The notes under the pieces: model-generated
What the model was told of the DNA's origin: nothing
The model's database searches: none
What the model saw: only the letters and a program-made list of their open reading frames with translations
Part shown: positions 1 through 64,000 of the stretch, in pieces
Layout of the letters: each line of letters starts with the position of its first letter
How positions within the stretch are numbered: the first letter of the stretch is position 1
Sequence record: PZ452608.1
Strand: one strand, 5' to 3'
Origin: a phage
DNA: 64,000 nucleotides
Translations under genes and position numbers: made by a program

Positions 1-1602
1 ATGGACTTAAATGCTGTTAAGCAGAAGCGAGTGGAAGATGTTAGGAAAGTCCTAGCTGGAGAGTTGGGGCTTTCTGATGAAGTAAAAGAAATTATCAAAT
101 CATTCGGTAAAGACCCCTCTAAATTCCTTCCAACTCAAATTCTGACTTTATTAAGATACACACCAGACCAAGTTAGACTTATCTTCAAATTGATGACTGA
201 TAAGAATTATGTAGCCCCTCAGCCGGGTTCTCAAGAGGTCTTTTTAAATACTAATGCTGACTTGGTTCTCTATGGTGGTGCTGCTGGTGCTGGTAAAACT
301 GCTGCATTGTTAATGGATTCTTTAAGGTTTATTGAAGACCCTAACTATAATGCTGTATATTTCCGTCGAAATACAACACAGCTACAAGGTGGTTTATGGC
401 CTGCTGCAAAGAAACTATTTGGTAAGTTTGGTGGGGTTCCTCACGAGCAGAAAATGACCATCACATTCCCTTCTGGGGCAACTATCAAGTTTACCTACCT
501 AGAACTTGAAAAGCACGCTGAAGGTCATCAGGGTATTGAATACTCAGCTATTTACTTTGACGAAGGTACACACTTCTCTGCTTCACAGATTTCATACCTA
601 CAAACCCGTCTACGTTCTGGTGCTGAAGGTGATTCATACATGAAGATTTCCATGAACCCAGACAGAGACCACTTTATTTACGATTGGGTAGAGCCATTCT
701 TAGATGAAGAAGGCTATCCAGACCCTGAAAAATGTGGTCGTATTCGTTGGTATGTAATGAACGATGGTGTGATGGTTTCTGATTGGGAGAGAGACAAGAT
801 TCTTGAAATGTTCCCTCTTGAGATTCCTCAAACATACACCTTTATCTCTGGTACGATTGATGATAACCCAATCCTTGACTTCTTAGAGCCTAAGTACCGT
901 GGTAAGTTGGAAAACAACACCCCTGTAAACGTTGCAAGACTTCGTTTCGGTAACTGGAAGGCTCGTGCAGAAGGTTCAAACTATTGGCAAAGGCAATGGT
1001 GTGAGATTGTTGATTCACTCCCAGAAGATGTATTTGATGTTAGAGCATGGGACTTAGCAGCAACTTTACCATCTGAGATTAACCCTAATCCAGACTGGAC
1101 AGCAGGTGTTAAGATGGGTAAATCTAAAAAAGACGGTTGCTATTATATCATTGATGTAGTAAGATTTAGAGATAGACCCTCTGGAGTCGAAACACAAATT
1201 AATTTGACTGCTGAAAGTGACGGTAAGCGAACTGGTATTTTTATCCCTCAAGACCCAGGCGCTGCTGGTAAATCCTACGCAACATCCCTCATCAGGAAAC
1301 TTGCCGAGAAAGGTTATCGAGCAAGAGCCAAACCAACAAATAAAGATAAAGTTACCCGCTTTGCGGGATTTTCTGCTGCTTCTGAAGCTGGACTTGTAAA
1401 AGTCTTGAGAGGTAGTTGGAATGAAGCTTACTTTCAAGAACTTGAAGGCTTTTGTGGTGACGGCAAAACTAAAGATGACCAAGTGGATGCTACCAGTGAT
1501 GCTTTCAACAGTCTTAACGAAGTTAAATTATTCAAGCCACCATCAATGGGTGCTCACACAGATTTAGTGAGAGGAAACCCGTATGAGGGGCTTAGACGTT
1601 GA
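1..1602 (+). CDS. Terminase large subunit (TerL); true start may lie upstream of the window
   Basis: Walker A P-loop LVLYGGAAGAGKTAALL near N-terminus; acidic C-terminal nuclease-like half; directly followed by a portal-sized gene. Confidence 0.85.
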   Translation: MDLNAVKQKRVEDVRKVLAGELGLSDEVKEIIKSFGKDPSKFLPTQILTLLRYTPDQVRLIFKLMTDKNYVAPQPGSQEVFLNTNADLVLYGGAAGAGKTAALLMDSLRFIEDPNYNAVYFRRNTTQLQGGLWPAAKKLFGKFGGVPHEQKMTITFPSGATIKFTYLELEKHAEGHQGIEYSAIYFDEGTHFSASQISYLQTRLRSGAEGDSYMKISMNPDRDHFIYDWVEPFLDEEGYPDPEKCGRIRWYVMNDGVMVSDWERDKILEMFPLEIPQTYTFISGTIDDNPILDFLEPKYRGKLENNTPVNVARLRFGNWKARAEGSNYWQRQWCEIVDSLPEDVFDVRAWDLAATLPSEINPNPDWTAGVKMGKSKKDGCYYIIDVVRFRDRPSGVETQINLTAESDGKRTGIFIPQDPGAAGKSYATSLIRKLAEKGYRARAKPTNKDKVTRFAGFSAASEAGLVKVLRGSWNEAYFQELEGFCGDGKTKDDQVDATSDAFNSLNEVKLFKPPSMGAHTDLVRGNPYEGLRR

Positions 1603-1618
1603 TAGCTAGGTGAGAAGA

Positions 1619-3085
1619 ATGGCAGATATTACAGAAACACAAGAAAGCTTACCACCATTTAGAATGGGTGAAGTAGGTTCTTTGGGTCTGAAGGTTAAGA
1701 ATGGAAGAATCTATGAAGAACCTCGTCAGGCACTAAGGTTCCCTGAAAGTATTAAAACTTTCCAATTAATGATGCGTGACCCTGCTGTAGCAGCATCTGT
1801 AAATATTATTAAGATGTTTGTCAGAAAAGTCAACTGGAGATTCGTACCTCCAAAGGGAAAAGAGCAAGACCCTAAAATGCTTGAAAGAGCAGACTTCTTT
1901 AATTCTTTAATGGATGACATGGAGCATGATTGGGCAGATTTTATTAATTCTGTAATGTCATTCTGCACTTATGGGTTCTGTGTTAACGAGAAAGTTTATA
2001 AGAAGCGTCAGGGTAAAAAAGGAAAGTACCAGTCTAAATTTGATGATGGTCTAATTGGATGGGCTAAATTACCAATCAGAAACCAATCAACACTTGATAA
2101 GTGGTATTTTGACGAAGACTTTAGAAAAGTTACAGGTGTTAGGCAGAATCTGAGAAATGTTTCACATATTGCTGGAGCAATTAATCTCGGAGAAAGACCA
2201 CTAACAAGAAAACTTCCACGAGCTAAATTCATGCTGTTCAAGTATGACGATGAATATGGAAATCCAGAAGGTCGTTCACCATTACTTAATGCTTATGTAC
2301 CGTGGAAGTATAAAGTACAGATTGAAGAGTATGAAGCTGTTGGTGTTTCAAGAGACTTGGTAGGTATGCCAAAGATTGGTTTACCACCAGATTATCTGGA
2401 TGAAAATGCAGAACCTGAAAAGAAAGCTTTCGTACAATACTGCAAAACTGTTGTCAACGATATGATTGCTAATGACAGAGCAGGTTTAATCTGGCCTAGA
2501 TATATCGACCCAGATACTAAAGAGGATATTTTCGAGTTCTCATTAGTTTCTAGACAGGGTGCTAAAGCATACGATACAGGTTCTATTATTGACAGATATT
2601 CCAAGCAGATTATGATGGCATTTATGTCAGATGTTCTTGCTATGGGTCAGTCAAAATACGGTTCATTCTCTCTTGCAGATTCTAAGACAAGCTTATTAGC
2701 GATGTCAGTAGATATTCTGCTGAAGCAAATTAAGAACGTAATTAACCGTGACTTAGTTGCACAGACTTATGCTCTTAATATGTGGGATGATGAAGAACAT
2801 GTACAAATCACATATGATGATATCGAAACTCCAGACCTTGAAGCAATTGGTTCTTATATCCAGAAGACTGTTGCAGTAGGTGCTTTGGAAGTTGACAAAG
2901 AGCTATCTAACAAACTTAGAGAGCATATTGGTCTTCCTCCTGCTGATGAGTCTCAGCCAGTATCTGAAAAGCTTTCTCCAAATAGCCAAAGCCGTTCAGG
3001 AGATGGTTATAAGACCGCTGGAGAAGGTACTGCAAAGACACCTTCAGCGAAAGACCCAAGCACAGCAAATAAGGCAAATAAATAA
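1619..3085 (+). CDS. Portal protein (candidate)
   Basis: 489 aa ORF immediately after TerL; ATG at 1619 preceded by AGGTGA RBS (track start 1610 is GTG); acidic and Gly-rich C-terminus. Confidence 0.6.
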   Translation: MADITETQESLPPFRMGEVGSLGLKVKNGRIYEEPRQALRFPESIKTFQLMMRDPAVAASVNIIKMFVRKVNWRFVPPKGKEQDPKMLERADFFNSLMDDMEHDWADFINSVMSFCTYGFCVNEKVYKKRQGKKGKYQSKFDDGLIGWAKLPIRNQSTLDKWYFDEDFRKVTGVRQNLRNVSHIAGAINLGERPLTRKLPRAKFMLFKYDDEYGNPEGRSPLLNAYVPWKYKVQIEEYEAVGVSRDLVGMPKIGLPPDYLDENAEPEKKAFVQYCKTVVNDMIANDRAGLIWPRYIDPDTKEDIFEFSLVSRQGAKAYDTGSIIDRYSKQIMMAFMSDVLAMGQSKYGSFSLADSKTSLLAMSVDILLKQIKNVINRDLVAQTYALNMWDDEEHVQITYDDIETPDLEAIGSYIQKTVAVGALEVDKELSNKLREHIGLPPADESQPVSEKLSPNSQSRSGDGYKTAGEGTAKTPSAKDPSTANKANK

Positions 3086-3585
3086 TGGCTGAAGTTATCT
3101 CTATTTCAAATGCTACACGAGTGCATTCGTATAGAGGTGTTCTTATTATCACTGACAAATTATCTGTAGAGGCTGGTTCAAGGGTCAGCCTTTCAGGTTA
3201 TGTAAGTGATGGTGAAACCTCTGACGTTTTCACTATTTGCAGGTTACTTGATGCTCCAATGAGTGGAAAACCGTTTATTTCAGGAAATTGTAGTGAAATT
3301 GTTAAAATTCCATTTGACAGTTCATGCCTTTTGGGTGTAAAGTTATATAACTGCGAGAATAAACGTATCAATGTTAATAGCATTGAAGCCGCTTTCATTA
3401 CCCTCGACACTGCATTTCAATCTCCAATGACAGTTAATAAAGAAACAAACAGACTTGAATACATTTTTTCACAAAATGATTACAAAGTACTTGTCAAAGG
3501 CAAAGTATATGATATGATTGTAAATGTGGTAGATGAATCTGGTAACCATTCAACAGTCCTTAAACAAAAAGTAAGGTTTAATTAA
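3085..3585 (+). CDS. Hypothetical head-module protein
   Basis: ORF between portal and prohead protease, start codon abuts portal stop. Confidence 0.5.
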   Translation: MAEVISISNATRVHSYRGVLIITDKLSVEAGSRVSLSGYVSDGETSDVFTICRLLDAPMSGKPFISGNCSEIVKIPFDSSCLLGVKLYNCENKRINVNSIEAAFITLDTAFQSPMTVNKETNRLEYIFSQNDYKVLVKGKVYDMIVNVVDESGNHSTVLKQKVRFN

Positions 3586-3917
3586 TGGGAACATTAACTA
3601 TTGATGGTAAGAATAAAATCCTCGCCACGCTAACCCCAACGACTATTATTTTACACAATGTAGACCCAACGGCAGACCCTACAGCAAATAAGGTTACTCA
3701 GCCAGTGGCTATTTATTTTTCTGAACCGGATAACGGCTTAATTGCCTCAGAAGACACAGTTAATATTACTGTTCCAGCTTCTGCAACGGTCTCACACTAT
3801 AGCTTGTGGGATGCTAACGATAAATGCGTGGCAACTGGTGCTCTTAGCAAACCTCAATTCTTTGCTGAAGAAGGTATTTATGTTATCTCTTCAGTCTCTG
3901 TAGATTTAAACAAATAG
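3585..3917 (+). CDS. Hypothetical head-module protein
   Basis: ORF with ATG overlapping the upstream stop; same strand and operon as head genes. Confidence 0.5.
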   Translation: MGTLTIDGKNKILATLTPTTIILHNVDPTADPTANKVTQPVAIYFSEPDNGLIASEDTVNITVPASATVSHYSLWDANDKCVATGALSKPQFFAEEGIYVISSVSVDLNK

Positions 3918-3928
3918 GGTGAGTAAAA

Positions 3929-5275
3929 ATGAGTTCGAATATCTTCAGACTTGCTGATAGATTATTCAACCAACCTTTACTAGCCACTGAATCATTAGCT
4001 CACTCAGCAGCAACTTATGTGAATAACAGATTGCTGGGTGATGTCCAAGCAGCAGTAAACTTTGATAAACCCAAAGGTGAAGCAAGAAGTCTTTTAAAAG
4101 TAAAAGATGACATTGCTATTATCCCTATTATGGGTGGTTTAACTCATCGTATGACGTTCATTGATGCAATGTGTACAGGTGGATTAAGCTCTTATGAGGG
4201 TTTACGTAGAGGCTTTGACGAAGCTTTAGCAGATGAGTCAATCAAGACTATTGTTCTGCATATTGATTCTGGTGGTGGTGAAGCTTCAGGTTGCTTTGAA
4301 TTAGCACGTCACATTATGGCTTCAAGAGGCCAAAAGAAAATTATTGCTTATGTAGATGAGTTCGCTTGTTCCGCTGCATACGCTCTTGCATCTTCTGCTG
4401 AAGAAATTATTGCATCACCAGATGCAGATGTTGGTTCTATTGGTGTAATCATGGTTCATCAGGAATTAACTAAGGCATTTGAAAAGAATGGCGTAACAAT
4501 TAACGTCATCAAAGCTGGTGAGTTTAAAGGTATGGGTTCACCATTCCAAGCACTCTCAGAAGAAAGCAAAGAAAGACTTCAAAAGAGAATTAATGATACC
4601 TACGCAACCTTTACAGGTTTTGTAGCCGAATCTCGTAATCTCTCTGAAGAAGCTGTAAAGAATACTGAGGCGAATGTTTATTCTGCTCAGGAAGCTCTTG
4701 AACTTGGTTTAATTAACTCAATCATGTCTCAAGATGATTTCTTAAATTACTTACAAGGTTCTGAAGAGGCTCCTGTAAGTTTAAACGTTAACAATTCAGG
4801 TGAAGAAATGACTGAACAAGAAAAGCAAGAACTAGAGGCTTTGCGTCTTCAGGTTGCTCAAATGAAAGCCAAAGAACAGGAAGCTGCTTTGTCAGATTTG
4901 ACTAATAAGATTTCTGCTTCTGCTGAAGCTTTTGGATTTGATGCAAAAGAAGCTGCAACGACTATTTTAGGTGCTGGTCTTGATAACCCTCTGAGTGTTC
5001 TGTTTATGAATGCTATGGAAGGTGCTAACCAGAAACTTAATGAAACTATCGCGTCCCATGCTTCTGCAATGGAAGAAAAAGAATCAGAAATTACCAAGCT
5101 GAAAGAAACTGCTGGTGCTGTTCTTGAGCATTCTAATGCTATGGAAGAAATGGGTAATAACGGTGAAGCTGATTTGGTTGAAGAAGAAAAAGAACCAGCT
5201 AAGAATGCTTCCGAAGACACCGCTGAACAACGCAAACTGGCTCTCCAGAATGCTCTAAAATCTCTTATCAAATAA
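3929..5275 (+). CDS. Prohead protease of S49/ClpP fold (lambda gpC-like) fused to coiled-coil scaffold-like C-terminus
   Basis: Motifs IVLHIDSGGGEASGCFE and SAAYALASSAEEIIASPDADVGSIGV typical of S49 peptidases; C-terminal half Ala/Glu/Lys-rich coiled coil; sits before decoration and capsid genes. Confidence 0.75.
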   Translation: MSSNIFRLADRLFNQPLLATESLAHSAATYVNNRLLGDVQAAVNFDKPKGEARSLLKVKDDIAIIPIMGGLTHRMTFIDAMCTGGLSSYEGLRRGFDEALADESIKTIVLHIDSGGGEASGCFELARHIMASRGQKKIIAYVDEFACSAAYALASSAEEIIASPDADVGSIGVIMVHQELTKAFEKNGVTINVIKAGEFKGMGSPFQALSEESKERLQKRINDTYATFTGFVAESRNLSEEAVKNTEANVYSAQEALELGLINSIMSQDDFLNYLQGSEEAPVSLNVNNSGEEMTEQEKQELEALRLQVAQMKAKEQEAALSDLTNKISASAEAFGFDAKEAATTILGAGLDNPLSVLFMNAMEGANQKLNETIASHASAMEEKESEITKLKETAGAVLEHSNAMEEMGNNGEADLVEEEKEPAKNASEDTAEQRKLALQNALKSLIK

Positions 5276-5286
5276 GGAACACAATA

Positions 5287-5664
5287 ATGGCATATCAAGG
5301 TTTTACTAAGTTAGGTAACAGAGAACCTCTGAATGATATCATTCTTTGGGAACAGATTACCCCAACAGGCCACTCTCGTAAAGAGTACACTCCAGTTGCT
5401 TCAACAGAATACCGTGTAGGTGAAGTTCTGAAAGCAGATGGTACTAAGGTACAAGCTGGAGAAGAAGCCCAAGCAGACTCTGTATGTATCGTTAATTTCT
5501 ACGCAGACCTGCAACTGTCTTATCATGGTCAGTTGAAAGTGGTAGGTATCCACCGTGATGCAGAACTGAAAGACCTGCTTACTCTTGAAGCGAGCGTTGA
5601 TGCTGCTGCCGTCAAGACAGCTCTGGCTGCTAAAGGTATTGATTTCGTACCAACTGGCCTGTAA
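5287..5664 (+). CDS. Head decoration protein (gpD-like, candidate)
   Basis: 125 aa ORF directly upstream of the major capsid gene, lambda-like order; host-optimal codon usage (ctg, cgt, ggt). Confidence 0.5.
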   Translation: MAYQGFTKLGNREPLNDIILWEQITPTGHSRKEYTPVASTEYRVGEVLKADGTKVQAGEEAQADSVCIVNFYADLQLSYHGQLKVVGIHRDAELKDLLTLEASVDAAAVKTALAAKGIDFVPTGL

Positions 5665-5697
5665 TAACAATAATAAGACATTCTGGAGAATTTTACA

Positions 5698-6804
5698 ATG
5701 TTGACTAATTCTGAAAAAAGCAGATTTTTCCTTGCTGACCTGACTGGTGAAGTCCAGTCTATCCCAAATACTTATGGGTATATTTCCAACTTAGGTCTGT
5801 TCCGTTCAGCACCAATCACCCAAACTACTTTCCTTATGGACTTGACTGATTGGGATGTTAGCTTGCTTGATGCGGTAGACCGCGATAGCCGTAAAGCAGA
5901 GACTAGCGCACCTGAGCGTGTTCGTCAAATCAGCTTCCCAATGATGTACTTCAAAGAAGTTGAAAGCATTACTCCTGATGAGATTCAGGGTGTACGTCAG
6001 CCAGGAACTGCAAACGAACTGACTACTGAAGCTGTAGTACGTGCTAAGAAGCTGATGAAGATTCGTACCAAGTTCGATATTACTCGTGAGTTCCTGTTTA
6101 TGCAAGCTCTGAAGGGTAAAGTTGTTGATGCTCGTGGTACTCTGTATGCTGACCTGTACAAGCAGTTCGACGTTGAGAAGAAGACTGTTTACTTCGACCT
6201 TGACAACCCTAATGCTGACATTGATGCTGCTATTGAAGAACTGCGTATGCACATGGAAGACGAAGCTAAGACTGGCACTGTAATCAACGGTGAAGAAATT
6301 CACGTAGTTGTTGACCGCTTATTCTTCAGCAAACTGGTTAAACACCCTAAGATTCGTGACGCTTATCTTGCACAGCAGACTCCGCTGGCTTGGCAACAGA
6401 TTACTGGTTCTCTGAGAACTGGTGGTACTGACGGCGTTCAGGCTCACATGAACACTTTCTACTACGGTGGTGTTAAGTTTGTCCAGTACAACGGTAAGTT
6501 CAAAGACAAGCGTGGTAAGGTTCACACTCTGGTGAGCATTGATAGTGTAGCAGCAACTGTTGGTGTAGGTCATGCTTTCCCTAACGTTTCTATGCTGGGT
6601 GAAGCTAACAACATCTTCGAAGTGGCATATGGTCCATGCCCTAAGATGGGTTATGCAAATACACTTGGTCAGGAACTGTACGTATTCGAATACGAAAAAG
6701 ACCGTGACGAAGGTATTGACTTTGAAGCTCACTCTTACATGCTGCCATACTGCACACGTCCTCAGTTGCTGGTAGACGTTCGTTCTGACGCTAAACCAGA
6801 CTAA
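5698..6804 (+). CDS. Major capsid protein (lambda gpE-like, candidate)
   Basis: 368 aa ORF after decoration gene, strong RBS GGAGAA, markedly host-optimal codon usage consistent with very high expression. Confidence 0.7.
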   Translation: MLTNSEKSRFFLADLTGEVQSIPNTYGYISNLGLFRSAPITQTTFLMDLTDWDVSLLDAVDRDSRKAETSAPERVRQISFPMMYFKEVESITPDEIQGVRQPGTANELTTEAVVRAKKLMKIRTKFDITREFLFMQALKGKVVDARGTLYADLYKQFDVEKKTVYFDLDNPNADIDAAIEELRMHMEDEAKTGTVINGEEIHVVVDRLFFSKLVKHPKIRDAYLAQQTPLAWQQITGSLRTGGTDGVQAHMNTFYYGGVKFVQYNGKFKDKRGKVHTLVSIDSVAATVGVGHAFPNVSMLGEANNIFEVAYGPCPKMGYANTLGQELYVFEYEKDRDEGIDFEAHSYMLPYCTRPQLLVDVRSDAKPD

Positions 6805-6825
6805 TATTCTTAAGGAGGGTTATGA

Positions 6826-7275
6826 ATGTGCTATACAGGCGACCCAGCCAATAACCCTCTTGATAGAGTAAGAATCCTCTGCACAGACACCAATAATGAT
6901 GAAATTCTTATTGAACAGTCTGTGCTAGAGTGGTTCTATCTAGAATCTGGAAAGGATGAAAAGAAAGCAGCCATCAAAGCTCTTAAATATTTACTCTTTC
7001 AAGTAGCCAAGATGGGAGATGAGAAGGTTGGTGGTGTTTATTTACGTAACTCTTCCAGATTCAAATCTCTGAAAGCTGTTTATGACGACCTTGTTAAAAG
7101 CTCTGTTTCAGGACTACCCTATGCAGGTGGTATTAATCAGTGCGACATTGATATGCGTCGTCAAAATCCTTGCTCTGTCAAGAAATACACAGAATATGGT
7201 GATGCTGCCAGATACGAAGGCAGAGATTACTGCAACCGTGTTAATGGCGTATTTATTATCGAGCGAGATGAATAA
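6826..7275 (+). CDS. Hypothetical head-tail joining protein
   Basis: ORF with AAGGAGGG RBS between capsid and tail genes. Confidence 0.5.
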   Translation: MCYTGDPANNPLDRVRILCTDTNNDEILIEQSVLEWFYLESGKDEKKAAIKALKYLLFQVAKMGDEKVGGVYLRNSSRFKSLKAVYDDLVKSSVSGLPYAGGINQCDIDMRRQNPCSVKKYTEYGDAARYEGRDYCNRVNGVFIIERDE

Positions 7276-7757
7276 TGGTTAAAAGGGTTATTCACCCCGC
7301 TAGAGCAAAATTAGTCGGGGCTATGAAGAACTTGCAAACGGCTAATGCTCAAGTTGGGTATTTTCAAGAACAAGGTCAACATAGCTCTGGTTTTTCTTAT
7401 CCTGCTTTAATGTATTTACAAGAAGTTATTGGGGTTCCTTCAGCTTCTGGTAAAGTATATCGTAGGTTGTTTGAAATCACTATGATGCTAAACAGACAGA
7501 CCTTGTTAGAGCAGACTAAGAAGAATCTCTATAAGCAACTTAGCAGTCTCAACACAGACCCTTCAAATACTTTAGAAGCATTTGCAAAGAATGCTCAGAA
7601 GGCAATTAAAAGGGGTTTTGGTAATTCTGCTATCCTCCCTCCTAACGCACCTTCCACAGTCAAGAAAAAAGGCTTTAACGCACCTCTTGTTGAGACAGGT
7701 GACTTAAGAGATAACCTTGCTTATAAAATTTCTACTAAGAAGGGTATTAAGAAATGA
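7275..7757 (+). CDS. Hypothetical head-tail joining protein
   Basis: ORF in the neck region, start overlaps upstream stop. Confidence 0.5.
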   Translation: MVKRVIHPARAKLVGAMKNLQTANAQVGYFQEQGQHSSGFSYPALMYLQEVIGVPSASGKVYRRLFEITMMLNRQTLLEQTKKNLYKQLSSLNTDPSNTLEAFAKNAQKAIKRGFGNSAILPPNAPSTVKKKGFNAPLVETGDLRDNLAYKISTKKGIKK

Positions 7758-8155
7758 GACTCTTAAACAGACACAGCTTTGTAGTAAAGCGTAAAGTCTC
7801 TGAAGACGGTTATTACAATGATGATGGTGATTGGGTAGCTTCACAAGATATTGTAGAGGTTAACTGCAAAGGTAATATCCAGCCATATATCAAAGGTTCT
7901 GTAAAGAACGGTACACAGATTGCTTTACCGGAAGGTATCAGGCTTACCGATACAAGAATCCTGTATACTACATATAAACTTAGAACTTCAGATGATGTAG
8001 AGTGGAATGAGTCTGACATTGTTATGATTGATGGTCATGAGTATGAAGTATTTATGACTATGGATTGGTCACAGCAATTAGCCCATACGTCCCATTATGA
8101 ATATATCATTATTAGAAGGGATAAAATGAATGCAGTTAGAAACAGCAGAACTTGA
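7754..8155 (+). CDS. Hypothetical neck/tail completion protein
   Basis: ORF with ATGA overlap to upstream gene. Confidence 0.5.
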   Translation: MRLLNRHSFVVKRKVSEDGYYNDDGDWVASQDIVEVNCKGNIQPYIKGSVKNGTQIALPEGIRLTDTRILYTTYKLRTSDDVEWNESDIVMIDGHEYEVFMTMDWSQQLAHTSHYEYIIIRRDKMNAVRNSRT

Positions 8156-8729
8156 AAAAGGTCTAGTTAGAACCTTAGTGGATGTTATTGGTCACAGACT
8201 AGCTCGTGATAAAAATAATAGACCAAATGTAATTAGAGCTTACCCTTCTGATAACTCAAATGACAAAGGTTTAAAACCTGACCAGCCATTTATTACCGTA
8301 TATTGTCAAGATGCTGCAACACCTTATGGTTGGGTTCTTGATAAGTTTGTTGAGGATGATGTAGTTTGCTACAGAATTGCTTTTCAGATTCCAGTATTAA
8401 TTACGGTAAATGGTAAAGGTGCTCACAGTATTATGCTTGAGCTTAAACAACGATTAGAGATGAGTTCAGTCAGAGATTTAATTCTTGAAGAGACAGGAGC
8501 TACAGTTTTAGACACTGGAGCTATCCCGAATGACTATACCTATCTCAATACAGATTTCGAAAATTCTGCGCCTCTTGTTGTAACTCTTGTAAAAAATTCA
8601 GTCCTGAAAGATGAACGTGGGGGAATTATTGAACGTGTCATTGTTGATGGTGAATTAGTTTACGAAGAAGGACAAGAGCCACCAGAATATACTATCCATC
8701 TAGATGTAGACTCCAAAGGGGTAAAATAA
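8130..8729 (+). CDS. Hypothetical tail completion protein
   Basis: ORF preceding sheath-sized gene. Confidence 0.5.
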   Translation: MQLETAELEKGLVRTLVDVIGHRLARDKNNRPNVIRAYPSDNSNDKGLKPDQPFITVYCQDAATPYGWVLDKFVEDDVVCYRIAFQIPVLITVNGKGAHSIMLELKQRLEMSSVRDLILEETGATVLDTGAIPNDYTYLNTDFENSAPLVVTLVKNSVLKDERGGIIERVIVDGELVYEEGQEPPEYTIHLDVDSKGVK

Positions 8730-10082
8730 ATGTGGAATCCAATTGTTAATGTAGATATTACATTGAACACCGCAGGAACTACAAGAGAAGGTTTTGGGCT
8801 ACCACTATTTTTAGCTTCAACAGATAACTTTGAAGAAAGAGTCCGTGGTTACACTTCCTTAACTGAAGTTGCTGAAGATTTCGATGAAAACTCTGCTGCA
8901 TATAAGGCTGCTAAACAACTTTGGAGTCAGACTCCTAAAGTAACTCAGCTTTATATTGGTAGACGTGCTATGCAGTACACTGTATCAATTCCTGATGAGG
9001 TTACTGAGAGCACCGACTATTCTTTAACTGTAGCTGTGAGCGGTGGAGTTTCTCAGCCATTCCAGTACACTTCACAGTCAGAAGATACTGCTGAGAAGGT
9101 GCTACAGCAGCTTAAAACTCAGATTGAAGCAGAGCCTTCTGTAAAAGACCTTGTTACCGTCAATGTAACTGGTGCTGGTGGTTCAGCAACAATGGTAATC
9201 ACCAAAGCGGGTGACAATGACTTCGTGAAGGTTACCACTACAGCACAAACAGTGTCAATTGCAAGTACAACTGCTGACACAGCATCGACTGCTCTGGCAG
9301 CTATTGAGGCTTATTCAACTGACTGGTATTTCATTGCAGCAGAAGATAGAACTCAACAGTTTGTCTTAGCAATGGCTTCTGAGATTCAAGCTCGTAAGAA
9401 GATTTTCTTTACAGCTAACTCTGATGTAACAGCCCTACAAGGTACAGAATTAGCCAGTGCAAATGATGTTCCAGCACAGCTTGCTAAGAGTCAGTACACT
9501 CGTACCGTTTGCTTGTGGCATCACACAGCAGCAGAAGACTATCCAGAAATGGCATACATTGCTTATGGCGCTCCGTATGATGCAGGTTCAATTGCTTGGG
9601 GTAACGCACAGTTAACTGGCGTAGCTGCTTCTCTACAGCCATCTAATCAGAGACCTCTGACAAGTATTCAGAAGTCAGCTTTAGATGCACGTCACTGTAA
9701 CTTTATTGACCTTGATGGTGGTGTTCCAGTGGTTCGTAGAGGGATTACTTCTGGTGGGGAATGGATTGATATCATCCGTGGTGTTGACTGGTTAGAATCA
9801 GACCTGAAAACTTCTCTGAGAGACTTGCTAATTAACCAGAAGGGTGGTAAGATTACTTATGATGATACTGGTATTACCCGTATTCGTCAAGTCATTGAAA
9901 CCTCTCTGCAAAGAGCAGTCAACAGAAACTTCCTGTCATCTTACACAGTTAATGTTCCTAAAGCCTCTCAAGTTGCTTTGGCAGACAAGAAAGCTCGTAT
10001 CCTGAAAGACGTTACCTTCTCAGGTATCTTAGCAGGGGCTATCTTGGATGTTGACTTGAAAGGTACAGTGGCTTACGAATAA
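8730..10082 (+). CDS. Tail sheath protein (candidate)
   Basis: 450 aa ORF followed by a 148 aa tube-sized ORF and a strong terminator; position in contractile-tail module. Confidence 0.5.
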   Translation: MWNPIVNVDITLNTAGTTREGFGLPLFLASTDNFEERVRGYTSLTEVAEDFDENSAAYKAAKQLWSQTPKVTQLYIGRRAMQYTVSIPDEVTESTDYSLTVAVSGGVSQPFQYTSQSEDTAEKVLQQLKTQIEAEPSVKDLVTVNVTGAGGSATMVITKAGDNDFVKVTTTAQTVSIASTTADTASTALAAIEAYSTDWYFIAAEDRTQQFVLAMASEIQARKKIFFTANSDVTALQGTELASANDVPAQLAKSQYTRTVCLWHHTAAEDYPEMAYIAYGAPYDAGSIAWGNAQLTGVAASLQPSNQRPLTSIQKSALDARHCNFIDLDGGVPVVRRGITSGGEWIDIIRGVDWLESDLKTSLRDLLINQKGGKITYDDTGITRIRQVIETSLQRAVNRNFLSSYTVNVPKASQVALADKKARILKDVTFSGILAGAILDVDLKGTVAYE

Positions 10083-10097
10083 TAGAGGTAAATTGGA

Positions 10098-10544
10098 ATG
10101 GCTATGTATCAGCAATATTCCCCTAAAGACGTTGTGTGTAGCTGGAATGGTATTGCCATTGAAGGCTTTGCCCCAGACTCATTCTTACGTCTACAGAGAA
10201 CATCACCACTTGTGACACCAGTTGTAGGTGCAGGTGGTCAAGTTGCTCTGACAAGAAATGCAGACAAGACAGGTACTATTGAGATTGAGCTAATGCAGAC
10301 TTCTCTCTCTAACCAGATGCTTTCTGCAATTCAAGCTAAACAAGACAATATGGAACTTGAAGAAGATATCTCTTCTAACTTCGTAATCTACGACCCATCA
10401 GGCTCTGTTCTGGCAACTGGTATTAATGCTTGGTTGCAGGAATTACCACAGATTGAACTTGGTCGTGACCAGAACTCTAAAACTTGGATTTTTGGTTGTG
10501 AGAAGCTAGACTACACTTCTACAATTCCAGCGTCAAGTGTTTAA
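10098..10544 (+). CDS. Tail tube protein (candidate)
   Basis: 148 aa ORF after sheath candidate, followed by intrinsic terminator. Confidence 0.5.
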   Translation: MAMYQQYSPKDVVCSWNGIAIEGFAPDSFLRLQRTSPLVTPVVGAGGQVALTRNADKTGTIEIELMQTSLSNQMLSAIQAKQDNMELEEDISSNFVIYDPSGSVLATGINAWLQELPQIELGRDQNSKTWIFGCEKLDYTSTIPASSV

Positions 10545-10554
10545 TAAATCCTAT

Positions 10555-10590
10555 AAGGGGGAGACTTTAAAAGGTCTTCCCCTTTTTTGT
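10555..10590 (+). terminator. Rho-independent terminator after tube gene
   Basis: Stem AAGGGGGAGAC / GTCTTCCCCTT followed by TTTTTTGTTT. Confidence 0.7.
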
Positions 10591-10617
10591 TTCTTTTAAA
10601 AGTATTAAGGAATCACA

Positions 10618-11016
10618 ATGAAAACAGAATTTAGAGTAATTAATGGTAAGAAAGTAAATATCGTTCTGCTTGGGGCGAGAGATGGTATTAAGATGTCTAT
10701 GAAGTTGGGTAAAATTGTTGTTCCAACCTTTGCACAGATGCTGTCAAGTCTGACTGATAAAGACAAGAAAGAAGCTCCAATGGTTCCATTTAAAGAACTT
10801 GTTGAAGCTTGTTTTGACAGAATTGAAGAAATTAACCTTGAAGAGATGGCAACCTTATTATTTCAAGGGGCAACTGTTGATGACTTCCCACTAAATATTG
10901 ATACCTATTTCCAAGCAAACTACGGTGAATTTATTGACTACTTAGCATTTGCGCTGGAGGCAAACTTCGGAAGTTTTTTCGAAGCAAGCATTTTCAAAAG
11001 CCTAACTTCTCAGTAA
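10618..11016 (+). CDS. Tail assembly chaperone (G-like)
   Basis: Small acidic ORF between tube and tape measure; contains slippery heptamer near its 3-prime end. Confidence 0.6.
   Translation: MKTEFRVINGKKVNIVLLGARDGIKMSMKLGKIVVPTFAQMLSSLTDKDKKEAPMVPFKELVEACFDRIEEINLEEMATLLFQGATVDDFPLNIDTYFQANYGEFIDYLAFALEANFGSFFEASIFKSLTSQ
10974..10980 (+). other. -1 programmed ribosomal frameshift slippery heptamer T_TTT_TTC
   Basis: Zero-frame codons agT TTT TTC; the -1 frame is open from here into the ATG of the next ORF at 11019. Confidence 0.55.
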
Positions 11017-11018
11017 AC

Positions 11019-11257
11019 ATGGGTAACACTCTACAGACACCACTAACTGATGCTGCTGTAGAGGCAACCTATGAAGAAGCAGACGAGATGAAATTTGTGC
11101 TTGCTATTTATGGTATGGAAGGGTGTAAAGAAACACTTGACCAACTCTTTGCTATGACATTCTCTGATTTATTATCATTGAGACAATTTCTTGAGATTCA
11201 GAGGTCGTATAAAGAGGAAATTGCTTACAACGAACTTAGAAGAGCAGGAAAAATGTA

Positions 11258-11258
<1 letters not shown>
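11019..11258 (+). CDS. Tail assembly chaperone frameshift extension (GT-like) or separate small chaperone
   Basis: 79 aa ORF in the -1 frame relative to 10618..11016, immediately upstream of tape measure. Confidence 0.55.
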
Positions 11259-16642
<5,384 letters not shown>

Positions 16643-16643
<1 letters not shown>

Positions 16644-18112
16644 TGGCAGGATTAACTACAACAGGATTACAAACTCTAAGATATCAGGAAATTTTTGATA
16701 ATATCAAATCAAGACTTCTTAGAGATATTTCACCAAACCTTGACGTTTCTGAAGATAGCCAATTAGGTCTCTTCCTAGCTTCAATTGCAAGGTCTTTAGC
16801 AGATACACATGAGATTCTATCAGAAATCTATGACGGCGGGACAATTGACAAGGCTGAAGGATTTAACCTTGATGATATTACAGCTTTGAATGCTGTATAC
16901 AGATATGTTGCTCAGGCAACAAGGGGTCAGGTTGAGTTCACTGGAACAACTGGTGCTACCATCTCTTCAACAACAAGATTGAGAAGTACTGCTGGAAATA
17001 TCTTTTATCCAGTTAACAATATTACCCTTACCCCATCATATTGTGTTGAAGCTGTTCTTGAAGTTAACTCTTTACGAACTGATGCAGATTATGTTATTAT
17101 TATTGATAACGTTATTTTCTCATATAAACCAACCTCATCAGACACAATTACCACACTCCTAACTAAATTAGCAGAGGCTATTAATGGTGGTATTGTAGCA
17201 AAAGCAGAAGTTATCAATGATGGAGCCGCATTAAGAGTCTATAAAGATGAGGGTGATATCATTGCAAGAACAAATCCTATGGTTGTCACTGCGACAACGT
17301 TTCTGACCTTTACAAAGATTACAACTATCTCAGATGTAGTAGCTGAAGAGGTTGGTGCTATTCCTGCTTTAGCTGGAACTCTTATTGAGATTGAGACAAC
17401 TGTTGATGGCCTTGACAGCATCTATAACAGGTATGACTTAACAACTGGTAGAAACGAAGAAACTGACACAGAACTTAGACAGAGGTATTTAGAATCCTTA
17501 GCAGTTACTGGTGTAGGGACTTTGGATGCAATTGTAGCTGCTGTTAAAAGGGTTCAAGGTGTCTCAGATGCTTCAGGTATTGAAAATGATACTGAAGAGA
17601 CGAACTCAGAAGGTCTTCCACCAAAATCTTTTAAGATTGTCGTAGTCGGTGGTCAAAATGATAATGTTGCTCAAGCAATCTGGGATACAAAACCTGCTGG
17701 TATTAGAGCTTACGGCTCAATTTTTGGTACAGCCCATGATTTAGGTGGTTTAGCACATAATATTTACTTTAGCAGACCAACACCAAAATACGCATTTGTT
17801 AAAGTATCTTACTCATTATATGACGAAGAAAGCTTGACAATCCCTGAAGAGGATATCAGAGACAGTATTGTACAAGGTATTAATGCCTACGGAAGAACTC
17901 TTAAGGTTGGTAATGACGTTATCCCTAACAGAATCTACGGATATATCTATGACGTAATTAAAGGTATTGAGATTAACGAGGTTAAAGTAGCCTTATCAAA
18001 CAGCCAATCAGTTCCACCTAGTGACGGACAATATACTACAGCAAGAATTACTGTTGACGGTGACCAATATACTGTTTGGGAAAGCAGTCAGTATACCATC
18101 ACTAAGGAGTAA
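16643..18112 (+). CDS. Baseplate J-like protein (candidate)
   Basis: 489 aa ORF in conserved position between wedge-sized and gpI-sized genes. Confidence 0.5.
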
Positions 18113-18114
18113 CA

Positions 18115-18969
18115 ATGTTTGAAAAGATTGATAGTGTTTATTATAAAACACTTGATGAAAGAACTGTAACACAGTTTAAAGATAAGTTTATCTATACAAG
18201 CATCTTGAAAGCAATCACTGATGAGTTACAAACCTTAGAAGATGTTTGCTGGCAAATGCACACAGAGAGGAATATTAGGACGTCAGTAGGCCAACAACTT
18301 GATAATATTGGCTCACTGATTAAAGTTCCTAGACCTTTAGGTGCTGATGATGAAACATACAGAGCTATGCTTTATATCCAAATCTTCCTAAGACGTTCTG
18401 ATACTACTCCAACATTCTTGCAAAAAGCAATTATGACATTGTATGGTGCAACTTTCTCTCAGATTTTTGAGCATATTACTCCTAAGACTGGTGGTATCGT
18501 TATCCGTATTAATACTAGAAAAAGCGTTCTTGATGCTGCATATACACTGTCAAAGATTTCTGCAACAACCACTGGTTCCGCTGTTATCTTAAGAGATGTT
18601 ACTTTAAATGGGACTGCTTGGACACCTGTAGAGGTTGCTGATTCATCACTTGCTATTGTTGATGATAAAGAGAACTGGTTTGTAACTGATGCTAACAGGG
18701 GTCTGGTAACAAATAACACTGGTGGCTCTCTGGAGTCCAACCTAGTAGGGAGTCTTGCAGATGCTGGTGTTATTGATGGTTACTTTAAGGTTGACAGAAC
18801 AGCAAACCCACAGAGCGATGATTATATGACTGTAGATAGGTCTAATAATAGTGGCTATTTCATTGCTGGTAAAGAAGCTATTGCAGGTGGTGCATATGGA
18901 ATCATGGCTGAGGTTGCACAAATTGTCAAAGGCAGAAAAGATAAATCACAACAAGAAGGAAATTCTTAA
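18115..18969 (+). CDS. Baseplate / tail-fibre attachment protein (gpI-like, candidate)
   Basis: 284 aa ORF following J-like gene. Confidence 0.4.
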
Positions 18970-19271
18970 TGGCAGTTCTAAATTGGTCTACAAACGAAGT
19001 AGATACTGATGGTAATCAGTTAAAAGTTTTACCACCACCGGAAGTTCAAGAGACAGGTCTTTTAAAGGGTGAGCCTATGGGTAGACAGTGGTTCAACTAT
19101 ATTATCAACTACCTGCTGAATAAAGTAAATGGCACTGTTGGTGAAGTTCGTTCATATGCAACTGAGCAACCAGATTTAGTGGCTAATGGCTGGAATCTCA
19201 TTAAGTCTGAGACAGGGACTGCATCAACAAGTACAAGAAACCTTTACACATATGAATATGTAGGAGCTTAA
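18969..19271 (+). CDS. Hypothetical tail protein
   Basis: 100 aa ORF before first fibre gene. Confidence 0.4.
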
Positions 19272-19273
19272 TA

Positions 19274-20449
19274 ATGGCAGTAGGTGAAATTCAAATTAGT
19301 GCCTTGCCACAAGCGGCCTTACCAGTTGATTTGAGTGATATCTTCCACCTTAAGCAAGGTGTTGAGGATAAAAGATGTACGCTTGAGCAGTTGTTAGCAC
19401 CTCACGCATCTTTGAGGAATAACCCTCATGGTGTAACTAAATCACAAGTAGGTCTTGATAATGTTATTAACTCTCTTCAATTAGTTGCAGCTAATAACTT
19501 GTCAGATATTGTAAGTGTTGCTGAGGCAAGAGCAAATCTACAAATTATGTCGTCAGAGGAAGTGAATAACTTAATTCAGCAACATATTGACGACAAAAGT
19601 AACCCACACAATACAACGAAAGCACAGGTTGGTTTAAGTAATGTTCAGAACTGGACAACATCTAATCTGTACAATGAAGATGCTGATAAGTATGCTACCG
19701 CGAAAGCAGTTAATAATTTATACAAAGCTATCCAAGCGTCATATCCAGTAGGGACTATTCATCTATCTGTTAACTCTGCTAACCCATCCACTTACTTGCT
19801 TTGTGGAGGTACTTGGGAGTTAGTTTCTAAAGGTAGAGCACTAGTTGGTTATGATACAGATTCTAGACCTGTTGGTTCAACGTTTGGTTCTCAGACTGTA
19901 GCATTAACAAATAATAATTTACCAGCACATACTCACTCTATCTATCTAACAGGTGGTGGTCATACACACTCTGCAAGTGTATCTATCTCTAGTTTTGATT
20001 ATGGTTCAAAAAGTACATCAACTTTTGATTACGGTACAAAAACGACTAATAGTGCTGGTGCTCACACTCACACGTTTAGTGGCACAACAAGTAATGCTGG
20101 TAACCACAACCATAGAGTCCCTATGAGGGGTAATGATAGGGGTGGCACAAACGCTATTACTGCATCTGCTGATGCTGGTGTTGGTAATGCTATGTATACT
20201 GATTTAGCTGGTGCTCACACCCATAGCTTCTCAGGTACAACTGCATCATCTGGTGCTCATAGCCATACTGTCGCAATTGGTGCTCACAGCCACACTGTTA
20301 ATATTGGTTCGCACAGTCATACAGGCACTGTTACTGTTTCTAGCTCTGAGCATACACACTCAGGGACATCTGGTTCTGTTGGTGGTGGTCAAGCTTTCAG
20401 TGTTGAGCAGCCATCTTTTGTAGTGTATGTGTGGCAGAGAACAGCTTAA
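19274..20449 (+). CDS. Tail fibre protein with His-x-His metal-binding C-terminal domain
   Basis: C-terminal repeats GAHTHTFSG, NHNHRVP, GAHSHTVAIGAHSHTVNIGSHSHTG and SFDYGTKT, as in T4 gp12/gp37-type receptor-binding tips. Confidence 0.7.
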   Translation: MAVGEIQISALPQAALPVDLSDIFHLKQGVEDKRCTLEQLLAPHASLRNNPHGVTKSQVGLDNVINSLQLVAANNLSDIVSVAEARANLQIMSSEEVNNLIQQHIDDKSNPHNTTKAQVGLSNVQNWTTSNLYNEDADKYATAKAVNNLYKAIQASYPVGTIHLSVNSANPSTYLLCGGTWELVSKGRALVGYDTDSRPVGSTFGSQTVALTNNNLPAHTHSIYLTGGGHTHSASVSISSFDYGSKSTSTFDYGTKTTNSAGAHTHTFSGTTSNAGNHNHRVPMRGNDRGGTNAITASADAGVGNAMYTDLAGAHTHSFSGTTASSGAHSHTVAIGAHSHTVNIGSHSHTGTVTVSSSEHTHSGTSGSVGGGQAFSVEQPSFVVYVWQRTA

Positions 20450-20458
20450 TTTCTTTAC

Positions 20459-20479
20459 AGGGGCTATAAAGCCCCTTTT
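20459..20479 (+). terminator. Terminator-like hairpin between the two fibre genes (weak)
   Basis: AGGGGCT-ATAA-AGCCCCT stem-loop followed by only four T. Confidence 0.35.
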
Positions 20480-20495
20480 AAGAGGAAAATTCATA

Positions 20496-23042
20496 ATGGC
20501 AGATTACAAATTGAGTCAGTTAAACTCAATCGACACAATTCGTTCAGAAGACCTATTGCACATCAGAGTTAAGAAAAGACCTGAAATGTTGGGTGACGAA
20601 GACCGTAGAATGACCTATCAAGACTTCTTAGCTTCCTTCAAACTAGAAAGGTTTGTTCAGATTGCTGGAAGCACTATGACGGGGGATTTAGGTATTGTCA
20701 AGTTACTTTACGGTGGTAAGGCAGTATTTGACCCTACAGGTTCTTCTGAAATTACTATTGGGGATGTTTTAAAGACTTTTAAACTTAACGCAAGTGGTCT
20801 TAAACTAACTATTGCAGATGCTTCAAGGTCAGCAACTGTTTATCATACTCTGAATAAGCCAAGTCCTAATGAGCTTGGTATGAGAACTAATGAAGAGAAT
20901 GACGCAAGATATGCAAGACTTGCTATCACAAACACATTCTCTGGGACTCAGAACATTCAAGGTGATGCTAACTTACTTCGCCTTAGAAACCAAAATGCAA
21001 ATAATGCACAATATATTGAAGGTGTAAACCTAGATGGTTCGGCTAGATGGTGGGTTGGTATTGGTAGTAATGGCTCTGACGAAGTAAAGCTGTGCAATAA
21101 CAAATACAACTCAGTCTTGACTGTTGCAAGTAATATCTCTGTTAATAAGTCTTTAGCAATCACTGGTCAAGTTCAGCCTTCTGATTTCTCTAACTTAGAT
21201 GCTAGATACTTTACTCAGACGGCAGCTAATCAGAGATTTGCACAGTTAGCTGGCAATAATACTTTTACAGGTGCTAACACTTTCACTAACCTTGTTGCTA
21301 AGAAGAATGCTAATGCCATTACTTTGCAGAATACTGATGCAAATACAGCACTTTACATTCTCGGTAAGAAGTCTGATGGAACAAATAAATGGTATGTTGG
21401 TACAGATTCTGACGAGACACGTCTAAACATTTATAACTACCTTACAGGTTCACAGGTTTCACTAGGTACTACTATTGGTATCAATAAAACTGTGCAAATC
21501 ACTGGACAAGTCCAACCTTCAGATTGGGCTAACATTGACTCTAGATATATTCCGGTAGCAACATTAAGTACGATTGCAAGAACTAATGCAAGGAATACTT
21601 TTAATGGTGTACAGACAGTTGTTACGGATAATGAAGGTCTGATTGTTAAAAACTCTACTCAGAATAGACCATTATATATTCGTGGTGTGGACACTACTAA
21701 TGTATCAAGATGGTGGATTGGTGTTGGTGGTGCTGACACGAATGATGTTACCCTAAATAACAGTTATTCTGGAACCCAATTGGTTCTCGGGAATACAACA
21801 TCATACATTAACAAAACATTGACTATTGCTGGACAAGTTCAACCTTCAGATTTCTCTAACTTAGATGCTAGATACTTTACGCAAAGTGCTAGTGATAGTA
21901 GATACCTAAGAATCAGAAGCACTAGCTTCAATGTGGGAAACACTGATAAGTGGGCTAAAATTGCCACTGTTGTGATGCCACAATCAGCATCCACTGCTGT
22001 TATTGAGGTATTTGGTGGGTCAGGTTTTAATATTAATACACCAAACCAAGCAGGTAAATGTGAAATTGTTCTGCGAACTTCAAATAACAATCCAAAGGGC
22101 TTAAATGTTGTTGCTTGGAGAACATCAGAGAACACCATTGTCAGGGATATTGGTTATGTGAATACTTCTGGAGACACCTATGATATTTACTATCTTGCTG
22201 GTACGTATCAAAACAGCACAACGACAAGGGTTCAGTCTTCTAGTAATGCAAGTGTACAGTTGTTTGAAGTCCCACAGACATTTGATGATGCTCCACAAGG
22301 TATTGTGAAGGGTACAATTGCAAAATACTACACAAGTTTGCAAAAACCAACCCCTTCAGATATTGGTGCATACACTAAAGCAGAGACTGACCAGAAGATT
22401 GCAGAAGCAATTAGTGACTCTACAGACCTGAATAAAATCTATCCAGTAGGTATTGTGACGTGGTTTAACAGTAATGTCAACCCAAACACAGCACTTCCTG
22501 GGTTAACTTGGACGTACCTGAATAATGGTGTTGGTAGAACTATTAGAATTGCAGCAGCAAACGGTTCAGATGTTGCTACAACTGGTGGTTCAGACTCTGT
22601 AACGTTGTCTGTTGGTAACTTACCTTCACACACGCACAGCTTCTCTGCTACTACTTCATCATTTGACTATGGTACTAAGACTTCTAGCACAACTGGTAAC
22701 CACAACCACAACAGAGGTACTATGGAGATTACTGGTTCATTTGGTTACTTCAGAAGTGACGCTAGTAGCTTCTACACAGCAAGTGGTGCATTCTACCTCG
22801 GTAGTCAGGCAGGTTCTAAAGGGTATACTGGTAACAACTTTACTAATGGTATCCCTGTCAACTTCAACGCATCAAGAAACTGGTCTGGTGTAACGAATAC
22901 AACAGGTAACCACAGCCACACTGTTGGTATTGGTGCTCACAGCCACACAGTTAGCGGTAACACAGGTGGTACTGGTTCTGGTTCAGCATTTAGTGTTACT
23001 AACCAGTTCTATAAGTTAATGGCTTGGGTAAGAACTGCTTAA
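20496..23042 (+). CDS. Long tail fibre protein with internal tandem repeats and His-x-His C-terminal domain
   Basis: ATG at 20496 with AGAGGAAAA RBS (track start 20427 is upstream); three approx 110-aa tandem repeats ending ITGQVQPSDFSNLDARYFTQ; C-terminal PSHTHSFSATT, NHNHNRG, NHSHTVGIGAHSHTVSGN. Confidence 0.75.
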   Translation: MADYKLSQLNSIDTIRSEDLLHIRVKKRPEMLGDEDRRMTYQDFLASFKLERFVQIAGSTMTGDLGIVKLLYGGKAVFDPTGSSEITIGDVLKTFKLNASGLKLTIADASRSATVYHTLNKPSPNELGMRTNEENDARYARLAITNTFSGTQNIQGDANLLRLRNQNANNAQYIEGVNLDGSARWWVGIGSNGSDEVKLCNNKYNSVLTVASNISVNKSLAITGQVQPSDFSNLDARYFTQTAANQRFAQLAGNNTFTGANTFTNLVAKKNANAITLQNTDANTALYILGKKSDGTNKWYVGTDSDETRLNIYNYLTGSQVSLGTTIGINKTVQITGQVQPSDWANIDSRYIPVATLSTIARTNARNTFNGVQTVVTDNEGLIVKNSTQNRPLYIRGVDTTNVSRWWIGVGGADTNDVTLNNSYSGTQLVLGNTTSYINKTLTIAGQVQPSDFSNLDARYFTQSASDSRYLRIRSTSFNVGNTDKWAKIATVVMPQSASTAVIEVFGGSGFNINTPNQAGKCEIVLRTSNNNPKGLNVVAWRTSENTIVRDIGYVNTSGDTYDIYYLAGTYQNSTTTRVQSSSNASVQLFEVPQTFDDAPQGIVKGTIAKYYTSLQKPTPSDIGAYTKAETDQKIAEAISDSTDLNKIYPVGIVTWFNSNVNPNTALPGLTWTYLNNGVGRTIRIAAANGSDVATTGGSDSVTLSVGNLPSHTHSFSATTSSFDYGTKTSSTTGNHNHNRGTMEITGSFGYFRSDASSFYTASGAFYLGSQAGSKGYTGNNFTNGIPVNFNASRNWSGVTNTTGNHSHTVGIGAHSHTVSGNTGGTGSGSAFSVTNQFYKLMAWVRTA
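20928..21911 (+). repeat. Three tandem approx 330-bp in-frame repeats inside the long fibre gene
   Basis: Repeat units each carry NTF(S/T/N)G ... (W)WVG.G ... I(T/A)GQVQPSD(F/W)(S/A)N(L/I)D(A/S)RY; cores near 21159, 21498 and 21825. Confidence 0.7.
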
Positions 23043-23049
23043 TCCCTTG

Positions 23050-23078
23050 TTGACTGATTGTTAAGATGGTGTTAATAT
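23050..23078 (+). promoter_or_regulatory. Sigma70-like promoter TTGACT-N17-TAATAT with TGn extension
   Basis: TTGACT at 23050-23055, TGt then TAATAT at 23073-23078, about 45 nt upstream of the 23122 ORF. Confidence 0.45.
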
Positions 23079-23121
23079 TCTTTATGGGTATTCTCACCAT
23101 CTTGGCTGATGAGGTGATTAA

Positions 23122-23316
23122 ATGCCTACAATCCTAGCAATTCTTCTAAAAAATCTAGGTAGCTTCTTCTGGAAACTCATTTTATCCCTTCTAAGTGAAT
23201 ACATGATTGAGAAAGTGTTCTTTAAGCTTGCAAGATACCTTGCGAGTAAAACAGATACACCTATTGATGATGAGTTCGTAGATAACTTAGAAAAAGCTTT
23301 TAAGGGGGAGAAATAA
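23122..23316 (+). CDS. Small hydrophobic membrane protein (holin-like candidate)
   Basis: 64 aa, hydrophobic N-terminal segment ILAILLKNLGSFFWKLILSLL; GAGGTGA RBS. Confidence 0.45.
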   Translation: MPTILAILLKNLGSFFWKLILSLLSEYMIEKVFFKLARYLASKTDTPIDDEFVDNLEKAFKGEK

Positions 23317-23688
23317 ATGAAGTGGCTAGAGGAAGCTTTTAAAAATAATATTGGTGCAATTGTAGTTGGTATTTTTAGTGTTATTGGGATGTATACCACT
23401 ATGCAAGTCTCAAGTGGTAAGCAGGAAGTGTCTGTCACAACAAAGTTACAGCAGCTAGATAATTATTCCAAAAGTAACTATTCAGCTATTCGTGATTTAC
23501 AGTCTGACATGAGATTGATTCAGCTAGGGATGGAGAACCAGAAAGTTCAGTTAGAGAATGTTAAGGGTGAAAACGCAAAACTTACCAAAACCCTTGATAA
23601 ATTCTCTGACAGTGTGAACAATCTGGCTCAATCAGTATCAGCCTTGCAAGCTATTACTGAAAAGAACACAAAGAATACTGAAAAATAA
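23317..23688 (+). CDS. Membrane-anchored coiled-coil protein
   Basis: N-terminal TM segment IGAIVVGIFSVIGMYTT then Gln/Leu-rich coiled coil. Confidence 0.45.
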   Translation: MKWLEEAFKNNIGAIVVGIFSVIGMYTTMQVSSGKQEVSVTTKLQQLDNYSKSNYSAIRDLQSDMRLIQLGMENQKVQLENVKGENAKLTKTLDKFSDSVNNLAQSVSALQAITEKNTKNTEK

Positions 23689-23693
23689 AATTT

Positions 23694-23721
23694 AAGGCTC
23701 CCGTAAAAAGGAGCCTTTTTT
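23694..23721. terminator. Bidirectional intrinsic terminator between convergent operons
   Basis: Stem AAGGCTCC / GGAGCCTT with T-run on + strand and U-rich run on - strand; sits between the + strand stop at 23688 and the - strand stop at 23726. Confidence 0.7.
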
Positions 23722-23725
23722 GTTT

Positions 23726-24625
23726 TTACTTACCTACTGACAGAGGTGCTTCAATCTTCCCTGCATGTTGGTAGTTGTTAATACCACCAATAAAATCACT
23801 TGCAGTAAGATGTTTCAGGTCACTCAGGGTGTTAAGCTGTACACCAATCTCAAAAGTAGGTGCATGGAACTCTTCATTGTTCATCAGTTCATAAACCTGT
23901 TTCATATGGTTCTGATAAATCTGAGTATCTCCAAAGACACCTATCAAGTACCGTGGAGTGTATCCAGTCATCTTACAAAGAACTTCTAAGATGAAACCAT
24001 AAGACGCAATATTAAACGGAAGTCCTAAAAAGGTGTCTACTGAACGTTGATACCACTGTAAGTCAACTTCACCCTCATTAGTGATATAAATCTGAAACAG
24101 AACATGACAAGGTGCTAAAGCCATTGAGTTTGCTGCAATATCTGCTGCATTCCAAGCATTAACAAGCATGTAACGGTCTGTGATATCACCCTTCATCTTC
24201 GTTACTAAGGTCTCTAGCTGGTCTACAACACAACCATTATGACCTTCAAAGTTTCTCCACTGAACCCCATAGATTCTCCCACCTGCATCTTCTAACCAAT
24301 CTTGTTCAGAAGAATAATTAGAACTTAACCAGCGTTTAAAATCATCTGACCAGATAGTCCAGCGTTCCCCATCATTTTCACCCCAAGTGCGATAACGGAG
24401 TTCACCAAGCTTATTCTCGCCGTTCAGGAACCATAAAGCTTCCCCAATAACTTGCCGTGTAAACACCTGTTTAGATGTTAAGAGCGGGAAACCAGTTCGC
24501 ATATCAAAACGAAACTTAGGTGGAGCAAATGCAGAGATAACATCTCCAGTTCGTGTAGTACGCAGTTCACCAACTGATAAAACGTGGTTCAGTATATTTT
24601 TATAACTTGAATCTGCTTGTGACAT
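23726..24625 (-). CDS. thyA: Thymidylate synthase (ThyA family)
   Basis: Catalytic-Cys motif MALAPCHVLFQIYI, LQWYQRSVDTFLGLPFNIASY and GDTQIYQNH align with canonical ThyA motifs recalled from E. coli ThyA; adjacent DHFR gene. Confidence 0.8.
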   Translation of the reverse strand: MSQADSSYKNILNHVLSVGELRTTRTGDVISAFAPPKFRFDMRTGFPLLTSKQVFTRQVIGEALWFLNGENKLGELRYRTWGENDGERWTIWSDDFKRWLSSNYSSEQDWLEDAGGRIYGVQWRNFEGHNGCVVDQLETLVTKMKGDITDRYMLVNAWNAADIAANSMALAPCHVLFQIYITNEGEVDLQWYQRSVDTFLGLPFNIASYGFILEVLCKMTGYTPRYLIGVFGDTQIYQNHMKQVYELMNNEEFHAPTFEIGVQLNTLSDLKHLTASDFIGGINNYQHAGKIEAPLSVGK

Positions 24626-24626
24626 A

Positions 24627-25172
24627 TCAAAAGTGTCCTTTTACTTGTGGAACATAAATCTCAAAGGTTGCTTTACCATCATCTGATGGTCTTGACTGCA
24701 CCTTTGCAAACACACGGCTATCATACAGTTTATCGAAGAAGTTTTCAAAAGGTAAATACACAGTGGCCTCTTCAGTAACTTTATGGAAAACTGTATGGAA
24801 AACTACACCAGCATACGGCAAAGCATCGACAAGAACACCTGCACCACCAATTACAAAGACATCTTCATCAATAGAGCTATCAAGATACTTCAAAAATGCT
24901 CCAAAGGATTCTTTACTAGCCTTAGCATACATTACATCATCTTTGTCAAAGTCTATACCCAAATATGGAACAGAGTTCGTTAAGACGAGGTTTGTACGTT
25001 CTGGTAAAGGCTTACTACCCAGAGTCTTAAAAGTCTCATTACCCATGACTACTAAGTTGTTTTTAGTGAGTCTCTTAAACTCTTGCATATCCTGTTTATG
25101 TCGAGGCCACGGCATACCAGTTGGAGTACCGAACTCCCCATGTTCACCACTTGCAAAGATTAATTTAATCAT
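24627..25172 (-). CDS. frd: Dihydrofolate reductase
   Basis: N-terminal MIKLIFASGEHGEFGTPTGMPWPRHKQDMQEFKRLTKNNLVVMGNETFKTLG matches DHFR signature region. Confidence 0.8.
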   Translation of the reverse strand: MIKLIFASGEHGEFGTPTGMPWPRHKQDMQEFKRLTKNNLVVMGNETFKTLGSKPLPERTNLVLTNSVPYLGIDFDKDDVMYAKASKESFGAFLKYLDSSIDEDVFVIGGAGVLVDALPYAGVVFHTVFHKVTEEATVYLPFENFFDKLYDSRVFAKVQSRPSDDGKATFEIYVPQVKGHF

Positions 25173-25429
25173 TTTGTAAATCCTTTCTTAATGAACCAGT
25201 TGATAACATTCTTCACAGCTTTATTGCTATGGTAGATTAAGTGTGGTGTAGGTTGGTATGAACCATAAGCCCAGAAAGCAATGATTTCATTACACTCTGT
25301 ACACCTTGTACTCTCTTCAGCGATATGACCGTTGACTATTTCACTTACCTCGCCTTGCAAGTCTGTACACCCACAATGTGGACATCGGATAGGTGTTCCA
25401 TCAGACTCATAGCAGTGTTCAATTTTCAT
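25169..25429 (-). CDS. Hypothetical zinc-ribbon protein
   Basis: CPHCGC ... CTECNE cysteine pairs. Confidence 0.5.
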   Translation of the reverse strand: MKIEHCYESDGTPIRCPHCGCTDLQGEVSEIVNGHIAEESTRCTECNEIIAFWAYGSYQPTPHLIYHSNKAVKNVINWFIKKGFTK

Positions 25430-25945
25430 CTATTTAACCTCAAAAACTGGTTCAAGAACCAATATAAAGTCTACACAGTCATCTTCTTCATCCAGAATAC
25501 CATCAAAGTTCTTAGGAACGAAGTCGAAGAGGCTCATCACAAAACAGTCAGAAGTAACCTTTATAGTTCCTCCCATGTTCTCTACAGTTAACACTGTACG
25601 ACTTTCTTTTACCTCCCTCAGAAGATTACCCACAAAGTCATCTAAGAAGTACTTCATCAATGACTTAAAACCTTTAGGATAATCTGTACCAGAGTATGTT
25701 TCAATCTGAGGTACAAGCTTAACATTTATACTAGTCTTTGTTAAGAATGTGTTAGAGAACATACTATCAGGTAGCTTACAAACAGTCTTTCCAGTACCTT
25801 CATGTTCAATCTCAACAAAACCAGCTTCGTCGCCACATGTAACTATTTTAAAAGATGCTTCATTCTCATACTGTGAAGCCATAAACTTTTTAAGCATTTC
25901 TTTAAGGAAATCTGCATGAGCATCTTGTAAGTAGACATCAATCAT
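25430..25945 (-). CDS. Hypothetical protein
   Basis: 171 aa ORF, ATG start, in - strand operon. Confidence 0.5.
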   Translation of the reverse strand: MIDVYLQDAHADFLKEMLKKFMASQYENEASFKIVTCGDEAGFVEIEHEGTGKTVCKLPDSMFSNTFLTKTSINVKLVPQIETYSGTDYPKGFKSLMKYFLDDFVGNLLREVKESRTVLTVENMGGTIKVTSDCFVMSLFDFVPKNFDGILDEEDDCVDFILVLEPVFEVK

Positions 25946-25958
25946 AGTTAATCACCTA

Positions 25959-26318
25959 TTATGGGAACAAGCACTTAATGTCATCGTTTTTGAAAACAAA
26001 ACTCGTGTAGTTGTGACCATCAACATCCAGCCAAACAGCCTGAACATCTACACCATCAAGATTGTGGTAAAGTTCTTTGATGAAGTGGTCTTTCACAATC
26101 TGGCTGCTAGTTGTTTCCAGCTTAATATTTGAGATTGCTGAACCTACAGCCATATAACCCATGACACGTTTCTTCTCAGTATGCTTAATCTTACCATCTT
26201 TGTAAGCCATAATGAGATTGGAAAGAATTTTTACACCGTAGTACTTTTCAAGGTGAGTAGGTGCACCATAAAAGCCTAATGCGAAGTTTTCAGAGTGGAT
26301 AATGTTTTCACGTTTCAT
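25959..26318 (-). CDS. Hypothetical protein
   Basis: 119 aa ORF in - strand operon. Confidence 0.5.
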   Translation of the reverse strand: MKRENIIHSENFALGFYGAPTHLEKYYGVKILSNLIMAYKDGKIKHTEKKRVMGYMAVGSAISNIKLETTSSQIVKDHFIKELYHNLDGVDVQAVWLDVDGHNYTSFVFKNDDIKCLFP

Positions 26319-26319
26319 A

Positions 26320-26619
26320 TTAATCTGCCAACCTTAAATTGAAATTAACACCAAATTTTTCACACACTTCCAACATATACTCAAGAGAGACATTCCCAGT
26401 GAGGTGGATTATGTTGGATACACGAGCTTGAGAGATACCACAAATTTTAGCGACTTGCTCTTGAGAAAGACCTCTGGATTTAATCTCTCTCTTAAAACGA
26501 TGTGCAACGAAGTCTCTCATTTCGTCTACATCCATTGGACAAATATAACTCTCCATTTCAGCCTCTCTATCAGCCTCCCAATCATCTTGTGGGGCATAAG
26601 GGTCAAAAACCTCATTCAT
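26320..26619 (-). CDS. XRE-family helix-turn-helix DNA-binding protein
   Basis: C-terminal HTH LSQEQVAKICGISQARVSNIIH; ATG at 26619 (track start 26649 is TTG). Confidence 0.6.
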   Translation of the reverse strand: MNEVFDPYAPQDDWEADREAEMESYICPMDVDEMRDFVAHRFKREIKSRGLSQEQVAKICGISQARVSNIIHLTGNVSLEYMLEVCEKFGVNFNLRLAD

Positions 26620-26824
26620 CTTTCTTCTTCCGTTTACGTGAAGTATCAATTAATGAGTCTATGTTTGTAGCTCTGACCTTTTCACGTTCATCATTAAGAT
26701 AATCATCAAGAGCCTTTTCAATCTGTGAATCATCTTGACAGATGACTGTAAAGACTGTAAAGCCGTCTGTATCATCAATTATCTTACCATAACCGCTTCT
26801 GGGGTGTAACTTTTTAAGAGCCAT
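26612..26824 (-). CDS. Hypothetical small protein with basic C-terminus
   Basis: 70 aa ORF, ends RKRKKKDE, 8-nt overlap with downstream HTH gene. Confidence 0.45.
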   Translation of the reverse strand: MALKKLHPRSGYGKIIDDTDGFTVFTVICQDDSQIEKALDDYLNDEREKVRATNIDSLIDTSRKRKKKDE

Positions 26825-26825
26825 A

Positions 26826-27209
26826 TCAGATACCTGTGCAGCTTCTGTTTTCTAAGAAATACTCAACACCGTACATAGCTTTTTGCATCAAATCTTCTTT
26901 AAACTGGATACGATGGTTGAGCATAGCCTGTACATCAATATCATCATGGTGCTTCTCTTTAATATTTGCAGATTGCAGGAAATACTCTGCAAGAACACGA
27001 TATTGATAGTCAGTCACCTTATCAGTCATCTCTGTCAAAGACTCTTCAGAGATTGGTTTCAGTAGCTCACCATTAGCCAGAACAACACCTTTTACAATCT
27101 GGCAAGTATCTTCTGGAACACCTGATAAGTCCACATTGGGAAGTTCTGTTGCATTGACTGGTAAATTTATTGCCATAACCATTGCAGCAGTTAATAAAAT
27201 CTTTTTCAT
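26826..27209 (-). CDS. Secreted/periplasmic protein with cleavable signal peptide
   Basis: MKKILLTAAMVMAINLPVNA followed by TE; first gene after the 27210-27596 control region. Confidence 0.55.
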   Translation of the reverse strand: MKKILLTAAMVMAINLPVNATELPNVDLSGVPEDTCQIVKGVVLANGELLKPISEESLTEMTDKVTDYQYRVLAEYFLQSANIKEKHHDDIDVQAMLNHRIQFKEDLMQKAMYGVEYFLENRSCTGI

Positions 27210-27253
27210 AATGACCTCAAAGTTATATTAAATTTTGTATTATATTGAGTATA

Positions 27254-27283
27254 AAAATAAGCTATAACACCTGACTTGTCAAC
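27254..27283 (-). promoter_or_regulatory. Candidate - strand promoter TTGACA-N18-TATTTT (weak -10)
   Basis: Minus-strand TTGACA at + coordinates 27278-27283; overlapped by a 13-bp inverted repeat. Confidence 0.3.
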
Positions 27284-27301
27284 AGATTTTATAGCTTATT
27301 T
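27255..27301. promoter_or_regulatory. Operator-like perfect inverted repeat (13-bp arms, 21-bp spacer)
   Basis: AAATAAGCTATAA at 27255-27267 and TTATAGCTTATTT at 27289-27301; spacer contains the - strand TTGACA. Confidence 0.5.
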
Positions 27302-27317
27302 GGCAGATTTTTTATAA

Positions 27318-27398
27318 GGCTACTGCCATCCTTCCATACCAAACCAAACCTTACAAGACCCAACCACACATCACTGTACTCAACAGAACTCTACCCTA
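27318..27398. repeat. G-poor CA-rich low-complexity tract (A1)
   Basis: ggctactgccatccttccataccaaaccaaaccttacaagacccaaccacacatcac...; almost no G on + strand. Confidence 0.6.
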
Positions 27399-27476
27399 CC
27401 TCATTAAAAGACCCTCTTAAAGACCTTTTAAAAAGGTAAGTCTCATTTTAATGTAGCTGAGACTAACTACCCATAC
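27399..27476. repeat. Direct repeat copy 1 (58 nt identical core 27419-27476)
   Basis: aaagaccttttaaaaaggtaagtctcattttaatgtagctgagactaactacccatac is identical to 28812-28869; preceded by cctcattaaaagaccctctt. Confidence 0.8.
27430..27467 (-). terminator. Intrinsic terminator on - strand (module hairpin plus U5)
   Basis: On - strand GUUAGUCUCA-loop-UGAGACUUAC followed by CUUUUUAAAAGG; lies about 130 nt downstream of the 27597 stop. Confidence 0.5.
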
Positions 27477-27529
27477 CAGACCCTACCTTACCAAACCAGA
27501 CCTCACCCTACCCCACCATACCGTATACT
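27468..27529. repeat. G-poor CA-rich tract (A2)
   Basis: tacccataccagaccctaccttaccaaaccagacctcaccctaccccaccataccgtatactac. Confidence 0.6.
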
Positions 27530-27569
27530 ACCTCATTAAAAGACCTTGTTTAAAGACCTTTTAATGAGG
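27530..27569. repeat. Perfect 12-bp-stem hairpin (AAAGACC repeat unit 2)
   Basis: CCTCATTAAAAG-accttgtttaaagac-CTTTTAATGAGG; contains two AAAGACC words 13 bp apart. Confidence 0.6.
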
Positions 27570-27588
27570 AGCCTCCGAAGAGGCTACC
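27568..27588 (-). other. GC hairpin with UUCG-type loop immediately 3-prime of the 27597 stop, no U-tract
   Basis: GGAGCCTC-CGAA-GAGGCT on + strand, same hairpin family as the window terminators but followed by CUCAUUAAAAGG on - strand. Confidence 0.45.
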
Positions 27589-27596
27589 TAGTCAAC

Positions 27597-28037
27597 TTAG
27601 AAAGGTTTTCTGCGTTGCTTGTTAATGTTAGCTTTCATAGCAGCTAAATGGTTTTGCTGTTCAATTAGTCGTGAACGTTCTTGGTGGCTAAGTGCCATAG
27701 TATTCACATTCTCAATTGCTTGAGTGGCTTGCTTTAAAGCTCGACCAATCTTACCAGACATTTTGCGTTTTGCAATAGTTGCTTGATGCTTAGGTTCAAC
27801 CACACGATAACCAACACCCATTGAAGCAACCAGATAAATCTTCTCTTCTTTAAGAAGCTTCTCAATAAACTTCTCAAGTCGGTTTAGACGTGTAAGTGCA
27901 TAAGCCTTCATTTCATCTTCGTACTTAACAATGTCACCTTGATAAGTTGGCTTCACAATACCTAAGAAGGTGTCCATCTCAGAATGTGATACAGTGTCAC
28001 CGTAACTAAACTTTGCTGCTAATGCTTTTGTATTCAT
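27597..28037 (-). CDS. Hypothetical protein (cassette gene 2)
   Basis: 146 aa ORF, ATG start, basic C-terminus KANINKQRRKPF; stop 3 nt after cassette gene 1. Confidence 0.5.
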   Translation of the reverse strand: MNTKALAAKFSYGDTVSHSEMDTFLGIVKPTYQGDIVKYEDEMKAYALTRLNRLEKFIEKLLKEEKIYLVASMGVGYRVVEPKHQATIAKRKMSGKIGRALKQATQAIENVNTMALSHQERSRLIEQQNHLAAMKANINKQRRKPF

Positions 28038-28039
28038 AA

Positions 28040-28645
<606 letters not shown>

Positions 28646-28719
28646 TTAGTTGATTGTTAAGTTGTTTGTAAAGAACCCTCAACAGAAGACTCTTTAGAAA
28701 CTTGGTAGATTTTTAACGT

Positions 28720-28790
28720 GGCTACTACCATCCACCCATACCGTGCCACACCACACCGGACCGTACCATGCCCAACCCTACTACACCAGA
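28720..28790. repeat. G-poor CA-rich tract (B1)
   Basis: ggctactaccatccacccataccgtgccacaccacaccggaccgtaccatgcccaaccctactacaccagacc; begins with same ggctactNccatcc as tract A1. Confidence 0.6.
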
Positions 28791-28869
28791 CCTTATTAAA
28801 AGACCCTCTCCAAAGACCTTTTAAAAAGGTAAGTCTCATTTTAATGTAGCTGAGACTAACTACCCATAC
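28791..28869. repeat. Direct repeat copy 2 (58 nt identical core 28812-28869)
   Basis: Identical to 27419-27476; preceded by cttattaaaagaccctctcc. Confidence 0.8.
28823..28860 (-). terminator. Intrinsic terminator / attenuator on - strand inside the leader of the cassette
   Basis: Same hairpin plus U5 as 27430-27467, about 200 nt upstream of the 28627 start codon and downstream of the candidate promoter at 28998-29025. Confidence 0.45.
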
Positions 28870-28928
28870 ATTACCGCACCATATTATACCCTACCCCACC
28901 ATACTTCACTGCACCGAGCCACGCATTA
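28861..28928. repeat. G-poor CA-rich tract (B2)
   Basis: tacccatacattaccgcaccatattataccctaccccaccatacttcactgcaccgagccacgcattaca. Confidence 0.6.
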
Positions 28929-28967
28929 CATCACTTAAAAACCCTTTTCAAAGACTCTTAAGTGATG
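28929..28967. repeat. Hairpin, degenerate copy of the AAAGACC unit
   Basis: CATCACTTAA-aaacccttttcaaagactc-TTAAGTGATG. Confidence 0.5.
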
Positions 28968-28997
28968 CTGGTGAGTACCCGTTGGTTTATGATGCTC

Positions 28998-29025
28998 AGT
29001 ATACTCACCAAATTTTCTATGTCAA
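28998..29025 (-). promoter_or_regulatory. Sigma70-like promoter on - strand, TTGACA-N16-TATACT
   Basis: + strand tgtcaa at 29020-29025 and agtata at 28998-29003 read as TTGACA and TATACT on - strand; overlapped by inverted repeat GGTGAGTA...TACTCACC (28970-29009). Confidence 0.45.
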
Positions 29026-29181
29026 CAACTTTTATAAAAAAGTTCTGATAGCTATATGCGTCACGAAACAAAAGATTGTAAACAAGACACCCATTGCAAA
29101 AGATGTGTCCAAAAGCTTACTTGCAACGTATGACAATACAAAGACAACCAGTATAAACAAAATGACTGTACTGAACATAGT

Positions 29182-30282
29182 TTACTCATAATCCCTAATA
29201 ACGAGACCAACAGGGAACTGTAAAGACCCCTTACGAGTCATCTTCTGGAACTGAACCGTTAAAGGTTTCCCGATAAACTCATCAGGATGCTCAGCAAGGT
29301 ACTGTTTCTTCTCATGAGTAGTCTTCCATGAGACATCTACAAAGACGTTAGGAAGAGTCTCTACAACGAACTTACCATGACCACGTTTATCAGTCTTTAC
29401 ACCAGTCACTTTAAACTCTTCAGTGTGCATCTTCTTGTGCTTAATCAAGAAGTATGAACGGTGACAACACTCATAGAAGGAGTCTTCAGAGATTGAACGG
29501 TACATTGCACCTTCAAACTTAACTTCAACCCACTTATCATGAGCTTCATCAAATTCTTCCCAAGAGTTTACACGACGAGACTTAACAGGGACAACTTTAC
29601 AGCCATCTCTCAAGTCATTCAATGGTGAAGTCTCAATAATATCCCTACGTTCAGGCCACGTCTTAGTGCTATCACAGATGTCATACCAGTAAAACTTAAG
29701 AAGATGTCTGTCTGGGTTGTCTTCATTTTTAATCATGGAGACAATATCTTCTAAGTCCCACCCATGAGCATAAACCTCCCCGTCAAACTCATCAACGTCT
29801 GCATGGAGTCTTAACATAGTCATAATGTCAGGTGTTAGCTCAGTAGGTATTTTATAAACAGTATTCTCACGAGAATAAGCCGTGAAACTAACTGAATCAT
29901 CACCTCTTGAAATTCTACAACGGACACCATCAAGTTTTGGTTGAGCATCAGCAGGGAACTTCAGATACTTTGCATGGCTAACCTTTGCAGCATCATGAGC
30001 AAGCTGTACACCTACCTTCTCAGTATTCTGTGCAGACTCTTTTGTGTAAGCGTAACCTTTACGGTCTACTTGTTTCTTATACTTAGCAGAAACTTCAAAG
30101 AGAGCTTGCTGTTCAGCGTTACGCTCATTCTTTTTACCGATGTTTTTAGGTTCTGCTGTATACTCTTCAAACATCATCTTGCCATTTTCTTTACCGTAGG
30201 TTGTAATAACTTTGTCACCTACAGCAACACATGACCAGATGTTAAAAGAGCCATCTTTATTTTGTTTGTACAGTATTGTCAT
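29182..30282 (-). CDS. ATP-dependent DNA ligase (T4 ligase-like)
   Basis: Adenylation motif FPADAQPKLDGVRCRI (KxDG); ATG at 30282 with GAGGAA RBS right after upstream stop. Confidence 0.8.
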   Translation of the reverse strand: MTILYKQNKDGSFNIWSCVAVGDKVITTYGKENGKMMFEEYTAEPKNIGKKNERNAEQQALFEVSAKYKKQVDRKGYAYTKESAQNTEKVGVQLAHDAAKVSHAKYLKFPADAQPKLDGVRCRISRGDDSVSFTAYSRENTVYKIPTELTPDIMTMLRLHADVDEFDGEVYAHGWDLEDIVSMIKNEDNPDRHLLKFYWYDICDSTKTWPERRDIIETSPLNDLRDGCKVVPVKSRRVNSWEEFDEAHDKWVEVKFEGAMYRSISEDSFYECCHRSYFLIKHKKMHTEEFKVTGVKTDKRGHGKFVVETLPNVFVDVSWKTTHEKKQYLAEHPDEFIGKPLTVQFQKMTRKGSLQFPVGLVIRDYE

Positions 30283-30283
30283 T

Positions 30284-30475
30284 TTATTCCTCTGAGTGAT
30301 ACCAAGTATTGCAAGCATTACATGCGTAAAGCTCTAAGTCGTTTTTATCTGGTTTATGAAAACAGTTCGCTCCGCAGTGGCAACGAAACGGCTTTCCACC
30401 AACTGTCAGGATGAAGGATTGAACCTTTCCATCAGGAGTTCGTACAGCATTTTTATGCTTATCTTCTTTGTTCAT
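30284..30475 (-). CDS. Small zinc-ribbon protein
   Basis: CHCGANC ... CNACN cysteine pairs, 63 aa. Confidence 0.45.
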   Translation of the reverse strand: MNKEDKHKNAVRTPDGKVQSFILTVGGKPFRCHCGANCFHKPDKNDLELYACNACNTWYHSEE

Positions 30476-30630
30476 TTATCTCTTGCCTTTGTCAGATTTC
30501 ATATATGACATGTTACTACGCCTTTTAATGAAATGCACAACGCATTTTGGTGTATCTTTTGCATCTTTGATGTGCAACCTTTCGAAACTGCGCACTGTGA
30601 AGGTTGCATCTGTCATTGTTTGCTTAGGTT

Positions 30631-30837
30631 TCATTTTCTCTTACCACCAATCTCTACGTCGATAACTTGAACATCACCAGCAACATCAAACTTATGAATG
30701 ATACTTTCCACAGTGTAAGTCCAACCCTCAATGCGAACCAATTCACCTTCTCGTGGGACGATTGGGTTACGTTGAGCTACGGTTGTAGTGGAGTGAACAA
30801 CATCATAACAATAGATATAGTTTACTAGGACTTCCAT
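30631..30837 (-). CDS. Hypothetical small protein
   Basis: ATG at 30837 with GAGG RBS after the lipoprotein stop; the longer track ORF from 30936 overlaps the lipoprotein gene. Confidence 0.35.
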   Translation of the reverse strand: MEVLVNYIYCYDVVHSTTTVAQRNPIVPREGELVRIEGWTYTVESIIHKFDVAGDVQVIDVEIGGKRK

Positions 30838-30847
30838 CGTGAAAACC

Positions 30848-31084
30848 TCACTCAATAACCGTAGTGTGTGATTGACCATTTTTTCCATAACTATAAGATG
30901 TTGTCGTTTGAGAGTTTGGACATCTGACAACAACAATGTCTCTACTTATGGCATCACCATGCAACTTATAGACTTTGCAATCTTGCATCTCTGGTGGGAG
31001 GCTATAAGAAGCATTTTTATCTTCATAAGAAGGGTTGCAGCCAGCTAGAAAAATAACACCAAGCACAATTACTGATTTCCACAT
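30848..31084 (-). CDS. Lipoprotein (lipobox LAGC)
   Basis: MWKSVIVLGVIFLAGCNPS signal peptidase II motif; 78 aa. Confidence 0.55.
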   Translation of the reverse strand: MWKSVIVLGVIFLAGCNPSYEDKNASYSLPPEMQDCKVYKLHGDAISRDIVVVRCPNSQTTTSYSYGKNGQSHTTVIE

Positions 31085-31241
31085 AATACTTCTCCTGTCT
31101 GTTGTTCACGATACTCAAGCTCTCTGAAAGTTTTGTAGTAATGAATTTTGTAGTACGCTATCTCATTACTTTTTACGTTTGTTTTTAGTAGGCTCCAATC
31201 AGAGTCTTTACCCATCCTTCCCCAGAGACTATATAACCTAT

Positions 31242-31460
31242 TCATAACAATTCCAAGATATCAATGCGTTCACCCTTAAGAACACCTGTACGGTCTCTTG
31301 CAATCTTACCGTCAACAATAAGGATATGTGCAGACCTTAAAGATTCACTATTAAAACCTTTTACGAACTTACTAGGCATCACCACAATAAGCATCTCCTG
31401 AATCAACTCTGGAGTATAGCAGTTGTCGTGAAGTTGCTGAATAACGTCTGAAAGTGTCAT
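31242..31460 (-). CDS. Hypothetical small protein
   Basis: 72 aa ORF between polymerase and lipoprotein genes. Confidence 0.45.
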   Translation of the reverse strand: MTLSDVIQQLHDNCYTPELIQEMLIVVMPSKFVKGFNSESLRSAHILIVDGKIARDRTGVLKGERIDILELL

Positions 31461-31521
31461 GAGACCTCCTATACAAGATACAGTATAAGGTACTCTTCCA
31501 TGAGCACCTTGTCAATACTAA

Positions 31522-34221
31522 TTAGTGTACTTCAAGCCAGCTTTTACCAACCTTACCAGTACCTGTTACAAGTGTTTCTTTCTTAAGACCTAAGTTCTTA
31601 GAAGCTTGTCCATAATACCAGTCAGTAACTGCTTTCACTTCTGCCGTCATACTTTCTGGACATTCCCAGCTTGTTTCATCGTGATATGCGCAGAGTAAAC
31701 GAGCACCAATAGCTGGTTGACGACCATTTAACTTCATCAAACCTTCGTCAATCATACGACGACAAGCAAGGTTAATTGCCTCATTTTGAATCTGAGCCTC
31801 TGAACCCATCAAAAGGTAGTTCAACAGTTTGTGTGGAGATTTACACCACAACCAAGCTCCAGCAACCTTTACAAAACCCCCTTTAGAGATTGCAGCAGTC
31901 TTACCAAACACCTCTTCAAGTGCCTTTTTAGTCGCTTTGTAGTCAGCTTCCAAGTCATCTAGCAGCTTCTTAATTTTAGGCAAACGGATAAAGTAAGTCT
32001 GTTTAGTCAGTGCACCTTCCTGAGTAGTTGCAGCTTTAATTGTCTTAGCAAACTTCTCATCACCTGCACCGAACAGCAGTGCATAGATACCATTCTTAGC
32101 TTTCTTACGACCCTTGCTAATCTCATGAAGAAGATTCTCATCCTGAGTAGCTCGACAAGTCAAGATATCCTGCTCATCATTCAAGCTAAAGTAAATACTG
32201 TTCAGTGTGTGTGCATCAGTCCCTGAATAGACAACGTAAAGGTCATTCTCAGAGTCATAGCGAAGGTACTTATCAATCTCTGGGTTGAGGTACTCATCAA
32301 AATGTTTGCAGTAATAGCGTCCATCTTCTTGACGAATAAACTCAATCTCTTCTTTACCTTGCGTTACCGCTTTGGTGAAGTCTTTGTCACCCATAAAGTT
32401 ACAAAGGAGAACTAGCTGGGCTGAGTTCATGTCTACAGAGACAACATTAGTACCTTCTTCACAAATCCACACTGCCCTCATTGGCTCCCCATAGACAGCA
32501 GCACCAGACGGTACGTTTACAATACCATATTGTGTCATACGTCCAGTTGAAGTACCAAATACCATTGCACCAGCACTAAGGCGACCATCTGGACGAATCT
32601 GGTTCAGCCAACCTTTCTCGTCATCCTTTGAGTTCTCAATAGTTCTGCGTCGGTGCATCAAAGTATAGTACTTCGCAATCTTCTGTCCAAGCTCACCTTC
32701 AATCGTATCATAAGATGATTCAGTAAGTTTTGGTGAAGTACGGATTAAGCAAGGCTCAAGCAAATCTGTGTATTTCTTCACAGACCAGTTATGCTCGATG
32801 TACTGTACACCTTCATGTTCAACATAACTCAAACCACACCGCTCAACCATTTCCTGCCACTTAGGATGCTTTGTAATCATCTTTTTATTGTCTTTGAAAC
32901 GACAAACTTTGACAGGGCGACCATCTGAGTCTTTCTTGTAATTCCAGTCATCTGGAATCCAACCAACTGATTTCAAGTAGTCTTTAACAACTGCTACCTG
33001 AGTCATACGAGAAACTTCAAACTCAATTGGTGTATATGGTGCATCAATCAAACCTGTGTAGCGACTTGACTCAAGTTCAAAGTGGTTAACAACATGACTG
33101 TTATAGTACTTCACAGTTTTGACTGTCTTTACTGGCTTCCAGTCTTTGCATTTCTTACCAATCTTTGCGTTCAACTCATTGCAAATTGCACGAGCATCCT
33201 TCATTGCTACAAAGCCTTCCTTGTACTCTTCACCAGTTACAGAGTTGGTTGGTGTATAGCAATTTCTCTTTTCAATGTTAAAAATCTTTGTAGTTGGCTT
33301 ACCAAATGGCTTGATTTCGTATGTCTGCATCTCACCGTTACGTACCTGCTGACGGTACTTTGTCTTAGGGTACTTGGTAATCCTCTTCAGACCATCTGCA
33401 TGACCGAATGTTTCAACATATTCATTCCAAGCTTTTGCAAACTCTTCTCCAGTAACTTTACCTTTGGTCTTAATAGTTGGAGGTAGATGCGGTTCAACCT
33501 CTGAAGCAAGCTCATTAGTCAACTTGTCAAGCTCCTTTACATGAAACTCCATAAGCTCTTTATCAGCTTTCCAACCATTGATAGCCTGTTGACTCATCCA
33601 GAAAGATGTCTCTTTAGCTCGCATGTAAGTTTCATAAGTGTCTATACCACACTTCTTAAGCTTGAGATATTCATTATCCAGTGCACGTTTAGTTTTGGCG
33701 TTAATACGGATATCTTCTACAACACGAGTGAAGATTTCTGCATTCCAAACACCCCAATGCTCAATCTCTGGCTTACGAACACCAACACGAGCACCCCATG
33801 CAGCCAAGCCATGAGCACCTTTATAACCCTTTGGAGTTGGTCTATCCATCCACTGAACACGAGACTGGATAAGAGAATCCTGAAAGAAATTACTCCACGG
33901 CTTACACTTTGGATTATCAAAGTTCCATAAATCAGGGGCAATGTGATTGAAAACCCACCAGTCATAACCGAGACCATTATGGATGCAAAGACGTTTTGCC
34001 TTTAACGCAAACTCAATACCTTCACGTAAGCCACCCTTAATGTACTTGGTATACTTGTGACCGAGGATAGGCTCGTCTGTAAAGACCCATACAGGCGGCT
34101 CTTCATCGTCAGATTTATAGTCTGCGAAAGCCATTACGTGAACTTTAGTGAACTCAAGGAGTAAACCATCAGTTTCTGTATCACCAACTAAATGTAAGTT
34201 TTTAAAATCTACGTTTTCCAT
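31522..34221 (-). CDS. DNA polymerase, family A, with 3-5 exonuclease domain
   Basis: Exo motif VGDTETDGL; motif B KKAKNGIYALLFGAGDEKFA; motif C LCAYHDETSWECPE; ATG at 34221 with GAGGGAG RBS (track start 34251). Confidence 0.85.
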   Translation of the reverse strand: MENVDFKNLHLVGDTETDGLLLEFTKVHVMAFADYKSDDEEPPVWVFTDEPILGHKYTKYIKGGLREGIEFALKAKRLCIHNGLGYDWWVFNHIAPDLWNFDNPKCKPWSNFFQDSLIQSRVQWMDRPTPKGYKGAHGLAAWGARVGVRKPEIEHWGVWNAEIFTRVVEDIRINAKTKRALDNEYLKLKKCGIDTYETYMRAKETSFWMSQQAINGWKADKELMEFHVKELDKLTNELASEVEPHLPPTIKTKGKVTGEEFAKAWNEYVETFGHADGLKRITKYPKTKYRQQVRNGEMQTYEIKPFGKPTTKIFNIEKRNCYTPTNSVTGEEYKEGFVAMKDARAICNELNAKIGKKCKDWKPVKTVKTVKYYNSHVVNHFELESSRYTGLIDAPYTPIEFEVSRMTQVAVVKDYLKSVGWIPDDWNYKKDSDGRPVKVCRFKDNKKMITKHPKWQEMVERCGLSYVEHEGVQYIEHNWSVKKYTDLLEPCLIRTSPKLTESSYDTIEGELGQKIAKYYTLMHRRRTIENSKDDEKGWLNQIRPDGRLSAGAMVFGTSTGRMTQYGIVNVPSGAAVYGEPMRAVWICEEGTNVVSVDMNSAQLVLLCNFMGDKDFTKAVTQGKEEIEFIRQEDGRYYCKHFDEYLNPEIDKYLRYDSENDLYVVYSGTDAHTLNSIYFSLNDEQDILTCRATQDENLLHEISKGRKKAKNGIYALLFGAGDEKFAKTIKAATTQEGALTKQTYFIRLPKIKKLLDDLEADYKATKKALEEVFGKTAAISKGGFVKVAGAWLWCKSPHKLLNYLLMGSEAQIQNEAINLACRRMIDEGLMKLNGRQPAIGARLLCAYHDETSWECPESMTAEVKAVTDWYYGQASKNLGLKKETLVTGTGKVGKSWLEVH

Positions 34222-34281
34222 TTTTACTCCCTCTAAAATCATTAACCTCATACATTACTGCAAAAAATTATAAAAAGCAAG

Positions 34282-34311
34282 TTGACAATGTACTTGACAA
34301 GGTGTTAATCT
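34282..34311 (+). promoter_or_regulatory. Candidate + strand promoter TTGACA-N18-TAATCT with TGn
   Basis: Tandem TTGACA hexamers at 34282 and 34294 in the divergent control region. Confidence 0.3.
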
Positions 34312-34393
34312 TTGCGAAGTGGGTTTTTACTTAAAAGGTTACTTAACAGTTTAACTATACAGATACTTTAAAACTCTTAAAAGATTATTTAAT

Positions 34394-34434
34394 AGCTTTT
34401 AAAAAGCTTTAAAGTATAACGTATAGAATACGTT
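34394..34434. promoter_or_regulatory. Two operator-like inverted repeats in divergent control region
   Basis: AGCTTTT-a-AAAAGCT at 34394-34408 and AACGTAT-aga-ATACGTT at 34418-34434. Confidence 0.4.
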
Positions 34435-34478
34435 AAGATAAAAGATTAAAACTTAATAGTTACTTAAAAGAGGCTTAC

Positions 34479-34901
34479 ATGCAGAAAATGTTTGTTCACC
34501 CAGACATAGCTGACTTTGTTAGAGCTTTGCAGAAGTTGGAAGAACTTGACATTGCTGCTCAACGGGAATATGCTCACCATCACAGGAGAATGGTTGATAT
34601 ACAACATGAAATAGAGTTATCAGAAGACTATGAAGATGACTTAAAATGCTCTGTGTTCGAGCATATGAAAGACGTTGCTATAGCTAGACGTAAAGCTAAA
34701 GATACAGTTGCTTTACTAGATTCTCTTAAAAAGAGGTTGCAAAGTGGTACAGACCTGTGTAATCTAGCATCACTGATTAACGATGTTGAAACTTCTTGGG
34801 ACAGGCATTACTATCCACGTTCTGAAAAGACACTTGACTTTTCTTCATCTGAAAACTTAAAATGCTCTAGAAAGAAACTTAACCAACTGAGAGAGAAATA
34901 A
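34479..34901 (+). CDS. Hypothetical early protein
   Basis: First ORF of the + strand operon, 140 aa, helical and charged. Confidence 0.5.
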   Translation: MQKMFVHPDIADFVRALQKLEELDIAAQREYAHHHRRMVDIQHEIELSEDYEDDLKCSVFEHMKDVAIARRKAKDTVALLDSLKKRLQSGTDLCNLASLINDVETSWDRHYYPRSEKTLDFSSSENLKCSRKKLNQLREK

Positions 34902-34902
34902 T

Positions 34903-35703
34903 ATGAATACTACTGTAGACCAAATGCTTAAAGAAAAAGGTATTGATGAAGCATTTTTAATCAATGCTGTAGAAAGCATGGCTATGATTCTTCGTGGAAA
35001 TAACTATACAGAACAGTTTATGCCAAAAAGCTATAACTTGCCTGAAGATAAAACTGATAACGGTGCTTTTGCAGAGCAGGTTAATATGATGTTGTCAGAT
35101 ACTACACTTGCCCTTGCATCTATTGCAGTCGGTGTTGATGCGCTTGCAGAGTTCATTTTTTATGAAATGCAAAAGAATGACTATATCAGGATGTCAGATG
35201 AAGAAAAGGAACTATTGCTGACTAAGGATACTGATTTCCTTATTGACACACTAATCTCATCAACAAGTGCTGTTATGGCAGTTCTTGAGAAGCGCATGGA
35301 AGAGAAGTTGTCACGGTATGAAAAACTTGATTGGGGCGTAGAAGAGTTAAGCCCACGAATCAAAGAAATTATCCAGCAAACTAAAGAGTCTTTGGAAGAA
35401 GCTGTTGAAAATGACTCTGTAGCTGATATAGAACCTCTTCAGGTGAAAGTTGCACTGATGATTCCAGCTATCTCTACGATGATGAATATCGTTGCACTAA
35501 TCCAACTTTCACAGATGATGGGTGTAAGTATTGAGTTCATTGAAGAGATGACTGGTGGCGTTAGTATGCAAGCAATCAATGATGTTTTGGTGAACATCGG
35601 TGCTTCAATCATTGAAGAGAAACTACGCATTAACTTCGGTGATGATTTTGTGAAGCAAATCTCAGCTATGGCTGAAAAAGAGTCTGCTGAGCAACTGCAC
35701 TAA
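34903..35703 (+). CDS. Hypothetical acidic early protein
   Basis: 266 aa ORF, ATG abuts upstream stop. Confidence 0.5.
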   Translation: MNTTVDQMLKEKGIDEAFLINAVESMAMILRGNNYTEQFMPKSYNLPEDKTDNGAFAEQVNMMLSDTTLALASIAVGVDALAEFIFYEMQKNDYIRMSDEEKELLLTKDTDFLIDTLISSTSAVMAVLEKRMEEKLSRYEKLDWGVEELSPRIKEIIQQTKESLEEAVENDSVADIEPLQVKVALMIPAISTMMNIVALIQLSQMMGVSIEFIEEMTGGVSMQAINDVLVNIGASIIEEKLRINFGDDFVKQISAMAEKESAEQLH

Positions 35704-35720
35704 GTCTTTATAAATCTTAC

Positions 35721-35745
35721 AAGCCTCCTTAGTTGGGGGCTTTTT
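35721..35745 (+). terminator. Intrinsic terminator
   Basis: AAGCCTCC-ttagtt-GGGGGCTT followed by TTTTT. Confidence 0.6.
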
Positions 35746-35764
35746 AGTAATTAAAGGAGATAAA

Positions 35765-36508
35765 ATGAGTAATATTATCGCATTTACTGGAAAGGCACGT
35801 TCTGGAAAAGACACCTCATGTTCTATTGTGAAGAACATCTTAGAGGATGAGTACGGCTACAATGTTGCTGTAATGGCCTTTGCAGACAACCTTAAACTGT
35901 CTGCATCAAAGATATTTGACCTGACTTGGAATGACCTGTATGGTGAAACTAAAGAGACTCCACAAGTATTTGACTTATCATATCCTGAACTGATGTTTAA
36001 AGTTACGGAAGCTATGGAGTTCACCTTCAGAGATGAACGTTACCATATGGACTTCAAGCTTATGTCAGAGTTAACCGGACGATTAATCATGGAGCTTAAG
36101 AAGGTTGCTAAACCTACCCTATTAACACGTCTGGGATTTAGTAAAAAGTATAAATTCTCATCAAGACAAATTCAACAGATTTGGGGTACTGAAGTTGTCC
36201 GTAAAGTAATGGGCGACAAGTTCTGGTCTAAAGACCTTGAAAAAAGAATGGTTAGATTCCATGAAATGTGCTCACTTAGAAATCAATATGGTTTTGTCTT
36301 AATCAGTGATTTAAGATTTGACTCTGAAGCTGAATGGCTGAGTAGATTTGCACACCAAACTATTGAAGTAAAAAGAGACAATGTGGACAAGGTTTCATCA
36401 CATGTTTCAGAAAATGGGATTTCTACAAAATATGAGCGTGACATTATTCATAATAATGGTACTCTTGCAGACCTTGAGAACAAGCTAAGAGCCATCATTA
36501 AAGTTTAA
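35765..36508 (+). CDS. Deoxynucleoside monophosphate kinase (T4 gene 1-like)
   Basis: P-loop AFTGKARSGKDT; LISDLRFDSEAEW and C-terminal HNNGTLADLENKLRAIIKV resemble T4 dNMP kinase as recalled. Confidence 0.8.
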   Translation: MSNIIAFTGKARSGKDTSCSIVKNILEDEYGYNVAVMAFADNLKLSASKIFDLTWNDLYGETKETPQVFDLSYPELMFKVTEAMEFTFRDERYHMDFKLMSELTGRLIMELKKVAKPTLLTRLGFSKKYKFSSRQIQQIWGTEVVRKVMGDKFWSKDLEKRMVRFHEMCSLRNQYGFVLISDLRFDSEAEWLSRFAHQTIEVKRDNVDKVSSHVSENGISTKYERDIIHNNGTLADLENKLRAIIKV

Positions 36509-36516
36509 AAGAGATA

Positions 36517-36717
36517 ATGAAGATGAGAGTAAAAGACAATTTTAAAGTTATTGACCACCGTTTAGTGGAACTCTCATCTCTTTCCAATGAGGTAATGATT
36601 GAACGTCTTAAGAGAGTTGAATCACGAAGGAAAGAGATTGCAGATGAAATTCATGAACTGGACAAGATTGAAAATGGATTGAAGGCAGAACTACAACGAA
36701 GAGGTGCTAATGTCTAA
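36517..36717 (+). CDS. Hypothetical small coiled-coil protein
   Basis: 66 aa charged helical ORF. Confidence 0.45.
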   Translation: MKMRVKDNFKVIDHRLVELSSLSNEVMIERLKRVESRRKEIADEIHELDKIENGLKAELQRRGANV

Positions 36718-38695
36718 AGGTCGTAAATTGAAAGAGGCTGGTCAGTTTGTTGGTCATTGTGCATGTCCACGTTGTGGTTCATCAGATGCTGGTTCAATCT
36801 ACCACCATGACGATGATTCTTATTCGATGACTTGCTTTAGCTGTAACAAAGGTTTCCCAGAGTGGGATTTTGATAAAGGACAAATCGTGAGCACTTATTC
36901 TACTGGTTCAGATAATAAAAACCGTACTTTCCGTGGAATGGATTTAGACGATGTAAAAGAAAACCTAGAAGCAATGGACTTGAAAGATAGGAAGATTCCT
37001 GCAAAAGTCCTTGAACGCTTAGGTATCAAGGTTGACATTGACAGTGACGGTGAAATTGATGCGCACTTCTATCCAACTTACAAACGTAATGAAGATGGTA
37101 AGCTAGAACATGTTGGCTACCGTGTTCGTCACCGTTACCCAGAAGACCATCCAAAAGAGCACCTACGTGGTAAGCTAAAAGACTTTTCTGGTGGTGTTGG
37201 AGACATTAAAGGTGAACTGGCAATGTTCGGCTCATGGATTGCTCCAGAAGGTGGTAACCGTCTATTCATCTGGGAAGGTGAGATGGAATGTGCGACAGCA
37301 ATCTACATGACTTCTTTGGCGATTAAAGATAAGTCTCGTCGTAAGAATTACTGTCACGTATCTGTTCCGTCAGGTGCAAACATTAAGTCTATCAAAGATA
37401 ACTATCAGTACATTACATCATTTGATGAAATTTACTTGTGCTTTGATAACGATGAAGCAGGTGCTAAAGCTACCAAAGAGGCTGCTGGTATCCTACCTAT
37501 TGAGAAGGTTCGTTTATTCCAGTATCCAGAGGGTGTAAAAGACCTTAACGAATGGTGGACAAAGTTCTATAAAGAGAAAGACACAGTTCTTGAAGGGTTT
37601 AAGCAGCGTATCTACAATGCACCCCGTTACTGCCCTGCTGGAATCAAGAACTTCGCAGATGGTTTTGAGGCAATGAAGAATCGTGGTCAGATTCCATTGA
37701 TTCCTTTCCCAGAATCTTTCGGAGATTTGAACAGGCTGACTTATGGTGGTTACGGTTTAGGCGAGATTACAACTCTGGCAGCACCATCTTCAGTAGGTAA
37801 ATCAGCATACACTCGTGAAATGATTTACACTGCTTGGAAAGATACTGATTACAATATTGGTGTAATTCCGGTTGAAGATACCTATGAAGAGTTGATGGAG
37901 ATGCTCTGTGCAATCCACCTGAGCAAGCAGATTTCTGAGATTCCTTATGACGAACGTGATTGGGATGAATTGAAGGAAGCACACGCAGAACTATCTAAAG
38001 GTCGTCGTATCCACATCGTAGACCATCAAGGGGCAATTGACCAAGATAACTTGCTGGAGTTTGTTGACTATCTTGTTAACAGCCTTGATTGTAAGATTAT
38101 TATTCTTGACCCTATTACGTTGGCTCTGTCACGTTCAGATACGGATGAAGAGGAAGTTTTATCTGAGCTATTGCGTCGTTGCAAACGCTACCAGTATGCA
38201 CAAGTGAACGTCTGTCACGTTCGTAAGAGTGCAGGTGGTCAGAAGGCTAACTCTGAAGGTGGGGATATCTCTGAAGAGGATATTAAAGGCTCTGGTGCGT
38301 ATTTCCAGATTTCTATGAACAACATTCTGTTAATGCGTAACAAGGTTGACCCAGACCCTGTTAAGAAAAACTTGACAAAAATCAAACTAACTAAATGTCG
38401 TCGTCATGGTAAGTCAACGGGTATTGCTGGTCATACTTGGTACAATCCAGATACAGGACGCCTCATCAAAGCATCTGGTTGCGGAGTTGACATTGATGGT
38501 GCAGCAGAAAATATTCGCCAACAGTTTGGTATTGGTGAAGCTGAAGACCATTACGATGACTCTTTGCCACATTATGAGGATGAAGTGTTTGACCGTGAGA
38601 CTGGTGAAGTCTATACTGAAGAGCAGCGTCAAAGCTCAACGATTCCACCTGTATTAAGTGAGGATGCAGATGACTGCCCATTCGAAACTGAGTGA
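36710..38695 (+). CDS. Bifunctional DNA primase-helicase (T7 gp4-like)
   Basis: Zinc ribbon CPRCGSSDAG...CFSCNKG; TOPRIM LCFDNDEAGAKA; helicase Walker A AAPSSVGKSAYTRE; ATG at 36710 (track start 36704 is GTG). Confidence 0.85.
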   Translation: MSKGRKLKEAGQFVGHCACPRCGSSDAGSIYHHDDDSYSMTCFSCNKGFPEWDFDKGQIVSTYSTGSDNKNRTFRGMDLDDVKENLEAMDLKDRKIPAKVLERLGIKVDIDSDGEIDAHFYPTYKRNEDGKLEHVGYRVRHRYPEDHPKEHLRGKLKDFSGGVGDIKGELAMFGSWIAPEGGNRLFIWEGEMECATAIYMTSLAIKDKSRRKNYCHVSVPSGANIKSIKDNYQYITSFDEIYLCFDNDEAGAKATKEAAGILPIEKVRLFQYPEGVKDLNEWWTKFYKEKDTVLEGFKQRIYNAPRYCPAGIKNFADGFEAMKNRGQIPLIPFPESFGDLNRLTYGGYGLGEITTLAAPSSVGKSAYTREMIYTAWKDTDYNIGVIPVEDTYEELMEMLCAIHLSKQISEIPYDERDWDELKEAHAELSKGRRIHIVDHQGAIDQDNLLEFVDYLVNSLDCKIIILDPITLALSRSDTDEEEVLSELLRRCKRYQYAQVNVCHVRKSAGGQKANSEGGDISEEDIKGSGAYFQISMNNILLMRNKVDPDPVKKNLTKIKLTKCRRHGKSTGIAGHTWYNPDTGRLIKASGCGVDIDGAAENIRQQFGIGEAEDHYDDSLPHYEDEVFDRETGEVYTEEQRQSSTIPPVLSEDADDCPFETE

Positions 38696-38765
38696 TAGTT
38701 ATAAAAGAGAGGGGTTCACACCCTTCTTTGAAGAAAAAAGTTTAAATAAATTTCAGGAAGAGTGT

Positions 38766-38794
38766 TTGACAAAGATTGATAGGTTCTATAGAAT
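38766..38794 (+). promoter_or_regulatory. Sigma70-like promoter TTGACA-N17-TAGAAT
   Basis: TTGACA at 38766-38771 and TAGAAT at 38789-38794. Confidence 0.5.
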
Positions 38795-38947
38795 GCTCTA
38801 CATGAAATGTGATGGAGGTGTTGAGGTAGAAGAAAAGTTCCATCACAGCATAATCACAGTCACTATTACTATACCTGAACATAATATTGGTTGGCTGTTT
38901 GTAATAAAAGAAAATGTGTTTGAATATCAAGTATATCGGAGAATATC

Positions 38948-39097
38948 ATGAAACACTCTAAAGCATTTGAAAAAGTTTTTGGGGATTCCTTAAAAGCCAC
39001 TGCTGGAAAACCAGCAAAATACTATGAAGAAAAACGTGTAAGAACTGGAAAAACTGCACGTAAAGCAGCTTCTAAAGATAAGCACAACTTCCAGTAA
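38948..39097 (+). CDS. Small Lys-rich basic protein (49 aa, not in ORF track)
   Basis: MKHSKAFEKVFGDSLKATAGKPAKYYEEKRVRTGKTARKAASKDKHNFQ; lies downstream of the 38766 promoter. Confidence 0.3.
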   Translation: MKHSKAFEKVFGDSLKATAGKPAKYYEEKRVRTGKTARKAASKDKHNFQ

Positions 39098-39104
39098 TTA
39101 GTAT

Positions 39105-39133
39105 TTGACAAGAGAGTATCAACAAACTAGAAT
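39105..39133 (+). promoter_or_regulatory. Sigma70-like promoter TTGACA-N17-TAGAAT
   Basis: TTGACA at 39105-39110 and TAGAAT at 39128-39133, 37 nt upstream of the 39170 start. Confidence 0.55.
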
Positions 39134-39169
39134 TGGTACTCTTCATAAATTGAGATAGAGGTTTAAATA

Positions 39170-40027
39170 ATGTCTAAAGTTGTTAAAATGAAAGCTCCGG
39201 TAGAGAAGTACAACGGTACTGAACGTCAAACTCTGCGTTACCTGCTGAAAGATGTCTGGTTTTATTACCTGAACACTTCACCACGTCCGGGAAAAGGTAA
39301 GTCTATTGATAAGAAATTCCCAGGCAAAGACTGTAACTACAGCGTATCAATTCTGGCAGAAGACGGTAACAAACTGTTTAAAGAGTTTACTAAGTCTAAG
39401 AAAAATCCAGAAGGCTGGGATAAAGTCACTACTGAAGCAGTTGATGCAGATGACTTCGAAGAGAAGTTTGGTTGTAAACCACCTTTTGAAGCAGACACTT
39501 ACTACATCTTGAAAGTAAGTCGTGCAGCAGCTTATAAAGATGGTGCTGTATGGACAGCTAAACAGTCATTCCCTGTAATGCTGATTGAAGAAGTAAATGG
39601 TAAGCGTGTAGCTGTTAAGCAGCCGATGAAGAAAATCAAAGCTCAAGCATCTGATAAACATGAAGATGACAAGAACTATGATGTAATTCATCCAGATATT
39701 GCAGTTGGTAACGGTTCTTTTGGTAGTGTGATTCTTTCTACTCACTTCTACACTTTTGAGAACAATGTTCTGACAAAACCTATTCAGGAACAGTTTATCA
39801 TTGATACTCTTGTACCTTACACTGGTGGTAACGGTGCTAACGGTGAACCTGAACTGGATGAAGATGAATTGGCTATGCTTGGTCTTGATGGTGTTGAAGA
39901 TAACGGTGAAATCACTGAAGAAGACGCAACAGACCACAAACCTTCGAACGATTCTGATGATGGCGATGATGAAGACTTGCCGGACCCAGATGACGAAGAA
40001 GATGAAGACTTCGATACAGAAGACTAA
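39170..40027 (+). CDS. Single-stranded DNA-binding protein (T7 gp2.5-like, candidate)
   Basis: Acidic C-terminal tail DDEDLPDPDDEEDEDFDTED with near-terminal Phe; host-optimal codon usage; position between primase-helicase and exonuclease. Confidence 0.5.
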   Translation: MSKVVKMKAPVEKYNGTERQTLRYLLKDVWFYYLNTSPRPGKGKSIDKKFPGKDCNYSVSILAEDGNKLFKEFTKSKKNPEGWDKVTTEAVDADDFEEKFGCKPPFEADTYYILKVSRAAAYKDGAVWTAKQSFPVMLIEEVNGKRVAVKQPMKKIKAQASDKHEDDKNYDVIHPDIAVGNGSFGSVILSTHFYTFENNVLTKPIQEQFIIDTLVPYTGGNGANGEPELDEDELAMLGLDGVEDNGEITEEDATDHKPSNDSDDGDDEDLPDPDDEEDEDFDTED

Positions 40028-40044
40028 TCTCTAAAAGTTACTTT

Positions 40045-40073
40045 AAAGCCCTGTACTTAGTATGGGGCTTTTT
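40045..40073 (+). terminator. Intrinsic terminator (large loop)
   Basis: AAAGCCC-13 nt loop-GGGCTTT followed by TTTTT. Confidence 0.5.
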
Positions 40074-40089
40074 CATATGGAGAGTCATA

Positions 40090-41136
40090 ATGGAGAAGTA
40101 CACATTAACAAAGCTTCCCGATTCAGTTACACATGTCTTTATTGACTCTGACAGCATTGCCTATAAAGGTGCTTGTGTAGTTGAGAAAGCAAAGTATAAA
40201 TACGTTAATAAACTCACAGCAGAAGAATCTGAACCATTTGATAATGCGAAAGATGCTGCAAGATGGTTAGCAGACCAGAGAATCCTTGTGGAAGAGCTTG
40301 GCCTGACATTTGAGGAAGATGAATGGGAAAGACAAACTTGGAAAGAAGCTAAGAGTGAAAAAGAAGCTATCATGGCTACTCAACAGGTGCTTCAGGAATG
40401 GCTTAAGATTGTTGGTAAAGAAAGAACTTGGGTAGGTTATTTAACAGAGAAGGGTGTGCATAAACATAAAGACATTAAAGGTCTTGAGCACCAATATCAA
40501 GGTAATCGTAAAGATGCTGTCACACCAACACACTTAGTCGCTTGTCGTGAATACCTTTTATCCAGACCAGAGTTCAAGCTCTTAAAGGGGGGCTTCGAAG
40601 CCGATTCCATCGTAATTGCTAAAGCTGAAAAGATGGGTAAGAAGGCTGCTCTTATGAGTATTGACAAAGACCTTCGACAAGCTGAAGGGACTTATTGTAT
40701 TGATATGACTTATGAAAAGTCACCACTAATTTTTATTGCTGATAATAATGTTGGTGATATCTGGGATTGCCCTATCAAATCAAAACCAAAAGCTGCAAAA
40801 ACAGTTGGTGTAGGTTTTAAATTTTTGTGTTATCAGGCTGTTGCTGGAGATAATGCAGACAACTACTTCGGCCTTAAAGGTGCTGGTAAAGTAGCTGTGA
40901 TGAATGCTTTAGATGGTAAAGAGACCTATAAAGAGTGTCTTGATGCTATCTATGAACTCTATGCTAAAAAAGAGTCTTACACCTATGTGTCATGGGATGG
41001 ACAGACTGTTACCAAAACACCATTAGAGTTAATGGAACAGCATTTCTTCCTAGCTTATCAAGAGCGAAATAAATCAGATATTTTTTCATTTGAAAAGTAT
41101 GGTTGGACTCCAAATGTTGACTCAGCAGATACTTAA
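40090..41136 (+). CDS. 5-prime to 3-prime exonuclease / flap endonuclease
   Basis: H3TH-like motif AVAGDNADNYFGLKGAGKVAV; N-terminal acidic cluster VFIDSDSIAY. Confidence 0.7.
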   Translation: MEKYTLTKLPDSVTHVFIDSDSIAYKGACVVEKAKYKYVNKLTAEESEPFDNAKDAARWLADQRILVEELGLTFEEDEWERQTWKEAKSEKEAIMATQQVLQEWLKIVGKERTWVGYLTEKGVHKHKDIKGLEHQYQGNRKDAVTPTHLVACREYLLSRPEFKLLKGGFEADSIVIAKAEKMGKKAALMSIDKDLRQAEGTYCIDMTYEKSPLIFIADNNVGDIWDCPIKSKPKAAKTVGVGFKFLCYQAVAGDNADNYFGLKGAGKVAVMNALDGKETYKECLDAIYELYAKKESYTYVSWDGQTVTKTPLELMEQHFFLAYQERNKSDIFSFEKYGWTPNVDSADT

Positions 41137-41614
41137 AGAATATCTACACTATGACCCCGAAACAGGGGTCTTTACGTGGATAAAGAAAGCAGCTAACAGA
41201 ACAGTTATAGGTTCCATTGCGGGTACACCACATAAGCGGGGCTATATTAGGATAAAAATTAAAAGAAAATCCTATATGGCTCATGATTTAGCAATCCTGT
41301 ACACAGATGGTTTCCTGCCTAACAGGGTAGACCACCGCAACGGTATTACTAATGATAATCGGAGATTAAATCTAAGGGTTTGCACACAAGCTGAAAACTC
41401 TTGGAACAGAAGAACGCACTCCAACAACACATCTGGAGTTAAGGGTGTATCTTTCTATAAGGCTAACCAAAAATGGAAGGCCAGAATTATGACACACGGG
41501 GTATCTCATTTTCTGGGGTATTTTGACAGTATTGAAGATGCCAAAGATGCAGTCACAAAGAAAAGAGAAGAACTACATAAAGAGTTTTCAAATCACGGAG
41601 AAGCTTATGAATGA
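41090..41614 (+). CDS. HNH homing endonuclease with AP2 DNA-binding domain
   Basis: VDHRNGITNDNRRLNLRVCTQAENSWN (HNH) and GVKGVSFYKANQKWKARI (AP2-like); start codon uncertain, overlaps the 3-prime end of the exonuclease gene. Confidence 0.7.
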   Translation: MKSMVGLQMLTQQILKEYLHYDPETGVFTWIKKAANRTVIGSIAGTPHKRGYIRIKIKRKSYMAHDLAILYTDGFLPNRVDHRNGITNDNRRLNLRVCTQAENSWNRRTHSNNTSGVKGVSFYKANQKWKARIMTHGVSHFLGYFDSIEDAKDAVTKKREELHKEFSNHGEAYE

Positions 41615-42108
41615 AGATTAAAGGATTTGGCAATTGTCCCACCTACGGCCATTGGGTATCTTTGTGTGGGGAAGTTGACCCCACTAAACATTTTGGTTTT
41701 GTCTATTTAGTACACTGTAAGAAAACCGGACAATATTATATCGGAAAGAAACAGCTTAATAGTGTGACTAAAAGAAAAGTTGCTGGCAAGACTCGGAAGA
41801 AGGTAGTCACTAAGGAGAGTGATTGGATGACTTATGAAACTTCTTCTGAGTATATTAAAAAAGATATTGAGAGCTTTGGAAAAGAATTTTTTGACTTTTA
41901 CATTATTCAGACCTACTACACAAAAGGTGGCCTAGTCTATGGTGAAGCAAACCTTCAACATAAATTCGATGTAATGACAAAAAGGATTGACTCTAAGCTC
42001 AGACTCTTCTACAATGCCAATATTGCAGCAATTAAGTTTATTACTAAAGAAACTTATGAAGATGCTGAAAAAAGAATCCATAAGGTAATGAAAGCAAACT
42101 GTGCTTGA
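41611..42108 (+). CDS. GIY-YIG-like nuclease domain protein (candidate)
   Basis: FGFVYLVHCKKTGQYYIGKK with GIY/YIG-like spacing. Confidence 0.4.
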   Translation: MKIKGFGNCPTYGHWVSLCGEVDPTKHFGFVYLVHCKKTGQYYIGKKQLNSVTKRKVAGKTRKKVVTKESDWMTYETSSEYIKKDIESFGKEFFDFYIIQTYYTKGGLVYGEANLQHKFDVMTKRIDSKLRLFYNANIAAIKFITKETYEDAEKRIHKVMKANCA

Positions 42109-42129
42109 TAACTATTGAGAGAGAATAAA

Positions 42130-42378
42130 ATGTTTAATAAAAGCAAAGCTGTGAGTCATGTAGCAAAAGTTGACAGTAAGATTGAAGAACTTGAGCGCAT
42201 TCTTGCAAATGCTAGAGAGTCGATAATTAAAGAGGTTGAAGCTGTTGAATCTCAAATGCAGCACCTAATGCTTAAACGCCAAGAGCTACGTGAACATCTG
42301 GAATATATTGAAACACGAGAGCTAAAGGTTAACAGATATTTTAAGGAGTCCGAATGTTTAACTCAAGAGAATCAGTAA
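42130..42378 (+). CDS. Hypothetical small coiled-coil protein
   Basis: ATG at 42130 with GAGAGAATAAA upstream (track start 42115). Confidence 0.45.
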   Translation: MFNKSKAVSHVAKVDSKIEELERILANARESIIKEVEAVESQMQHLMLKRQELREHLEYIETRELKVNRYFKESECLTQENQ

Positions 42379-43109
42379 AAAACTGGAATCTTCGTTGCGG
42401 AAAAACTCAAAAACAACCATACAGTAATGAGTATTGGGAGTCTTTGAAATCTCAATCTCTGTGTATGCTTGAAGAAGCAAAAGAGCTTGTAAAAGCAATT
42501 GAAGAGAAAGACCCCATTGAGACACTGGATGCTCAGGCAGATTTGCAATATGTTCTTGACGGTTTGATTTACCTGTCACAACATGACCATAACGGTGCTA
42601 TGAAAGCTGTTTGCCACAATAATGACCTGAAGTACACAGACGACTATGAAGAAGCTTTAAAGCGTCTTGCAGATATTGAGAAGCGTACTGGTCAAGAGTG
42701 TATCATCAGAATGTCAGTAGTTGATGGTAAAGAGTGGTATGCGATTGTTCGTGCAGCCGATGGGAAGATTATGAAGCAATCAAATCTCCCTAAAGTTCAG
42801 CTTGGTGAATACATTGTAGAACTTGAAAGCCAAGAACTTTTTGTGGTAGTATCTGACACATGCGTTATCTGCAAAGGTATTGTATGTAGCTTAAAGGATT
42901 TGGGTGTAGATGGTTTTGTAGAAGTTAATCCAATTACCTCTAAAGCAGATAAAGATTTCTGTAAAGAGAATGGACTATGGATTGCAGATATTGTCTACTA
43001 TGATGGTGAGCAGTTCCATGTAACCTCATACCCGAAACTGAATTATGATGCTAATAACCTGAAGTGCTGGTTAAAAGGGGTTGGTTATAATGGATTCACA
43101 GAACATTAA
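42354..43109 (+). CDS. Protein with MazG-like N-terminal segment (candidate)
   Basis: EEAKELVKAIEEKDPIETLDAQADLQYVLDGLIYLS resembles the MazG EExxE...D motif region; C-terminal half unassigned. Confidence 0.35.
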   Translation: MFNSRESVKNWNLRCGKTQKQPYSNEYWESLKSQSLCMLEEAKELVKAIEEKDPIETLDAQADLQYVLDGLIYLSQHDHNGAMKAVCHNNDLKYTDDYEEALKRLADIEKRTGQECIIRMSVVDGKEWYAIVRAADGKIMKQSNLPKVQLGEYIVELESQELFVVVSDTCVICKGIVCSLKDLGVDGFVEVNPITSKADKDFCKENGLWIADIVYYDGEQFHVTSYPKLNYDANNLKCWLKGVGYNGFTEH

Positions 43110-43413
43110 TAAAGAAGGTGTGGCTCAGAAGAGCCACTTCTCAAACTACAATATCTCTATGACGGTGTTTATGAATGACCCGTTACTTGAGAAGTATGGT
43201 GAGACTCCAGATACACTTCTGGATAATGAACAAGTTTTAAAAGCAGTCCTGTACAAATACGGGATTGATATTGAGAAAGAGTATTCTTTTGAAATCTGTC
43301 AACACAGGAATACTTTTGGTAAAGTTGTAATGGCTCCACTCTTCATGGGTGTAGAAAGAACTGACTATGGTTGGTTATATCTAAAAAGAAACTTGGAGAA
43401 ATACCGTGTCTAA
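43090..43413 (+). CDS. Hypothetical protein
   Basis: ATG at 43090 (track start 43081 is TTG). Confidence 0.45.
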   Translation: MDSQNINKEGVAQKSHFSNYNISMTVFMNDPLLEKYGETPDTLLDNEQVLKAVLYKYGIDIEKEYSFEICQHRNTFGKVVMAPLFMGVERTDYGWLYLKRNLEKYRV

Positions 43414-43738
43414 AGCAAAAAAGTTATCTTATGATGACATTATCTCAGGTGCTAAATTAGGTGTTGATAGTATCGGACAAGATGTTAAGCACGGAGACAC
43501 AGTTATGTACTGTGATGACCGAAGAGGCAGAAGTGCAATCTTGTTTGGAAGAGTTGTTTGCAAGACGCGAGGCAATTACGTTGTTGAAGACATGAATGTG
43601 GATGTCACAAAACAGCTTGAAATAATTATGAATAGTAATATATCATGGTTCGTCAATTGTATGCACACTTCGTCAGTCACAAAGGTAAGTGATAAGTTTT
43701 ACGATATGTGGCAGAATGAGCAAATTTTCAAGATTTAA
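43406..43738 (+). CDS. Hypothetical protein
   Basis: 110 aa ORF overlapping upstream stop. Confidence 0.45.
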   Translation: MSKAKKLSYDDIISGAKLGVDSIGQDVKHGDTVMYCDDRRGRSAILFGRVVCKTRGNYVVEDMNVDVTKQLEIIMNSNISWFVNCMHTSSVTKVSDKFYDMWQNEQIFKI

Positions 43739-43742
43739 ACTA

Positions 43743-43768
43743 GGGAGCCTCTTCGGAGGCTCTTCTCA
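43743..43768 (+). terminator. Intrinsic terminator-like hairpin (UUCG loop, weak U-tract)
   Basis: GGGAGCCTC-TTCG-GAGGCTCTT followed by CTCATCTG. Confidence 0.5.
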
Positions 43769-43784
43769 TCTGTAGGATTCAAAA

Positions 43785-46019
43785 ATGATTAAGACAATTA
43801 AAAAATCAAACGGTACAGTGGTAAGTTTTGACCCAGAAAGACTGAATAAGTGGGCATCATGGGCAGATAAGCGTGGAATCATCTGGTCAGAAGTCACTAT
43901 GGAAGCCATGAAACGTGTCTATGAAGGTTGCACCACAAAAGAGATGCACCAAGCCATGATTGATGTTTGTGTTGATAAACAAACTCAAGAGTACTCAGAC
44001 ATGGCTGGACGGCTACTTCTGGGGATTATCTACAAAGAAGCCTTTGGAGGCTTTACTAAGGTTCCTACGCTGGTTACCTTCGTTAAAAATATGGAGAGAG
44101 CAGGACTTTGGGAGAAGATGGACTATTCTCAGGAAGAGCTTGAATATCTGCAAGGGTACATTGTGCACTCAAAAGATATCTCTTACGGCTATGCAGTGTT
44201 GAAACAGTTCAGAGATAAATATGGTATCCGTGATATTAAAACGGGAAGACTTTTTGAATCACCACAATTTATGTTTATGGGTATGGCTATGAAAGCCTTT
44301 GAGAAGCAACCAAAGCACCGTAGACTGCAAGATGTGATTAAACTGTACACTTACCTATCTGACCTGAAGATTAATGCTCCTACGCCTTATCTGAATGGTT
44401 TACGTGCTACTAAGTCAGGTTATGCGTCATGCTGTTTGATTAAGGCAAATGATACTGCTGAGTCACTTGGTATTGCTGCAAAGGTTGCTTATGACATGAC
44501 TACAAAGCAAGCTGGTATTGGTATGCTGATGGAGACTCGCACTATTGGTGATGGTATCCGTCAAAATACTATTGAGCACATGGGTAAGCTACCTTATTAC
44601 AAGCTTGTACGTTCATCTGTAGAGGCAAACAAACAGAAGAGTCGTGGTGGTTCAGCTAATAACTTCTACACTGCTCTAGACCCGCAGATTGAAGATTTAC
44701 TGCGTTTGAAGCACCCTACAACGGTTCCTTCTAAACGTATTAATGAGATGGACTACTCATTCGGTACAAACGATTATTTCTGGCAGTGTGTTCAGTATGA
44801 TACAGATTGGTTGCTATTCTCTTACAAAGATGCACCAAAACTCTATGACATGTTCTACACAGCATCTGCTGATGAGTTTGCTATGGCAGTTGGTCATGCA
44901 GTACATTCAGGTGTTAAACACAGACGAGTCAAGGCTCGTGAAATTGCTAAGCTGTTTATTCAACAGCGTTATGCTACAGGTCGTGTGTATCCATTCTTCA
45001 CTAACAATGCAAACACACATACACCATTTAAAGAACCATTGAAGATGTCAAATCTTTGTATGGAAATTGTATTGCCAGTGTATGGTTTTGAGAAAGAGAC
45101 AGACCTTTACAGAGACGATGCTGTGAAAGAGGATGGTGAGGTAGCTCTTTGCTTCCTAGCTAGTTTGGTTGCAGGGAGAATTTCAGAAGATGAATACGCT
45201 GACGTTGCTTATTATGCTCTTGCAATGGTTGACTCCGTTATTGACCTTATGGATTATCCGTATCCGTCGATGCGTAACCATGTTCAGAAGCGTCGTTCTG
45301 TTGGGATTGGCCTTACAAATGTGGCTCATTACCTTGCGAAGAACTACGTGAACTATTCTTCAAGAGCAGGTAAGACGAAGCTTCATGAGCTTGCTGAAAT
45401 GCACTCTTACTACTTACACGAAGCTTCTTTGAGACTTGCTAAAGAACGTGGTGTACCTGAGTATATGAAGTTCACTAAGTATCCTGAAGGGTGGGTTCCT
45501 CCAAAGACAGCTAACAAGAAGATTGATGAAAAGCATGATGCGAAACTACGATATGATTGGGATGACTTAGCACAACGTATCAAAGAGAATGGTGGAATCC
45601 GAAACTCTGTATTAGAAGCTTACATGCCTAATGAGAGTTCTTCACTAGCAACTAATACGACAAATGGCTTGTACCCAATTCGTGACTTTATTTTAACTAA
45701 AAAGTCTGCAACTGGTAACGTACTGTTTATTGTTCCAGATTATGAAGAGTTGAAGTATGTCTATGAAATTGCTTGGGATATTGACACCTTTGATATGATT
45801 GATTGTTATGCAATTGCTCAAAAGTTCACTGGTCAAGCTATCTCTTCAGACTTCTATGTTGACTATGCAAAGTCTAAGAAGGTATCATTGGCTCAAGCTC
45901 TGAAGTACATGATTTATGCCAACTCGGTAGGTATGAAAACCATGTACTACCTTAACAGTCGCATTGGTGTAGGTAAATCTGCACTGCAAGATGCTTATTG
46001 CGAGGGCTGCGGTGTTTAG
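43785..46019 (+). CDS. nrdA: Ribonucleotide reductase class I alpha subunit
   Basis: N-terminal ATP-cone-like MIKTIKKSNGTVVSFDPERLNKW; active-site NLCMEIVLP; C-terminal Cys pair YCEGCGV. Confidence 0.9.
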   Translation: MIKTIKKSNGTVVSFDPERLNKWASWADKRGIIWSEVTMEAMKRVYEGCTTKEMHQAMIDVCVDKQTQEYSDMAGRLLLGIIYKEAFGGFTKVPTLVTFVKNMERAGLWEKMDYSQEELEYLQGYIVHSKDISYGYAVLKQFRDKYGIRDIKTGRLFESPQFMFMGMAMKAFEKQPKHRRLQDVIKLYTYLSDLKINAPTPYLNGLRATKSGYASCCLIKANDTAESLGIAAKVAYDMTTKQAGIGMLMETRTIGDGIRQNTIEHMGKLPYYKLVRSSVEANKQKSRGGSANNFYTALDPQIEDLLRLKHPTTVPSKRINEMDYSFGTNDYFWQCVQYDTDWLLFSYKDAPKLYDMFYTASADEFAMAVGHAVHSGVKHRRVKAREIAKLFIQQRYATGRVYPFFTNNANTHTPFKEPLKMSNLCMEIVLPVYGFEKETDLYRDDAVKEDGEVALCFLASLVAGRISEDEYADVAYYALAMVDSVIDLMDYPYPSMRNHVQKRRSVGIGLTNVAHYLAKNYVNYSSRAGKTKLHELAEMHSYYLHEASLRLAKERGVPEYMKFTKYPEGWVPPKTANKKIDEKHDAKLRYDWDDLAQRIKENGGIRNSVLEAYMPNESSSLATNTTNGLYPIRDFILTKKSATGNVLFIVPDYEELKYVYEIAWDIDTFDMIDCYAIAQKFTGQAISSDFYVDYAKSKKVSLAQALKYMIYANSVGMKTMYYLNSRIGVGKSALQDAYCEGCGV

Positions 46020-46032
46020 TTTTAACAACTAT

Positions 46033-46052
46033 GAGGGTCGTAAAAGACCCTC
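46033..46052 (+). other. Hairpin between nrdA and a small ORF, no U-tract
   Basis: GAGGGTC-GTAAAA-GACCCTC followed by TAAAAATAAC. Confidence 0.35.
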
Positions 46053-46074
46053 TAAAAATAACTTTGGAGAGAGT

Positions 46075-46332
46075 ATGAAGGACTTAATAGCAAATCATGA
46101 GTGGCCAATTTATCTGCTCTACAAACCTCGGAAAACGTTGTACTATGTAAGTAGCACAGATATGATGATAAAACAAAATGATGACTCATGGGTTGATGGT
46201 GTGTCATACATCTCTACAGCAGATGGTAAAATCTATGCAAGACCATATGAAATGTTCAATGAAGAAAATTGGGAAGTTCTAGACCGAAAACAAGCCTTAG
46301 AAATGATAAAGAAAGGAGAAATCACACTATGA
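46075..46332 (+). CDS. Hypothetical small protein between nrdA and nrdB
   Basis: ATG at 46075 with GGAGAGAGT RBS; ATGA overlap with nrdB start. Confidence 0.4.
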   Translation: MKDLIANHEWPIYLLYKPRKTLYYVSSTDMMIKQNDDSWVDGVSYISTADGKIYARPYEMFNEENWEVLDRKQALEMIKKGEITL

Positions 46333-47402
46333 TTAACCAACACCCAATCTTTTTAGGTGGTGAGAGAAAGACATTTGACTCACTTAATAAGCACTACCCA
46401 AAAATCTTTGAGCTATATAAACAACAAAAAGCGCAAGACTGGTCAGAAGATGAGTTTCCTTTTGAACAATCACGTCTTGATTTTGAGAGTGTGCCAGCAT
46501 CAATGTCAGGTGTAATGCTTGAGATTCTTAAGTGGCAGTGGGAAGCAGATACCCAAGTTGCTAAGAGCTTGGCATTCGCCTTTGCACCATTCATCTCTGA
46601 TGACATCTATGCAACTGCAATTATGAAGCAGTCTGAGATTGAAAACCTACATGCTCTTACTTACTCAGAGATTGTAAGGCAATGTATTAAAAACCCTGAA
46701 ACAATCTTAGATGAGATTAACCAGAATGTTGCTGTACAAGACCGATTAAAAACTGTGAATCGTGTTCTTGAAGAATTACTGGATGAAGGTATAAACTATC
46801 GCCTGAGTTATGTCCGTGATTCACTTCTTGACAAAGACCCTTTACACTTCCATAAAGTGATTCTGAAAGGGCTGTTTGCAGTGACTGCACTTGAAGGTAT
46901 ATCTTTTATGGCATCCTTTGCATGTACTTTTGCACTTGATGCTCAAGATAAATTTCAGGGTATTGCTCAAGCTGTCCAGAAAATTATGCTTGACGAAATC
47001 CTTCACACTAAAATTGATATTGAAGTTTTAAAAGAAACTTTAAGAGATGATGAGTGGCAGAAAGCTTTTCAACAAATTCTTCCAGAGATTAAAGTAATCT
47101 TAGATGAAGTAGTTGAAAGTGAAGAGAAATGGTCGTATTATATCTTCTCTGAAGGACGTGCTGTAGTTGGGTTAAATACAAAACTTCTTCATGAGTGGGT
47201 TTACTATAATGCTGCCCCACTGTATGATATGTTTGGTATTCCCAGAGATTTTGTAGCTCCTAAAGAACCACCTTTGAAGTATATGATTAAGAAGATGGAA
47301 ATTGATAAAGAGCAGAATGCTAATCAGGAGCAACAGAACGGTGCGTACCTGTTGAATACTGTTGTAGATGATTTGAATAGTGGATTTTTAGAGGTTCCTT
47401 AA
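46329..47402 (+). CDS. nrdB: Ribonucleotide reductase class I beta subunit
   Basis: Ferritin-like motifs EGISFMASFACTFAL and MLDEILH; ATG at 46329 with AAAGGAGAA RBS (track start 46269 is TTG). Confidence 0.85.
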   Translation: MINQHPIFLGGERKTFDSLNKHYPKIFELYKQQKAQDWSEDEFPFEQSRLDFESVPASMSGVMLEILKWQWEADTQVAKSLAFAFAPFISDDIYATAIMKQSEIENLHALTYSEIVRQCIKNPETILDEINQNVAVQDRLKTVNRVLEELLDEGINYRLSYVRDSLLDKDPLHFHKVILKGLFAVTALEGISFMASFACTFALDAQDKFQGIAQAVQKIMLDEILHTKIDIEVLKETLRDDEWQKAFQQILPEIKVILDEVVESEEKWSYYIFSEGRAVVGLNTKLLHEWVYYNAAPLYDMFGIPRDFVAPKEPPLKYMIKKMEIDKEQNANQEQQNGAYLLNTVVDDLNSGFLEVP

Positions 47403-47644
47403 TGACTTATGTGATTTACTCCAAAACTGGATGCCCTCAGTGTGAGACTGCAAAGAATTTTGCAAAAACTCGTGGTATTGACCATGTTGTGAGAATGTTA
47501 GGGCAGGATTATGAACTGTCAGACCTGATGGATATTGCACAGATGCCAGTTCGTCAGATGCCATTCATCATGAAAACTGATGGACAAAACCTAAAGCCTG
47601 TTGGGACGCTACAGAATTTTATGGCAGAGGTGAATAATGCTTAA
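47402..47644 (+). CDS. Glutaredoxin-like redoxin (NrdH/Grx-type)
   Basis: Active site YSKTGCPQCETAKNF (CPxC), 80 aa, adjacent to nrdB. Confidence 0.7.
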   Translation: MTYVIYSKTGCPQCETAKNFAKTRGIDHVVRMLGQDYELSDLMDIAQMPVRQMPFIMKTDGQNLKPVGTLQNFMAEVNNA

Positions 47645-47843
47645 ACGCATTTGGGAAGGTTTGGTTGTTGATGCACCAGCTATTGTGATTGGTATGCTGA
47701 TTGTTAACCTATTTACTGATTTTGAACAAGGTTCATTGTTTGGGGCCATGTTACTATGGGTTATCTTTGAAATATTAGAGATACAGTTAGGCATCACTGA
47801 AAAACTTAGAAAACTCGTTTCTAAGTTTTCTAAAAAGATTTAA
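47637..47843 (+). CDS. Small membrane protein
   Basis: Two hydrophobic segments IVIGMLIVNLF and GAMLLWVIFEIL. Confidence 0.4.
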   Translation: MLKRIWEGLVVDAPAIVIGMLIVNLFTDFEQGSLFGAMLLWVIFEILEIQLGITEKLRKLVSKFSKKI

Positions 47844-47847
47844 AATG

Positions 47848-47872
47848 AAAGGGTCTCTTCGGAGACCTTTTT
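47848..47872 (+). terminator. Intrinsic terminator
   Basis: AAAGGGTCTC-TTCG-GAGACCTTT followed by TTTTT. Confidence 0.7.
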
Positions 47873-47891
47873 AGCATGTAAAGGGGCAATA

Positions 47892-50036
47892 ATGAACAAA
47901 GTACAGATTATTAAAAAGAACGGCTCACTTGAAGAACCCGATATCAAAAAAGTTTTAGCAGCAGTAGCTAAGTCAGCTAACAGGGTTGGATATAAAGAAC
48001 TTCCACCAGATGTTACCCAAGCTCTTGAGTCAGCATTTATGAGGATTTTGGTAAAGTCCACTAAGCAGAATAATTTGCTTATCTCGGTAAATGATATTCA
48101 CAGTATTGTTGAAGGTGCTTTGGCAGAGGTCAATCACGAGATTTATGAGTCTTACTCAACATACAGAAATTACCGTAAAGAGGTTGCTCAAAATTGGGAC
48201 GAACTCTACCAGAAGACTAAAGATACACTCTTCTTAGGTGACCGTGAAAATGCTAACTTTGACAGCAGTTTAATTTCTACGAAAGGTTCAATTATCCGTG
48301 GTTACCTGACTAAAGAAATCTTTAAACAGTATCATCTAACACCAGAGGAACTTGAAGCCATTGAGAAAGGCTTTATCTATATCCACGATTTGAGAGACCT
48401 GATTTTTGGTGGTATTAACTGTTGCCTGTTTGACATTGGTAAAGTACTAAAAGGTGGCTTTGAAATGTCCGGCATTGAGTACTGTGAACCTAAATCTGTA
48501 CTGTCAGCGTTGCAGGTTATTGGTGACGTAGTACTTTCAGCAACTGCACAGCAATTTGGTGGTTTTACTTTAGCAGAGATTGATAAGGTACTTGTACCGT
48601 ATGCTAAGAAGTCTCTACGCTATCATGCTGAGAAAGCATCATCTTATGGTATTCCTAAAGAGCATTACCACAATTATGTAATGGAGCAGTTACAAATTGA
48701 ACTGACTCAAGGTTTTCAGTCACTTGAGATGAAACTAAATACCGTACCTTGTAGCCGTGGTGATTTTGCATTCACAACTTTAACATTTGGTTTACTTGAC
48801 TCAGATATGTCTAATGAGGATAATCGACTACAATACATGATTGCAAGTACTCTCCTAGATGTTCGTATGAATGGACAAGGCAAGAGTAAAAAACCTGTTG
48901 TATTCCCTAAACTGGTCTATATTTATGACCAGAAGAGACATGATGAGAATATCTGTCAAGGTCACCTGTACAGTAAAGCTATTGAGTGTTGCTCTAAAGC
49001 AATGTACCCAGATTTCTTAAGTGTGTCTGGTCATGGTGCTGTAGCAGAGGCTTTTGAGCGTTCTGGTAAGGTAATTTCACCGATGGGTTGCAGAGCCTTC
49101 TTATCTCCATATTTTAATGAGGATGGGGAAGAGTTTTACGTTGGTCGTGCTAACATTGGTGCTGTATCTTTGAACTTGCCAATGATTTACCAGTACTCTA
49201 AAGAGAATGGTTTAGATTTCTGGAAAGAGCTTGATAAGTACCTAGAGATGATTCGCAACTTCCACAAGAAACGCTACGAAATGATTGCTAATATGCCAGC
49301 AAGTTCTAACCCTCTTGCGTTCACACAAGGTGGTCTGTACAAAGGAACTAAGAAACCTACTGACAAGGTTGGTTGGGATATTGTGAAGTCCTTCACAGCT
49401 TCTTTTGGTGTTACTGCGCTTGATGAGTTGTCTGTTCTTGCTGAAGGTAAACGACTTCATGAAGTTGGAAGCTATAGTTTTACATATGATGTTCTGGCAT
49501 ACATTAACATGAAAACCGAAGAGTTTAAAAATGAAGATGGCTTCTTATATGCCGTCTATGGTACTCCAGCAGAATCACTATGTGGGACTCAGCTAAAACA
49601 GTTCAGAGATATGTTTGGGGTTATCAAAGGTGTTTCCGATAAGGAATACTTTACAAACAGTTTCCATATGAATGTTGCAGCAGACATCTCACCATTTGAG
49701 AAGCAGGACTTAGAAGAGCCATTCTTCCATATCTGTAGAGGCGGTAGAATCCAGTATGTAAGAGTAGCTAACCCAGAAAACTTATCAGCACTTAAGAGCT
49801 GTATTACAAGAGGGATGTTGAAAGGTTTCTATCAGGGACTTAACTTTGACTTAGCAATCTGTGAACATTGTGGTAACAGGCCAAAGGCTGATGTTGAAGA
49901 ATGTGAAGTTTGTCACTCACATGATATCTCTGTGATTAACAGGGTGTGTGGGTATCTTGGATGGACTAAGATTAAAGGTGAATCCCGAATGAACGATGCA
50001 AAAATCGCTGAGATTCGTGACAGAGTTTCTATGTAA
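47892..50036 (+). CDS. nrdD: Anaerobic ribonucleotide reductase class III
   Basis: Glycyl-radical motif RVCGYLG near C-terminus; zinc ribbon CEHCGNRPK...CEVCHSH; N-terminal ATP-cone-like segment. Confidence 0.9.
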   Translation: MNKVQIIKKNGSLEEPDIKKVLAAVAKSANRVGYKELPPDVTQALESAFMRILVKSTKQNNLLISVNDIHSIVEGALAEVNHEIYESYSTYRNYRKEVAQNWDELYQKTKDTLFLGDRENANFDSSLISTKGSIIRGYLTKEIFKQYHLTPEELEAIEKGFIYIHDLRDLIFGGINCCLFDIGKVLKGGFEMSGIEYCEPKSVLSALQVIGDVVLSATAQQFGGFTLAEIDKVLVPYAKKSLRYHAEKASSYGIPKEHYHNYVMEQLQIELTQGFQSLEMKLNTVPCSRGDFAFTTLTFGLLDSDMSNEDNRLQYMIASTLLDVRMNGQGKSKKPVVFPKLVYIYDQKRHDENICQGHLYSKAIECCSKAMYPDFLSVSGHGAVAEAFERSGKVISPMGCRAFLSPYFNEDGEEFYVGRANIGAVSLNLPMIYQYSKENGLDFWKELDKYLEMIRNFHKKRYEMIANMPASSNPLAFTQGGLYKGTKKPTDKVGWDIVKSFTASFGVTALDELSVLAEGKRLHEVGSYSFTYDVLAYINMKTEEFKNEDGFLYAVYGTPAESLCGTQLKQFRDMFGVIKGVSDKEYFTNSFHMNVAADISPFEKQDLEEPFFHICRGGRIQYVRVANPENLSALKSCITRGMLKGFYQGLNFDLAICEHCGNRPKADVEECEVCHSHDISVINRVCGYLGWTKIKGESRMNDAKIAEIRDRVSM

Positions 50037-50190
50037 AACTTGACATGGTGGTGTGAGTCTTGATAGGCTTACATCACCTTTTTTATTGGATGTTAGATAT
50101 GGCAGAGAGTATTATTGGGTTGTTCATAGGTTCTGTCTTACTAGGGTTCTTTTTAGAACTCTCTTATTGTGAATTAAGAGGCAAGTTAAA

Positions 50191-50391
50191 ATGTTTAAAA
50201 TATCAAAAGCGTTGATATACATTCTCCACATTCTAATCTTCTTCTTTGGGGTTAGTGTTATGGTATGGGGTTTTTCAGACCCACAATGGAGTTTCGCATA
50301 TCAGGGTCAGATGGATTTATGGTCATGCTTCAAACCATTTTTAGGGTTAGTCATAGCATTCAGTGCATTGCCAACTAAGGTGAAATTATGA
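50191..50391 (+). CDS. Small membrane protein
   Basis: Hydrophobic segments ALIYILHILIFFFGVSVMVWGF and LGLVIAFSAL. Confidence 0.35.
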   Translation: MFKISKALIYILHILIFFFGVSVMVWGFSDPQWSFAYQGQMDLWSCFKPFLGLVIAFSALPTKVKL

Positions 50392-50783
50392 TTAAGTTGA
50401 ACAAAAAACAGTTAGAGTGGATTAAAGATTATGCCTCAGAGTGTGGCTCTTGCGAAAAGAATCACGTAAGATATTCAACATTCCATACGACCTTCACATT
50501 GTACATCAGCGACAACGTTCTAAGTGATTCCGTAGAAGATGGCGTAGCGTTACCTAATGAATTGCTTGACAAATTAGCTGTAGTCTCTGGAACTTGGTCT
50601 GAAGAAGACGGTCATGAATTATCTAACGATGTTGTCTTCTACACTCTTGAAAACATTATGAATCCAGAGTACATTATACTAATGACTTGTGCACAAGATT
50701 GTGTGCCATTACAAAACTTCATTAAAGAACACTGCGAAGAATTTATTACTAAACAGGTTCCTTGTCAGGTGGTGTTTGAATGA
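50388..50783 (+). CDS. Hypothetical Cys-rich protein
   Basis: 131 aa ORF between nrdD and nrdG. Confidence 0.45.
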   Translation: MIKLNKKQLEWIKDYASECGSCEKNHVRYSTFHTTFTLYISDNVLSDSVEDGVALPNELLDKLAVVSGTWSEEDGHELSNDVVFYTLENIMNPEYIILMTCAQDCVPLQNFIKEHCEEFITKQVPCQVVFE

Positions 50784-51079
50784 GTAAAACAATTCGAAGA
50801 AAAGGTTTAAAGAACGTTCATGGACTCTATGAGTGGAGAAATGAGGTACGTAACAGAGAAAATGCTTCAGATGTCTACTTCCATTCTGATATGATGTCCA
50901 GAAAAGGTGGCTCTTACGACTTCACAAGCCAGCCTTGTAGAGAGATTAAGAAGGCCACTAAACGTCTTACAAGAACACAAATAAGGCAGCTTTCTAAGAC
51001 ATCCTTCTTAGATGAAGATTTTGATATTGATAGCAAGTCTCCAAAGAAAGCCGCTAAGAACACTTATATGTATTGGTGA
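50780..51079 (+). CDS. Hypothetical basic protein
   Basis: 99 aa ORF between nrdD and nrdG. Confidence 0.45.
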   Translation: MSKTIRRKGLKNVHGLYEWRNEVRNRENASDVYFHSDMMSRKGGSYDFTSQPCREIKKATKRLTRTQIRQLSKTSFLDEDFDIDSKSPKKAAKNTYMYW

Positions 51080-51088
51080 GGTAACTAG

Positions 51089-51574
51089 ATGAATTACATG
51101 GAGATTCGACCATTTGACACAGCTAATGGTGAAGGGGTTCGTGTAAGCCTCTTCGTAGCTGGTTGTAAGCATCACTGTGAAGGTTGCTTTAATAAGGAAT
51201 CTTGGAAGTTTAATGCTGGTAAAGAGTTCACTTATGCAAACCTTTATGGCATCATTAAGTTAATGGATGATAATGCCATCAGTGGGCTGTCAATACTTGG
51301 TGGAGAACCTCTAGATGATAGAAATATTCAAGAGGTTACCAACATATGCAAACGTATTAAAACCGTTTACCCAGAAAAATCTATCTGGCTCTGGACAGGT
51401 TTTCAGTTACATGAAAAAATTCACCTTGATGTGATGAAATATGTTGACGTGGTGATTGATGGTAAGTATGATTCATCTAAACCAACAGTTAAACCGTATC
51501 GTGGTTCAGATAACCAAAACCTCTGGAGAAAAGAGTACGGATGGCAAGGTGATTGTCAGTGGAGAGCAGAGTAA
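51089..51574 (+). CDS. nrdG: Anaerobic RNR activating enzyme (radical SAM)
   Basis: CxxxCxxC cluster AGCKHHCEGCFNKESW. Confidence 0.85.
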   Translation: MNYMEIRPFDTANGEGVRVSLFVAGCKHHCEGCFNKESWKFNAGKEFTYANLYGIIKLMDDNAISGLSILGGEPLDDRNIQEVTNICKRIKTVYPEKSIWLWTGFQLHEKIHLDVMKYVDVVIDGKYDSSKPTVKPYRGSDNQNLWRKEYGWQGDCQWRAE

Positions 51575-51698
51575 ATCTCGTTATAAAGTAGGTTATCGGT
51601 AAAAGCCACTTTACAATGTTCTACAGAACAAACTTAACCGTTGGTATCACTGAAGAAGAACTTAAAACATTTTGTGAAAAGATTGAGAGAGATATGAA

Positions 51699-51956
51699 AT
51701 GGGACTCTGGAATAGTTTTAAATCAAAAGTGAAAGCAGCACTAGCTTCATTAGGTATGCTCACTGGTGTTGATGTGACTCATCTTATGCAGAACTTCAAG
51801 ATGGATGAGAAACTGGCTAATGAGATTATGAAAAGCATCTATGTAGGCCGTGGCAAAGGTGGTAAGAAGCAAGCCCATCGTCCGACTGGTGCAGCAGCAA
51901 TTAAACGCGCAGCTAAGAAAGCTCGTAACCGTAAACGTAATAAGAAGGCTAAATAA
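51699..51956 (+). CDS. Small highly basic protein
   Basis: C-terminal KRAAKKARNRKRNKKAK. Confidence 0.4.
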   Translation: MGLWNSFKSKVKAALASLGMLTGVDVTHLMQNFKMDEKLANEIMKSIYVGRGKGGKKQAHRPTGAAAIKRAAKKARNRKRNKKAK

Positions 51957-51958
51957 TC

Positions 51959-52279
51959 ATGAGCAAAGTTTATAACACTCGTAAATTACAGATTTTCTTA
52001 CTGTGCCAGTTTATGGCTAGAGAACATAACTCCTACTATTGTGGTACAGGATTCATTAGTGATAATGATGGCTCATATCTCCCATTCAAAGAGGCTGTAA
52101 AACTCTTCAATGAAGAGAAAAGCTCTGAGAAAGGTATTGAAAAGGTTAAATTAACCTATAGTAAGAAAGATAAGAAGATTATCTGCCTAGATAACTTTGT
52201 GAAAGTTACCAAAGAAACTAAAGAGTTAATGGAAGAAAGTGAAATTCCATTCACAAGAATCTTGAAAGTAGCTCAGTAA
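51959..52279 (+). CDS. Hypothetical protein
   Basis: 106 aa ORF followed by terminator. Confidence 0.45.
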   Translation: MSKVYNTRKLQIFLLCQFMAREHNSYYCGTGFISDNDGSYLPFKEAVKLFNEEKSSEKGIEKVKLTYSKKDKKIICLDNFVKVTKETKELMEESEIPFTRILKVAQ

Positions 52280-52290
52280 ACAGATACTAT

Positions 52291-52321
52291 AAGGGGACTG
52301 TAAAGGTTCCCTTTTTATTTT
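52291..52321 (+). terminator. Intrinsic terminator
   Basis: AAGGGGAC-tgtaaag-GTTCCCTT followed by TTTTATTTT. Confidence 0.6.
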
Positions 52322-52330
52322 GGAGGTAAA

Positions 52331-52846
52331 ATGTATCTGTCAAACCTGAAACGTTCGGTTGCAATGTCAGTTCTAAGACTCAGCTTTGATGAGCGTCAAG
52401 AGTTTATAGACTCCCACAAATATGACCCTTCAAATTCTAATCACATGGTTCTTTGGAATCGTGGTAACTTACGTGAAAGAGCACTTGTCCGTTATTACCC
52501 ACACTACACAATAGATAACCTGTATGAATGGTGTGTTGTGAAGAACACCATTGCAACACTGAACAATCTTTGCAGGTATACGGGTAAGCAAATATTTACA
52601 TTAGGTCATCACAAACCTGTTACAAAAGGTGGTGAACATCACTGTGCAAACTGGTTTATCCAAACTAAAGCTGATAACCAGAAGCAAGGAGATAGCCTCC
52701 TAAGTATCCCTAAGATGACCTATGAAGAGCAAGAGAAATATATCAAAAATAATATGCCAGATGTGCTTGACAACAACTATACAGATTTGGCAATATCTCT
52801 CCTGTTGAAGTTCGAGACAGTTTATAGGGCAACTTATAATGACTAA
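52331..52846 (+). CDS. HNH endonuclease domain protein
   Basis: LGHHKPVTKGGEHHCANWFIQTKADNQKQG. Confidence 0.5.
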   Translation: MYLSNLKRSVAMSVLRLSFDERQEFIDSHKYDPSNSNHMVLWNRGNLRERALVRYYPHYTIDNLYEWCVVKNTIATLNNLCRYTGKQIFTLGHHKPVTKGGEHHCANWFIQTKADNQKQGDSLLSIPKMTYEEQEKYIKNNMPDVLDNNYTDLAISLLLKFETVYRATYND

Positions 52847-53117
52847 AGAAAAGTGGGAGATTTTACCATTAGTCAGTGAAGGAGGTAATGGTTGTGAAAT
52901 GTACATGATACGTGGTCATGTTCCAGAGCCAATTGCACTTGAGATGGTAAACAACTTTACAGATGGTTCTTACAAAGACTTAGGCGAACCAACTGTCAAG
53001 CAACAATGGGTTAAACCTGTACCAGACAGCACAGGTAACTGTAGTGTACTTTATCACGTTGTAGACCCTGCAAAATGCAAATCTGCAATGGCAGTAACAA
53101 ACGTAACTTTTGATTGA
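52839..53117 (+). CDS. Hypothetical protein
   Basis: 92 aa ORF overlapping HNH gene end. Confidence 0.4.
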   Translation: MTKEKWEILPLVSEGGNGCEMYMIRGHVPEPIALEMVNNFTDGSYKDLGEPTVKQQWVKPVPDSTGNCSVLYHVVDPAKCKSAMAVTNVTFD

Positions 53118-53128
53118 GAGAGAAAACT

Positions 53129-54010
53129 ATGAAAACATCTATCCGTGTTACAGTTCATTCACCAACTAAAGGGACTCATGAAGAAGAGTTTAACATCGTC
53201 CAATTCCCTTCTGGTGAGATTGGTGGACACTTTTCGCCAGAGTTTGTTGATTTTACTGCTTATGCAGCATCATCCATCAACAATGTGATTATGATTGTAA
53301 AAGGTTATGACAAGGACACATTGTTTGCTGTGGCACTTGCTAAAGAAGCAATTGATGATTTAATTCCTCATGATTATGCTTTAAAGACTGTCATCTTTTA
53401 CTACTTACCAAATGCACGATATGACCGTCACATGTTTAAAGGTGACGCAGCAGCTTTAAAGGTTTTTGCTAAACAGATTAATGCAATGGGATTTGGCGCA
53501 GTCTGTGCAGTTGACCCTCACAGCTATGTACCAGATAACCTGTTTAACTGCTTCCAGAGTATTCCTCAAAAGGAGATTGCAGTCCACTATGCAAATGACC
53601 CACTGGTTGATTACTTAGTAGCCCCAGATGCAGGTGCTGCTAAGAAGGTTGCAGAGACCGCTAAAGAGGTGGATAAACCATATATCACAATGTCTAAGGT
53701 GCGTAACCTTAAGACTGGTGAAATTACTGGTATGCGAATCCTTGATGATGTTGATTTGACAGATAAAACCGTCATGATTCTGGATGATATCTGTGATGGT
53801 GGTCGAACCTTCATAGAAGCAGCTAAGCATCTCCGTGAAGCAGGTGCAAAACGTGTGGAACTCTATGTAACACATGGTATCTTCTCTAAAGATGTTGAAA
53901 ACCTTCTTGACAATGGTATTGACCATATCTACACTACAAACTCTTTAGGGGAAGCTAAAGACCGTGGCTTAACACATTATGGTCAAGTTACTGTAGCAAA
54001 CCTTGATTGA
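53129..54010 (+). CDS. Ribose-phosphate pyrophosphokinase family enzyme (Prs-like; possibly ADPR-PP synthetase type)
   Basis: PRTase signature VMILDDICDGGRTFIEAAKHLREAGAKRV and LVAPDAGAAKKVAE; divergent N-terminal half; ATG at 53129 (track start 53114 is TTG). Confidence 0.75.
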   Translation: MKTSIRVTVHSPTKGTHEEEFNIVQFPSGEIGGHFSPEFVDFTAYAASSINNVIMIVKGYDKDTLFAVALAKEAIDDLIPHDYALKTVIFYYLPNARYDRHMFKGDAAALKVFAKQINAMGFGAVCAVDPHSYVPDNLFNCFQSIPQKEIAVHYANDPLVDYLVAPDAGAAKKVAETAKEVDKPYITMSKVRNLKTGEITGMRILDDVDLTDKTVMILDDICDGGRTFIEAAKHLREAGAKRVELYVTHGIFSKDVENLLDNGIDHIYTTNSLGEAKDRGLTHYGQVTVANLD

Positions 54011-54018
54011 AACTTTAT

Positions 54019-54041
54019 AGGGGCTTAAAAGCCCCATTTTG
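54019..54041 (+). terminator. Terminator-like hairpin (interrupted U-tract)
   Basis: GGGGCT-TAAA-AGCCCC followed by ATTTTG. Confidence 0.4.
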
Positions 54042-54055
54042 AGAGAGATTAAAAG

Positions 54056-55837
54056 ATGACTAAATCACTTTATGCAGTACCAGCAGGTTTAAATGCAGAT
54101 GCTTACAAATCTGGTCATGTTTACCAGTATCCTAGTGCAACAGAATACTTGATGTTCAACCTGACACCACGTAGTGATAAATGGTTTAACAGCCCTTTAG
54201 CAATTGACGGTGTAGTGGCTTTTGGTATTCAACGTTTTGTTAAAGATTACTTGATAGACCACTGGAACGCCACTTTCTTTGAACGTGATAAAAAAGAAGC
54301 CATTGATGAAATCTTAGAAGTCATGAATGGTGTTCTGGGTAAAGATGCTATCGGTCGAGAGCATTGGGAAGCACTTCACGACTTAGGTTATCTACCAGTT
54401 GAAGTATACGCTGTAGAAGAAGGTACAGTTGTCCCTATGCGTGTCCCAATGATTGTCTTCCAGAACACTGTTTCAGGTTTCCATTGGGTAGCGGGATATC
54501 TGGAAGATGCTTTCTCTGCTGAGATTTGGAAGGCTTGTACCATTGCAACTATTGCATTGCATTATAAACGCATCTGTAAGAAGTGGGCTGACCTTACTTG
54601 CGACAATGACTTACATTTACCTTATCAGTGCCATGACTTTGCTATGCGTGGTATGTCCGGCTTTACTGATGACGCATTTAACGCTGTAGGCCACTTAACC
54701 AGCTTTAAAGGGACTGATAGCTTCCCTGCTGTATATACAGCTAAACGCATCTACGGACAGTCTTACCCAGTCTCTGATATTGGTGGTTCTGTACCAGCCA
54801 CTGAACACTCTGTAATGTGTGCAAACATTGCTTGGGAAGGTGGTAATGAGTTGGTTGAAGAAGAAAGACGCTTTAAAGGTGAGTTGCAAACCTTCCGTCG
54901 CTTCTTAACAGAAACTTATCCAACTGGTATTGCAAGTATTGTTTCAGATACTTATAACTTCTGGAGAACTGTGTCAGAAATCTTACCAGCACTCCGTAAA
55001 GAAATTATGGAACGTGACGGTAAACTGGTGATTCGTCCTGATTCTGGAGACCCTGTACATATTGTCACAGGTTATAAAGCAATCCACTTAGAATGTGCTA
55101 AGAAGGCTTATTACGAGCACCTAAGCAAGCTGGAAGCCAGTGACACAATGCTGAATGCTGTTCTGAACATGAAGCTTGAAAATATCAGCTATGGTATTGC
55201 TGGATGGCTACTGTCAGAAGGCTACGAAATGGTTGTTGACAGAGAAGACTTTGAAGTTGCTGACACAGTGATGTTGAAAAATGCTTATATGGTTGGTTCT
55301 GCAAACGTTGTAACACGTCCTGTAGCTGAGATTGATGGAGCTATTAAGACTCTGTATAACATCTTTGGAGGAACTATTAACTCTAAAGGTTTTAAGGTAC
55401 TGGATGAGCACATTGGACTTATCTATGGCGACTCTATCACGTTGGAACGTGCAAACGAAATCCTGAAGCGTCTGTATGAAATGGGGTTTGCAAGCTCTAA
55501 CGTGGTGTTTGGTGTAGGCTCTTACACTTACCAGTACATGACTCGTGACACCTTTGCATTTGCTGTCAAAGCAACTCTTGCAAGCATTGGTGGCAAAGAG
55601 ATTATGCTTGCAAAAGACCCTAAAACAGATAGTGGTGTTAAGAAATCTGCCTTTGGTGGTGTAGCACCTATGTGGGATGGTGAGAATTTGAAAGCTGTAG
55701 ATGGCTATGGATTCCAGAGCTTTGCAGATGCACTTGAACATCCAGCTTGTGCTTTACGTTTAGTCTTTAGCGACTCTGAGCAGTACGGTTACACAACTCT
55801 TGGTGATATTCGAAATAATATTGACAAGCAGCTTTAA
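54056..55837 (+). CDS. Nicotinamide phosphoribosyltransferase family enzyme (NAMPT/NadV-like)
   Basis: N-terminal NADAYKSGHVYQYP resembles the NAMPT DSYK...QYP region; 593 aa. Confidence 0.75.
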   Translation: MTKSLYAVPAGLNADAYKSGHVYQYPSATEYLMFNLTPRSDKWFNSPLAIDGVVAFGIQRFVKDYLIDHWNATFFERDKKEAIDEILEVMNGVLGKDAIGREHWEALHDLGYLPVEVYAVEEGTVVPMRVPMIVFQNTVSGFHWVAGYLEDAFSAEIWKACTIATIALHYKRICKKWADLTCDNDLHLPYQCHDFAMRGMSGFTDDAFNAVGHLTSFKGTDSFPAVYTAKRIYGQSYPVSDIGGSVPATEHSVMCANIAWEGGNELVEEERRFKGELQTFRRFLTETYPTGIASIVSDTYNFWRTVSEILPALRKEIMERDGKLVIRPDSGDPVHIVTGYKAIHLECAKKAYYEHLSKLEASDTMLNAVLNMKLENISYGIAGWLLSEGYEMVVDREDFEVADTVMLKNAYMVGSANVVTRPVAEIDGAIKTLYNIFGGTINSKGFKVLDEHIGLIYGDSITLERANEILKRLYEMGFASSNVVFGVGSYTYQYMTRDTFAFAVKATLASIGGKEIMLAKDPKTDSGVKKSAFGGVAPMWDGENLKAVDGYGFQSFADALEHPACALRLVFSDSEQYGYTTLGDIRNNIDKQL

Positions 55838-55849
55838 AAGTATATGATA

Positions 55850-55873
55850 AGAGGCTCCTACGGGAGCCTTTTT
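55850..55873 (+). terminator. Intrinsic terminator
   Basis: AGGCTCC-TACG-GGAGCCT followed by TTTTT. Confidence 0.7.
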
Positions 55874-55890
55874 AATTTCTGGAGAAGATT

Positions 55891-56226
55891 ATGAAAATCA
55901 AAGAGATGAACATCAACATTGTCTTAGAAGAACGTTGGGAGAATATTAAGAAACCTGAAGATGGTAAAAAGTTCCTTAACAAAATTTTAGTAGCAGCTAA
56001 AGAAGAACTGAATGGCAAGATTGCAGCAGCAGTCACAATAAAAGTTTGTGTAAAAGGTCTTCCAGACAACCACCAATTTGCGCTTGACGAGTTTAAAAAA
56101 AGCTTCTACAATCCAAACAAACAGATGCTTGAAAGTAACTTTGCAGTATCTACAAGTATCGTCCATGACAGAAGCTTTATCCTTTACAAAAATATGAGAG
56201 GTGAGTCATGCAAGCATATTGGATAG
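55891..56226 (+). CDS. Hypothetical protein
   Basis: 111 aa ORF. Confidence 0.45.
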   Translation: MKIKEMNINIVLEERWENIKKPEDGKKFLNKILVAAKEELNGKIAAAVTIKVCVKGLPDNHQFALDEFKKSFYNPNKQMLESNFAVSTSIVHDRSFILYKNMRGESCKHIG

Positions 56227-56384
56227 AAATTTTACTGTCACTTGGTAGCGTAGCAGTATTTGTTTACCTTCTTTGCAAGTACTATGCAGAGTACAAGAAG
56301 TGTGATTACTGCAATGGGGAAGGGTATACAAGAGCAGGTTGTTGCCCTATGTGTGGTGGTTCTGGTAAAATGTTTAATAAGTAA
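56208..56384 (+). CDS. Small membrane protein with CxxCxGxG zinc-finger tail (58 aa, not in ORF track)
   Basis: MQAYWIEILLSLGSVAVFVYLLCKYYAEYKKCDYCNGEGYTRAGCCPMCGGSGKMFNK; AGGTGA RBS upstream of ATG. Confidence 0.4.
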   Translation: MQAYWIEILLSLGSVAVFVYLLCKYYAEYKKCDYCNGEGYTRAGCCPMCGGSGKMFNK

Positions 56385-56412
56385 TTTAACAGTAAACTAA
56401 GAGGAAAGTATT

Positions 56413-58779
56413 ATGCGCATGGTAAATGACCACGCAGAAGTGATTAAGAGTTCAACTTCTTTAGAGACGTCTCAAGCACAGATTACAATGACACCTGAGA
56501 TGTTCAGCCTTTTGAGTTCTGGTGTATATACCTTTAAAGAAAGGGCAGTGATTCGTGAACTGTCATGTAACGCAGTAGATGCTCAGAAAGAAGCTGGAAA
56601 AGAGAACATTCCGTTCCATGTGCATTTACCTACTCGTTTTGAGCCTTACTTTGAAGTTCGTGATTTTGGAACTGGATTGACTCATGATAAAGTTATGAGT
56701 TTGTACCTAAACTACGGGGCTTCTACGAAGAATGACTCTAATGACTACATTGGTGCAATGGGTATCGGCTCAAAATCCCCATTTGCAATTGCTCAGTCAT
56801 TCACAGTATCTAGCTATGTTGATGGTGTTGTTAATAAGTACTCTGTTTATCTTGAGAATGGTATCCCTCAAGTAACTAAGCTGACCACTAACCCAACAAA
56901 AGAACCTAATGGTTTAGCTGTACGTGTGGCAGTTGCTGACCACCGTATCTCAAAGTTCTTTGAAGAAGCTGGAAATGTGTACTCATACTTCACTGTAAAA
57001 CCAGAAAGTAATATTGAGTACGACGATGTATTAGCAGATATGAACGTCATTGCCCGTGAAGAAGGTGTTTATGATGCCATGATTCATAAGCAAAGCTGGC
57101 GTTCTAGTGGTAACAGGACAGAGTTTAATGTGGTGATGGGTAATATTGCCTATCCAGTGAACATGGAAGCATTACTTGGTGATGATTTCTTCAAAGTCTT
57201 GCCAGAGTTTTTCCGTAGGAGCGTAGACCTTGTAAACATCTACATGCCTATTGGTTCAGTTGCTATAGCAGCTTCTCGTGAAGCATTGCAGATGAATGAT
57301 ACGACAAAAAATGTTATCATCGAGGCTACCAAAAAGATAACTGAAGCAATTACAAAGGATGTTATCAAGAAAGTTAATAGCCAACCTACACTCATGGATG
57401 CTGCACAGGCTTATGCAGAGCTACGTTTGAACTCACGAGAGATGTTTAATGCTGTGTGTCCAAAGCTAGAGTGGGGAGGCATTAAGCTTGATTCTCTGGA
57501 AGAAGAATTGTTAAACATTCGTCGTGGAATTATCTACGCAGAAGACGGCTCAGTCATTTATGAACGTGACGGTAAAGGCAATATTAAGGTTGATAGGAAC
57601 GGGAACAATATCCCTAAAGTAGATTATCTTTATGACCCAGTTGCTTATGTCAAGTTCAACTCTTTAGAGAGTAAGATTCGTGCAACAGCACTTTCCTACA
57701 CTCAAGAGGCAAGCATGTTCAATATCTTTGGTGCAATGCGTAAAAGCCAAATTGAACAGTTTTTGTTCGTGATTAATGACCGTCGCAATAAAAACGGTAC
57801 TGAGAAGACTGTAGGACGCAATCAAATTTTGCGTGGTGCATGTCGAGACTACGCCAGTGAGTCAAATCTGTTTCACAGATACAATGGTATTGTCTTTGTA
57901 TTCTCGACTGAAAAAGAGTTAGATGATTTAATCAATCTACACAAACTTGATAAAAGCTTGTTAAAGATTGTGAAGATGTCTGATAAGGAACACCACTATC
58001 AGCGTAAAGAAGCTGTAAGGGGTGTTGTAAAACTCTGGAAAGCTGTTCCAGCAGAAACTAAAGCTTCATACAAAGAGGTGTCAGAAGACTTAGACACAAT
58101 TGAAGAGCCTCAGCTTTATATTAAGGCAGTAGGTGACACAGTTGATGGTAGATGTTTTTGCTCATCTCCAGAGGATGTAGCTAAGTCAGTTGCTAATGTT
58201 ACAGGCAAGACAGTCTATGTTTTCCGAAAAGCAAATTGGAAAAAGATACCAGAAGACTGGATTGAAGTAGATGAGAAGCTCTTGAACGACAGCTTAACTG
58301 ATGTTCATTGGATTAACCATAACAGGTATATGACACGCATCTACATGGATGGTGTCCTCGACCTTACAAGCAGTTGGATTATTGCCAGAAACTTTACGTT
58401 CAATAACAGGAAGATTTCTCGCGGGTATTGTTATTCAAGGGATACTATTAAGACAATCTTCTTAGAAGGGAATGAAGATGCTGTTGAGGCAATGTTCGGT
58501 AAGATTCAGTATGTGGCTGCACCGTTTGCATACACTTACACTATCAGTGTTCTTCAGGATTTGAAGTCATGCCTTGATAATGACACAAAACTGTACAAAA
58601 AGATTAAAAAAGCAGGTGACCGCATGGTTATCAAGCTGACAAACTATCTTTCAAAAAGAAAACAAGAAAACTTCTTGCTTTCACACTTAGATTGGAATAA
58701 AGTATCACCTATCGAAGTGAGTAAGTTTTTAGGCTTTAATGTGAAATGTGTTCCAGAAGGTACAACAATTTACGATTAA
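56413..58779 (+). CDS. rIIA: rIIA-like protein with N-terminal GHKL ATPase domain
   Basis: GHKL motifs VIRELSCNAVDA, RDFGTGL and GAMGIGSKSPF; followed by an rIIB-like gene. Confidence 0.7.
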   Translation: MRMVNDHAEVIKSSTSLETSQAQITMTPEMFSLLSSGVYTFKERAVIRELSCNAVDAQKEAGKENIPFHVHLPTRFEPYFEVRDFGTGLTHDKVMSLYLNYGASTKNDSNDYIGAMGIGSKSPFAIAQSFTVSSYVDGVVNKYSVYLENGIPQVTKLTTNPTKEPNGLAVRVAVADHRISKFFEEAGNVYSYFTVKPESNIEYDDVLADMNVIAREEGVYDAMIHKQSWRSSGNRTEFNVVMGNIAYPVNMEALLGDDFFKVLPEFFRRSVDLVNIYMPIGSVAIAASREALQMNDTTKNVIIEATKKITEAITKDVIKKVNSQPTLMDAAQAYAELRLNSREMFNAVCPKLEWGGIKLDSLEEELLNIRRGIIYAEDGSVIYERDGKGNIKVDRNGNNIPKVDYLYDPVAYVKFNSLESKIRATALSYTQEASMFNIFGAMRKSQIEQFLFVINDRRNKNGTEKTVGRNQILRGACRDYASESNLFHRYNGIVFVFSTEKELDDLINLHKLDKSLLKIVKMSDKEHHYQRKEAVRGVVKLWKAVPAETKASYKEVSEDLDTIEEPQLYIKAVGDTVDGRCFCSSPEDVAKSVANVTGKTVYVFRKANWKKIPEDWIEVDEKLLNDSLTDVHWINHNRYMTRIYMDGVLDLTSSWIIARNFTFNNRKISRGYCYSRDTIKTIFLEGNEDAVEAMFGKIQYVAAPFAYTYTISVLQDLKSCLDNDTKLYKKIKKAGDRMVIKLTNYLSKRKQENFLLSHLDWNKVSPIEVSKFLGFNVKCVPEGTTIYD

Positions 58780-58784
58780 AGTGT

Positions 58785-58814
58785 TTGACAAGGGGCTTTG
58801 AAGCCCCTTAGAAT
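58785..58814 (+). promoter_or_regulatory. Sigma70-like promoter TTGACA-N18-TAGAAT with hairpin in spacer
   Basis: TTGACA at 58785-58790, TAGAAT at 58809-58814; spacer is the palindrome AAGGGGCTTTGAAGCCCCTT. Confidence 0.5.
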
Positions 58815-58858
58815 AGCCTCACAAATTGATTGATTAACTAACAAGAGAGAGTAATAAG

Positions 58859-59968
58859 ATGACTACTAAAACTAAAGCACAGATTGACGCAGAAATTTAC
58901 AAACTGGTTAAAGAAGGTAAGCTGACTAAAACAGCTATTGCACAGAAGTTCAATACTTCAACCCGTTCAGTTGGTCGTGCTGTAGAGCGTCATGAAGCAA
59001 CCTTAAAAGGCAAGAAGAAGGCAACTTCTACACCAGCTACGAAGACTTTGAAACAAGTTGCTAAGACTTTTAAAAAGAAAGCTGGCAAACCAGTTGAAAA
59101 GGTCGTTAAAGACACTGTACAGAAAGCTCCAGTAAATAAACTGCACGAAGCTATGCAGAAAGATGACAAGATTGAGTACATGATTACTGGTGATTCTGTA
59201 ATTATGACTTATGGTTCAGAATCTGAAATTGTTGAGTCTACTCATCCGAACTATCAAGAGATTGTAGTTCATGTTGTGAAAGGTGAGTTCAAGAAAGCAT
59301 TTGAACTGATGAACATTCGTAAGTCTATCGAAAACTTCACTCAGGGTGCTATCACAATCAAAGGCGACAAGCTATTCTACGGTGCTGTTGAGATGCGTTC
59401 TACTCTGGTTGACCGTATTCTTCACATGATGAAAACTGGCGATAAAGGTTTTGAACGACTTGTAATGTTCTTCGAAAAACTGATGGAAAACCCATCTAAA
59501 GATTCTGTAGAACAACTTTGGGGATTTGTATCTCACCTTGATGTTGAAATTGATGAAGAAGGCTACATCATTGGTTGGAAGAAAGTCTCTACTCGTGAAG
59601 GCAAGCTGGTTGACTCTCACACCTACAAAGTGCCTAATGATTTGGGTAACATTGTAGAAATGCCACGTTGGATGGTTGATAATAACCGTAACGTAACTTG
59701 CTCTCAAGGTCTTCATGTTGGTGCTTGGGATTATGTTCGTTGCTTCTCAGGTGATACAATCCTGAAGGTTCGCGTACATCCACGAGATGTTGTATCTGTT
59801 CCAACTGATTACAATGATATGAAGATGCGTTCCTCTCGTTATGAAGTTGCAGCAATCGTTGATAATCAACGTAAAGTGCTGGAAGCATGGGACGGTAAGA
59901 CTGAAGCTTTGCATGTCATCGTTGGCACTGCTGGTGAACTCATCTCTCAACGTAAACGTGAAATCTAA
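58859..59968 (+). CDS. rIIB: rIIB-like protein
   Basis: KVRVHPRDVVSVPTDYNDMKMR and LVDRILHMMKTGDKGFE resemble T4 rIIB as recalled from memory; host-optimal codon usage. Confidence 0.75.
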   Translation: MTTKTKAQIDAEIYKLVKEGKLTKTAIAQKFNTSTRSVGRAVERHEATLKGKKKATSTPATKTLKQVAKTFKKKAGKPVEKVVKDTVQKAPVNKLHEAMQKDDKIEYMITGDSVIMTYGSESEIVESTHPNYQEIVVHVVKGEFKKAFELMNIRKSIENFTQGAITIKGDKLFYGAVEMRSTLVDRILHMMKTGDKGFERLVMFFEKLMENPSKDSVEQLWGFVSHLDVEIDEEGYIIGWKKVSTREGKLVDSHTYKVPNDLGNIVEMPRWMVDNNRNVTCSQGLHVGAWDYVRCFSGDTILKVRVHPRDVVSVPTDYNDMKMRSSRYEVAAIVDNQRKVLEAWDGKTEALHVIVGTAGELISQRKREI

Positions 59969-59981
59969 TAAGTAATTTCTT

Positions 59982-60007
59982 AAAAGGCTGCTTCGGCGGC
60001 CTTTTTT
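59982..60007 (+). terminator. Intrinsic terminator
   Basis: AAAAGGCTGC-TTCG-GCGGCCTTTT followed by TTTT. Confidence 0.7.
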
Positions 60008-60009
60008 AT

Positions 60010-60037
60010 TTGTATTTTGTGCAGAGTGCTGTATAAT
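60010..60037 (+). promoter_or_regulatory. Candidate promoter with perfect -10 TATAAT and weak -35
   Basis: TATAAT at 60032-60037 preceded by TG; -35 region TTGTAT. Confidence 0.35.
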
Positions 60038-60068
60038 TGATGTCACGATAAACTAAACAGGAGAACCA

Positions 60069-60617
60069 ATGAAGAAATTGATTCTAGGTTTGTGCTTAAT
60101 GTTTACAGCACACTTATCTTATGCAGTTGACTGCCCAGAACTATCAATTAGCCAAAAAGTGAACATGTTAAAAGCTTACCAGTATGGTGAGAATAACATG
60201 GGTAAAGGTTGGGGTATCACTCTAGCAGCTATAGCCTTACAAGAGTCAGAGTTAGGTCTGAAGGTAGAAAATAAAAAGACCCATGACTATGGTATCTTCC
60301 AGAATCACTTGAAGACTGTTGTAAAGCGTAACAAAATTAGTCCTAATGTTGCTAAAAAGAAACTCTTAAAAGATTTTGACTATGCCGCAAAAGAAACACA
60401 TAAAGAGCTTGAGTTTTGGACGAAGGTGCATGGTCACCCAAAGTCAAAGAAGACTTTACAAAAAGTTTTAGCATCATATAATGCTGGGTATTCGTACAGA
60501 ATCCCTAAAGCTAAGAAATATTCTCAAGATGTCTATAACAACATGAAAGTTATTGCTCAATGTGAATTTGCAACAAACATTTCTAAGGTAAACCATGAAA
60601 AAATTAAAAAAGTCTGA
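60069..60617 (+). CDS. Secreted lytic transglycosylase-like protein (endolysin candidate)
   Basis: Signal peptide MKKLILGLCLMFTAHLSYA; SLT-like catalytic region ALQESELGLK...THDYGIFQ. Confidence 0.5.
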   Translation: MKKLILGLCLMFTAHLSYAVDCPELSISQKVNMLKAYQYGENNMGKGWGITLAAIALQESELGLKVENKKTHDYGIFQNHLKTVVKRNKISPNVAKKKLLKDFDYAAKETHKELEFWTKVHGHPKSKKTLQKVLASYNAGYSYRIPKAKKYSQDVYNNMKVIAQCEFATNISKVNHEKIKKV

Positions 60618-61290
60618 TGAAGTCCTGTGCCACGCTTATGACTTACATCCTCATGAGTTAGGTCTTGATTCCTGTGTATGGACTCCAGAACAGTGTAGGG
60701 ATTTTGAAGACACTGCAAGAGAAGTTGTATGTTCACTGGAAGAGTTCCACACATCAGAACCAATTGTGAACGTTGTGGACAAAGAGACTGGACAAACTAT
60801 AGGTGTAAGGCGCGATAGTTTAGTCATAGTCAATAAAGACCTTGTAGAAAAAGGTAACCTCATCTTAGCAGATATTGATGGTGTTCTTACAAATTTTAAT
60901 CACGAAGATTGCTCAACGGAATTGACTGATGGGTCATTCTCACAGTACACTAATCTTCTTGATTCTGTAAGAGCAAAGCCAACATATGTTTTCAACATTA
61001 TTGATGCAATTGCAAATCATGCAGCAGTTGGACTCTTGACAGCAAGAGGTGAATCTCAGAGAATACCTACTGAGATGTTTTTAAGGCACAATATAGAGCA
61101 TGATTACTTGCTTTTTATGCGTGGTTTTGGAACTAACTCTATAAGTGCAGAAAGTTTGAAAGTGAGGATGATTCAGTCTTGCATTCTTCCTTACTTTAAT
61201 ATAGTATGCTTTATAGAAGATACAGAGAATAATGTTCAGAAGGTAAACAGAATCCTTCCACACATTAAAACTATGTTAGTTAAACATTGA
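60595..61290 (+). CDS. Protein with HAD-superfamily phosphatase-like motif (candidate)
   Basis: Motif I-like LILADIDGVLTNF (DxDGV) in the C-terminal half. Confidence 0.35.
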   Translation: MKKLKKSDEVLCHAYDLHPHELGLDSCVWTPEQCRDFEDTAREVVCSLEEFHTSEPIVNVVDKETGQTIGVRRDSLVIVNKDLVEKGNLILADIDGVLTNFNHEDCSTELTDGSFSQYTNLLDSVRAKPTYVFNIIDAIANHAAVGLLTARGESQRIPTEMFLRHNIEHDYLLFMRGFGTNSISAESLKVRMIQSCILPYFNIVCFIEDTENNVQKVNRILPHIKTMLVKH

Positions 61291-61766
61291 GAGAAGAACT
61301 TATGAACAATATCATTACGGTAGCACTGGACGATACGGCAAACAAATCTGAAGTAGTTCGTAAAATGATTCAAGGTAACTTTGAAGGTAAAATTTTCCGT
61401 GCTGTTAATGTAAAAGCTGATGGTAGCATTCGCGAATATCGTGCATTGTTGAACGTTAAGAAGCACGTAAAAGGTGTTGGTTCAACGACTGCACACAAAG
61501 AAAACCTGATGACTATCTATGATATGGGTAAGGCTTCAGAGTTAGGTGCTGAGGGTATCGTTAAAGAAGGTGCTCCGTATCGCTCTTTCAATCTGGAAAC
61601 TACTCTTATGCTTTCCTTTACAAGTGGTTCCAAAACAATCACTTATCTCTTTACTGATGCTGCAACGGTATCTGCTATTAAGGATAGCACTGTCAAAGCT
61701 GGCGTAGTTGCTGCTGCAAAAGCTTCTTCGATGGCTGCGAATATCCTTGCTAAAGTCCTCGGTTAA
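61287..61766 (+). CDS. Hypothetical protein, probably abundant
   Basis: 159 aa ORF with strongly host-optimal codon usage (cgt, ggt, ctg), followed by terminator. Confidence 0.5.
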   Translation: MREELMNNIITVALDDTANKSEVVRKMIQGNFEGKIFRAVNVKADGSIREYRALLNVKKHVKGVGSTTAHKENLMTIYDMGKASELGAEGIVKEGAPYRSFNLETTLMLSFTSGSKTITYLFTDAATVSAIKDSTVKAGVVAAAKASSMAANILAKVLG

Positions 61767-61776
61767 GGTTAAGATA

Positions 61777-61800
61777 CAGGCTCCTTCGGGAGCCTTTTTC
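61777..61800 (+). terminator. Intrinsic terminator
   Basis: AGGCTCC-TTCG-GGAGCCT followed by TTTTT. Confidence 0.7.
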
Positions 61801-61818
61801 ATTTCAGGAGATTGTTAA

Positions 61819-62166
61819 ATGACATTTAAAGAGTTCTGTCAAGCTACTTTCATAGTTGTTTTCTTAGTTGGGGCAGGTGTCTGGGGAGGATACTCTTACA
61901 GAGACTACCAAGTTGCTGAAACTGAGCTAAACAATGAGAAGCTGATAAGTGTTGCTAAAGATGCTTATCAGGAAGGATTAGCTACACTGAGCACCAATTA
62001 CAAAAATGATTTGAAAGATGTGCTTGCTAAGAATAAGCACACAAAAGAGGTACTAACGTATGAAAAAACTAAGCCAGAGTTTTATAATGTTTGTGTTACT
62101 GATAATTATGTCAGGGTGTTCAACGAACAAAGTGAACAGTACATTCAAAAACTCCCAAGTAAGTGA
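61819..62166 (+). CDS. Membrane-anchored protein (i-spanin-like candidate)
   Basis: N-terminal TM FIVVFLVGAGVWGGYSY then charged helical region; 3-prime end overlapped by a lipoprotein ORF. Confidence 0.35.
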   Translation: MTFKEFCQATFIVVFLVGAGVWGGYSYRDYQVAETELNNEKLISVAKDAYQEGLATLSTNYKNDLKDVLAKNKHTKEVLTYEKTKPEFYNVCVTDNYVRVFNEQSEQYIQKLPSK

Positions 62167-62329
62167 GGGTGACAAGTACACTCAAGAAGAATCACGGTAT
62201 ATCATCAAAGGTAACACAGGCAGTGATGTAGCAGCAGCACTTGAGTTCTACCGTGACGGCTTTTACCAGTGTACAATTAAAGCTAATAACCTTATTGACA
62301 TGATTTTATTAGGGAATAAGCAGCAATGA
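62060..62329 (+). CDS. Lipoprotein embedded in/overlapping the upstream gene (o-spanin-like candidate)
   Basis: Lipobox FVLLIIMSGCS; AAAGAGG RBS; 107-nt overlap in +1 frame; lacks Pro residues, atypical for o-spanins. Confidence 0.35.
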   Translation: MKKLSQSFIMFVLLIIMSGCSTNKVNSTFKNSQVSEGDKYTQEESRYIIKGNTGSDVAAALEFYRDGFYQCTIKANNLIDMILLGNKQQ

Positions 62330-62595
62330 CAGAGAATCAAGACACTTTCTATGTAGAAGGTTACTTACTGTTGCCACGACCAAAAGAAACTTATATGCGA
62401 ATTGATTTCTTACCAACCATTATGGATAATGTGATGTGTCATATCTTTATGCAAGGTGTCACAGCACAGCTTAAGCATGTTGGTAAAGATTGCAAAATAA
62501 AGGTTGACACTCATCCAGAAATCAAAGAGAATCACTACACATGGTTCTTACCAGATTCTAAAGAAATCTTAGCAGTTCTTAAAACGAGGAAGTAA
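62326..62595 (+). CDS. Hypothetical small protein
   Basis: 89 aa ORF, ATGA overlap. Confidence 0.45.
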   Translation: MTENQDTFYVEGYLLLPRPKETYMRIDFLPTIMDNVMCHIFMQGVTAQLKHVGKDCKIKVDTHPEIKENHYTWFLPDSKEILAVLKTRK

Positions 62596-62597
62596 CT

Positions 62598-62921
62598 ATG
62601 CAGATTAATGGAAGAGACTTTGTAGCCGTTTACTACGAGAAAGATAAAGAAGTTGGCGTAGCGCAAGTATCTTATGGCAATGGTGGGTGGCTATATGGAA
62701 CAATCGCAGTAGTTGGAACGAGAAGTGATACAAAAACTTTTAAAGATTGTGTTGACCTTCTTGAAGAATCCATTCAGAATCATTGGTGTCTGATATGGAT
62801 GACTGACAACGAAGTGATAGAACGCTTCAAAAAGGTTGATATCAACATTGATAGTATTGAGCATGTTGATTTATATGAGCTAACTGAGAAGGTAAATTAT
62901 GAAAGCTCTAGAGGTAATTGA
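62598..62921 (+). CDS. Hypothetical small protein
   Basis: 107 aa ORF. Confidence 0.45.
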   Translation: MQINGRDFVAVYYEKDKEVGVAQVSYGNGGWLYGTIAVVGTRSDTKTFKDCVDLLEESIQNHWCLIWMTDNEVIERFKKVDINIDSIEHVDLYELTEKVNYESSRGN

Positions 62922-63126
62922 TAAAGATACTGGAGAAGTCGTATCTGCATGTGTTTTCATGAGCGATGACACAGTAATACCGTTTTACAATCTTGATGGT
63001 TTTAGTTTTACAGGGATAACTCCAGAAGAATACTTTGAAGACCTTACCTTTGCCAGAATTTCTATAGATACATTCTATAAATGCTTCTATGATGAAGGTA
63101 AAGAATTACGAGAAACTGAACTATAA
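62899..63126 (+). CDS. Hypothetical small protein
   Basis: 75 aa ORF. Confidence 0.4.
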   Translation: MKALEVIDKDTGEVVSACVFMSDDTVIPFYNLDGFSFTGITPEEYFEDLTFARISIDTFYKCFYDEGKELRETEL

Positions 63127-63138
63127 GGTGTATGTTAT

Positions 63139-63339
63139 ATGGCTGACTTCTGCAAAGACTGTTCTATAGAAATGTTTGGACGTGATACAGGTGACTTAAA
63201 AGGTCTTATCACTGAAGATGACTTTAAAGCTGGCTATGCAATGCCAGTAATCTGTGAAGGTTGTGGATGTATCTGGGTAGACCATGAGGGGCAACGTGTA
63301 AAACCTTCAGAAGATAAAGAATCTTGGGAGAGATGTTAA
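63139..63339 (+). CDS. Small zinc-ribbon protein
   Basis: CKDC ... CEGCGC cysteine pairs. Confidence 0.45.
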   Translation: MADFCKDCSIEMFGRDTGDLKGLITEDDFKAGYAMPVICEGCGCIWVDHEGQRVKPSEDKESWERC

Positions 63340-64000
63340 ATGGGTATTGTAAAAATAATCAATGGTGATATCTTTGCCGCATTTGATAAAGGTAAGTTTG
63401 ACATCATCGGTCACGGTTGCAACTGTATGAATTTAATGGGTGCAGGTATCGCTGACAAGATTTCTAAACTTTACCCAAAAGCATATGAGACCGATACAGA
63501 AGTTTATCTATATGCAGGTGGTATAGGACACAAACCCTGTGAAAATTTACTGGGTAATTTCTCTGTAGCACGTTTAAAACAAGGTCGTATAGCTAACCTT
63601 TACACTCAGCTTAAGACTGGTAAAGATGCCCGATACAGTGCTTTAGAGTCATCTTTGAAACAGCTTAACAGATACTGTGAAGTTAATCAGTTGAGGAAAG
63701 TTGGTTTACCTATGATTGGTGCAGGTATCGGTGGGTTGGACCCTCAAGCCGTCACAGTTATCATCAATCAGGTGATGAAGAGTGTAGATGTTTATCTATA
63801 TGTCTATGAAGGAGAGATGTACCACAAGTTACGCTCAGGTTGGAATAACTACTGTGAACCAGAATACTTTGCAGGTGTAGTAACGTTCAAAGATGATACA
63901 GTTACCCTCTTCAGACGAAGAAAAGGTAAGATACATCAAAGTAACCCTCCGGTTGAGAAGATGTCTCTAAGTAACGCTCTAGTTACCCACCTGTCGAAGA
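63340..64000 (+). CDS. Macro-domain (ADP-ribose binding/processing) protein, 3-prime end beyond window
   Basis: NGDIFAAFDKGKFDIIGHGCNCMNLMGAGIADKI and VGLPMIGAGIGGLDP resemble macro-domain diphosphate-binding loops; ORF open to the window end. Confidence 0.5.
   Translation, partial: MGIVKIINGDIFAAFDKGKFDIIGHGCNCMNLMGAGIADKISKLYPKAYETDTEVYLYAGGIGHKPCENLLGNFSVARLKQGRIANLYTQLKTGKDARYSALESSLKQLNRYCEVNQLRKVGLPMIGAGIGGLDPQAVTVIINQVMKSVDVYLYVYEGEMYHKLRSGWNNYCEPEYFAGVVTFKDDTVTLFRRRKGKIHQSNPPVEKMSLSNALVTHLSK

Follow-up and report, generated by a model that had tools for sequence, protein, structure and literature searches.

A VIPR locus in Escherichia phage wV8 and its first guide RNA, vrRNA1

VIPR (Viral Interference Programmable Repeat) is an RNA-guided system for DNA silencing, akin to CRISPR, that was introduced in preprints of 2026 (bioRxiv 10.64898/2026.04.26.720920,.720927). 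Its parts are the vipr gene, an accessory vap gene and vrRNAs of ~100 nt, in which 9-16 YNNGG repeats are followed by a ~40-nt 3′ pseudoknot tail (bioRxiv 10.64898/2026.04.26.720920,.720927). In SUSP1, the ~100-nt vrRNAs co-purify with Vipr and were seen bound to it by cryo-EM, which also resolved the 3′ pseudoknot cap. Each pentamer is bound by one Vipr protomer, with GGY sequestered and NN exposed, and the NN bases pair with double-stranded DNA, every third target base being skipped, leading to the silencing of transcription (bioRxiv 10.64898/2026.04.26.720920,.720927). Repression in the SUSP1 clade, which counts 13 loci and is delimited by more than 90% identity to SUSP1 Vipr, is mostly of a satellite phage, and the ~20-kDa Vipr has been proposed as the ancestor of the CRISPR RAMP proteins (bioRxiv 10.64898/2026.04.26.720920,.720927).

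VIPR resembles class 1 CRISPR systems in having a RAMP protomer, with thumb and glycine-rich loop, that polymerises on the guide RNA (Cas7: Csm3/Cmr4/Cse4), and in the periodic interruption of the pairing between guide and target. The period is 6 nt with five pairing bases in class 1 CRISPR, however, compared to 5 nt with two pairing bases in VIPR, where the target is read as NNx. Unlike class 1 CRISPR, VIPR has no CRISPR array, Cas1/Cas2 or PAM; it is carried by a virulent phage, and instead of a repeat-flanked spacer it uses a degenerate microsatellite as guide.

Here we analyze a 64,000-nt stretch of phage DNA (PZ452608.1; hereafter the window, whose coordinates are used throughout), in which a sequence-only reading had proposed a small RNA or regulated leader on the minus strand. 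Positions 27200-29200 align at 100% identity with Escherichia phage wV8 (EU877232.1, Felixounavirus), and the flagged region is the 5′ end of the VIPR locus of this phage, with vrRNA1 the first of four vrRNAs. The best explanation, to which we assign a probability of about 0.93, is that the feature represents the upstream end of a VIPR locus (type II, SUSP1 clade), a kind of system that is already known.

The wV8 VIPR locus and its protein-coding genes

The region lies within a 389-nt gap between a small unannotated ORF, located after the DNA ligase gene gp96, and the gp95-gp94 cassette; all genes around the locus are on the minus strand (Table 1). Two vrRNAs are found upstream and two downstream of vipr-vap1. 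GenBank marks only 58-nt 'DR_4' repeats (28812-28869 and 27419-27476), and a related record (KhF3) labels a piece of the repeat region 'possible binding site of StbAB'. These repeats are not described in the genome papers of Felix O1 and wV8, and a full-text literature search for pentanucleotide, GGTNN or GGU repeats returned nothing relevant. Rfam covariance models produced only chance-level matches between positions 26500 and 29800 (E 1.5-9.8, none reaching the gathering score). In the VIPR preprints, the main text makes no reference to wV8.

Table 1. Features of the wV8 VIPR locus in window coordinates
Feature	Position	Strand	Details
Promoter P1	28998-29025	minus	-35 TTGACA 29025-29020, 16-nt spacer, -10 TATACT 29003-28998
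Inverted repeat TGGTGAGTA ... TACTCACCA	28969-29010	minus	arms at 29010-29002 and 28977-28969; 9 bp perfect, 24-nt loop
Hairpin H1	about 28928-28968	minus	directly 5′ of first vrRNA1 repeat; RNAfold dG -18.5 kcal/mol
vrRNA1 guide tract, 13 YNNGG repeats	28864-28928	minus	phase parse
vrRNA1 3′ tail (hairpin-pseudoknot)	28832-28863	minus	covariation
Hairpin H2	28790-28830	minus	directly 5′ of vrRNA2; RNAfold dG -13.8 kcal/mol; family alignment
vrRNA2	28704-28790	minus	11 YNNGG repeats (28790-28736) and E1-type tail
Further H-type hairpin	28664-28701	minus	just upstream of vipr ribosome-binding site; identical sequence in 16 loci
vipr (gp95), 195-aa predicted RAMP protein	28040-28627	minus	PDB 36pp identity, AlphaFold2 fold
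vap1 (gp94), 146-aa accessory protein	27597-28037	minus	identity to SUSP1 post-vipr gene
Small hairpin AGCCTC-UUCG-GAGGCT	27570-27585	minus	directly after vap1 stop codon; read from sequence; no call in terminator scan
Hairpin H (27569-27531), vrRNA3 with 12 repeats (27530-27471) and T1-type tail (27470-27439)	27439-27569	minus	
Hairpin H (27438-27399), vrRNA4 with 13 repeats (27398-27334) and E2-type tail (27333-27302)	27302-27438	minus	
Promoter P2 for gp93	27254-27282	minus	TTGACA, 17-nt spacer, TATTTT; downstream edge of VIPR insert

The gp95 protein is identical to SUSP1 Vipr (PDB 36pp) at 191 of 195 residues (E 6e-128), and a profile of the gp95 family retrieved the same PDB entry, 'SUSP1 Vipr protein', with an E value of 7e-80. 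At 98% identity, wV8 Vipr exceeds the 90% clade threshold, and it keeps the contact residues quoted in the VIPR paper (H17, E71, M72, R138, C173, D177, W178 and R179). The AlphaFold2 model (pLDDT 95) has Csm3/Cas7 subunits as its nearest other folds (Foldseek E about 5e-5, TM about 0.5), and gp95 is predicted to be a Cas7/Csm3-like RAMP protein. It has a conserved C-terminal motif (G plus 11 residues) that we take to resemble the RAMP glycine-rich loop. The family comprises at least 520 proteins of about 190 aa and has no Pfam domain; Pfam and PADLOC searches with gp95 and gp94 gave nothing but a sub-threshold Cas6 hint on one homologue, and the PHROGs matches were families of unknown function only. 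The gp94 gene starts 3 nt downstream of vipr, and its product, without a match in Pfam, PDB or PADLOC, is 99% identical to that of the gene after vipr in SUSP1. We use the name vap1 given in the VIPR preprints (bioRxiv 10.64898/2026.04.26.720920,.720927).

The components by which VIPR systems are recognized are found in wV8: a Vipr protein, an adjacent vap1, YNNGG tracts flanking vipr, a pseudoknot tail and targets matched with a 1-nt skip. Besides near-identical Vipr (98%) and Vap1 (99%) proteins, wV8 and SUSP1 share the position of the locus, flanked by the DNA ligase gene and the gp93 homologue, as well as the YNNGG repeats, the tail types, the predicted target satellite family and the 1-nt skip code. 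The two loci differ in the distribution of their vrRNAs, with one upstream and three downstream of the cassette in SUSP1, compared to two and two in wV8. In our comparative set, the SUSP1 locus has 12 repeats in its first tract and, in this count as in number and placement of tracts, agrees with the published description. The NN codes of SUSP1 are also unlike those of wV8, and the target sites therefore differ.

The link between the repeats and gp95 extends well beyond Felixounavirus. We scanned IMG/VR for the exact pattern (GGTNN)5GGT, which is present in at least 120 viral contigs; removal of simple microsatellites left 46 loci with complex tracts, selected for GGTNN tracts alone and often arranged in arrays of up to 13 units. 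When all ORFs of the window were compared to the ORFs of these 46 loci, gp95 was the sole protein singled out. Homologues occur in 24 of the 46 loci (E<1e-4), with one more at a looser cutoff, and 23 are outside Felixounavirus. In all but one of these, the homologue has the strand orientation of the tracts and lies adjacent or near to them.

A promoter followed by tandem RNA units, a hairpin and a gene for a protein of ~200 aa is also the layout of toxIN, and the locus could on this basis be a type III toxin-antitoxin-like module, in which the repeat RNA array neutralises a small protein as ToxI does ToxN. The protein itself speaks against this, gp95 being a RAMP/RRM protein rather than a ToxN/AbiQ-like endoribonuclease, with no match in PADLOC. 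The repeats are degenerate pentamers and not exact units of ~36 nt, and whole phage genomes retain RNA units while lacking the gene for the protein, the reverse of addiction logic. We consider this interpretation almost certainly wrong, and the idea of a ToxI-like antitoxin was dropped.

Guide tracts, hairpins and the 3′ tail of vrRNA1

The G/U-rich tract noticed in the sequence-only reading is real and far beyond chance. A strict 5-nt period of GG is confined to four places in the 64-kb window, each of them minus-strand and within the gaps on either side of the cassette; these four tracts score 6-11 of 12 periodic-GG positions, compared to a maximum of 4 elsewhere in the window. The analogous stretch proposed 3′ of the cassette (27588-27430) is also present. 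Across loci, the pentamer preferences are G 0.78, G 0.99, T 0.83, N, N, with A at only 2% in the third position, such that GG-Y is conserved while NN is free and hypervariable. Tracts have 8-19 repeats, 12-13 being the commonest, and none occur on the opposite strand. In vrRNA1, the NN code reads AA GT TC GC GA AT GG AG AT AT GC AA (AT).

Each tract is part of a larger unit, in which a long G·U-rich hairpin (H) is followed directly by pentamers in fixed phase and then by a structured tail. The distance from hairpin to tail varies from 59 to 99 nt in steps of 5 nt, and is 1 nt off in 4 of 29 units. The hairpin described earlier at 28929-28967 with a 10-bp stem is H1, which folds with a 19-bp G·U-rich stem and a 3-nt loop. 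Hairpins of this type precede all four wV8 tracts, with an additional copy before the vipr ribosome-binding site, and recur before tracts among the 29 loci examined, in 61 distinct versions with stems of 17-19 bp. The main text of the VIPR preprints makes no mention of them. We tentatively propose, at somewhat below even odds, that the H hairpins may be a signal for processing by a host double-strand RNase (RNase III-type) and that vrRNA units may also work without a cis-encoded Vipr. Processing at these hairpins would set the 5′ ends of the vrRNAs and release them from a polycistronic precursor.

Several other functions were considered for these elements. BoxA- or CspE-like GUCUUU motifs in the H 'loop' were dropped, the bases in question being paired inside the long G·U-rich stem. 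A Rho rut site on the antisense strand left the strict period unexplained, and Chi-like or RecA-preferred GT-rich DNA was discarded since the hosts are too diverse. An SD-like ribosome sponge was likewise considered and dropped.

The tail of vrRNA1 can form a pseudoknot in which GTAG (28863-28860) pairs with the loop sequence CTAC (28849-28846), around a stem of AGTCTCA (28857-28851) with TGAGACT (28838-28832). In vrRNA2, the equivalent pairings are GTGG (28735-28732) with CCAC (28721-28718) and a GGTAG/CTACC stem. Among related loci, we found 21 distinct tails of four types (T1, T2, E1 and E2), which can be aligned gap-free. In these, the hairpin loop is the partner of the four bases that follow the last GG, in GTAG/CTAC, GTGG/CCAC and AAGG/CCTT combinations. 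The pseudoknot helix is 100% paired over the 21 tails, with compensatory changes in three of its four pairs, and the stem 89.8% paired, with compensatory changes in six of seven. Taken together, 93.5% of cells are paired and nine of the 11 pairs have changed on both sides, compared to 28-37% pairing when the partner was slid by 1-3 columns as a control; with only four tail types, few independent events lie behind this covariation. An alternative GGTA/TACC pairing, extending the stem towards the T run, was rejected, being only 57% paired with no compensatory change.

Positions 28860-28823 had been read as an intrinsic terminator. A hairpin followed by T5 is indeed present there, with three G-C pairs in a 7-bp stem, a loop of 12 nt and T5 spaced 4 nt from the stem, but its assignment as a terminator did not hold: it was not called in the terminator scan, and the T run is not conserved, being absent from tail types T2, E1 and E2. 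In wV8, the T5 run (28827-28823) belongs to the 5′ arm of the next hairpin, H2. Judging from the covariation of the tail and from a T5 run that is missing in the other types and pairs within H2, the 'terminator' is in fact the conserved cap, a hairpin with pseudoknot, at the 3′ end of the vrRNA.

These observations bear on what kind of RNA is made from this region. A discrete small non-coding RNA is indeed encoded on the minus strand, namely vrRNA1 (tract plus tail), and transcription must continue past the vrRNA region for the cassette to be expressed, as the proposed read-through implied. The size of roughly 170 nt and the function as a regulated leader fared less well. The SUSP1 data predict about 100 nt for tract plus tail, and the G/U tract corresponds to the guide portion of the vrRNA (YNNGG, one repeat per Vipr protomer) rather than to a leader or attenuator. 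Mature vrRNA1 is expected, by analogy with SUSP1, to be about 100 nt and to run from 28928 to about 28830; if transcription starts near 28990, the initial ~60 nt of the transcript would be leader. This leader would be composed of the 3′ arm of the inverted repeat and H1, whether processed or untrimmed, and may carry a secondary cis-regulatory role.

An alternative is that the whole ~170 nt act as a cis leader, in which a TRAP-like tract-binding factor, or an operator at the -10, decides between termination at 28860-28823 and read-through. The order of promoter, 5′ hairpin, periodic triplet-plus-2-nt tract and hairpin with T5 does recall the Bacillus trp leader, and the cassette lacks a convincing promoter of its own, the nearest candidate (28672-28643) matching 9 of 12 positions. 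The likeness to the TRAP/trp leader of Bacillus subtilis extends to the triplet with a 2-nt spacer repeated ~11 times, one subunit per repeat, and the 5′ hairpin. The TRAP triplet is (G/U)AG, however, and is read by an 11-mer ring in a cis attenuator, whereas VIPR has GGY and a helical RAMP filament that acts in trans on DNA, with a variable number of repeats and information carried in the spacers. A TRAP-like ring was rejected on these grounds, the repeat number not being fixed (8-19) and the triplet being GGY instead of (G/U)AG. Tract-plus-tail units are also found 3′ of the cassette and, in other phages, in arrays of up to 13; three of the four tail types lack the T run, and the terminator scan made no call. 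The variable repeat number, the match of the hypervariable NN bases to external targets, and the lack of a TRAP-family domain in the neighbouring proteins scanned also count against a cis leader, which we regard as very unlikely.

Promoter P1 and variation of the locus among related phages

The minus-strand promoter proposed in the sequence-only reading (P1, Table 1) is present as a candidate of sigma-70 type and matches 11 of 12 consensus positions, making it the best site in the 5 kb scanned. Promoter-like sites were found at chance level in this segment (11 vs. 12.0 expected), so the consensus match by itself proves little. In a set of 28 Felixounavirus-type loci from IMG/VR (29 with wV8), however, a TTGACA-spacer-TANNNT pattern is found at the position of P1 in 28 of 29 loci, and in loci lacking VIPR it directly precedes the gp93 homologue. 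P1 is likely to be the start of a vrRNA1-vrRNA2-vipr-vap1 transcript.

The inverted repeat over the -10 is also present, its 5′ arm ending within the -10 hexamer, and had been suggested to be an operator. Three relatives without VIPR (L019, L020 and L021) have perfect repeats of 8-12 bp at the same position over the -10 that are unrelated in sequence; complementarity has thus been kept through four unrelated sequences in different phages. That complementarity is retained while the sequence is not points to a structure in the nucleic acid more than to an operator recognised by its sequence.

The arrangement of a promoter and stem-loop at the edge of an accessory cassette is reminiscent of the PeSL (promoter-early stem-loop) cassettes that have reportedly been described in T4-type phages. 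These also combine a strong sigma-70-type promoter with a stem-loop bordering a cassette that is present or absent, and their repeated units could mediate exchange. PeSLs are short promoter-terminator modules without pentamer tracts or a dedicated protein, however, unlike the wV8 locus, and the resemblance would be limited to P1, P2 and their inverted repeats.

The order of elements in the comparative set is ligase, P1, 0-3 units, an optional gp95-gp94 cassette with 1-3 more units after it, P2 and gp93. In three relatives without units, P1 lies directly before the gp93 homologue. Protein identity across loci is 97-100% for the cassette, 86-96% for the ligase and 31-98% for gp93, and the number of units ranges from 0 to 6 among close relatives. 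Canonical H-tract-pseudoknot units are also found in roughly 100 Felixounavirus-type genomes in which vipr is absent genome-wide, Salmonella phage BPS15S6 being a checked example, and some satellite islands likewise carry vrRNA units without vipr. These orphan elements could rely on Vipr supplied in trans by a co-infecting phage; their function is not treated in the main text of the VIPR preprints.

This variability raises the question of whether the tracts act as DNA, through R-loops or two-tier G-quadruplexes (at an origin or at a recombination hot spot that shuffles cassettes) or as iterons for a partition protein, as the StbAB note in the KhF3 record would have it. The strong GC skew downstream of the promoter and the range of 0 to 6 units among close relatives would fit such a function, as would the 97-100% identity of the cassette compared to 31-96% for the flanking genes, which suggests recombination between units. 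We also take GGTNNGGTNNGG to resemble the thrombin-aptamer G-quadruplex. The G·U-dependent hairpins and the covariation of the tail pseudoknot, on the other hand, are features of RNA, and a 5-bp period would not be able to present one face of duplex DNA to a protein. The near-identical RNAs of SUSP1, moreover, co-purify with Vipr and were resolved in the bound state by cryo-EM. A function as DNA is in our view extremely improbable, and an R-loop origin was considered and dropped. Recombination between units may nonetheless explain the variation in copy number, as a side effect.

In a VIPR locus of this layout, transcription from P1, or read-through from the ligase operon, would yield a precursor containing H1-vrRNA1-H2-vrRNA2-vipr-vap1-vrRNA3-vrRNA4. 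Each vrRNA would consist of 11-13 YNNGG pentamers followed by a hairpin-pseudoknot tail of ~35-40 nt, and the G·U-rich H hairpins may serve as the processing sites that release the ~100-nt vrRNAs.

Targets of the wV8 guides

Felixounavirus tail genes match an E. coli chromosomal island of roughly 11-15 kb that carries a serine recombinase, a tape-measure gene and a baseplate gene. The island is present in 420-550 of 5,426 complete E. coli genomes (about 10%) and agrees with the satellite described in the VIPR paper. No clear target of wV8 emerged from the first satellite locus by itself, which called for a wider panel; guides were scored against 239 kb from 13 satellite loci. With a 1-nt skip, 36 of 53 guides from cassette-bearing loci match the panel at 85% or better, three of them perfectly. 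With skips of 0, 2 and 3 nt, the 85% level was reached by 0, 0 and 1 of the 53 guides, respectively.

For wV8 itself, with the invariant last repeat left out, the guides of vrRNA1, vrRNA3 and vrRNA4 match the panel at 23/24, 19/20 and 21/24 positions, respectively, scores that were reached by none of 200 order-shuffles. Other skip lengths gave at most 17/24 (71%) for vrRNA1 and vrRNA4, and 16/20 (80%) for vrRNA3. No significant target for vrRNA2 was seen in the 239-kb panel (16/20, a score reached by 15 of 200 shuffles).

The site matched by vrRNA1, AAAGTATCCGCTGAAATGGGAAGGATGATTGATAAAGC, is in register with the reading frame of the satellite tape-measure gene (KVSAEMGRMIDK), such that each skipped base is a wobble base. 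This site is found at 15477 in the tape-measure CDS (14403-16472) of satellite locus L157, and also in E. albertii and five IMG/VR contigs. The orthologous site of wV8, coding for a stretch of 12 residues, differs; vrRNA1 does not match the phage's own tape-measure gene, its best match to wV8 itself being 18/26, and the guide falls exactly where nucleotide similarity between helper and satellite ends. The vrRNA3 match is in a non-coding part of the satellite. We propose that wV8 would use its vrRNAs to repress a parasitic satellite that shares its tail genes, with the NN code of vrRNA1 directed to the satellite tape-measure gene and those of vrRNA3 and vrRNA4 to the same E. coli/E. albertii satellite family.

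Globally, these data independently replicate, by computation, the published 1-nt skip code, and provide a concrete vrRNA1 target in the satellite tape-measure gene, located where the helper and satellite sequences diverge. Recognition of the wV8 locus corrects the GenBank labels of 'DR_4' repeats, hypothetical proteins and a possible StbAB site. It also places in this phage a new form of RNA-guided DNA recognition, in which the guide is non-contiguous and a PAM is not needed. wV8 is a classical typing and biocontrol phage of E. coli O157:H7 and, with the satellite being present in about 10% of complete E. coli genomes, the wV8-satellite interaction is of practical relevance.

vrRNA units outside the wV8 cassette

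Units composed of hairpin, YNNGG tract and pseudoknot are also found at phage loci that lack vipr and vap1, the two genes of the cassette. The complete 87.6-kb genome of Salmonella phage BPS15S6 carries two canonical units of this kind, placed between the ligase and gp93 genes. Neither vipr nor vap1 was found anywhere in this genome; a tblastn search for vipr with 42 diverse Vipr queries gave a best E-value of 0.048. More broadly, leader or tract DNA is present in about 231 phage records, and vipr in only 118 Ounavirinae records. Under the 1-nt skip rule, in which NN dinucleotides pair and every third target base is skipped, four of the nine guides restricted to cassette-less loci match the satellite at 85% or more.

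Beyond Felixounavirus, the VIPR-like loci from IMG/VR show more than one layout. In one, up to 13 tracts form an array after a gp95 (vipr) homologue, and short spacers such as GGAATGGTTTAATGAATTTAATT in L067 lie between them; in another (L130), the tracts that follow the homologue are just 2-3 nt apart. Some tracts in L064 and L125 reach 20-60 pentamers. At least 12 unrelated viral contigs share a separate motif in which iteron-like GTATAC/GGATAC-type repeats precede a fixed (GGTTAGGTTAGGTAA)x2 block; this motif could represent either a further, single-vrRNA type of VIPR or an unrelated origin-like element.

Features of wV8 DNA and compared loci
Feature	Sequence	Position	Strand	Remark
Orphan vrRNA units	BPS15S6, MG646670.1 (L169+L170)	32551-32752		
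Orphan vrRNA units, further loci	L007, L009, L015, L024, L028-L031			
VIPR-like loci beyond Felixounavirus	L067	2217-3406		IMG/VR
	L053	3331-5318		IMG/VR
	L119	2363-3148		IMG/VR
	L055, L130, L125, L064			IMG/VR
Iteron-like repeat + (GGTTAGGTTAGGTAA)x2	L035, L036, L041, L049, L052, L056, L058, L095, L109, L115, L118, L122			
G·U-rich hairpins	window	28928-28968, 28790-28830, 28664-28701, 27531-27569, 27399-27438		
Inverted repeat at P1	window	28969-29010		5′ arm abuts -10
Inverted repeats at P1 position, relatives	L019	about 5114-5169		
	L020	about 5118-5175		
	L021	about 5274-5322		
Inverted repeat at P2	window	27259-27297		arms AAGCTATAA (27297-27289), TTATAGCTT (27267-27259)
48-aa ORF	window	29032-29178	-	directly downstream of ligase gene
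GAHSH-type coding repeats	window	20045-20327, 22900-22963		
Satellite-borne vrRNA	L156	9375-9444	-	
	L157	9381-9430	-	
Satellite family	L152-L158			E. coli chromosomes at yecE (DUF72), near tonB, at mdtG

Hairpins, inverted repeats and coding features of wV8

G·U-rich hairpins of 17-19 bp lie directly 5′ of every wV8 vrRNA tract and of the vipr ribosome-binding site. GGUCUUU pairs with GGGUCUUU in these structures, which in the DNA sequence resemble direct repeats. The hairpins, candidate sites of processing, are not discussed in the main text of the VIPR preprints.

The inverted repeat at P1, the promoter upstream of vrRNA1, occurs in different phages in four versions of 8-12 bp that are unrelated in sequence. 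Only a transcript reading through from upstream, or DNA in single-stranded form, could fold into the P1 hairpin. At P2, the gp93 promoter, the -35 hexamer and spacer lie inside a second, distinct inverted repeat.

The wV8 GenBank record does not annotate the 48-aa ORF, which matches phrog_22006 (E = 5.5e-33); some related loci have this ORF and others lack it. Elsewhere in the window, two tail-fibre genes have several copies of GAHSH-type (Gly-Ala-His-x-His) coding repeats in common; in Felix O1, genes 76 and 77 are reported to share repeats of this type.

The vr1 pattern and the satellite islands

The 20-base pattern of vr1, the vrRNA1 guide, has further matches in unrelated genomes, those of Methanothrix, Paeniglutamicibacter and Lachnospiraceae (L159, L160, L161, L167), where the encoded peptide is K/N-V-S-A-D/E-I-G-R/S-I/M-I. 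Since the guide skips wobble bases, it in effect reads a peptide motif, one that may be conserved among tape-measure-like proteins.

The satellite family was found in 420-550 of 5,426 complete E. coli genomes. Its genes code for a large serine recombinase, a tape-measure protein, an HNH endonuclease and a baseplate protein, and the baseplate gene shares up to 96% DNA identity with window positions 13507-14050. The family is strongly mosaic, and copies are frequently disrupted by IS elements. E. coli satellite islands (L156, L157) also encode a vrRNA of their own, whose tail is like E1, a Felixounavirus tail type, with a compensatory stem variant in which GTCG pairs with CGAC. No vipr or vap1 homologues were found in the satellite island loci examined, and the satellite vrRNAs presumably rely on the Vipr of the helper phage.

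Follow-up and report, generated by a model that had tools for sequence, protein, structure and literature searches.

We analysed a 64,000-nt window of phage DNA, which over the stretch 53129–55837 is 100% identical to Escherichia phage wV8 (Felixounavirus). The list of open reading frames contains here a Prs-like and a NAMPT-like gene in the same orientation, with exactly the limits claimed in an earlier sequence-only reading (Table 1). The first frame, adps, offers alternative starts at 53114 (TTG) and 53129 (ATG), its length of 293 aa being counted from the ATG; the second, namat, begins 45 nt downstream of it on the same strand, with no listed ORF between the two. The pair closes a run of genes for nucleotide metabolism (nrdA, nrdB, nrdD, nrdG), and the gene order of the locus is that of genes 77–85 in the congeneric phage Bas63.

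Table 1 Features of the adps-namat locus (window coordinates).
Feature	Position	Strand	Description or basis
Two upstream ORFs	52331..53117	+	171 aa (HNH-like) and 92 aa; tightly packed or overlapping
adps (ADPR-PP synthetase, predicted)	53129..54010	+	293 aa, Prs-like; wV8 gene 135; ORF and family matches
Alternative adps allele relative to Bas63	53129..53650	+	Codons 1–174, about 520 nt; drop in nucleotide identity
Adps Lys190 codon	53696..53698	+	Catalytic lysine of the beta-hairpin; aligned with ICP1 Lys185 and SPbetaL1 Lys162
Adps PP-loop region	53783..53809	+	D219-D220-I-C-D-G-G-R-T227; aligned with ICP1 D212-D213-I-C-D-G-A-A-S220
GC-rich hairpin in the 45-nt adps-namat spacer	54020..54035	+	−12.6 kcal/mol, z = −3.07; followed by only four T (U in RNA)
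namat (nicotinamide ADP-ribose transferase, predicted)	54056..55837	+	593 aa, NAMPT-like; wV8 gene 136, annotated 'nadV'
Namat selectivity-clamp loop (SCL)	54170..54205	+	Residues 39–50, RSDKWFNSPLAI, with K42-W43; alignment with SPbetaL1
Namat His251 codon	54806..54808	+	Catalytic; aligned with SPbetaL1 His245, PATEHSVM motif
Inserted Namat subdomain	55073..55336	+	Residues 340–427, 88 aa; gap relative to 9W5X
Namat selectivity-clamp helix (SCH) motif	55517..55549	+	G488-S-Y-T-Y-Q-Y-M-T-R-D498; adenine-clamp motif
Intrinsic terminator closing the operon	55849..55872	+	10-bp stem, then T run; −17.2 kcal/mol, z = −3.54

Each gene had been credited with a terminator of its own. This held for namat, where the strong terminator is identical in Bas63, and was not borne out for adps, where the terminator scan did not call the hairpin in the spacer; Bas63 keeps the stem of that hairpin and has a single change in its loop.

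Profile searches assigned the adps product, Adps, to the Prs-like family (Pribosyltran, 8e-12; Pribosyl_synth, 5e-10; TIGR01251, 7.5e-36). TIGR01251, a broad subfamily model, was the sole Prs model whose threshold was passed (123.6 vs 113 bits), whereas all equivalog-level Prs models failed, with a best score of 105 vs 296 bits and a shortfall of about 190 bits or more throughout. The divergence of the N-terminal half noticed earlier was confirmed: no Pfam N-terminal Prs domain was detected and the NCBIfam alignments begin only at about residue 87. Adps was 31% identical to the validated proteins of ICP1 and SPbetaL1 (31–37% across validated Adps proteins), compared with 24% for the Prs of E. 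coli, and in the alignment its C-terminus falls short of that of the E. coli enzyme. Adps proteins are distinguished from housekeeping Prs by a clade of their own and by a lost C-terminal regulatory module. Failed equivalog models, identities and C-terminus together set wV8 Adps apart from housekeeping Prs, an assignment that we rejected on the equivalog models and the lack of a Pfam N-terminal match. The wV8 sequence is entry EU877232_00148 in Table S1 of Osterman et al., flagged 'Namat within 10 genes: Yes', and 97% of the Adps clade have a namat gene close by.

We then compared the residues of Adps with those of Vibrio phage ICP1 Adps, a Prs-like two-domain enzyme whose apo, substrate-bound and product-bound structures have been published (PMC13586617). 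Both proteins have the beta-hairpin catalytic lysine, the DDICDG stretch of the PP loop and the acceptor Arg, His and Asp. F26, R97, H131, D167, D219 and D220 of wV8 correspond to F18, R87, H121, D161, D212 and D213 of ICP1, and C222-D223-G224 to C215-D216-G217. The PP-loop region is the ribose- and ATP-phosphate-binding loop of ICP1 Adps, and mutation of the catalytic lysine in either ICP1 or SPbetaL1 Adps abolished activity. The two enzymes differ in that Met102 of wV8 takes the place of the adenine-contacting Phe92 of ICP1, that G225-R226 replaces the two alanines of the ICP1 loop (GGRT vs GAAS), and that the N-terminal 60 residues align poorly; both substitutions are the same in Bas63. Formation of ADPR-PP from ADP-ribose and ATP, without PRPP synthesis, has been shown for SPbetaL1 and ICP1 Adps, and wV8 Adps is, as part of the reading of the pair as a whole, very probably an ADPR-PP synthetase as well.

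Similarly, the namat product matched NAPRTase (6.5e-35) and NF006629 (1.4e-140), and it is the protein (EU877232_00149) labelled 'Adps-associated' in Osterman Table S2. Its AF2 model (pLDDT 93.6) had the SPbetaL1 'Namat' crystal chains 9W5X/9W5W as best structural matches, with a TM score of 0.95 for the predicted wV8 fold and 47.6% sequence identity over 458 residues. In the alignment with SPbetaL1, D15, Y17, F195, R198, D221, H251, R327 (SPbetaL1 R306) and D329 are conserved, and His251 was invariant across 38 homologues. Both clamp elements are present. In the SCL, SPbetaL1 Arg40 aligns with K42, which is followed by W43, and the loop of Bas63 is identical; the NAR paper, with Bas63 as its example, assigns adenine stacking to the following residue whenever the aligned position is a Lys. 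K42-W43 provides the residue expected at the third position (Arg, Lys or Tyr) together with a stacking residue. The SCH motif is common to wV8 and SPbetaL1 (GSFTYQYNTRD), whereas Xanthomonas Nampt (GGALLQKVDRD, 7YQO) and H. ducreyi NadV (GAQTYQRNTRD, 9KE8) do not have it, the cellular Nampts having non-aromatic residues at the third and seventh SCH positions. SPbetaL1 Namat has been shown to prefer ADPR-PP over PRPP and to form NAD+ directly. Overall, SPbetaL1 shares the two-gene order with wV8 and differs in sequence (31% identity for Adps, 48% for Namat) and in length, its 491-residue Namat being without the 88- and 22-residue inserts of wV8.

The closest experimentally studied relative is Bas63 (JohannRWettstein; MZ501086), which shares genus, gene order, spacer hairpin and terminator with wV8 and differs in having, immediately past the namat terminator, an additional gene of 114 aa (bas63_0081). 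Full-length, gap-free alignments gave 228/293 identical residues (78%) for Adps against Bas63_0079 and 582/593 (98%) for Namat against Bas63_0080, and Bas63 Namat has the same two insertions and the same two clamp elements. Genes 79–80 of Bas63 are the founding experimental example of NARP1 (NAD+ reconstitution pathway 1), described by Osterman et al. in the founding study (bioRxiv 10.1101/2024.02.11.579819), and the supplementary Adps/Namat homologue tables of the same work catalogue the wV8 genes EU877232_00148 and EU877232_00149. The wV8 pair is not new: NARP1 in wV8 is already known as a published counter-defence operon. In that study, deletion of genes 79–80 sensitised the phage to SIR2-HerA, lowering plaque numbers on cells with this system about 20-fold. 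The operon restored NAD+ levels, counter-defence did not require host NadR or PncC and worked where the host was without both pncC and nadR, and ADPR-PP built up only if defence system and operon were present together (bioRxiv 10.1101/2024.02.11.579819).

These comparisons make it highly probable that the wV8 gene pair is a NARP1 operon composed of Adps and Namat. From orthology, synteny and the conserved catalytic and specificity residues, we infer the activities of the wV8 proteins themselves. The literature on relatives supplies genetics and in-cell ADPR-PP for Bas63 and enzymology for SPbetaL1, ICP1 and others, and structures have been published for SPbetaL1 Namat as well as ICP1 Adps; the enzymology of the wV8/Bas63 orthologue group rests on homologues of 31–48% identity because the Bas63 proteins were not purified. 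The pathway would be triggered during infection by an NADase effector (SIR2-HerA/Nezha, type I Thoeris TIR, DSR1/DSR2, SEFIR or similar) that cleaves NAD+ to ADP-ribose and nicotinamide. Adps would then move the beta,gamma-pyrophosphate of ATP to the 1'' hydroxyl of the terminal ribose of ADP-ribose, yielding ADPR-PP and AMP, and Namat would exchange the pyrophosphate of ADPR-PP for nicotinamide to give NAD+ directly, a step that would require neither an NMN intermediate nor an NMN adenylyltransferase. Overall, one ATP would be spent to turn what the immune reaction had released back into NAD+, and the phage could replicate. By analogy with Bas63, we infer that the wV8 pair would counter NAD+-depleting defence without host NMN salvage.

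A second use of the same genes is compatible with NARP1 as their main function: when NAD+ is not being cleaved, Namat could convert PRPP and nicotinamide to NMN and raise phage NAD+ through host NMN routes. With PRPP, Namat is still about half as active in vitro as human Nampt, and the pair adjoins the ribonucleotide reductase genes, a location that would also suit a plain metabolic role. We nevertheless regard this use as rather improbable, given that only NAD+ was formed when PRPP and ADPR-PP were offered together, and that in Bas63 ADPR-PP appeared only with the defence system; the available text on Bas63 mentions no defence-free phenotype.

Canonical salvage, in which a true PRPP synthetase and a true NadV/Nampt would make NMN and host NadR or PncC would finish NAD+, is the function implied by the older GenBank/RefSeq names ('ribose-phosphate pyrophosphokinase'; 'nadV, part of the NAD+ salvage pathway'). 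The cellular enzymes, E. coli Prs (b1207) and the Nampts (9KE8, 7YQO, human NAMPT), share folds and core chemistry with the wV8 pair, namely pyrophosphoryl transfer from ATP followed by displacement of pyrophosphate by nicotinamide. In favour of canonical salvage, the TIGR01251 and NF006629 cut-offs are passed, and Namat homologues retain in vitro the ability to form NMN from PRPP, so that wV8 Namat may have some canonical NMN-making activity. Against these points stand the independence of the Bas63 operon from pncC and nadR together with its ADPR-PP product, the lack of product from SPbetaL1 Adps in a Prs-type control reaction, the clamp motif that true Nampts are without, and the wide margin by which each equivalog-level Prs model was missed. 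Canonical salvage as the function of the pair is accordingly very improbable. The sequence-only reading had leaned towards an ADPR-PP synthetase plus a NAMPT-like transferase, and the published function of the NARP1 operon supports that leaning; its statement that the matter was undecidable from sequence alone was too cautious. The choice between salvage and NAD+ rebuilding can largely be made from sequence, because the Namat clamp motif differs from that of true Nampts and the Prs-like protein fails the equivalog models.

The difference between wV8 and Bas63 Adps is concentrated in the 5' part of the gene. Nucleotide identity was 69% in 53129–53650, 91–96% elsewhere in the locus and 97% immediately upstream; at the amino-acid level, residues 1–174 were 66.7% identical and the last 119 residues (175–293) 94.1% identical. 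The borders of this segment are sharp and recombination-like, and Felix O1 Adps represents a third recombinant form. It is least probable of all that the wV8-type N-terminal allele has a shifted acceptor (e.g. ADPR-1''-phosphate or a 2'-phosphorylated form) that would make the operon functionally unlike that of Bas63: the extent and sharp borders of the exchange, and the adenine contacts that the N-terminal domain provides in ICP1 Adps, would suit such a shift, but the mapped acceptor residues F26, R97, H131 and D167 are all the same in both alleles, phages that cope with ADPR-1P use a separate Macro-domain phosphatase, and the nearly identical Namat would have to accept the altered product.

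Furthermore, Namat carries an 88-aa insert that is missing from SPbetaL1 Namat, ICP1 Namat and cellular Nampt. The segment between G339 and G428 comprises 88 residues in wV8, 12–16 in short forms and 32–94 in other long forms. The insert forms a confident alpha/beta unit in the full-length predicted model; folded alone without an alignment, it reached a pLDDT of 59.9, too low for a fold search, and a Pfam search with residues 340–427 returned no match. A second, smaller insert occupies residues 254–275 (22 residues). We found no discussion of the 88-aa subdomain, the recombinant 5' segment of adps or the spacer hairpin in the cited NARP1 papers. There is a small chance that these lineage-specific features, namely the two Namat inserts and the recombining Adps N-terminal alleles, reflect a further layer of the NAD+ arms race that has not been described so far; they might help the enzymes to evade host proteins able to bind or sense NARP1 components, or hold the Adps hexamer against the Namat dimer and so channel the labile ADPR-PP.

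We also investigated whether other NAD-related genes accompany the pair. The absence of an NMN adenylyltransferase gene noted earlier for the window was borne out and extended: [H/T]xGH- and ISSTxxR-type motifs were absent in six frames from the window and from record positions 1–45000, which together cover all of wV8, and the wV8 record annotation lists no NMNAT. NARP2 of Vibrio phage KVP40 (Nampt/NadV plus the bifunctional NMNAT NatV) likewise sets a NAMPT-family enzyme and nicotinamide against NAD+ depletion, but requires PRPP and an NMN adenylyltransferase, whereas the NAMPT-like protein of wV8 has the ADPR-PP clamp; membership in NARP2 was rejected on the genome-wide lack of an NMNAT signature and the 'Adps-associated' label. 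NARP3 (PnuC-like plus NadR-like) was rejected in the same manner, no NadR-type signature being present, and a 'MazG-like' gene considered as part of the NAD chemistry gave only a PRA-PH/MazG-type match and was likewise rejected as a component of the system. NARP1-AP (Adps, the Macro-domain phosphatase Adpp and Namat; Vibrio phage Gary) and the RyDEP-extended NARP1 of mycobacteriophage DyoEdafos contain the same two core enzymes; the eight ORFs flanking the wV8 pair include no Macro-domain (macrodomain family) or RyR-domain (PF02026) match, and we rejected both memberships since the operon has neither the Macro phosphatase nor the RyR glycosidase. Judged by this gene content, wV8-type phages carry a plain NARP1, without phosphatase or glycosidase add-on and without an NMNAT. 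A plain NARP1 would be predicted to overcome ADPR-producing NADases, and aRES-type NAD+ cleavage to ADPR-1P would still block wV8.

The two ORFs upstream of adps are preceded directly by a terminator-like hairpin (52291–52313) and may share the adps-namat transcript. They belong to PHROG families without assigned function, with a weak HNH match. Erwinia phage phiEa21-4 has a counterpart of the 171-aa ORF (45% identity) two genes ahead of its adps, and the small ORF lying between them there showed no homology to the 92-aa ORF of wV8. With only the 171-aa ORF kept, we rejected the idea that the upstream ORFs travel with NARP1; the synteny of the 171-aa ORF is not evidence of function and may be common descent, because wV8 and phiEa21-4 belong to the same subfamily.

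NARP1 was found in 4.3% of the phage genomes surveyed in the founding study (bioRxiv 10.1101/2024.02.11.579819). It accounts for the survival of a large share of phages under SIR2, TIR, DSR and SEFIR type immunity, and is relevant to the choice or engineering of therapeutic phages. For the wV8 window the value of these results is mainly corrective, as the database entries for wV8, like those for hundreds of Felix O1-like phages, continue to name the genes prs and nadV. Similarly, the RefSeq 'NAD synthetase' (41611–42108), examined as a candidate NAD enzyme, proved to be a mislabelled homing endonuclease of the SegE-type GIY-YIG family.

Exactly at the limits proposed by the sequence-only reading (53129–55837), the ORF list places two co-oriented genes, the Prs-like adps and the NAMPT-like namat, whose coordinates are collected in the table together with those of associated features. 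The stretch is 100% identical to genes 135 and 136 of Escherichia phage wV8 (EU877232 / NC_012749); the window corresponds to positions 32001–88487 of the wV8 record joined to 1–7514, and a similarity search found most of the stretch in about 235 Felix O1-like phage records. Upstream of the adps ATG at 53129 lies an in-frame TTG (53114).

Coordinates of the adps–namat locus and its associated features (window positions)
Feature	Position	Strand	Details
adps	53129–54010	+	ATG start, 293 aa
GC hairpin	54020–54035		in the 45-nt adps–namat spacer; −12.6 kcal/mol, z = −3.1
namat	54056–55837	+	593 aa
Small Namat insertion site	54815–54880		residues 254–275; 22 aa vs 8 in short forms
Large Namat insertion	55073–55336		residues 340–427; 88 aa vs 12–16 in short forms
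Intrinsic terminator, strong	55849–55872		3' of namat

The pair is a known system, NAD+ reconstitution pathway 1 (NARP1), and the wV8 genes are already listed among its members. Comparison with the founding experimental example, the operon of the congeneric E. coli phage Bas63, revealed the same gene order, beginning with the ribonucleotide reductase genes and continuing through rIIA and rIIB, and full-length, ungapped alignments of both proteins (Namat vs Bas63_0080, 582/593 identical, 98%; Adps vs Bas63_0079, 228/293, 78%). According to the preprint on this pathway (bioRxiv 10.1101/2024.02.11.579819), loss of the operon lowers the plaque count of Bas63 about 20-fold on SIR2-HerA cells, wild-type Bas63 restores NAD+ levels, host pncC and nadR are not needed for the operon effect, and ADPR-PP is seen only when the defence system and the operon are present together. 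Its supplementary tables hold both wV8 genes by accession: EU877232_00148 is the exact window Adps sequence, flagged "Namat within 10 genes: Yes", and EU877232_00149 is entered as an "Adps-associated" Namat homologue; the wV8 pair is therefore already catalogued as NARP1.

In wV8, the operon would follow the route established for homologues. A NADase effector would split NAD+ into ADP-ribose and nicotinamide. Adps would then move the β,γ-pyrophosphate of ATP onto the terminal ribose of ADP-ribose, yielding ADPR-PP and AMP, and Namat would swap the pyrophosphate of ADPR-PP for nicotinamide, giving NAD+ directly. Cleavage by aRES to ADPR-1''-phosphate should defeat this two-gene form.

Pfam matched the namat product with NAPRTase and NAMPT_N, and NCBIfam with NF006629 (1.4e-140). 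Its best sequence matches were the crystal structures of SPbetaL1 phage Namat (9W5X and 9W5W, 1.6e-127), which were also the best fold matches of the AlphaFold2 model (pLDDT 93.6; TM 0.95), with H. ducreyi NadV and human NAMPT scoring lower. Aligning the published contacts placed D15, Y17, F195, R198, D221, A248, D329, G458 and D459 in the window Namat, along with the catalytic H251 and with R327, equivalent to SPbetaL1 R306. According to the Namat structure paper, a selectivity clamp distinguishes Namat from Nampt. The wV8 protein carries the clamp motif GSYTYQYMTRD (G488–D498), whereas the same site reads GGALLQKVDRD in Xanthomonas Nampt and GAQTYQRNTRD in H. ducreyi NadV; its clamp loop element, K42-W43, is the arrangement that paper describes for Bas63 Namat. 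A residual PRPP activity of Namat may possibly contribute on the side, which is compatible with direct NAD+ rebuilding as the main explanation.

In length, the window Namat exceeds the SPbetaL1 and ICP1 phage enzymes by about 100 residues, the difference lying at two insertion sites. The large insert is a compact α/β unit modelled with high confidence within the full-length structure, and had no match in Pfam. At this same site, inserts of 32–94 residues that differ in sequence are present in other phage Namat homologues; the Namat structure paper includes Bas63 Namat in an alignment, and a keyword search of its main text found no mention of the insert.

Published structures of ICP1 Adps (PMC13586617) place the catalytic Lys185 on a β-hairpin, define an acceptor groove of F18, R87, F92, H121, D161, D212 and D213, and show a remodelled PP loop. 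In a six-sequence alignment, K190 of the window Adps aligned with ICP1 K185 and SPbetaL1 K162, and F26, R97, H131, D167, D219, D220 and C222-D223-G224 were present; the sole differing mapped residue was ICP1 F92, replaced by Met102 here and likewise in Bas63. The first 522 nt of adps (53129–53650) are only 69% identical to Bas63, compared with 91–96% for the rest of the locus and 97% for the 29 nt immediately upstream (53100–53128), so that the two sequences begin to diverge a few codons after the adps start. A third mosaic is seen in Felix O1 Adps, whose start is of the Bas63 type and whose middle is of the wV8 type. The sharp 5' divergence and the Felix O1 mosaic indicate that adps recombines within the genus, and the pattern of 5' segments points to recurrent events inside the gene. 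It is unlikely that the wV8-type allele has an altered acceptor specificity, because both alleles share every mapped acceptor residue.

The divergent N-terminal half that had been noted for the Prs-like gene was borne out by profile searches. Pfam matches were confined to the C-terminal Prs domains of phosphoribosyltransferase type; in NCBIfam the broad subfamily model TIGR01251 was passed (123.6 vs 113 bits), but the product came no closer than about 190 bits to the cut-off of any equivalog-level Prs model. Identity was 31–37% to validated or listed Adps and 24% to E. coli Prs, which is longer at the C-terminus. The originally preferred reading, an ADPR-PP synthetase plus a NAMPT-like transferase rebuilding NAD+, is correct, and is supported by Bas63 orthology, the Namat clamp motif and these failed Prs models. 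The canonical alternative, Prs and NadV feeding host NadR or PncC, follows current naming in public records but is contradicted by the same motif and models and by the Bas63 genetics and metabolite data, and is very improbable.

The absence of an NMNAT gene from the window, claimed earlier, extends to the whole wV8 genome: no (H/T)xGH or ISSTxxR signature occurred in any frame of the window plus record positions 1–45000, and the wV8 annotation lists no NMNAT. The RefSeq "NAD synthetase" (41611–42108, 165 aa) is a SegE-type GIY-YIG endonuclease (PF19835, 9.4e-28), a misannotation that could falsely imply extra NAD chemistry in wV8; it lies directly 3' of an endonuclease-like ORF (41090–41614, RefSeq "HNH endonuclease"). 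NARP2 (Nampt plus NMNAT) and NARP3 (PnuC-like plus NadR-like) are thus excluded. Phosphatase- and glycosidase-extended forms of NARP1 were likewise rejected, as adps and namat have no gene between them and none of the eight ORFs on their flanks matched a Macro or RyR domain. The wV8 operon is plain NARP1.

Layouts vary among other phages. Directly after the namat terminator, Bas63 and several relatives have an additional gene of 114 aa, bas63_0081 (11509–11853 of the Bas63 locus sequence; no Pfam match), which wV8 lacks at ~55880; similarity-search matches there split into two pieces spanning about 3351 nt. Escherichia phage 4MG (3456–6525 of its locus sequence) has adps, a 177-aa ORF and namat, the layout of phosphatase-extended NARP1, with no Pfam domain at E < 0.01 in the middle ORF. 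In some phages, such as Shigella phage Ag3 (FJ373894), Adps and Namat are fused in one polypeptide, and phrog_12872, the PHROG profile of this fused family, matches both window proteins.

The proposal that each gene has its own terminator held for namat but not for adps, where the terminator scan did not call the intergenic hairpin, which has only four U after the stem. Conserved in Bas63, this hairpin may act as a partial terminator or stabilise the RNA, and could lower read-through into namat. Neither it, the insert nor the adps mosaic changes the NARP1 assignment, and what novelty remains lies only in the lineage-specific Namat insert and the adps allele mosaic.

Upstream, at 52291–53117, a terminator-like hairpin (52291–52313) precedes two closely spaced ORFs abutting adps, of 171 aa with an HNH-like motif and of 92 aa, which may share the adps transcript. 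Erwinia phage phiEa21-4 has a counterpart of the 171-aa ORF in the same position (45% identity) and an unrelated small ORF. Within the region, the strongest sigma-70-like match (55821–55848; TTGACA, 16-nt spacer, TATGAT; 11/12) spans the end of namat just 5' of its terminator and probably reflects chance.

What the first reader, a model, noticed from the sequence alone, without database searches (positions are those of the whole stretch)
63340..64000. Macro-domain protein at the window edge, downstream of the NAD module
The partial ORF has macro-domain-like loops (GDIF..., HGCNCMNLMGAGIA, GLPMIGAGIGGLDP). Macro domains bind or hydrolyse ADP-ribose derivatives. In a phage that may also rebuild NAD+, such an enzyme could reverse ADP-ribosylation by host defences or process ADPR-derived signalling molecules. 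The C-terminal part, beyond residue about 160, continues past the window and is unassigned.
Basis: partly seen in the sequence, partly recalled or inferred. Interest (0 to 1): 0.5.

Follow-up and report, generated by a model that had tools for sequence, protein, structure and literature searches.

The report
Phage macrodomain enzyme, Tk.4/AdfM type
The ORF at the window edge is a real, already annotated phage gene for an ADP-ribose-removing "macrodomain" enzyme; it is closest to a phage T4 protein recently shown to defeat a bacterial DNA-ADP-ribosylating defence, and it carries an extra tail domain of unknown function.

Summary
An ORF starts at ATG 63340 and runs off the window. The window is a Felixounavirus of the wV8 type. 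In complete genomes the ORF is 261 aa (WV8_gp012), annotated as "phosphatase" or "macro domain protein".

- **Macrodomain, residues 1-157.** Pfam Macro scores 31.6 bits against a cutoff of 22. The AF2 model has pLDDT 91.5. The best solved matches are TARG1, Poa1p and DarG.
- **Closest characterised relative.** This is T4 Tk.4 (35% identity, E 3e-24), named AdfM in a 2025 preprint because its deletion sensitises T4 to DarTG2. HMM scores and an NJ bootstrap place gp012 with Tk.4, not with the NARP1-embedded ADPR-1''-phosphatase Adpp.
- **Active site.** The catalytic Lys of DarG and TARG1 is an invariant Gln in this clade, as in Tk.4.
- **"NAD module".** The genes at 53114-55837 are the NARP1 pair, Adps and Namat. 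NARP1 was discovered in the Felixounavirus Bas63. It lies 7.5 kb and 13 ORFs upstream, in a different transcription unit.
- **C-terminal domain, residues 158-261.** It is beta-rich, evolves fast, is restricted to Ounavirinae-like phages, and has no detectable relative.

The most likely role is counter-defence de-ADP-ribosylation (anti-DarT2). An Adpp-like role is the main rival. This is a new variant of a known kind, of moderate interest.

The parts
63340..63810 (+). N-terminal macrodomain (residues 1-157) of the WV8_gp012 homologue. It carries the motifs HGCNC, MGAGIA, NLYTQ and PMIGAGIGG.
   Evidence: Pfam Macro covers residues 25-141 above the gathering score. The AF2 model has pLDDT 91.5. 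Foldseek target-normalised TM-scores are 0.86 to TARG1, 0.84 to TaqDarG and 0.77 to Poa1p. Identity to T4 Tk.4 is 35% with E 3e-24.
63811..64000 (+). First 63 residues of the C-terminal beta-rich domain (residues 158-261). The ORF would end at window-equivalent position 64125, outside the window.
63139..63339 (+). Upstream 66-aa Cys-rich ORF (WV8_gp011, phrog_2210). Its stop codon abuts the macro gene's ATG.
   Evidence: Whether it is a functional partner was not established.
61778..61795 (+). Intrinsic terminator that closes the preceding unit. The macro gene is the last of the seven ORFs between this terminator and the next one, which lies just past the window.
   Evidence: Terminator scan on the wV8 record and an exact match in the window. 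wV8 annotation.
53114..55837 (+). It is a Prs-like gene (Adps, 53114-54010) plus a NAMPT-like gene (Namat, 54056-55837), that is, NARP1.
   Evidence: Pfam hits. 35% and 38% identity to the Adps and Namat of Vibrio phage K354. NARP1 was defined in the Felixounavirus Bas63, genes 79-80. The module is conserved in 233 of 255 Felixounavirus-like records.

Best explanation
The gene encodes a 261-aa two-domain counter-defence protein.

**Shown or strongly supported.** The N-terminal 157 residues form a macrodomain of the Poa1p/TARG1/DarG class. It belongs to the same phage clade as T4 Tk.4 (AdfM).

**Inferred.** The domain binds the ADP-ribose moiety through its two Gly-rich loops (MGAGIA and GAGIGG) and through the conserved Asn28, His25 and Thr89-Gln90. 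It hydrolyses the bond at the distal ribose C1''. The most likely substrate is ADP-ribosyl-thymidine placed on phage single-stranded DNA by DarT2-type toxins. Removing it would restore replication, as proposed for T4 Tk.4. Chemistry cannot follow the lysine route of DarG or TARG1, because that Lys is Gln here.

**Unknown.** The fast-evolving C-terminal domain is lineage-specific. It probably supplies targeting or partner binding.

The gene is the last of a small unit downstream of rIIA and rIIB.
For: - **Macro family and fold:**
- **Nearest characterised homologue is T4 Tk.4:** BLASTP 35% identity over 161 aligned columns, E 3e-24, with all four signature motifs shared.
- **HMM test:** an HMM built from Tk.4 and single-domain relatives, with no Felix-like sequences, scores the wV8 macrodomain 145 bits. 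A K354/Adpp-like HMM scores it 90 bits.
- **NJ tree:** T4 Tk.4 lies in the sister group. The first non-Felix taxa to join are Tk.4-type only in 426 of 500 bootstraps and K354-type in 0 of 500.
- **T4 genetics:** a tk.4 knockout sensitises T4 to DarTG2 (preprint).
- **PhiKZ biochemistry:** the PhiKZ macrodomain AdfM removes DarT2 ADP-ribose from DNA in vitro, and its N23A mutant is impaired. The equivalent Asn28 is invariant here.
- **FADO context:** in Bacillus phage FADO a related macro gene sits two genes from a NADAR (COG3236) gene, the anti-DarT1 enzyme type.
- **Conservation:** the gene is kept at the same position across Ounavirinae-like phages down to about 40% macrodomain identity.
Against: - No activity or phenotype data exist for any Felixounavirus macro protein.
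- The Tk.4 result is genetic, from a preprint, and its mechanism was not shown.
- The catalytic Lys of DarG (K80; K80A is inactive) and of TARG1 (K84) aligns to an invariant Gln90. TARG1 D125 aligns to Gly131. DarG W83 aligns to Thr93.
- The active-site loop HxCNC is Poa1p-like, and Poa1p is an ADPR-1''-phosphatase.
- The weak DarG-model match (47 bits against a cutoff of 250) does not discriminate. The Adpp-type K354 protein scores 42 bits.
- The same genome carries NARP1, which would benefit from an Adpp activity.
Confidence: 0.5

Rival explanations
1. Adpp-like role. The macrodomain is an ADPR-1''-phosphate phosphatase acting in trans. It would convert the product of RES-domain (aRES) NAD+ phosphorolysis into ADPR, so that the phage's own NARP1 (Adps plus Namat, 53114-55837) can rebuild NAD+.
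For: - The genome carries NARP1.
- Phage macro proteins embedded in NARP1 operons were shown to be ADPR-1P phosphatases that overcome aRES.
- The authors counted only macro genes within two genes of NARP1, so a distal one would have been missed.
- gp012 is significantly related to that family (90 bits) and shares the His...Asn...Gln pattern (HVANC and NLHAQ in K354).
- The Namat-like gene and the two-domain macro gene co-occur across the whole lineage.
Against: - The gene is 7.5 kb and 13 ORFs downstream, in another transcription unit.
- It groups with Tk.4, not with the K354 type.
- T4 has Tk.4, and no NARP1 is reported for T4 (my knowledge; not tested here).
- Co-occurrence within one syntenic lineage is weak evidence.
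- Loop 2 differs: PMIGAGIGG here against PFKMGCDRAGG in K354.
Confidence: 0.25
2. The enzyme reverses a different ADP-ribose modification, or degrades a different ADP-ribose-derived molecule. Candidates are protein or RNA ADP-ribosylation by other defence toxins, O-acetyl-ADPR, or ADPR-based immune signals.
For: Macrodomains of this class act on varied substrates: TARG1 on protein-Glu and DNA, Poa1p on ADPR-1P. Some records annotate the gene as O-acetyl-ADP-ribose deacetylase. The replacement of Lys by Gln allows a non-DarG chemistry.
Against: No specific evidence points to any of these substrates. The only phenotype known for the clade is DarTG2 sensitivity.
Confidence: 0.17
3. The protein is a non-catalytic ADP-ribose binder or sponge. 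The macrodomain would only sequester ADPR-type ligands, and the C-terminal domain would carry the function.
For: The canonical catalytic Lys and Asp of TARG1 and DarG are missing.
Against: His25, Asn28 and Gln90 are invariant across 31 diverse homologues. This pattern matches catalytically active Poa1p/Adpp-type enzymes.
Confidence: 0.05

Closest known systems
T4 Tk.4 = AdfM (anti-DarT factor Macrodomain; HIDEN-SEQ preprint 10.1101/2025.11.20.689424)
   Same: Same macrodomain clade. It shares 35% identity, the motifs HGCNC, MGxGxA, NLYTQ and PxIGAGIG, and a Gln at the DarG Lys position. Both fall in phrog_335. Felix O1's original annotation already noted the Tk.4 similarity.
   Different: Tk.4 is a 155-aa single domain. 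gp012 adds a 104-aa C-terminal domain. The genomic neighbourhoods differ: tk-vs in T4, downstream of rIIB and the spanins here. No phenotype has been measured for gp012.
PhiKZ gp104 AdfM and bacterial DarG2 macrodomain (PDB 5M3E, 5M3I)
   Same: Macro fold (target-normalised TM-score 0.81-0.84). The conserved Asn is present (N22 or N23, equivalent to Asn28 here). The Gly-rich loops are shared. The PhiKZ protein is a phage counter-defence protein.
   Different: These proteins keep the catalytic Lys (the PTK motif), whereas gp012 has Gln90. PhiKZ gp104 scores 138 bits on the DarG model against 47 bits for gp012. DarG has a DarT-binding, ssDNA-mimicking C-terminal domain unrelated to that of gp012.
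Adpp, the NARP1-associated ADPR-1''-phosphate phosphatase (Vibrio phage Gary gp137; K354 homologue)
   Same: Phage macrodomain of the Poa1p-like type with the His...Asn...Gln pattern. It occurs in a phage that carries NARP1.
   Different: It sits inside the Adps-Adpp-Namat operon. It shares only about 27% identity with gp012. It forms a separate family by HMM and by tree, and its loop 2 differs.
Human TARG1/OARD1 and yeast Poa1p
   Same: These are the best solved-structure matches by sequence profile (E 4e-17 and 4e-15) and by Foldseek. Poa1p shares the HxCNC loop.
   Different: TARG1 K84 and D125 are Gln and Gly here. Both are cellular enzymes with unrelated biology.

Membership tests
Macro domain (Pfam PF01661) | Profile match above the curated gathering score | tested here: met
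   31.6 bits for the full protein and 32.2 bits for the window part, against a cutoff of 22.
Macro domain (Pfam PF01661) | Three-layer alpha/beta/alpha macro fold | tested here: met
   AF2 pLDDT 91.5. Foldseek probability 1.00 to TARG1, Poa1p, DarG and viral macrodomains, with target-normalised TM-scores up to 0.87.
Macro domain (Pfam PF01661) | ADP-ribose binding | not testable with these tools
   Only the conserved Gly-rich loops and the Asn were seen in alignments.
T4 Tk.4 / AdfM clade | Groups with Tk.4 rather than with other phage macro families | tested here: met
   HMM scores of 145 against 90 bits. NJ sister group is Tk.4-only in 426 of 500 bootstraps and K354-type in 0 of 500.
T4 Tk.4 / AdfM clade | Signature motifs HGCNC, MGxGxA, NLYTQ and PxIGAGIG | tested here: met
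T4 Tk.4 / AdfM clade | Single-domain protein of about 155 aa | tested here: not met
   gp012 is 261 aa and has an extra C-terminal domain.
T4 Tk.4 / AdfM clade | Protects the phage from DarTG2 | not testable with these tools
   This needs a phage knockout and a DarTG2-expressing host.
DarG antitoxin (NCBIfam NF048014) | Score above the equivalog cutoff of 250 bits | tested here: not met
   47.3 bits, covering the macro part only. PADLOC DarG gives 47.2 bits.
DarG antitoxin (NCBIfam NF048014) | Catalytic lysine (TaqDarG K80) | tested here: not met
   It aligns to the invariant Gln90. K80A inactivates DarG.
DarG antitoxin (NCBIfam NF048014) | Conserved Asn (TaqDarG N22) | tested here: met
   Asn28 is invariant.
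DarG antitoxin (NCBIfam NF048014) | C-terminal DarT-binding domain and an adjacent darT gene | tested here: not met
Adpp (NARP1-AP phosphatase) | Encoded within or next to the Adps-Namat operon (within two genes) | tested here: not met
   13 ORFs and 7.5 kb downstream, with a terminator between.
Adpp (NARP1-AP phosphatase) | Sequence grouping with NARP1-embedded macro proteins | tested here: not met
Adpp (NARP1-AP phosphatase) | ADPR-1''-phosphate phosphatase activity | not testable with these tools
   This needs an enzyme assay.
TARG1/OARD1 | Catalytic Lys84 and Asp125 | tested here: not met
   They align to Gln90 and Gly131.

The most novel reading that the evidence does not exclude
gp012 would be a two-layer or dual-purpose counter-defence protein. 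In this reading the Ounavirinae-specific C-terminal domain is a new protein-binding module that either blocks DarT2 directly or docks the macrodomain onto the phage's NARP1 enzymes or replisome. The macrodomain would then serve both as a DNA de-ADP-ribosylase and as the missing trans-acting Adpp that makes Felixounavirus NARP1 resistant to aRES.
Probability: 0.15. Interest if true: 0.6.

Novelty: new variant of a known kind. Interest (0 to 1): 0.4.

Why it matters
Felixounaviruses such as Felix O1, wV8 and Bas63 are used for typing and therapy, and NARP1 was discovered in one of them. Their macro protein sits where two current lines of work meet: DarTG2 and aRES/NARP1.

Knowing which defence it neutralises would help predict host range. 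It would also show whether Tk.4-type macrodomains, which lack the DarG/TARG1 catalytic lysine, really hydrolyse DNA-linked ADP-ribose, and by what chemistry.

The orphan C-terminal domain evolves about twice as fast as the enzyme domain. That makes it a candidate new binding module in an arms race. The protein itself is already annotated and its family is known, so this is an incremental finding, not a surprise.

Tried and rejected
- **C-terminal domain in other proteins: rejected.** An exhaustive HMM search of 1.84 billion representatives gave 11 hits. The non-family hits are long repetitive proteins such as beta-propellers and retroelement repeats, with summed weak matches, so I treat them as spurious.
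- **Conserved upstream partner: not supported.** The small ORFs before the macro gene in distant relatives are not homologous to gp011, although two are also Cys-rich.
- **DarG-model score as a functional discriminator: rejected.** The Adpp-type K354 protein and FADO_33 score similarly or higher.
- **NAD module as NARP2: rejected.** The literature identifies the Felixounavirus Prs-like plus NAMPT-like pair as NARP1.
- **Technical dead ends.** The afdb50 library was unavailable. The first tree script timed out. A distance cap was needed to avoid NaN values. My guess at the Bas63 accession was wrong, so Bas63 orthology rests on taxonomy and on the conservation of the module across the genus, not on a direct alignment.

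Full report
**Observation.** The stretch 63340-64000 holds the start of a real gene. The ATG at 63340 follows the TAA of the preceding 66-codon ORF with no spacer, and the frame stays open for 220 codons to the window end.

Megablast shows the region is 100% identical to Escherichia phage wV8 and to O157 typing phages 8, 11 and 12. It is 90-99% identical to about 200 other Felixounavirus records. In complete genomes the ORF is 786 nt, giving 261 aa (WV8_gp012). It is annotated variously as "phosphatase", "macro domain protein" or "O-acetyl-ADP-ribose deacetylase". The window therefore lacks the last 41 codons.

**Macrodomain.**
- Pfam Macro matches residues 25-141 above the gathering score.
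- A profile of 31 homologues hits solved TARG1 (E 4e-17), M. tuberculosis DarG (5e-16), SCO6735, Poa1p (4e-15), BT1257 and T. aquaticus DarG.
- An AlphaFold2 model built on 29 homologues has pLDDT 91.5 and pTM 0.89.
- Foldseek returns TARG1, Poa1p and DarG first, with target-normalised TM-scores of 0.77-0.87.

Residues invariant in the family are H25, G26, N28, C29, M33, G36, A38, P46, G72, N86, L87, T89, Q90, P124, G127 and G129.

**Which macrodomain.** tblastn finds homologues of residues 3-160 in 2,842 phage records. Only 258 of these cover 80% or more of the protein. The T4-like hits are the tk.4 gene. A direct BLASTP against T4 Tk.4 gives 35% identity over the whole domain with E 3e-24. 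Felix O1's original annotation already called its orthologue the "17.5 kD protein in tk-vs intergenic region".

A 2025 preprint shows that tk.4 is the single T4 gene conditionally essential on DarTG2 hosts, and that a clean knockout sensitises T4. The authors named it AdfM and proposed, without showing it, that it removes ADP-ribose from DNA.

A separate paper gave the same name to PhiKZ gp104. That macrodomain removes DarT2-added ADP-ribose from an oligonucleotide in vitro, and its N23A mutant is impaired.

wV8 gp012, T4 Tk.4 and PhiKZ gp104 all fall in phrog_335.

**Active site.** In a joint alignment, Asn28 of gp012 aligns with DarG N22 and PhiKZ N23. The catalytic lysine of TARG1 (K84), DarG (K80) and PhiKZ (K78) aligns with the invariant Gln90 of gp012, and T4 Tk.4 has the same Gln. 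TARG1 D125 aligns with Gly131, and DarG W83 with Thr93. DarG K80A is inactive.

The first loop, HxCNC, matches Poa1p's HSCNC, whose His23 was probed by mutation. So gp012 and Tk.4 are not DarG-type in chemistry, even though Tk.4 is required against DarTG2.

The weak match to the DarG equivalog model (47 bits against a cutoff of 250) is a property of the whole class. T4 Tk.4 scores 30 bits, the K354 Adpp-type protein 42, FADO_33 71 and PhiKZ 138.

**The NAD module and a second candidate function.** The adjacent genes at 53114-54010 (Prs-like) and 54056-55837 (NAMPT-like) correspond to the pair first characterised in Bas63 (JohannRWettstein), a Felixounavirus. That pair is NARP1: Adps pyrophosphorylates ADPR, and Namat joins nicotinamide to it. 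The module is conserved in 233 of 255 Felixounavirus-like records.

A 2026 preprint reports that RES-domain defence (aRES) cleaves NAD+ to ADPR-1''-phosphate, which NARP1 cannot use. It also reports that 15% of NARP1 operons carry a Poa1p-like macro protein, Adpp, that dephosphorylates it. Only genes within two positions of NARP1 were counted.

Vibrio phage K354 shows this Adps-macro-Namat arrangement. Its macro protein has the motifs HVANC, NLHAQ and PFKMGCDRAGG, and about 27% identity to gp012. A trans-acting Adpp role for gp012 is therefore a serious rival.

**Discriminating the two.**
- I built one HMM from T4 Tk.4 plus single-domain relatives, excluding all Felix-like sequences. I built another from 61 K354-like proteins. 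The wV8 macrodomain scores 145 bits against the first and 90 bits against the second.
- In a neighbour-joining tree of 51 sequences the Felix-like proteins form a clade whose sister group contains T4 Tk.4. In 500 bootstraps the first non-Felix taxa joined were Tk.4-type only 426 times and K354-type never.
- The gene is not in the NARP1 unit. 13 ORFs lie between them, including rIIA and rIIB. It is the last of seven ORFs bounded by intrinsic terminators at 61778-61795 and just beyond the window.
- Against this, the Namat-like gene and the two-domain macro gene are both retained in the same order in distant relatives (macrodomain identity about 40%) and in Kolesnikvirus. That may simply reflect lineage-wide synteny.
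- In Bacillus phage FADO a K354-family macro gene lies two genes from a NADAR (COG3236) gene, the enzyme type that counters DarT1. Family membership therefore does not map cleanly onto one function.

**C-terminal domain.** Residues 158-261 are predicted with confidence as a six-stranded beta unit with one helix.
- It has no Pfam match.
- In BFVD it matches only the SUSP2 family member.
- An exhaustive profile search of 1.84 billion representatives finds it only fused to this macrodomain, apart from spurious repetitive hits.
- It diverges about twice as fast as the macrodomain: 46-52% against 76-81% identity in close relatives, and 16-23% against 38-54% in distant ones. It shows no conserved net charge.
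- It is unrelated to the ssDNA-mimicking C-terminal domain of DarG.

Its role is unknown. Partner or target binding is an inference from its evolutionary rate and its fusion to the enzyme domain.

**Verdict.** The protein is a Tk.4/AdfM-clade macrodomain enzyme with an added orphan domain.

| Explanation | Confidence |
|---|---|
| Anti-DarT2 de-ADP-ribosylation | about 0.5 |
| Adpp-like support of NARP1 | about 0.25 |
| Other ADP-ribose substrates | about 0.17 |
| Non-catalytic binder | about 0.05 |

It is a new variant of a known kind and of moderate interest. Simple knockout and substrate tests in Bas63 would settle it.

Noticed in passing
window 53114-55837: The Prs-like and NAMPT-like gene pair is the NARP1 operon (Adps plus Namat) first characterised in the Felixounavirus Bas63. 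It is not a canonical PRPP/NMN salvage pair. GenBank records still call the genes ribose-phosphate pyrophosphokinase and nicotinamide phosphoribosyltransferase.
   Followed up: partly
window 63139-63339: A 66-aa Cys-rich ORF (CxxC ... CxxCxC; phrog_2210) has a stop codon that abuts the macro gene's start. Small Cys-rich ORFs also precede the macro gene in two distant relatives (L006 7810-8001 and L004 1-165), but they are not detectably homologous.
   Followed up: partly
L009 (Bacillus phage FADO) 4195-5471: A COG3236/NADAR gene (fado_35) lies two genes upstream of a macro gene (fado_33). This may be a paired anti-DarT1 and anti-DarT2 cluster in a phage that also has NARP1.
   Followed up: no
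window 60069-61290 versus L001 3582-4804: The coordinate offset between the window and NC_012749 changes by 1 nt between rIIB and the macro gene. The window's ORFs 60069-60617 and 60595-61290 match Felix O1 and KP869106. The wV8 RefSeq record annotates a longer gp003 and a shorter gp004, which suggests a 1-nt indel or sequencing error in that record.
   Followed up: partly
window 56413-58779: The rIIA ORF is 788 aa here and in KP869106, but 763 aa in the wV8 and Felix O1 records. Their position 1 falls 25 codons inside the ORF, which is an artefact of where the linear records were opened.
   Followed up: no
one search hits, for example PP429241 and MW006474: Several relatives carry an HNH homing endonuclease inserted within the Adps-Namat module. 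This window does not. In addition, a record labelled Campylobacter phage A126 (MG065668, 43 kb) holds this Felixounavirus module at 94.6% identity, so it is probably mislabelled or contaminated.
   Followed up: no
literature: Two different macrodomain sub-types have independently been named AdfM. PhiKZ gp104 is DarG-like and keeps the catalytic Lys. T4 Tk.4 is Poa1p-like and has Gln at that position.
   Followed up: partly
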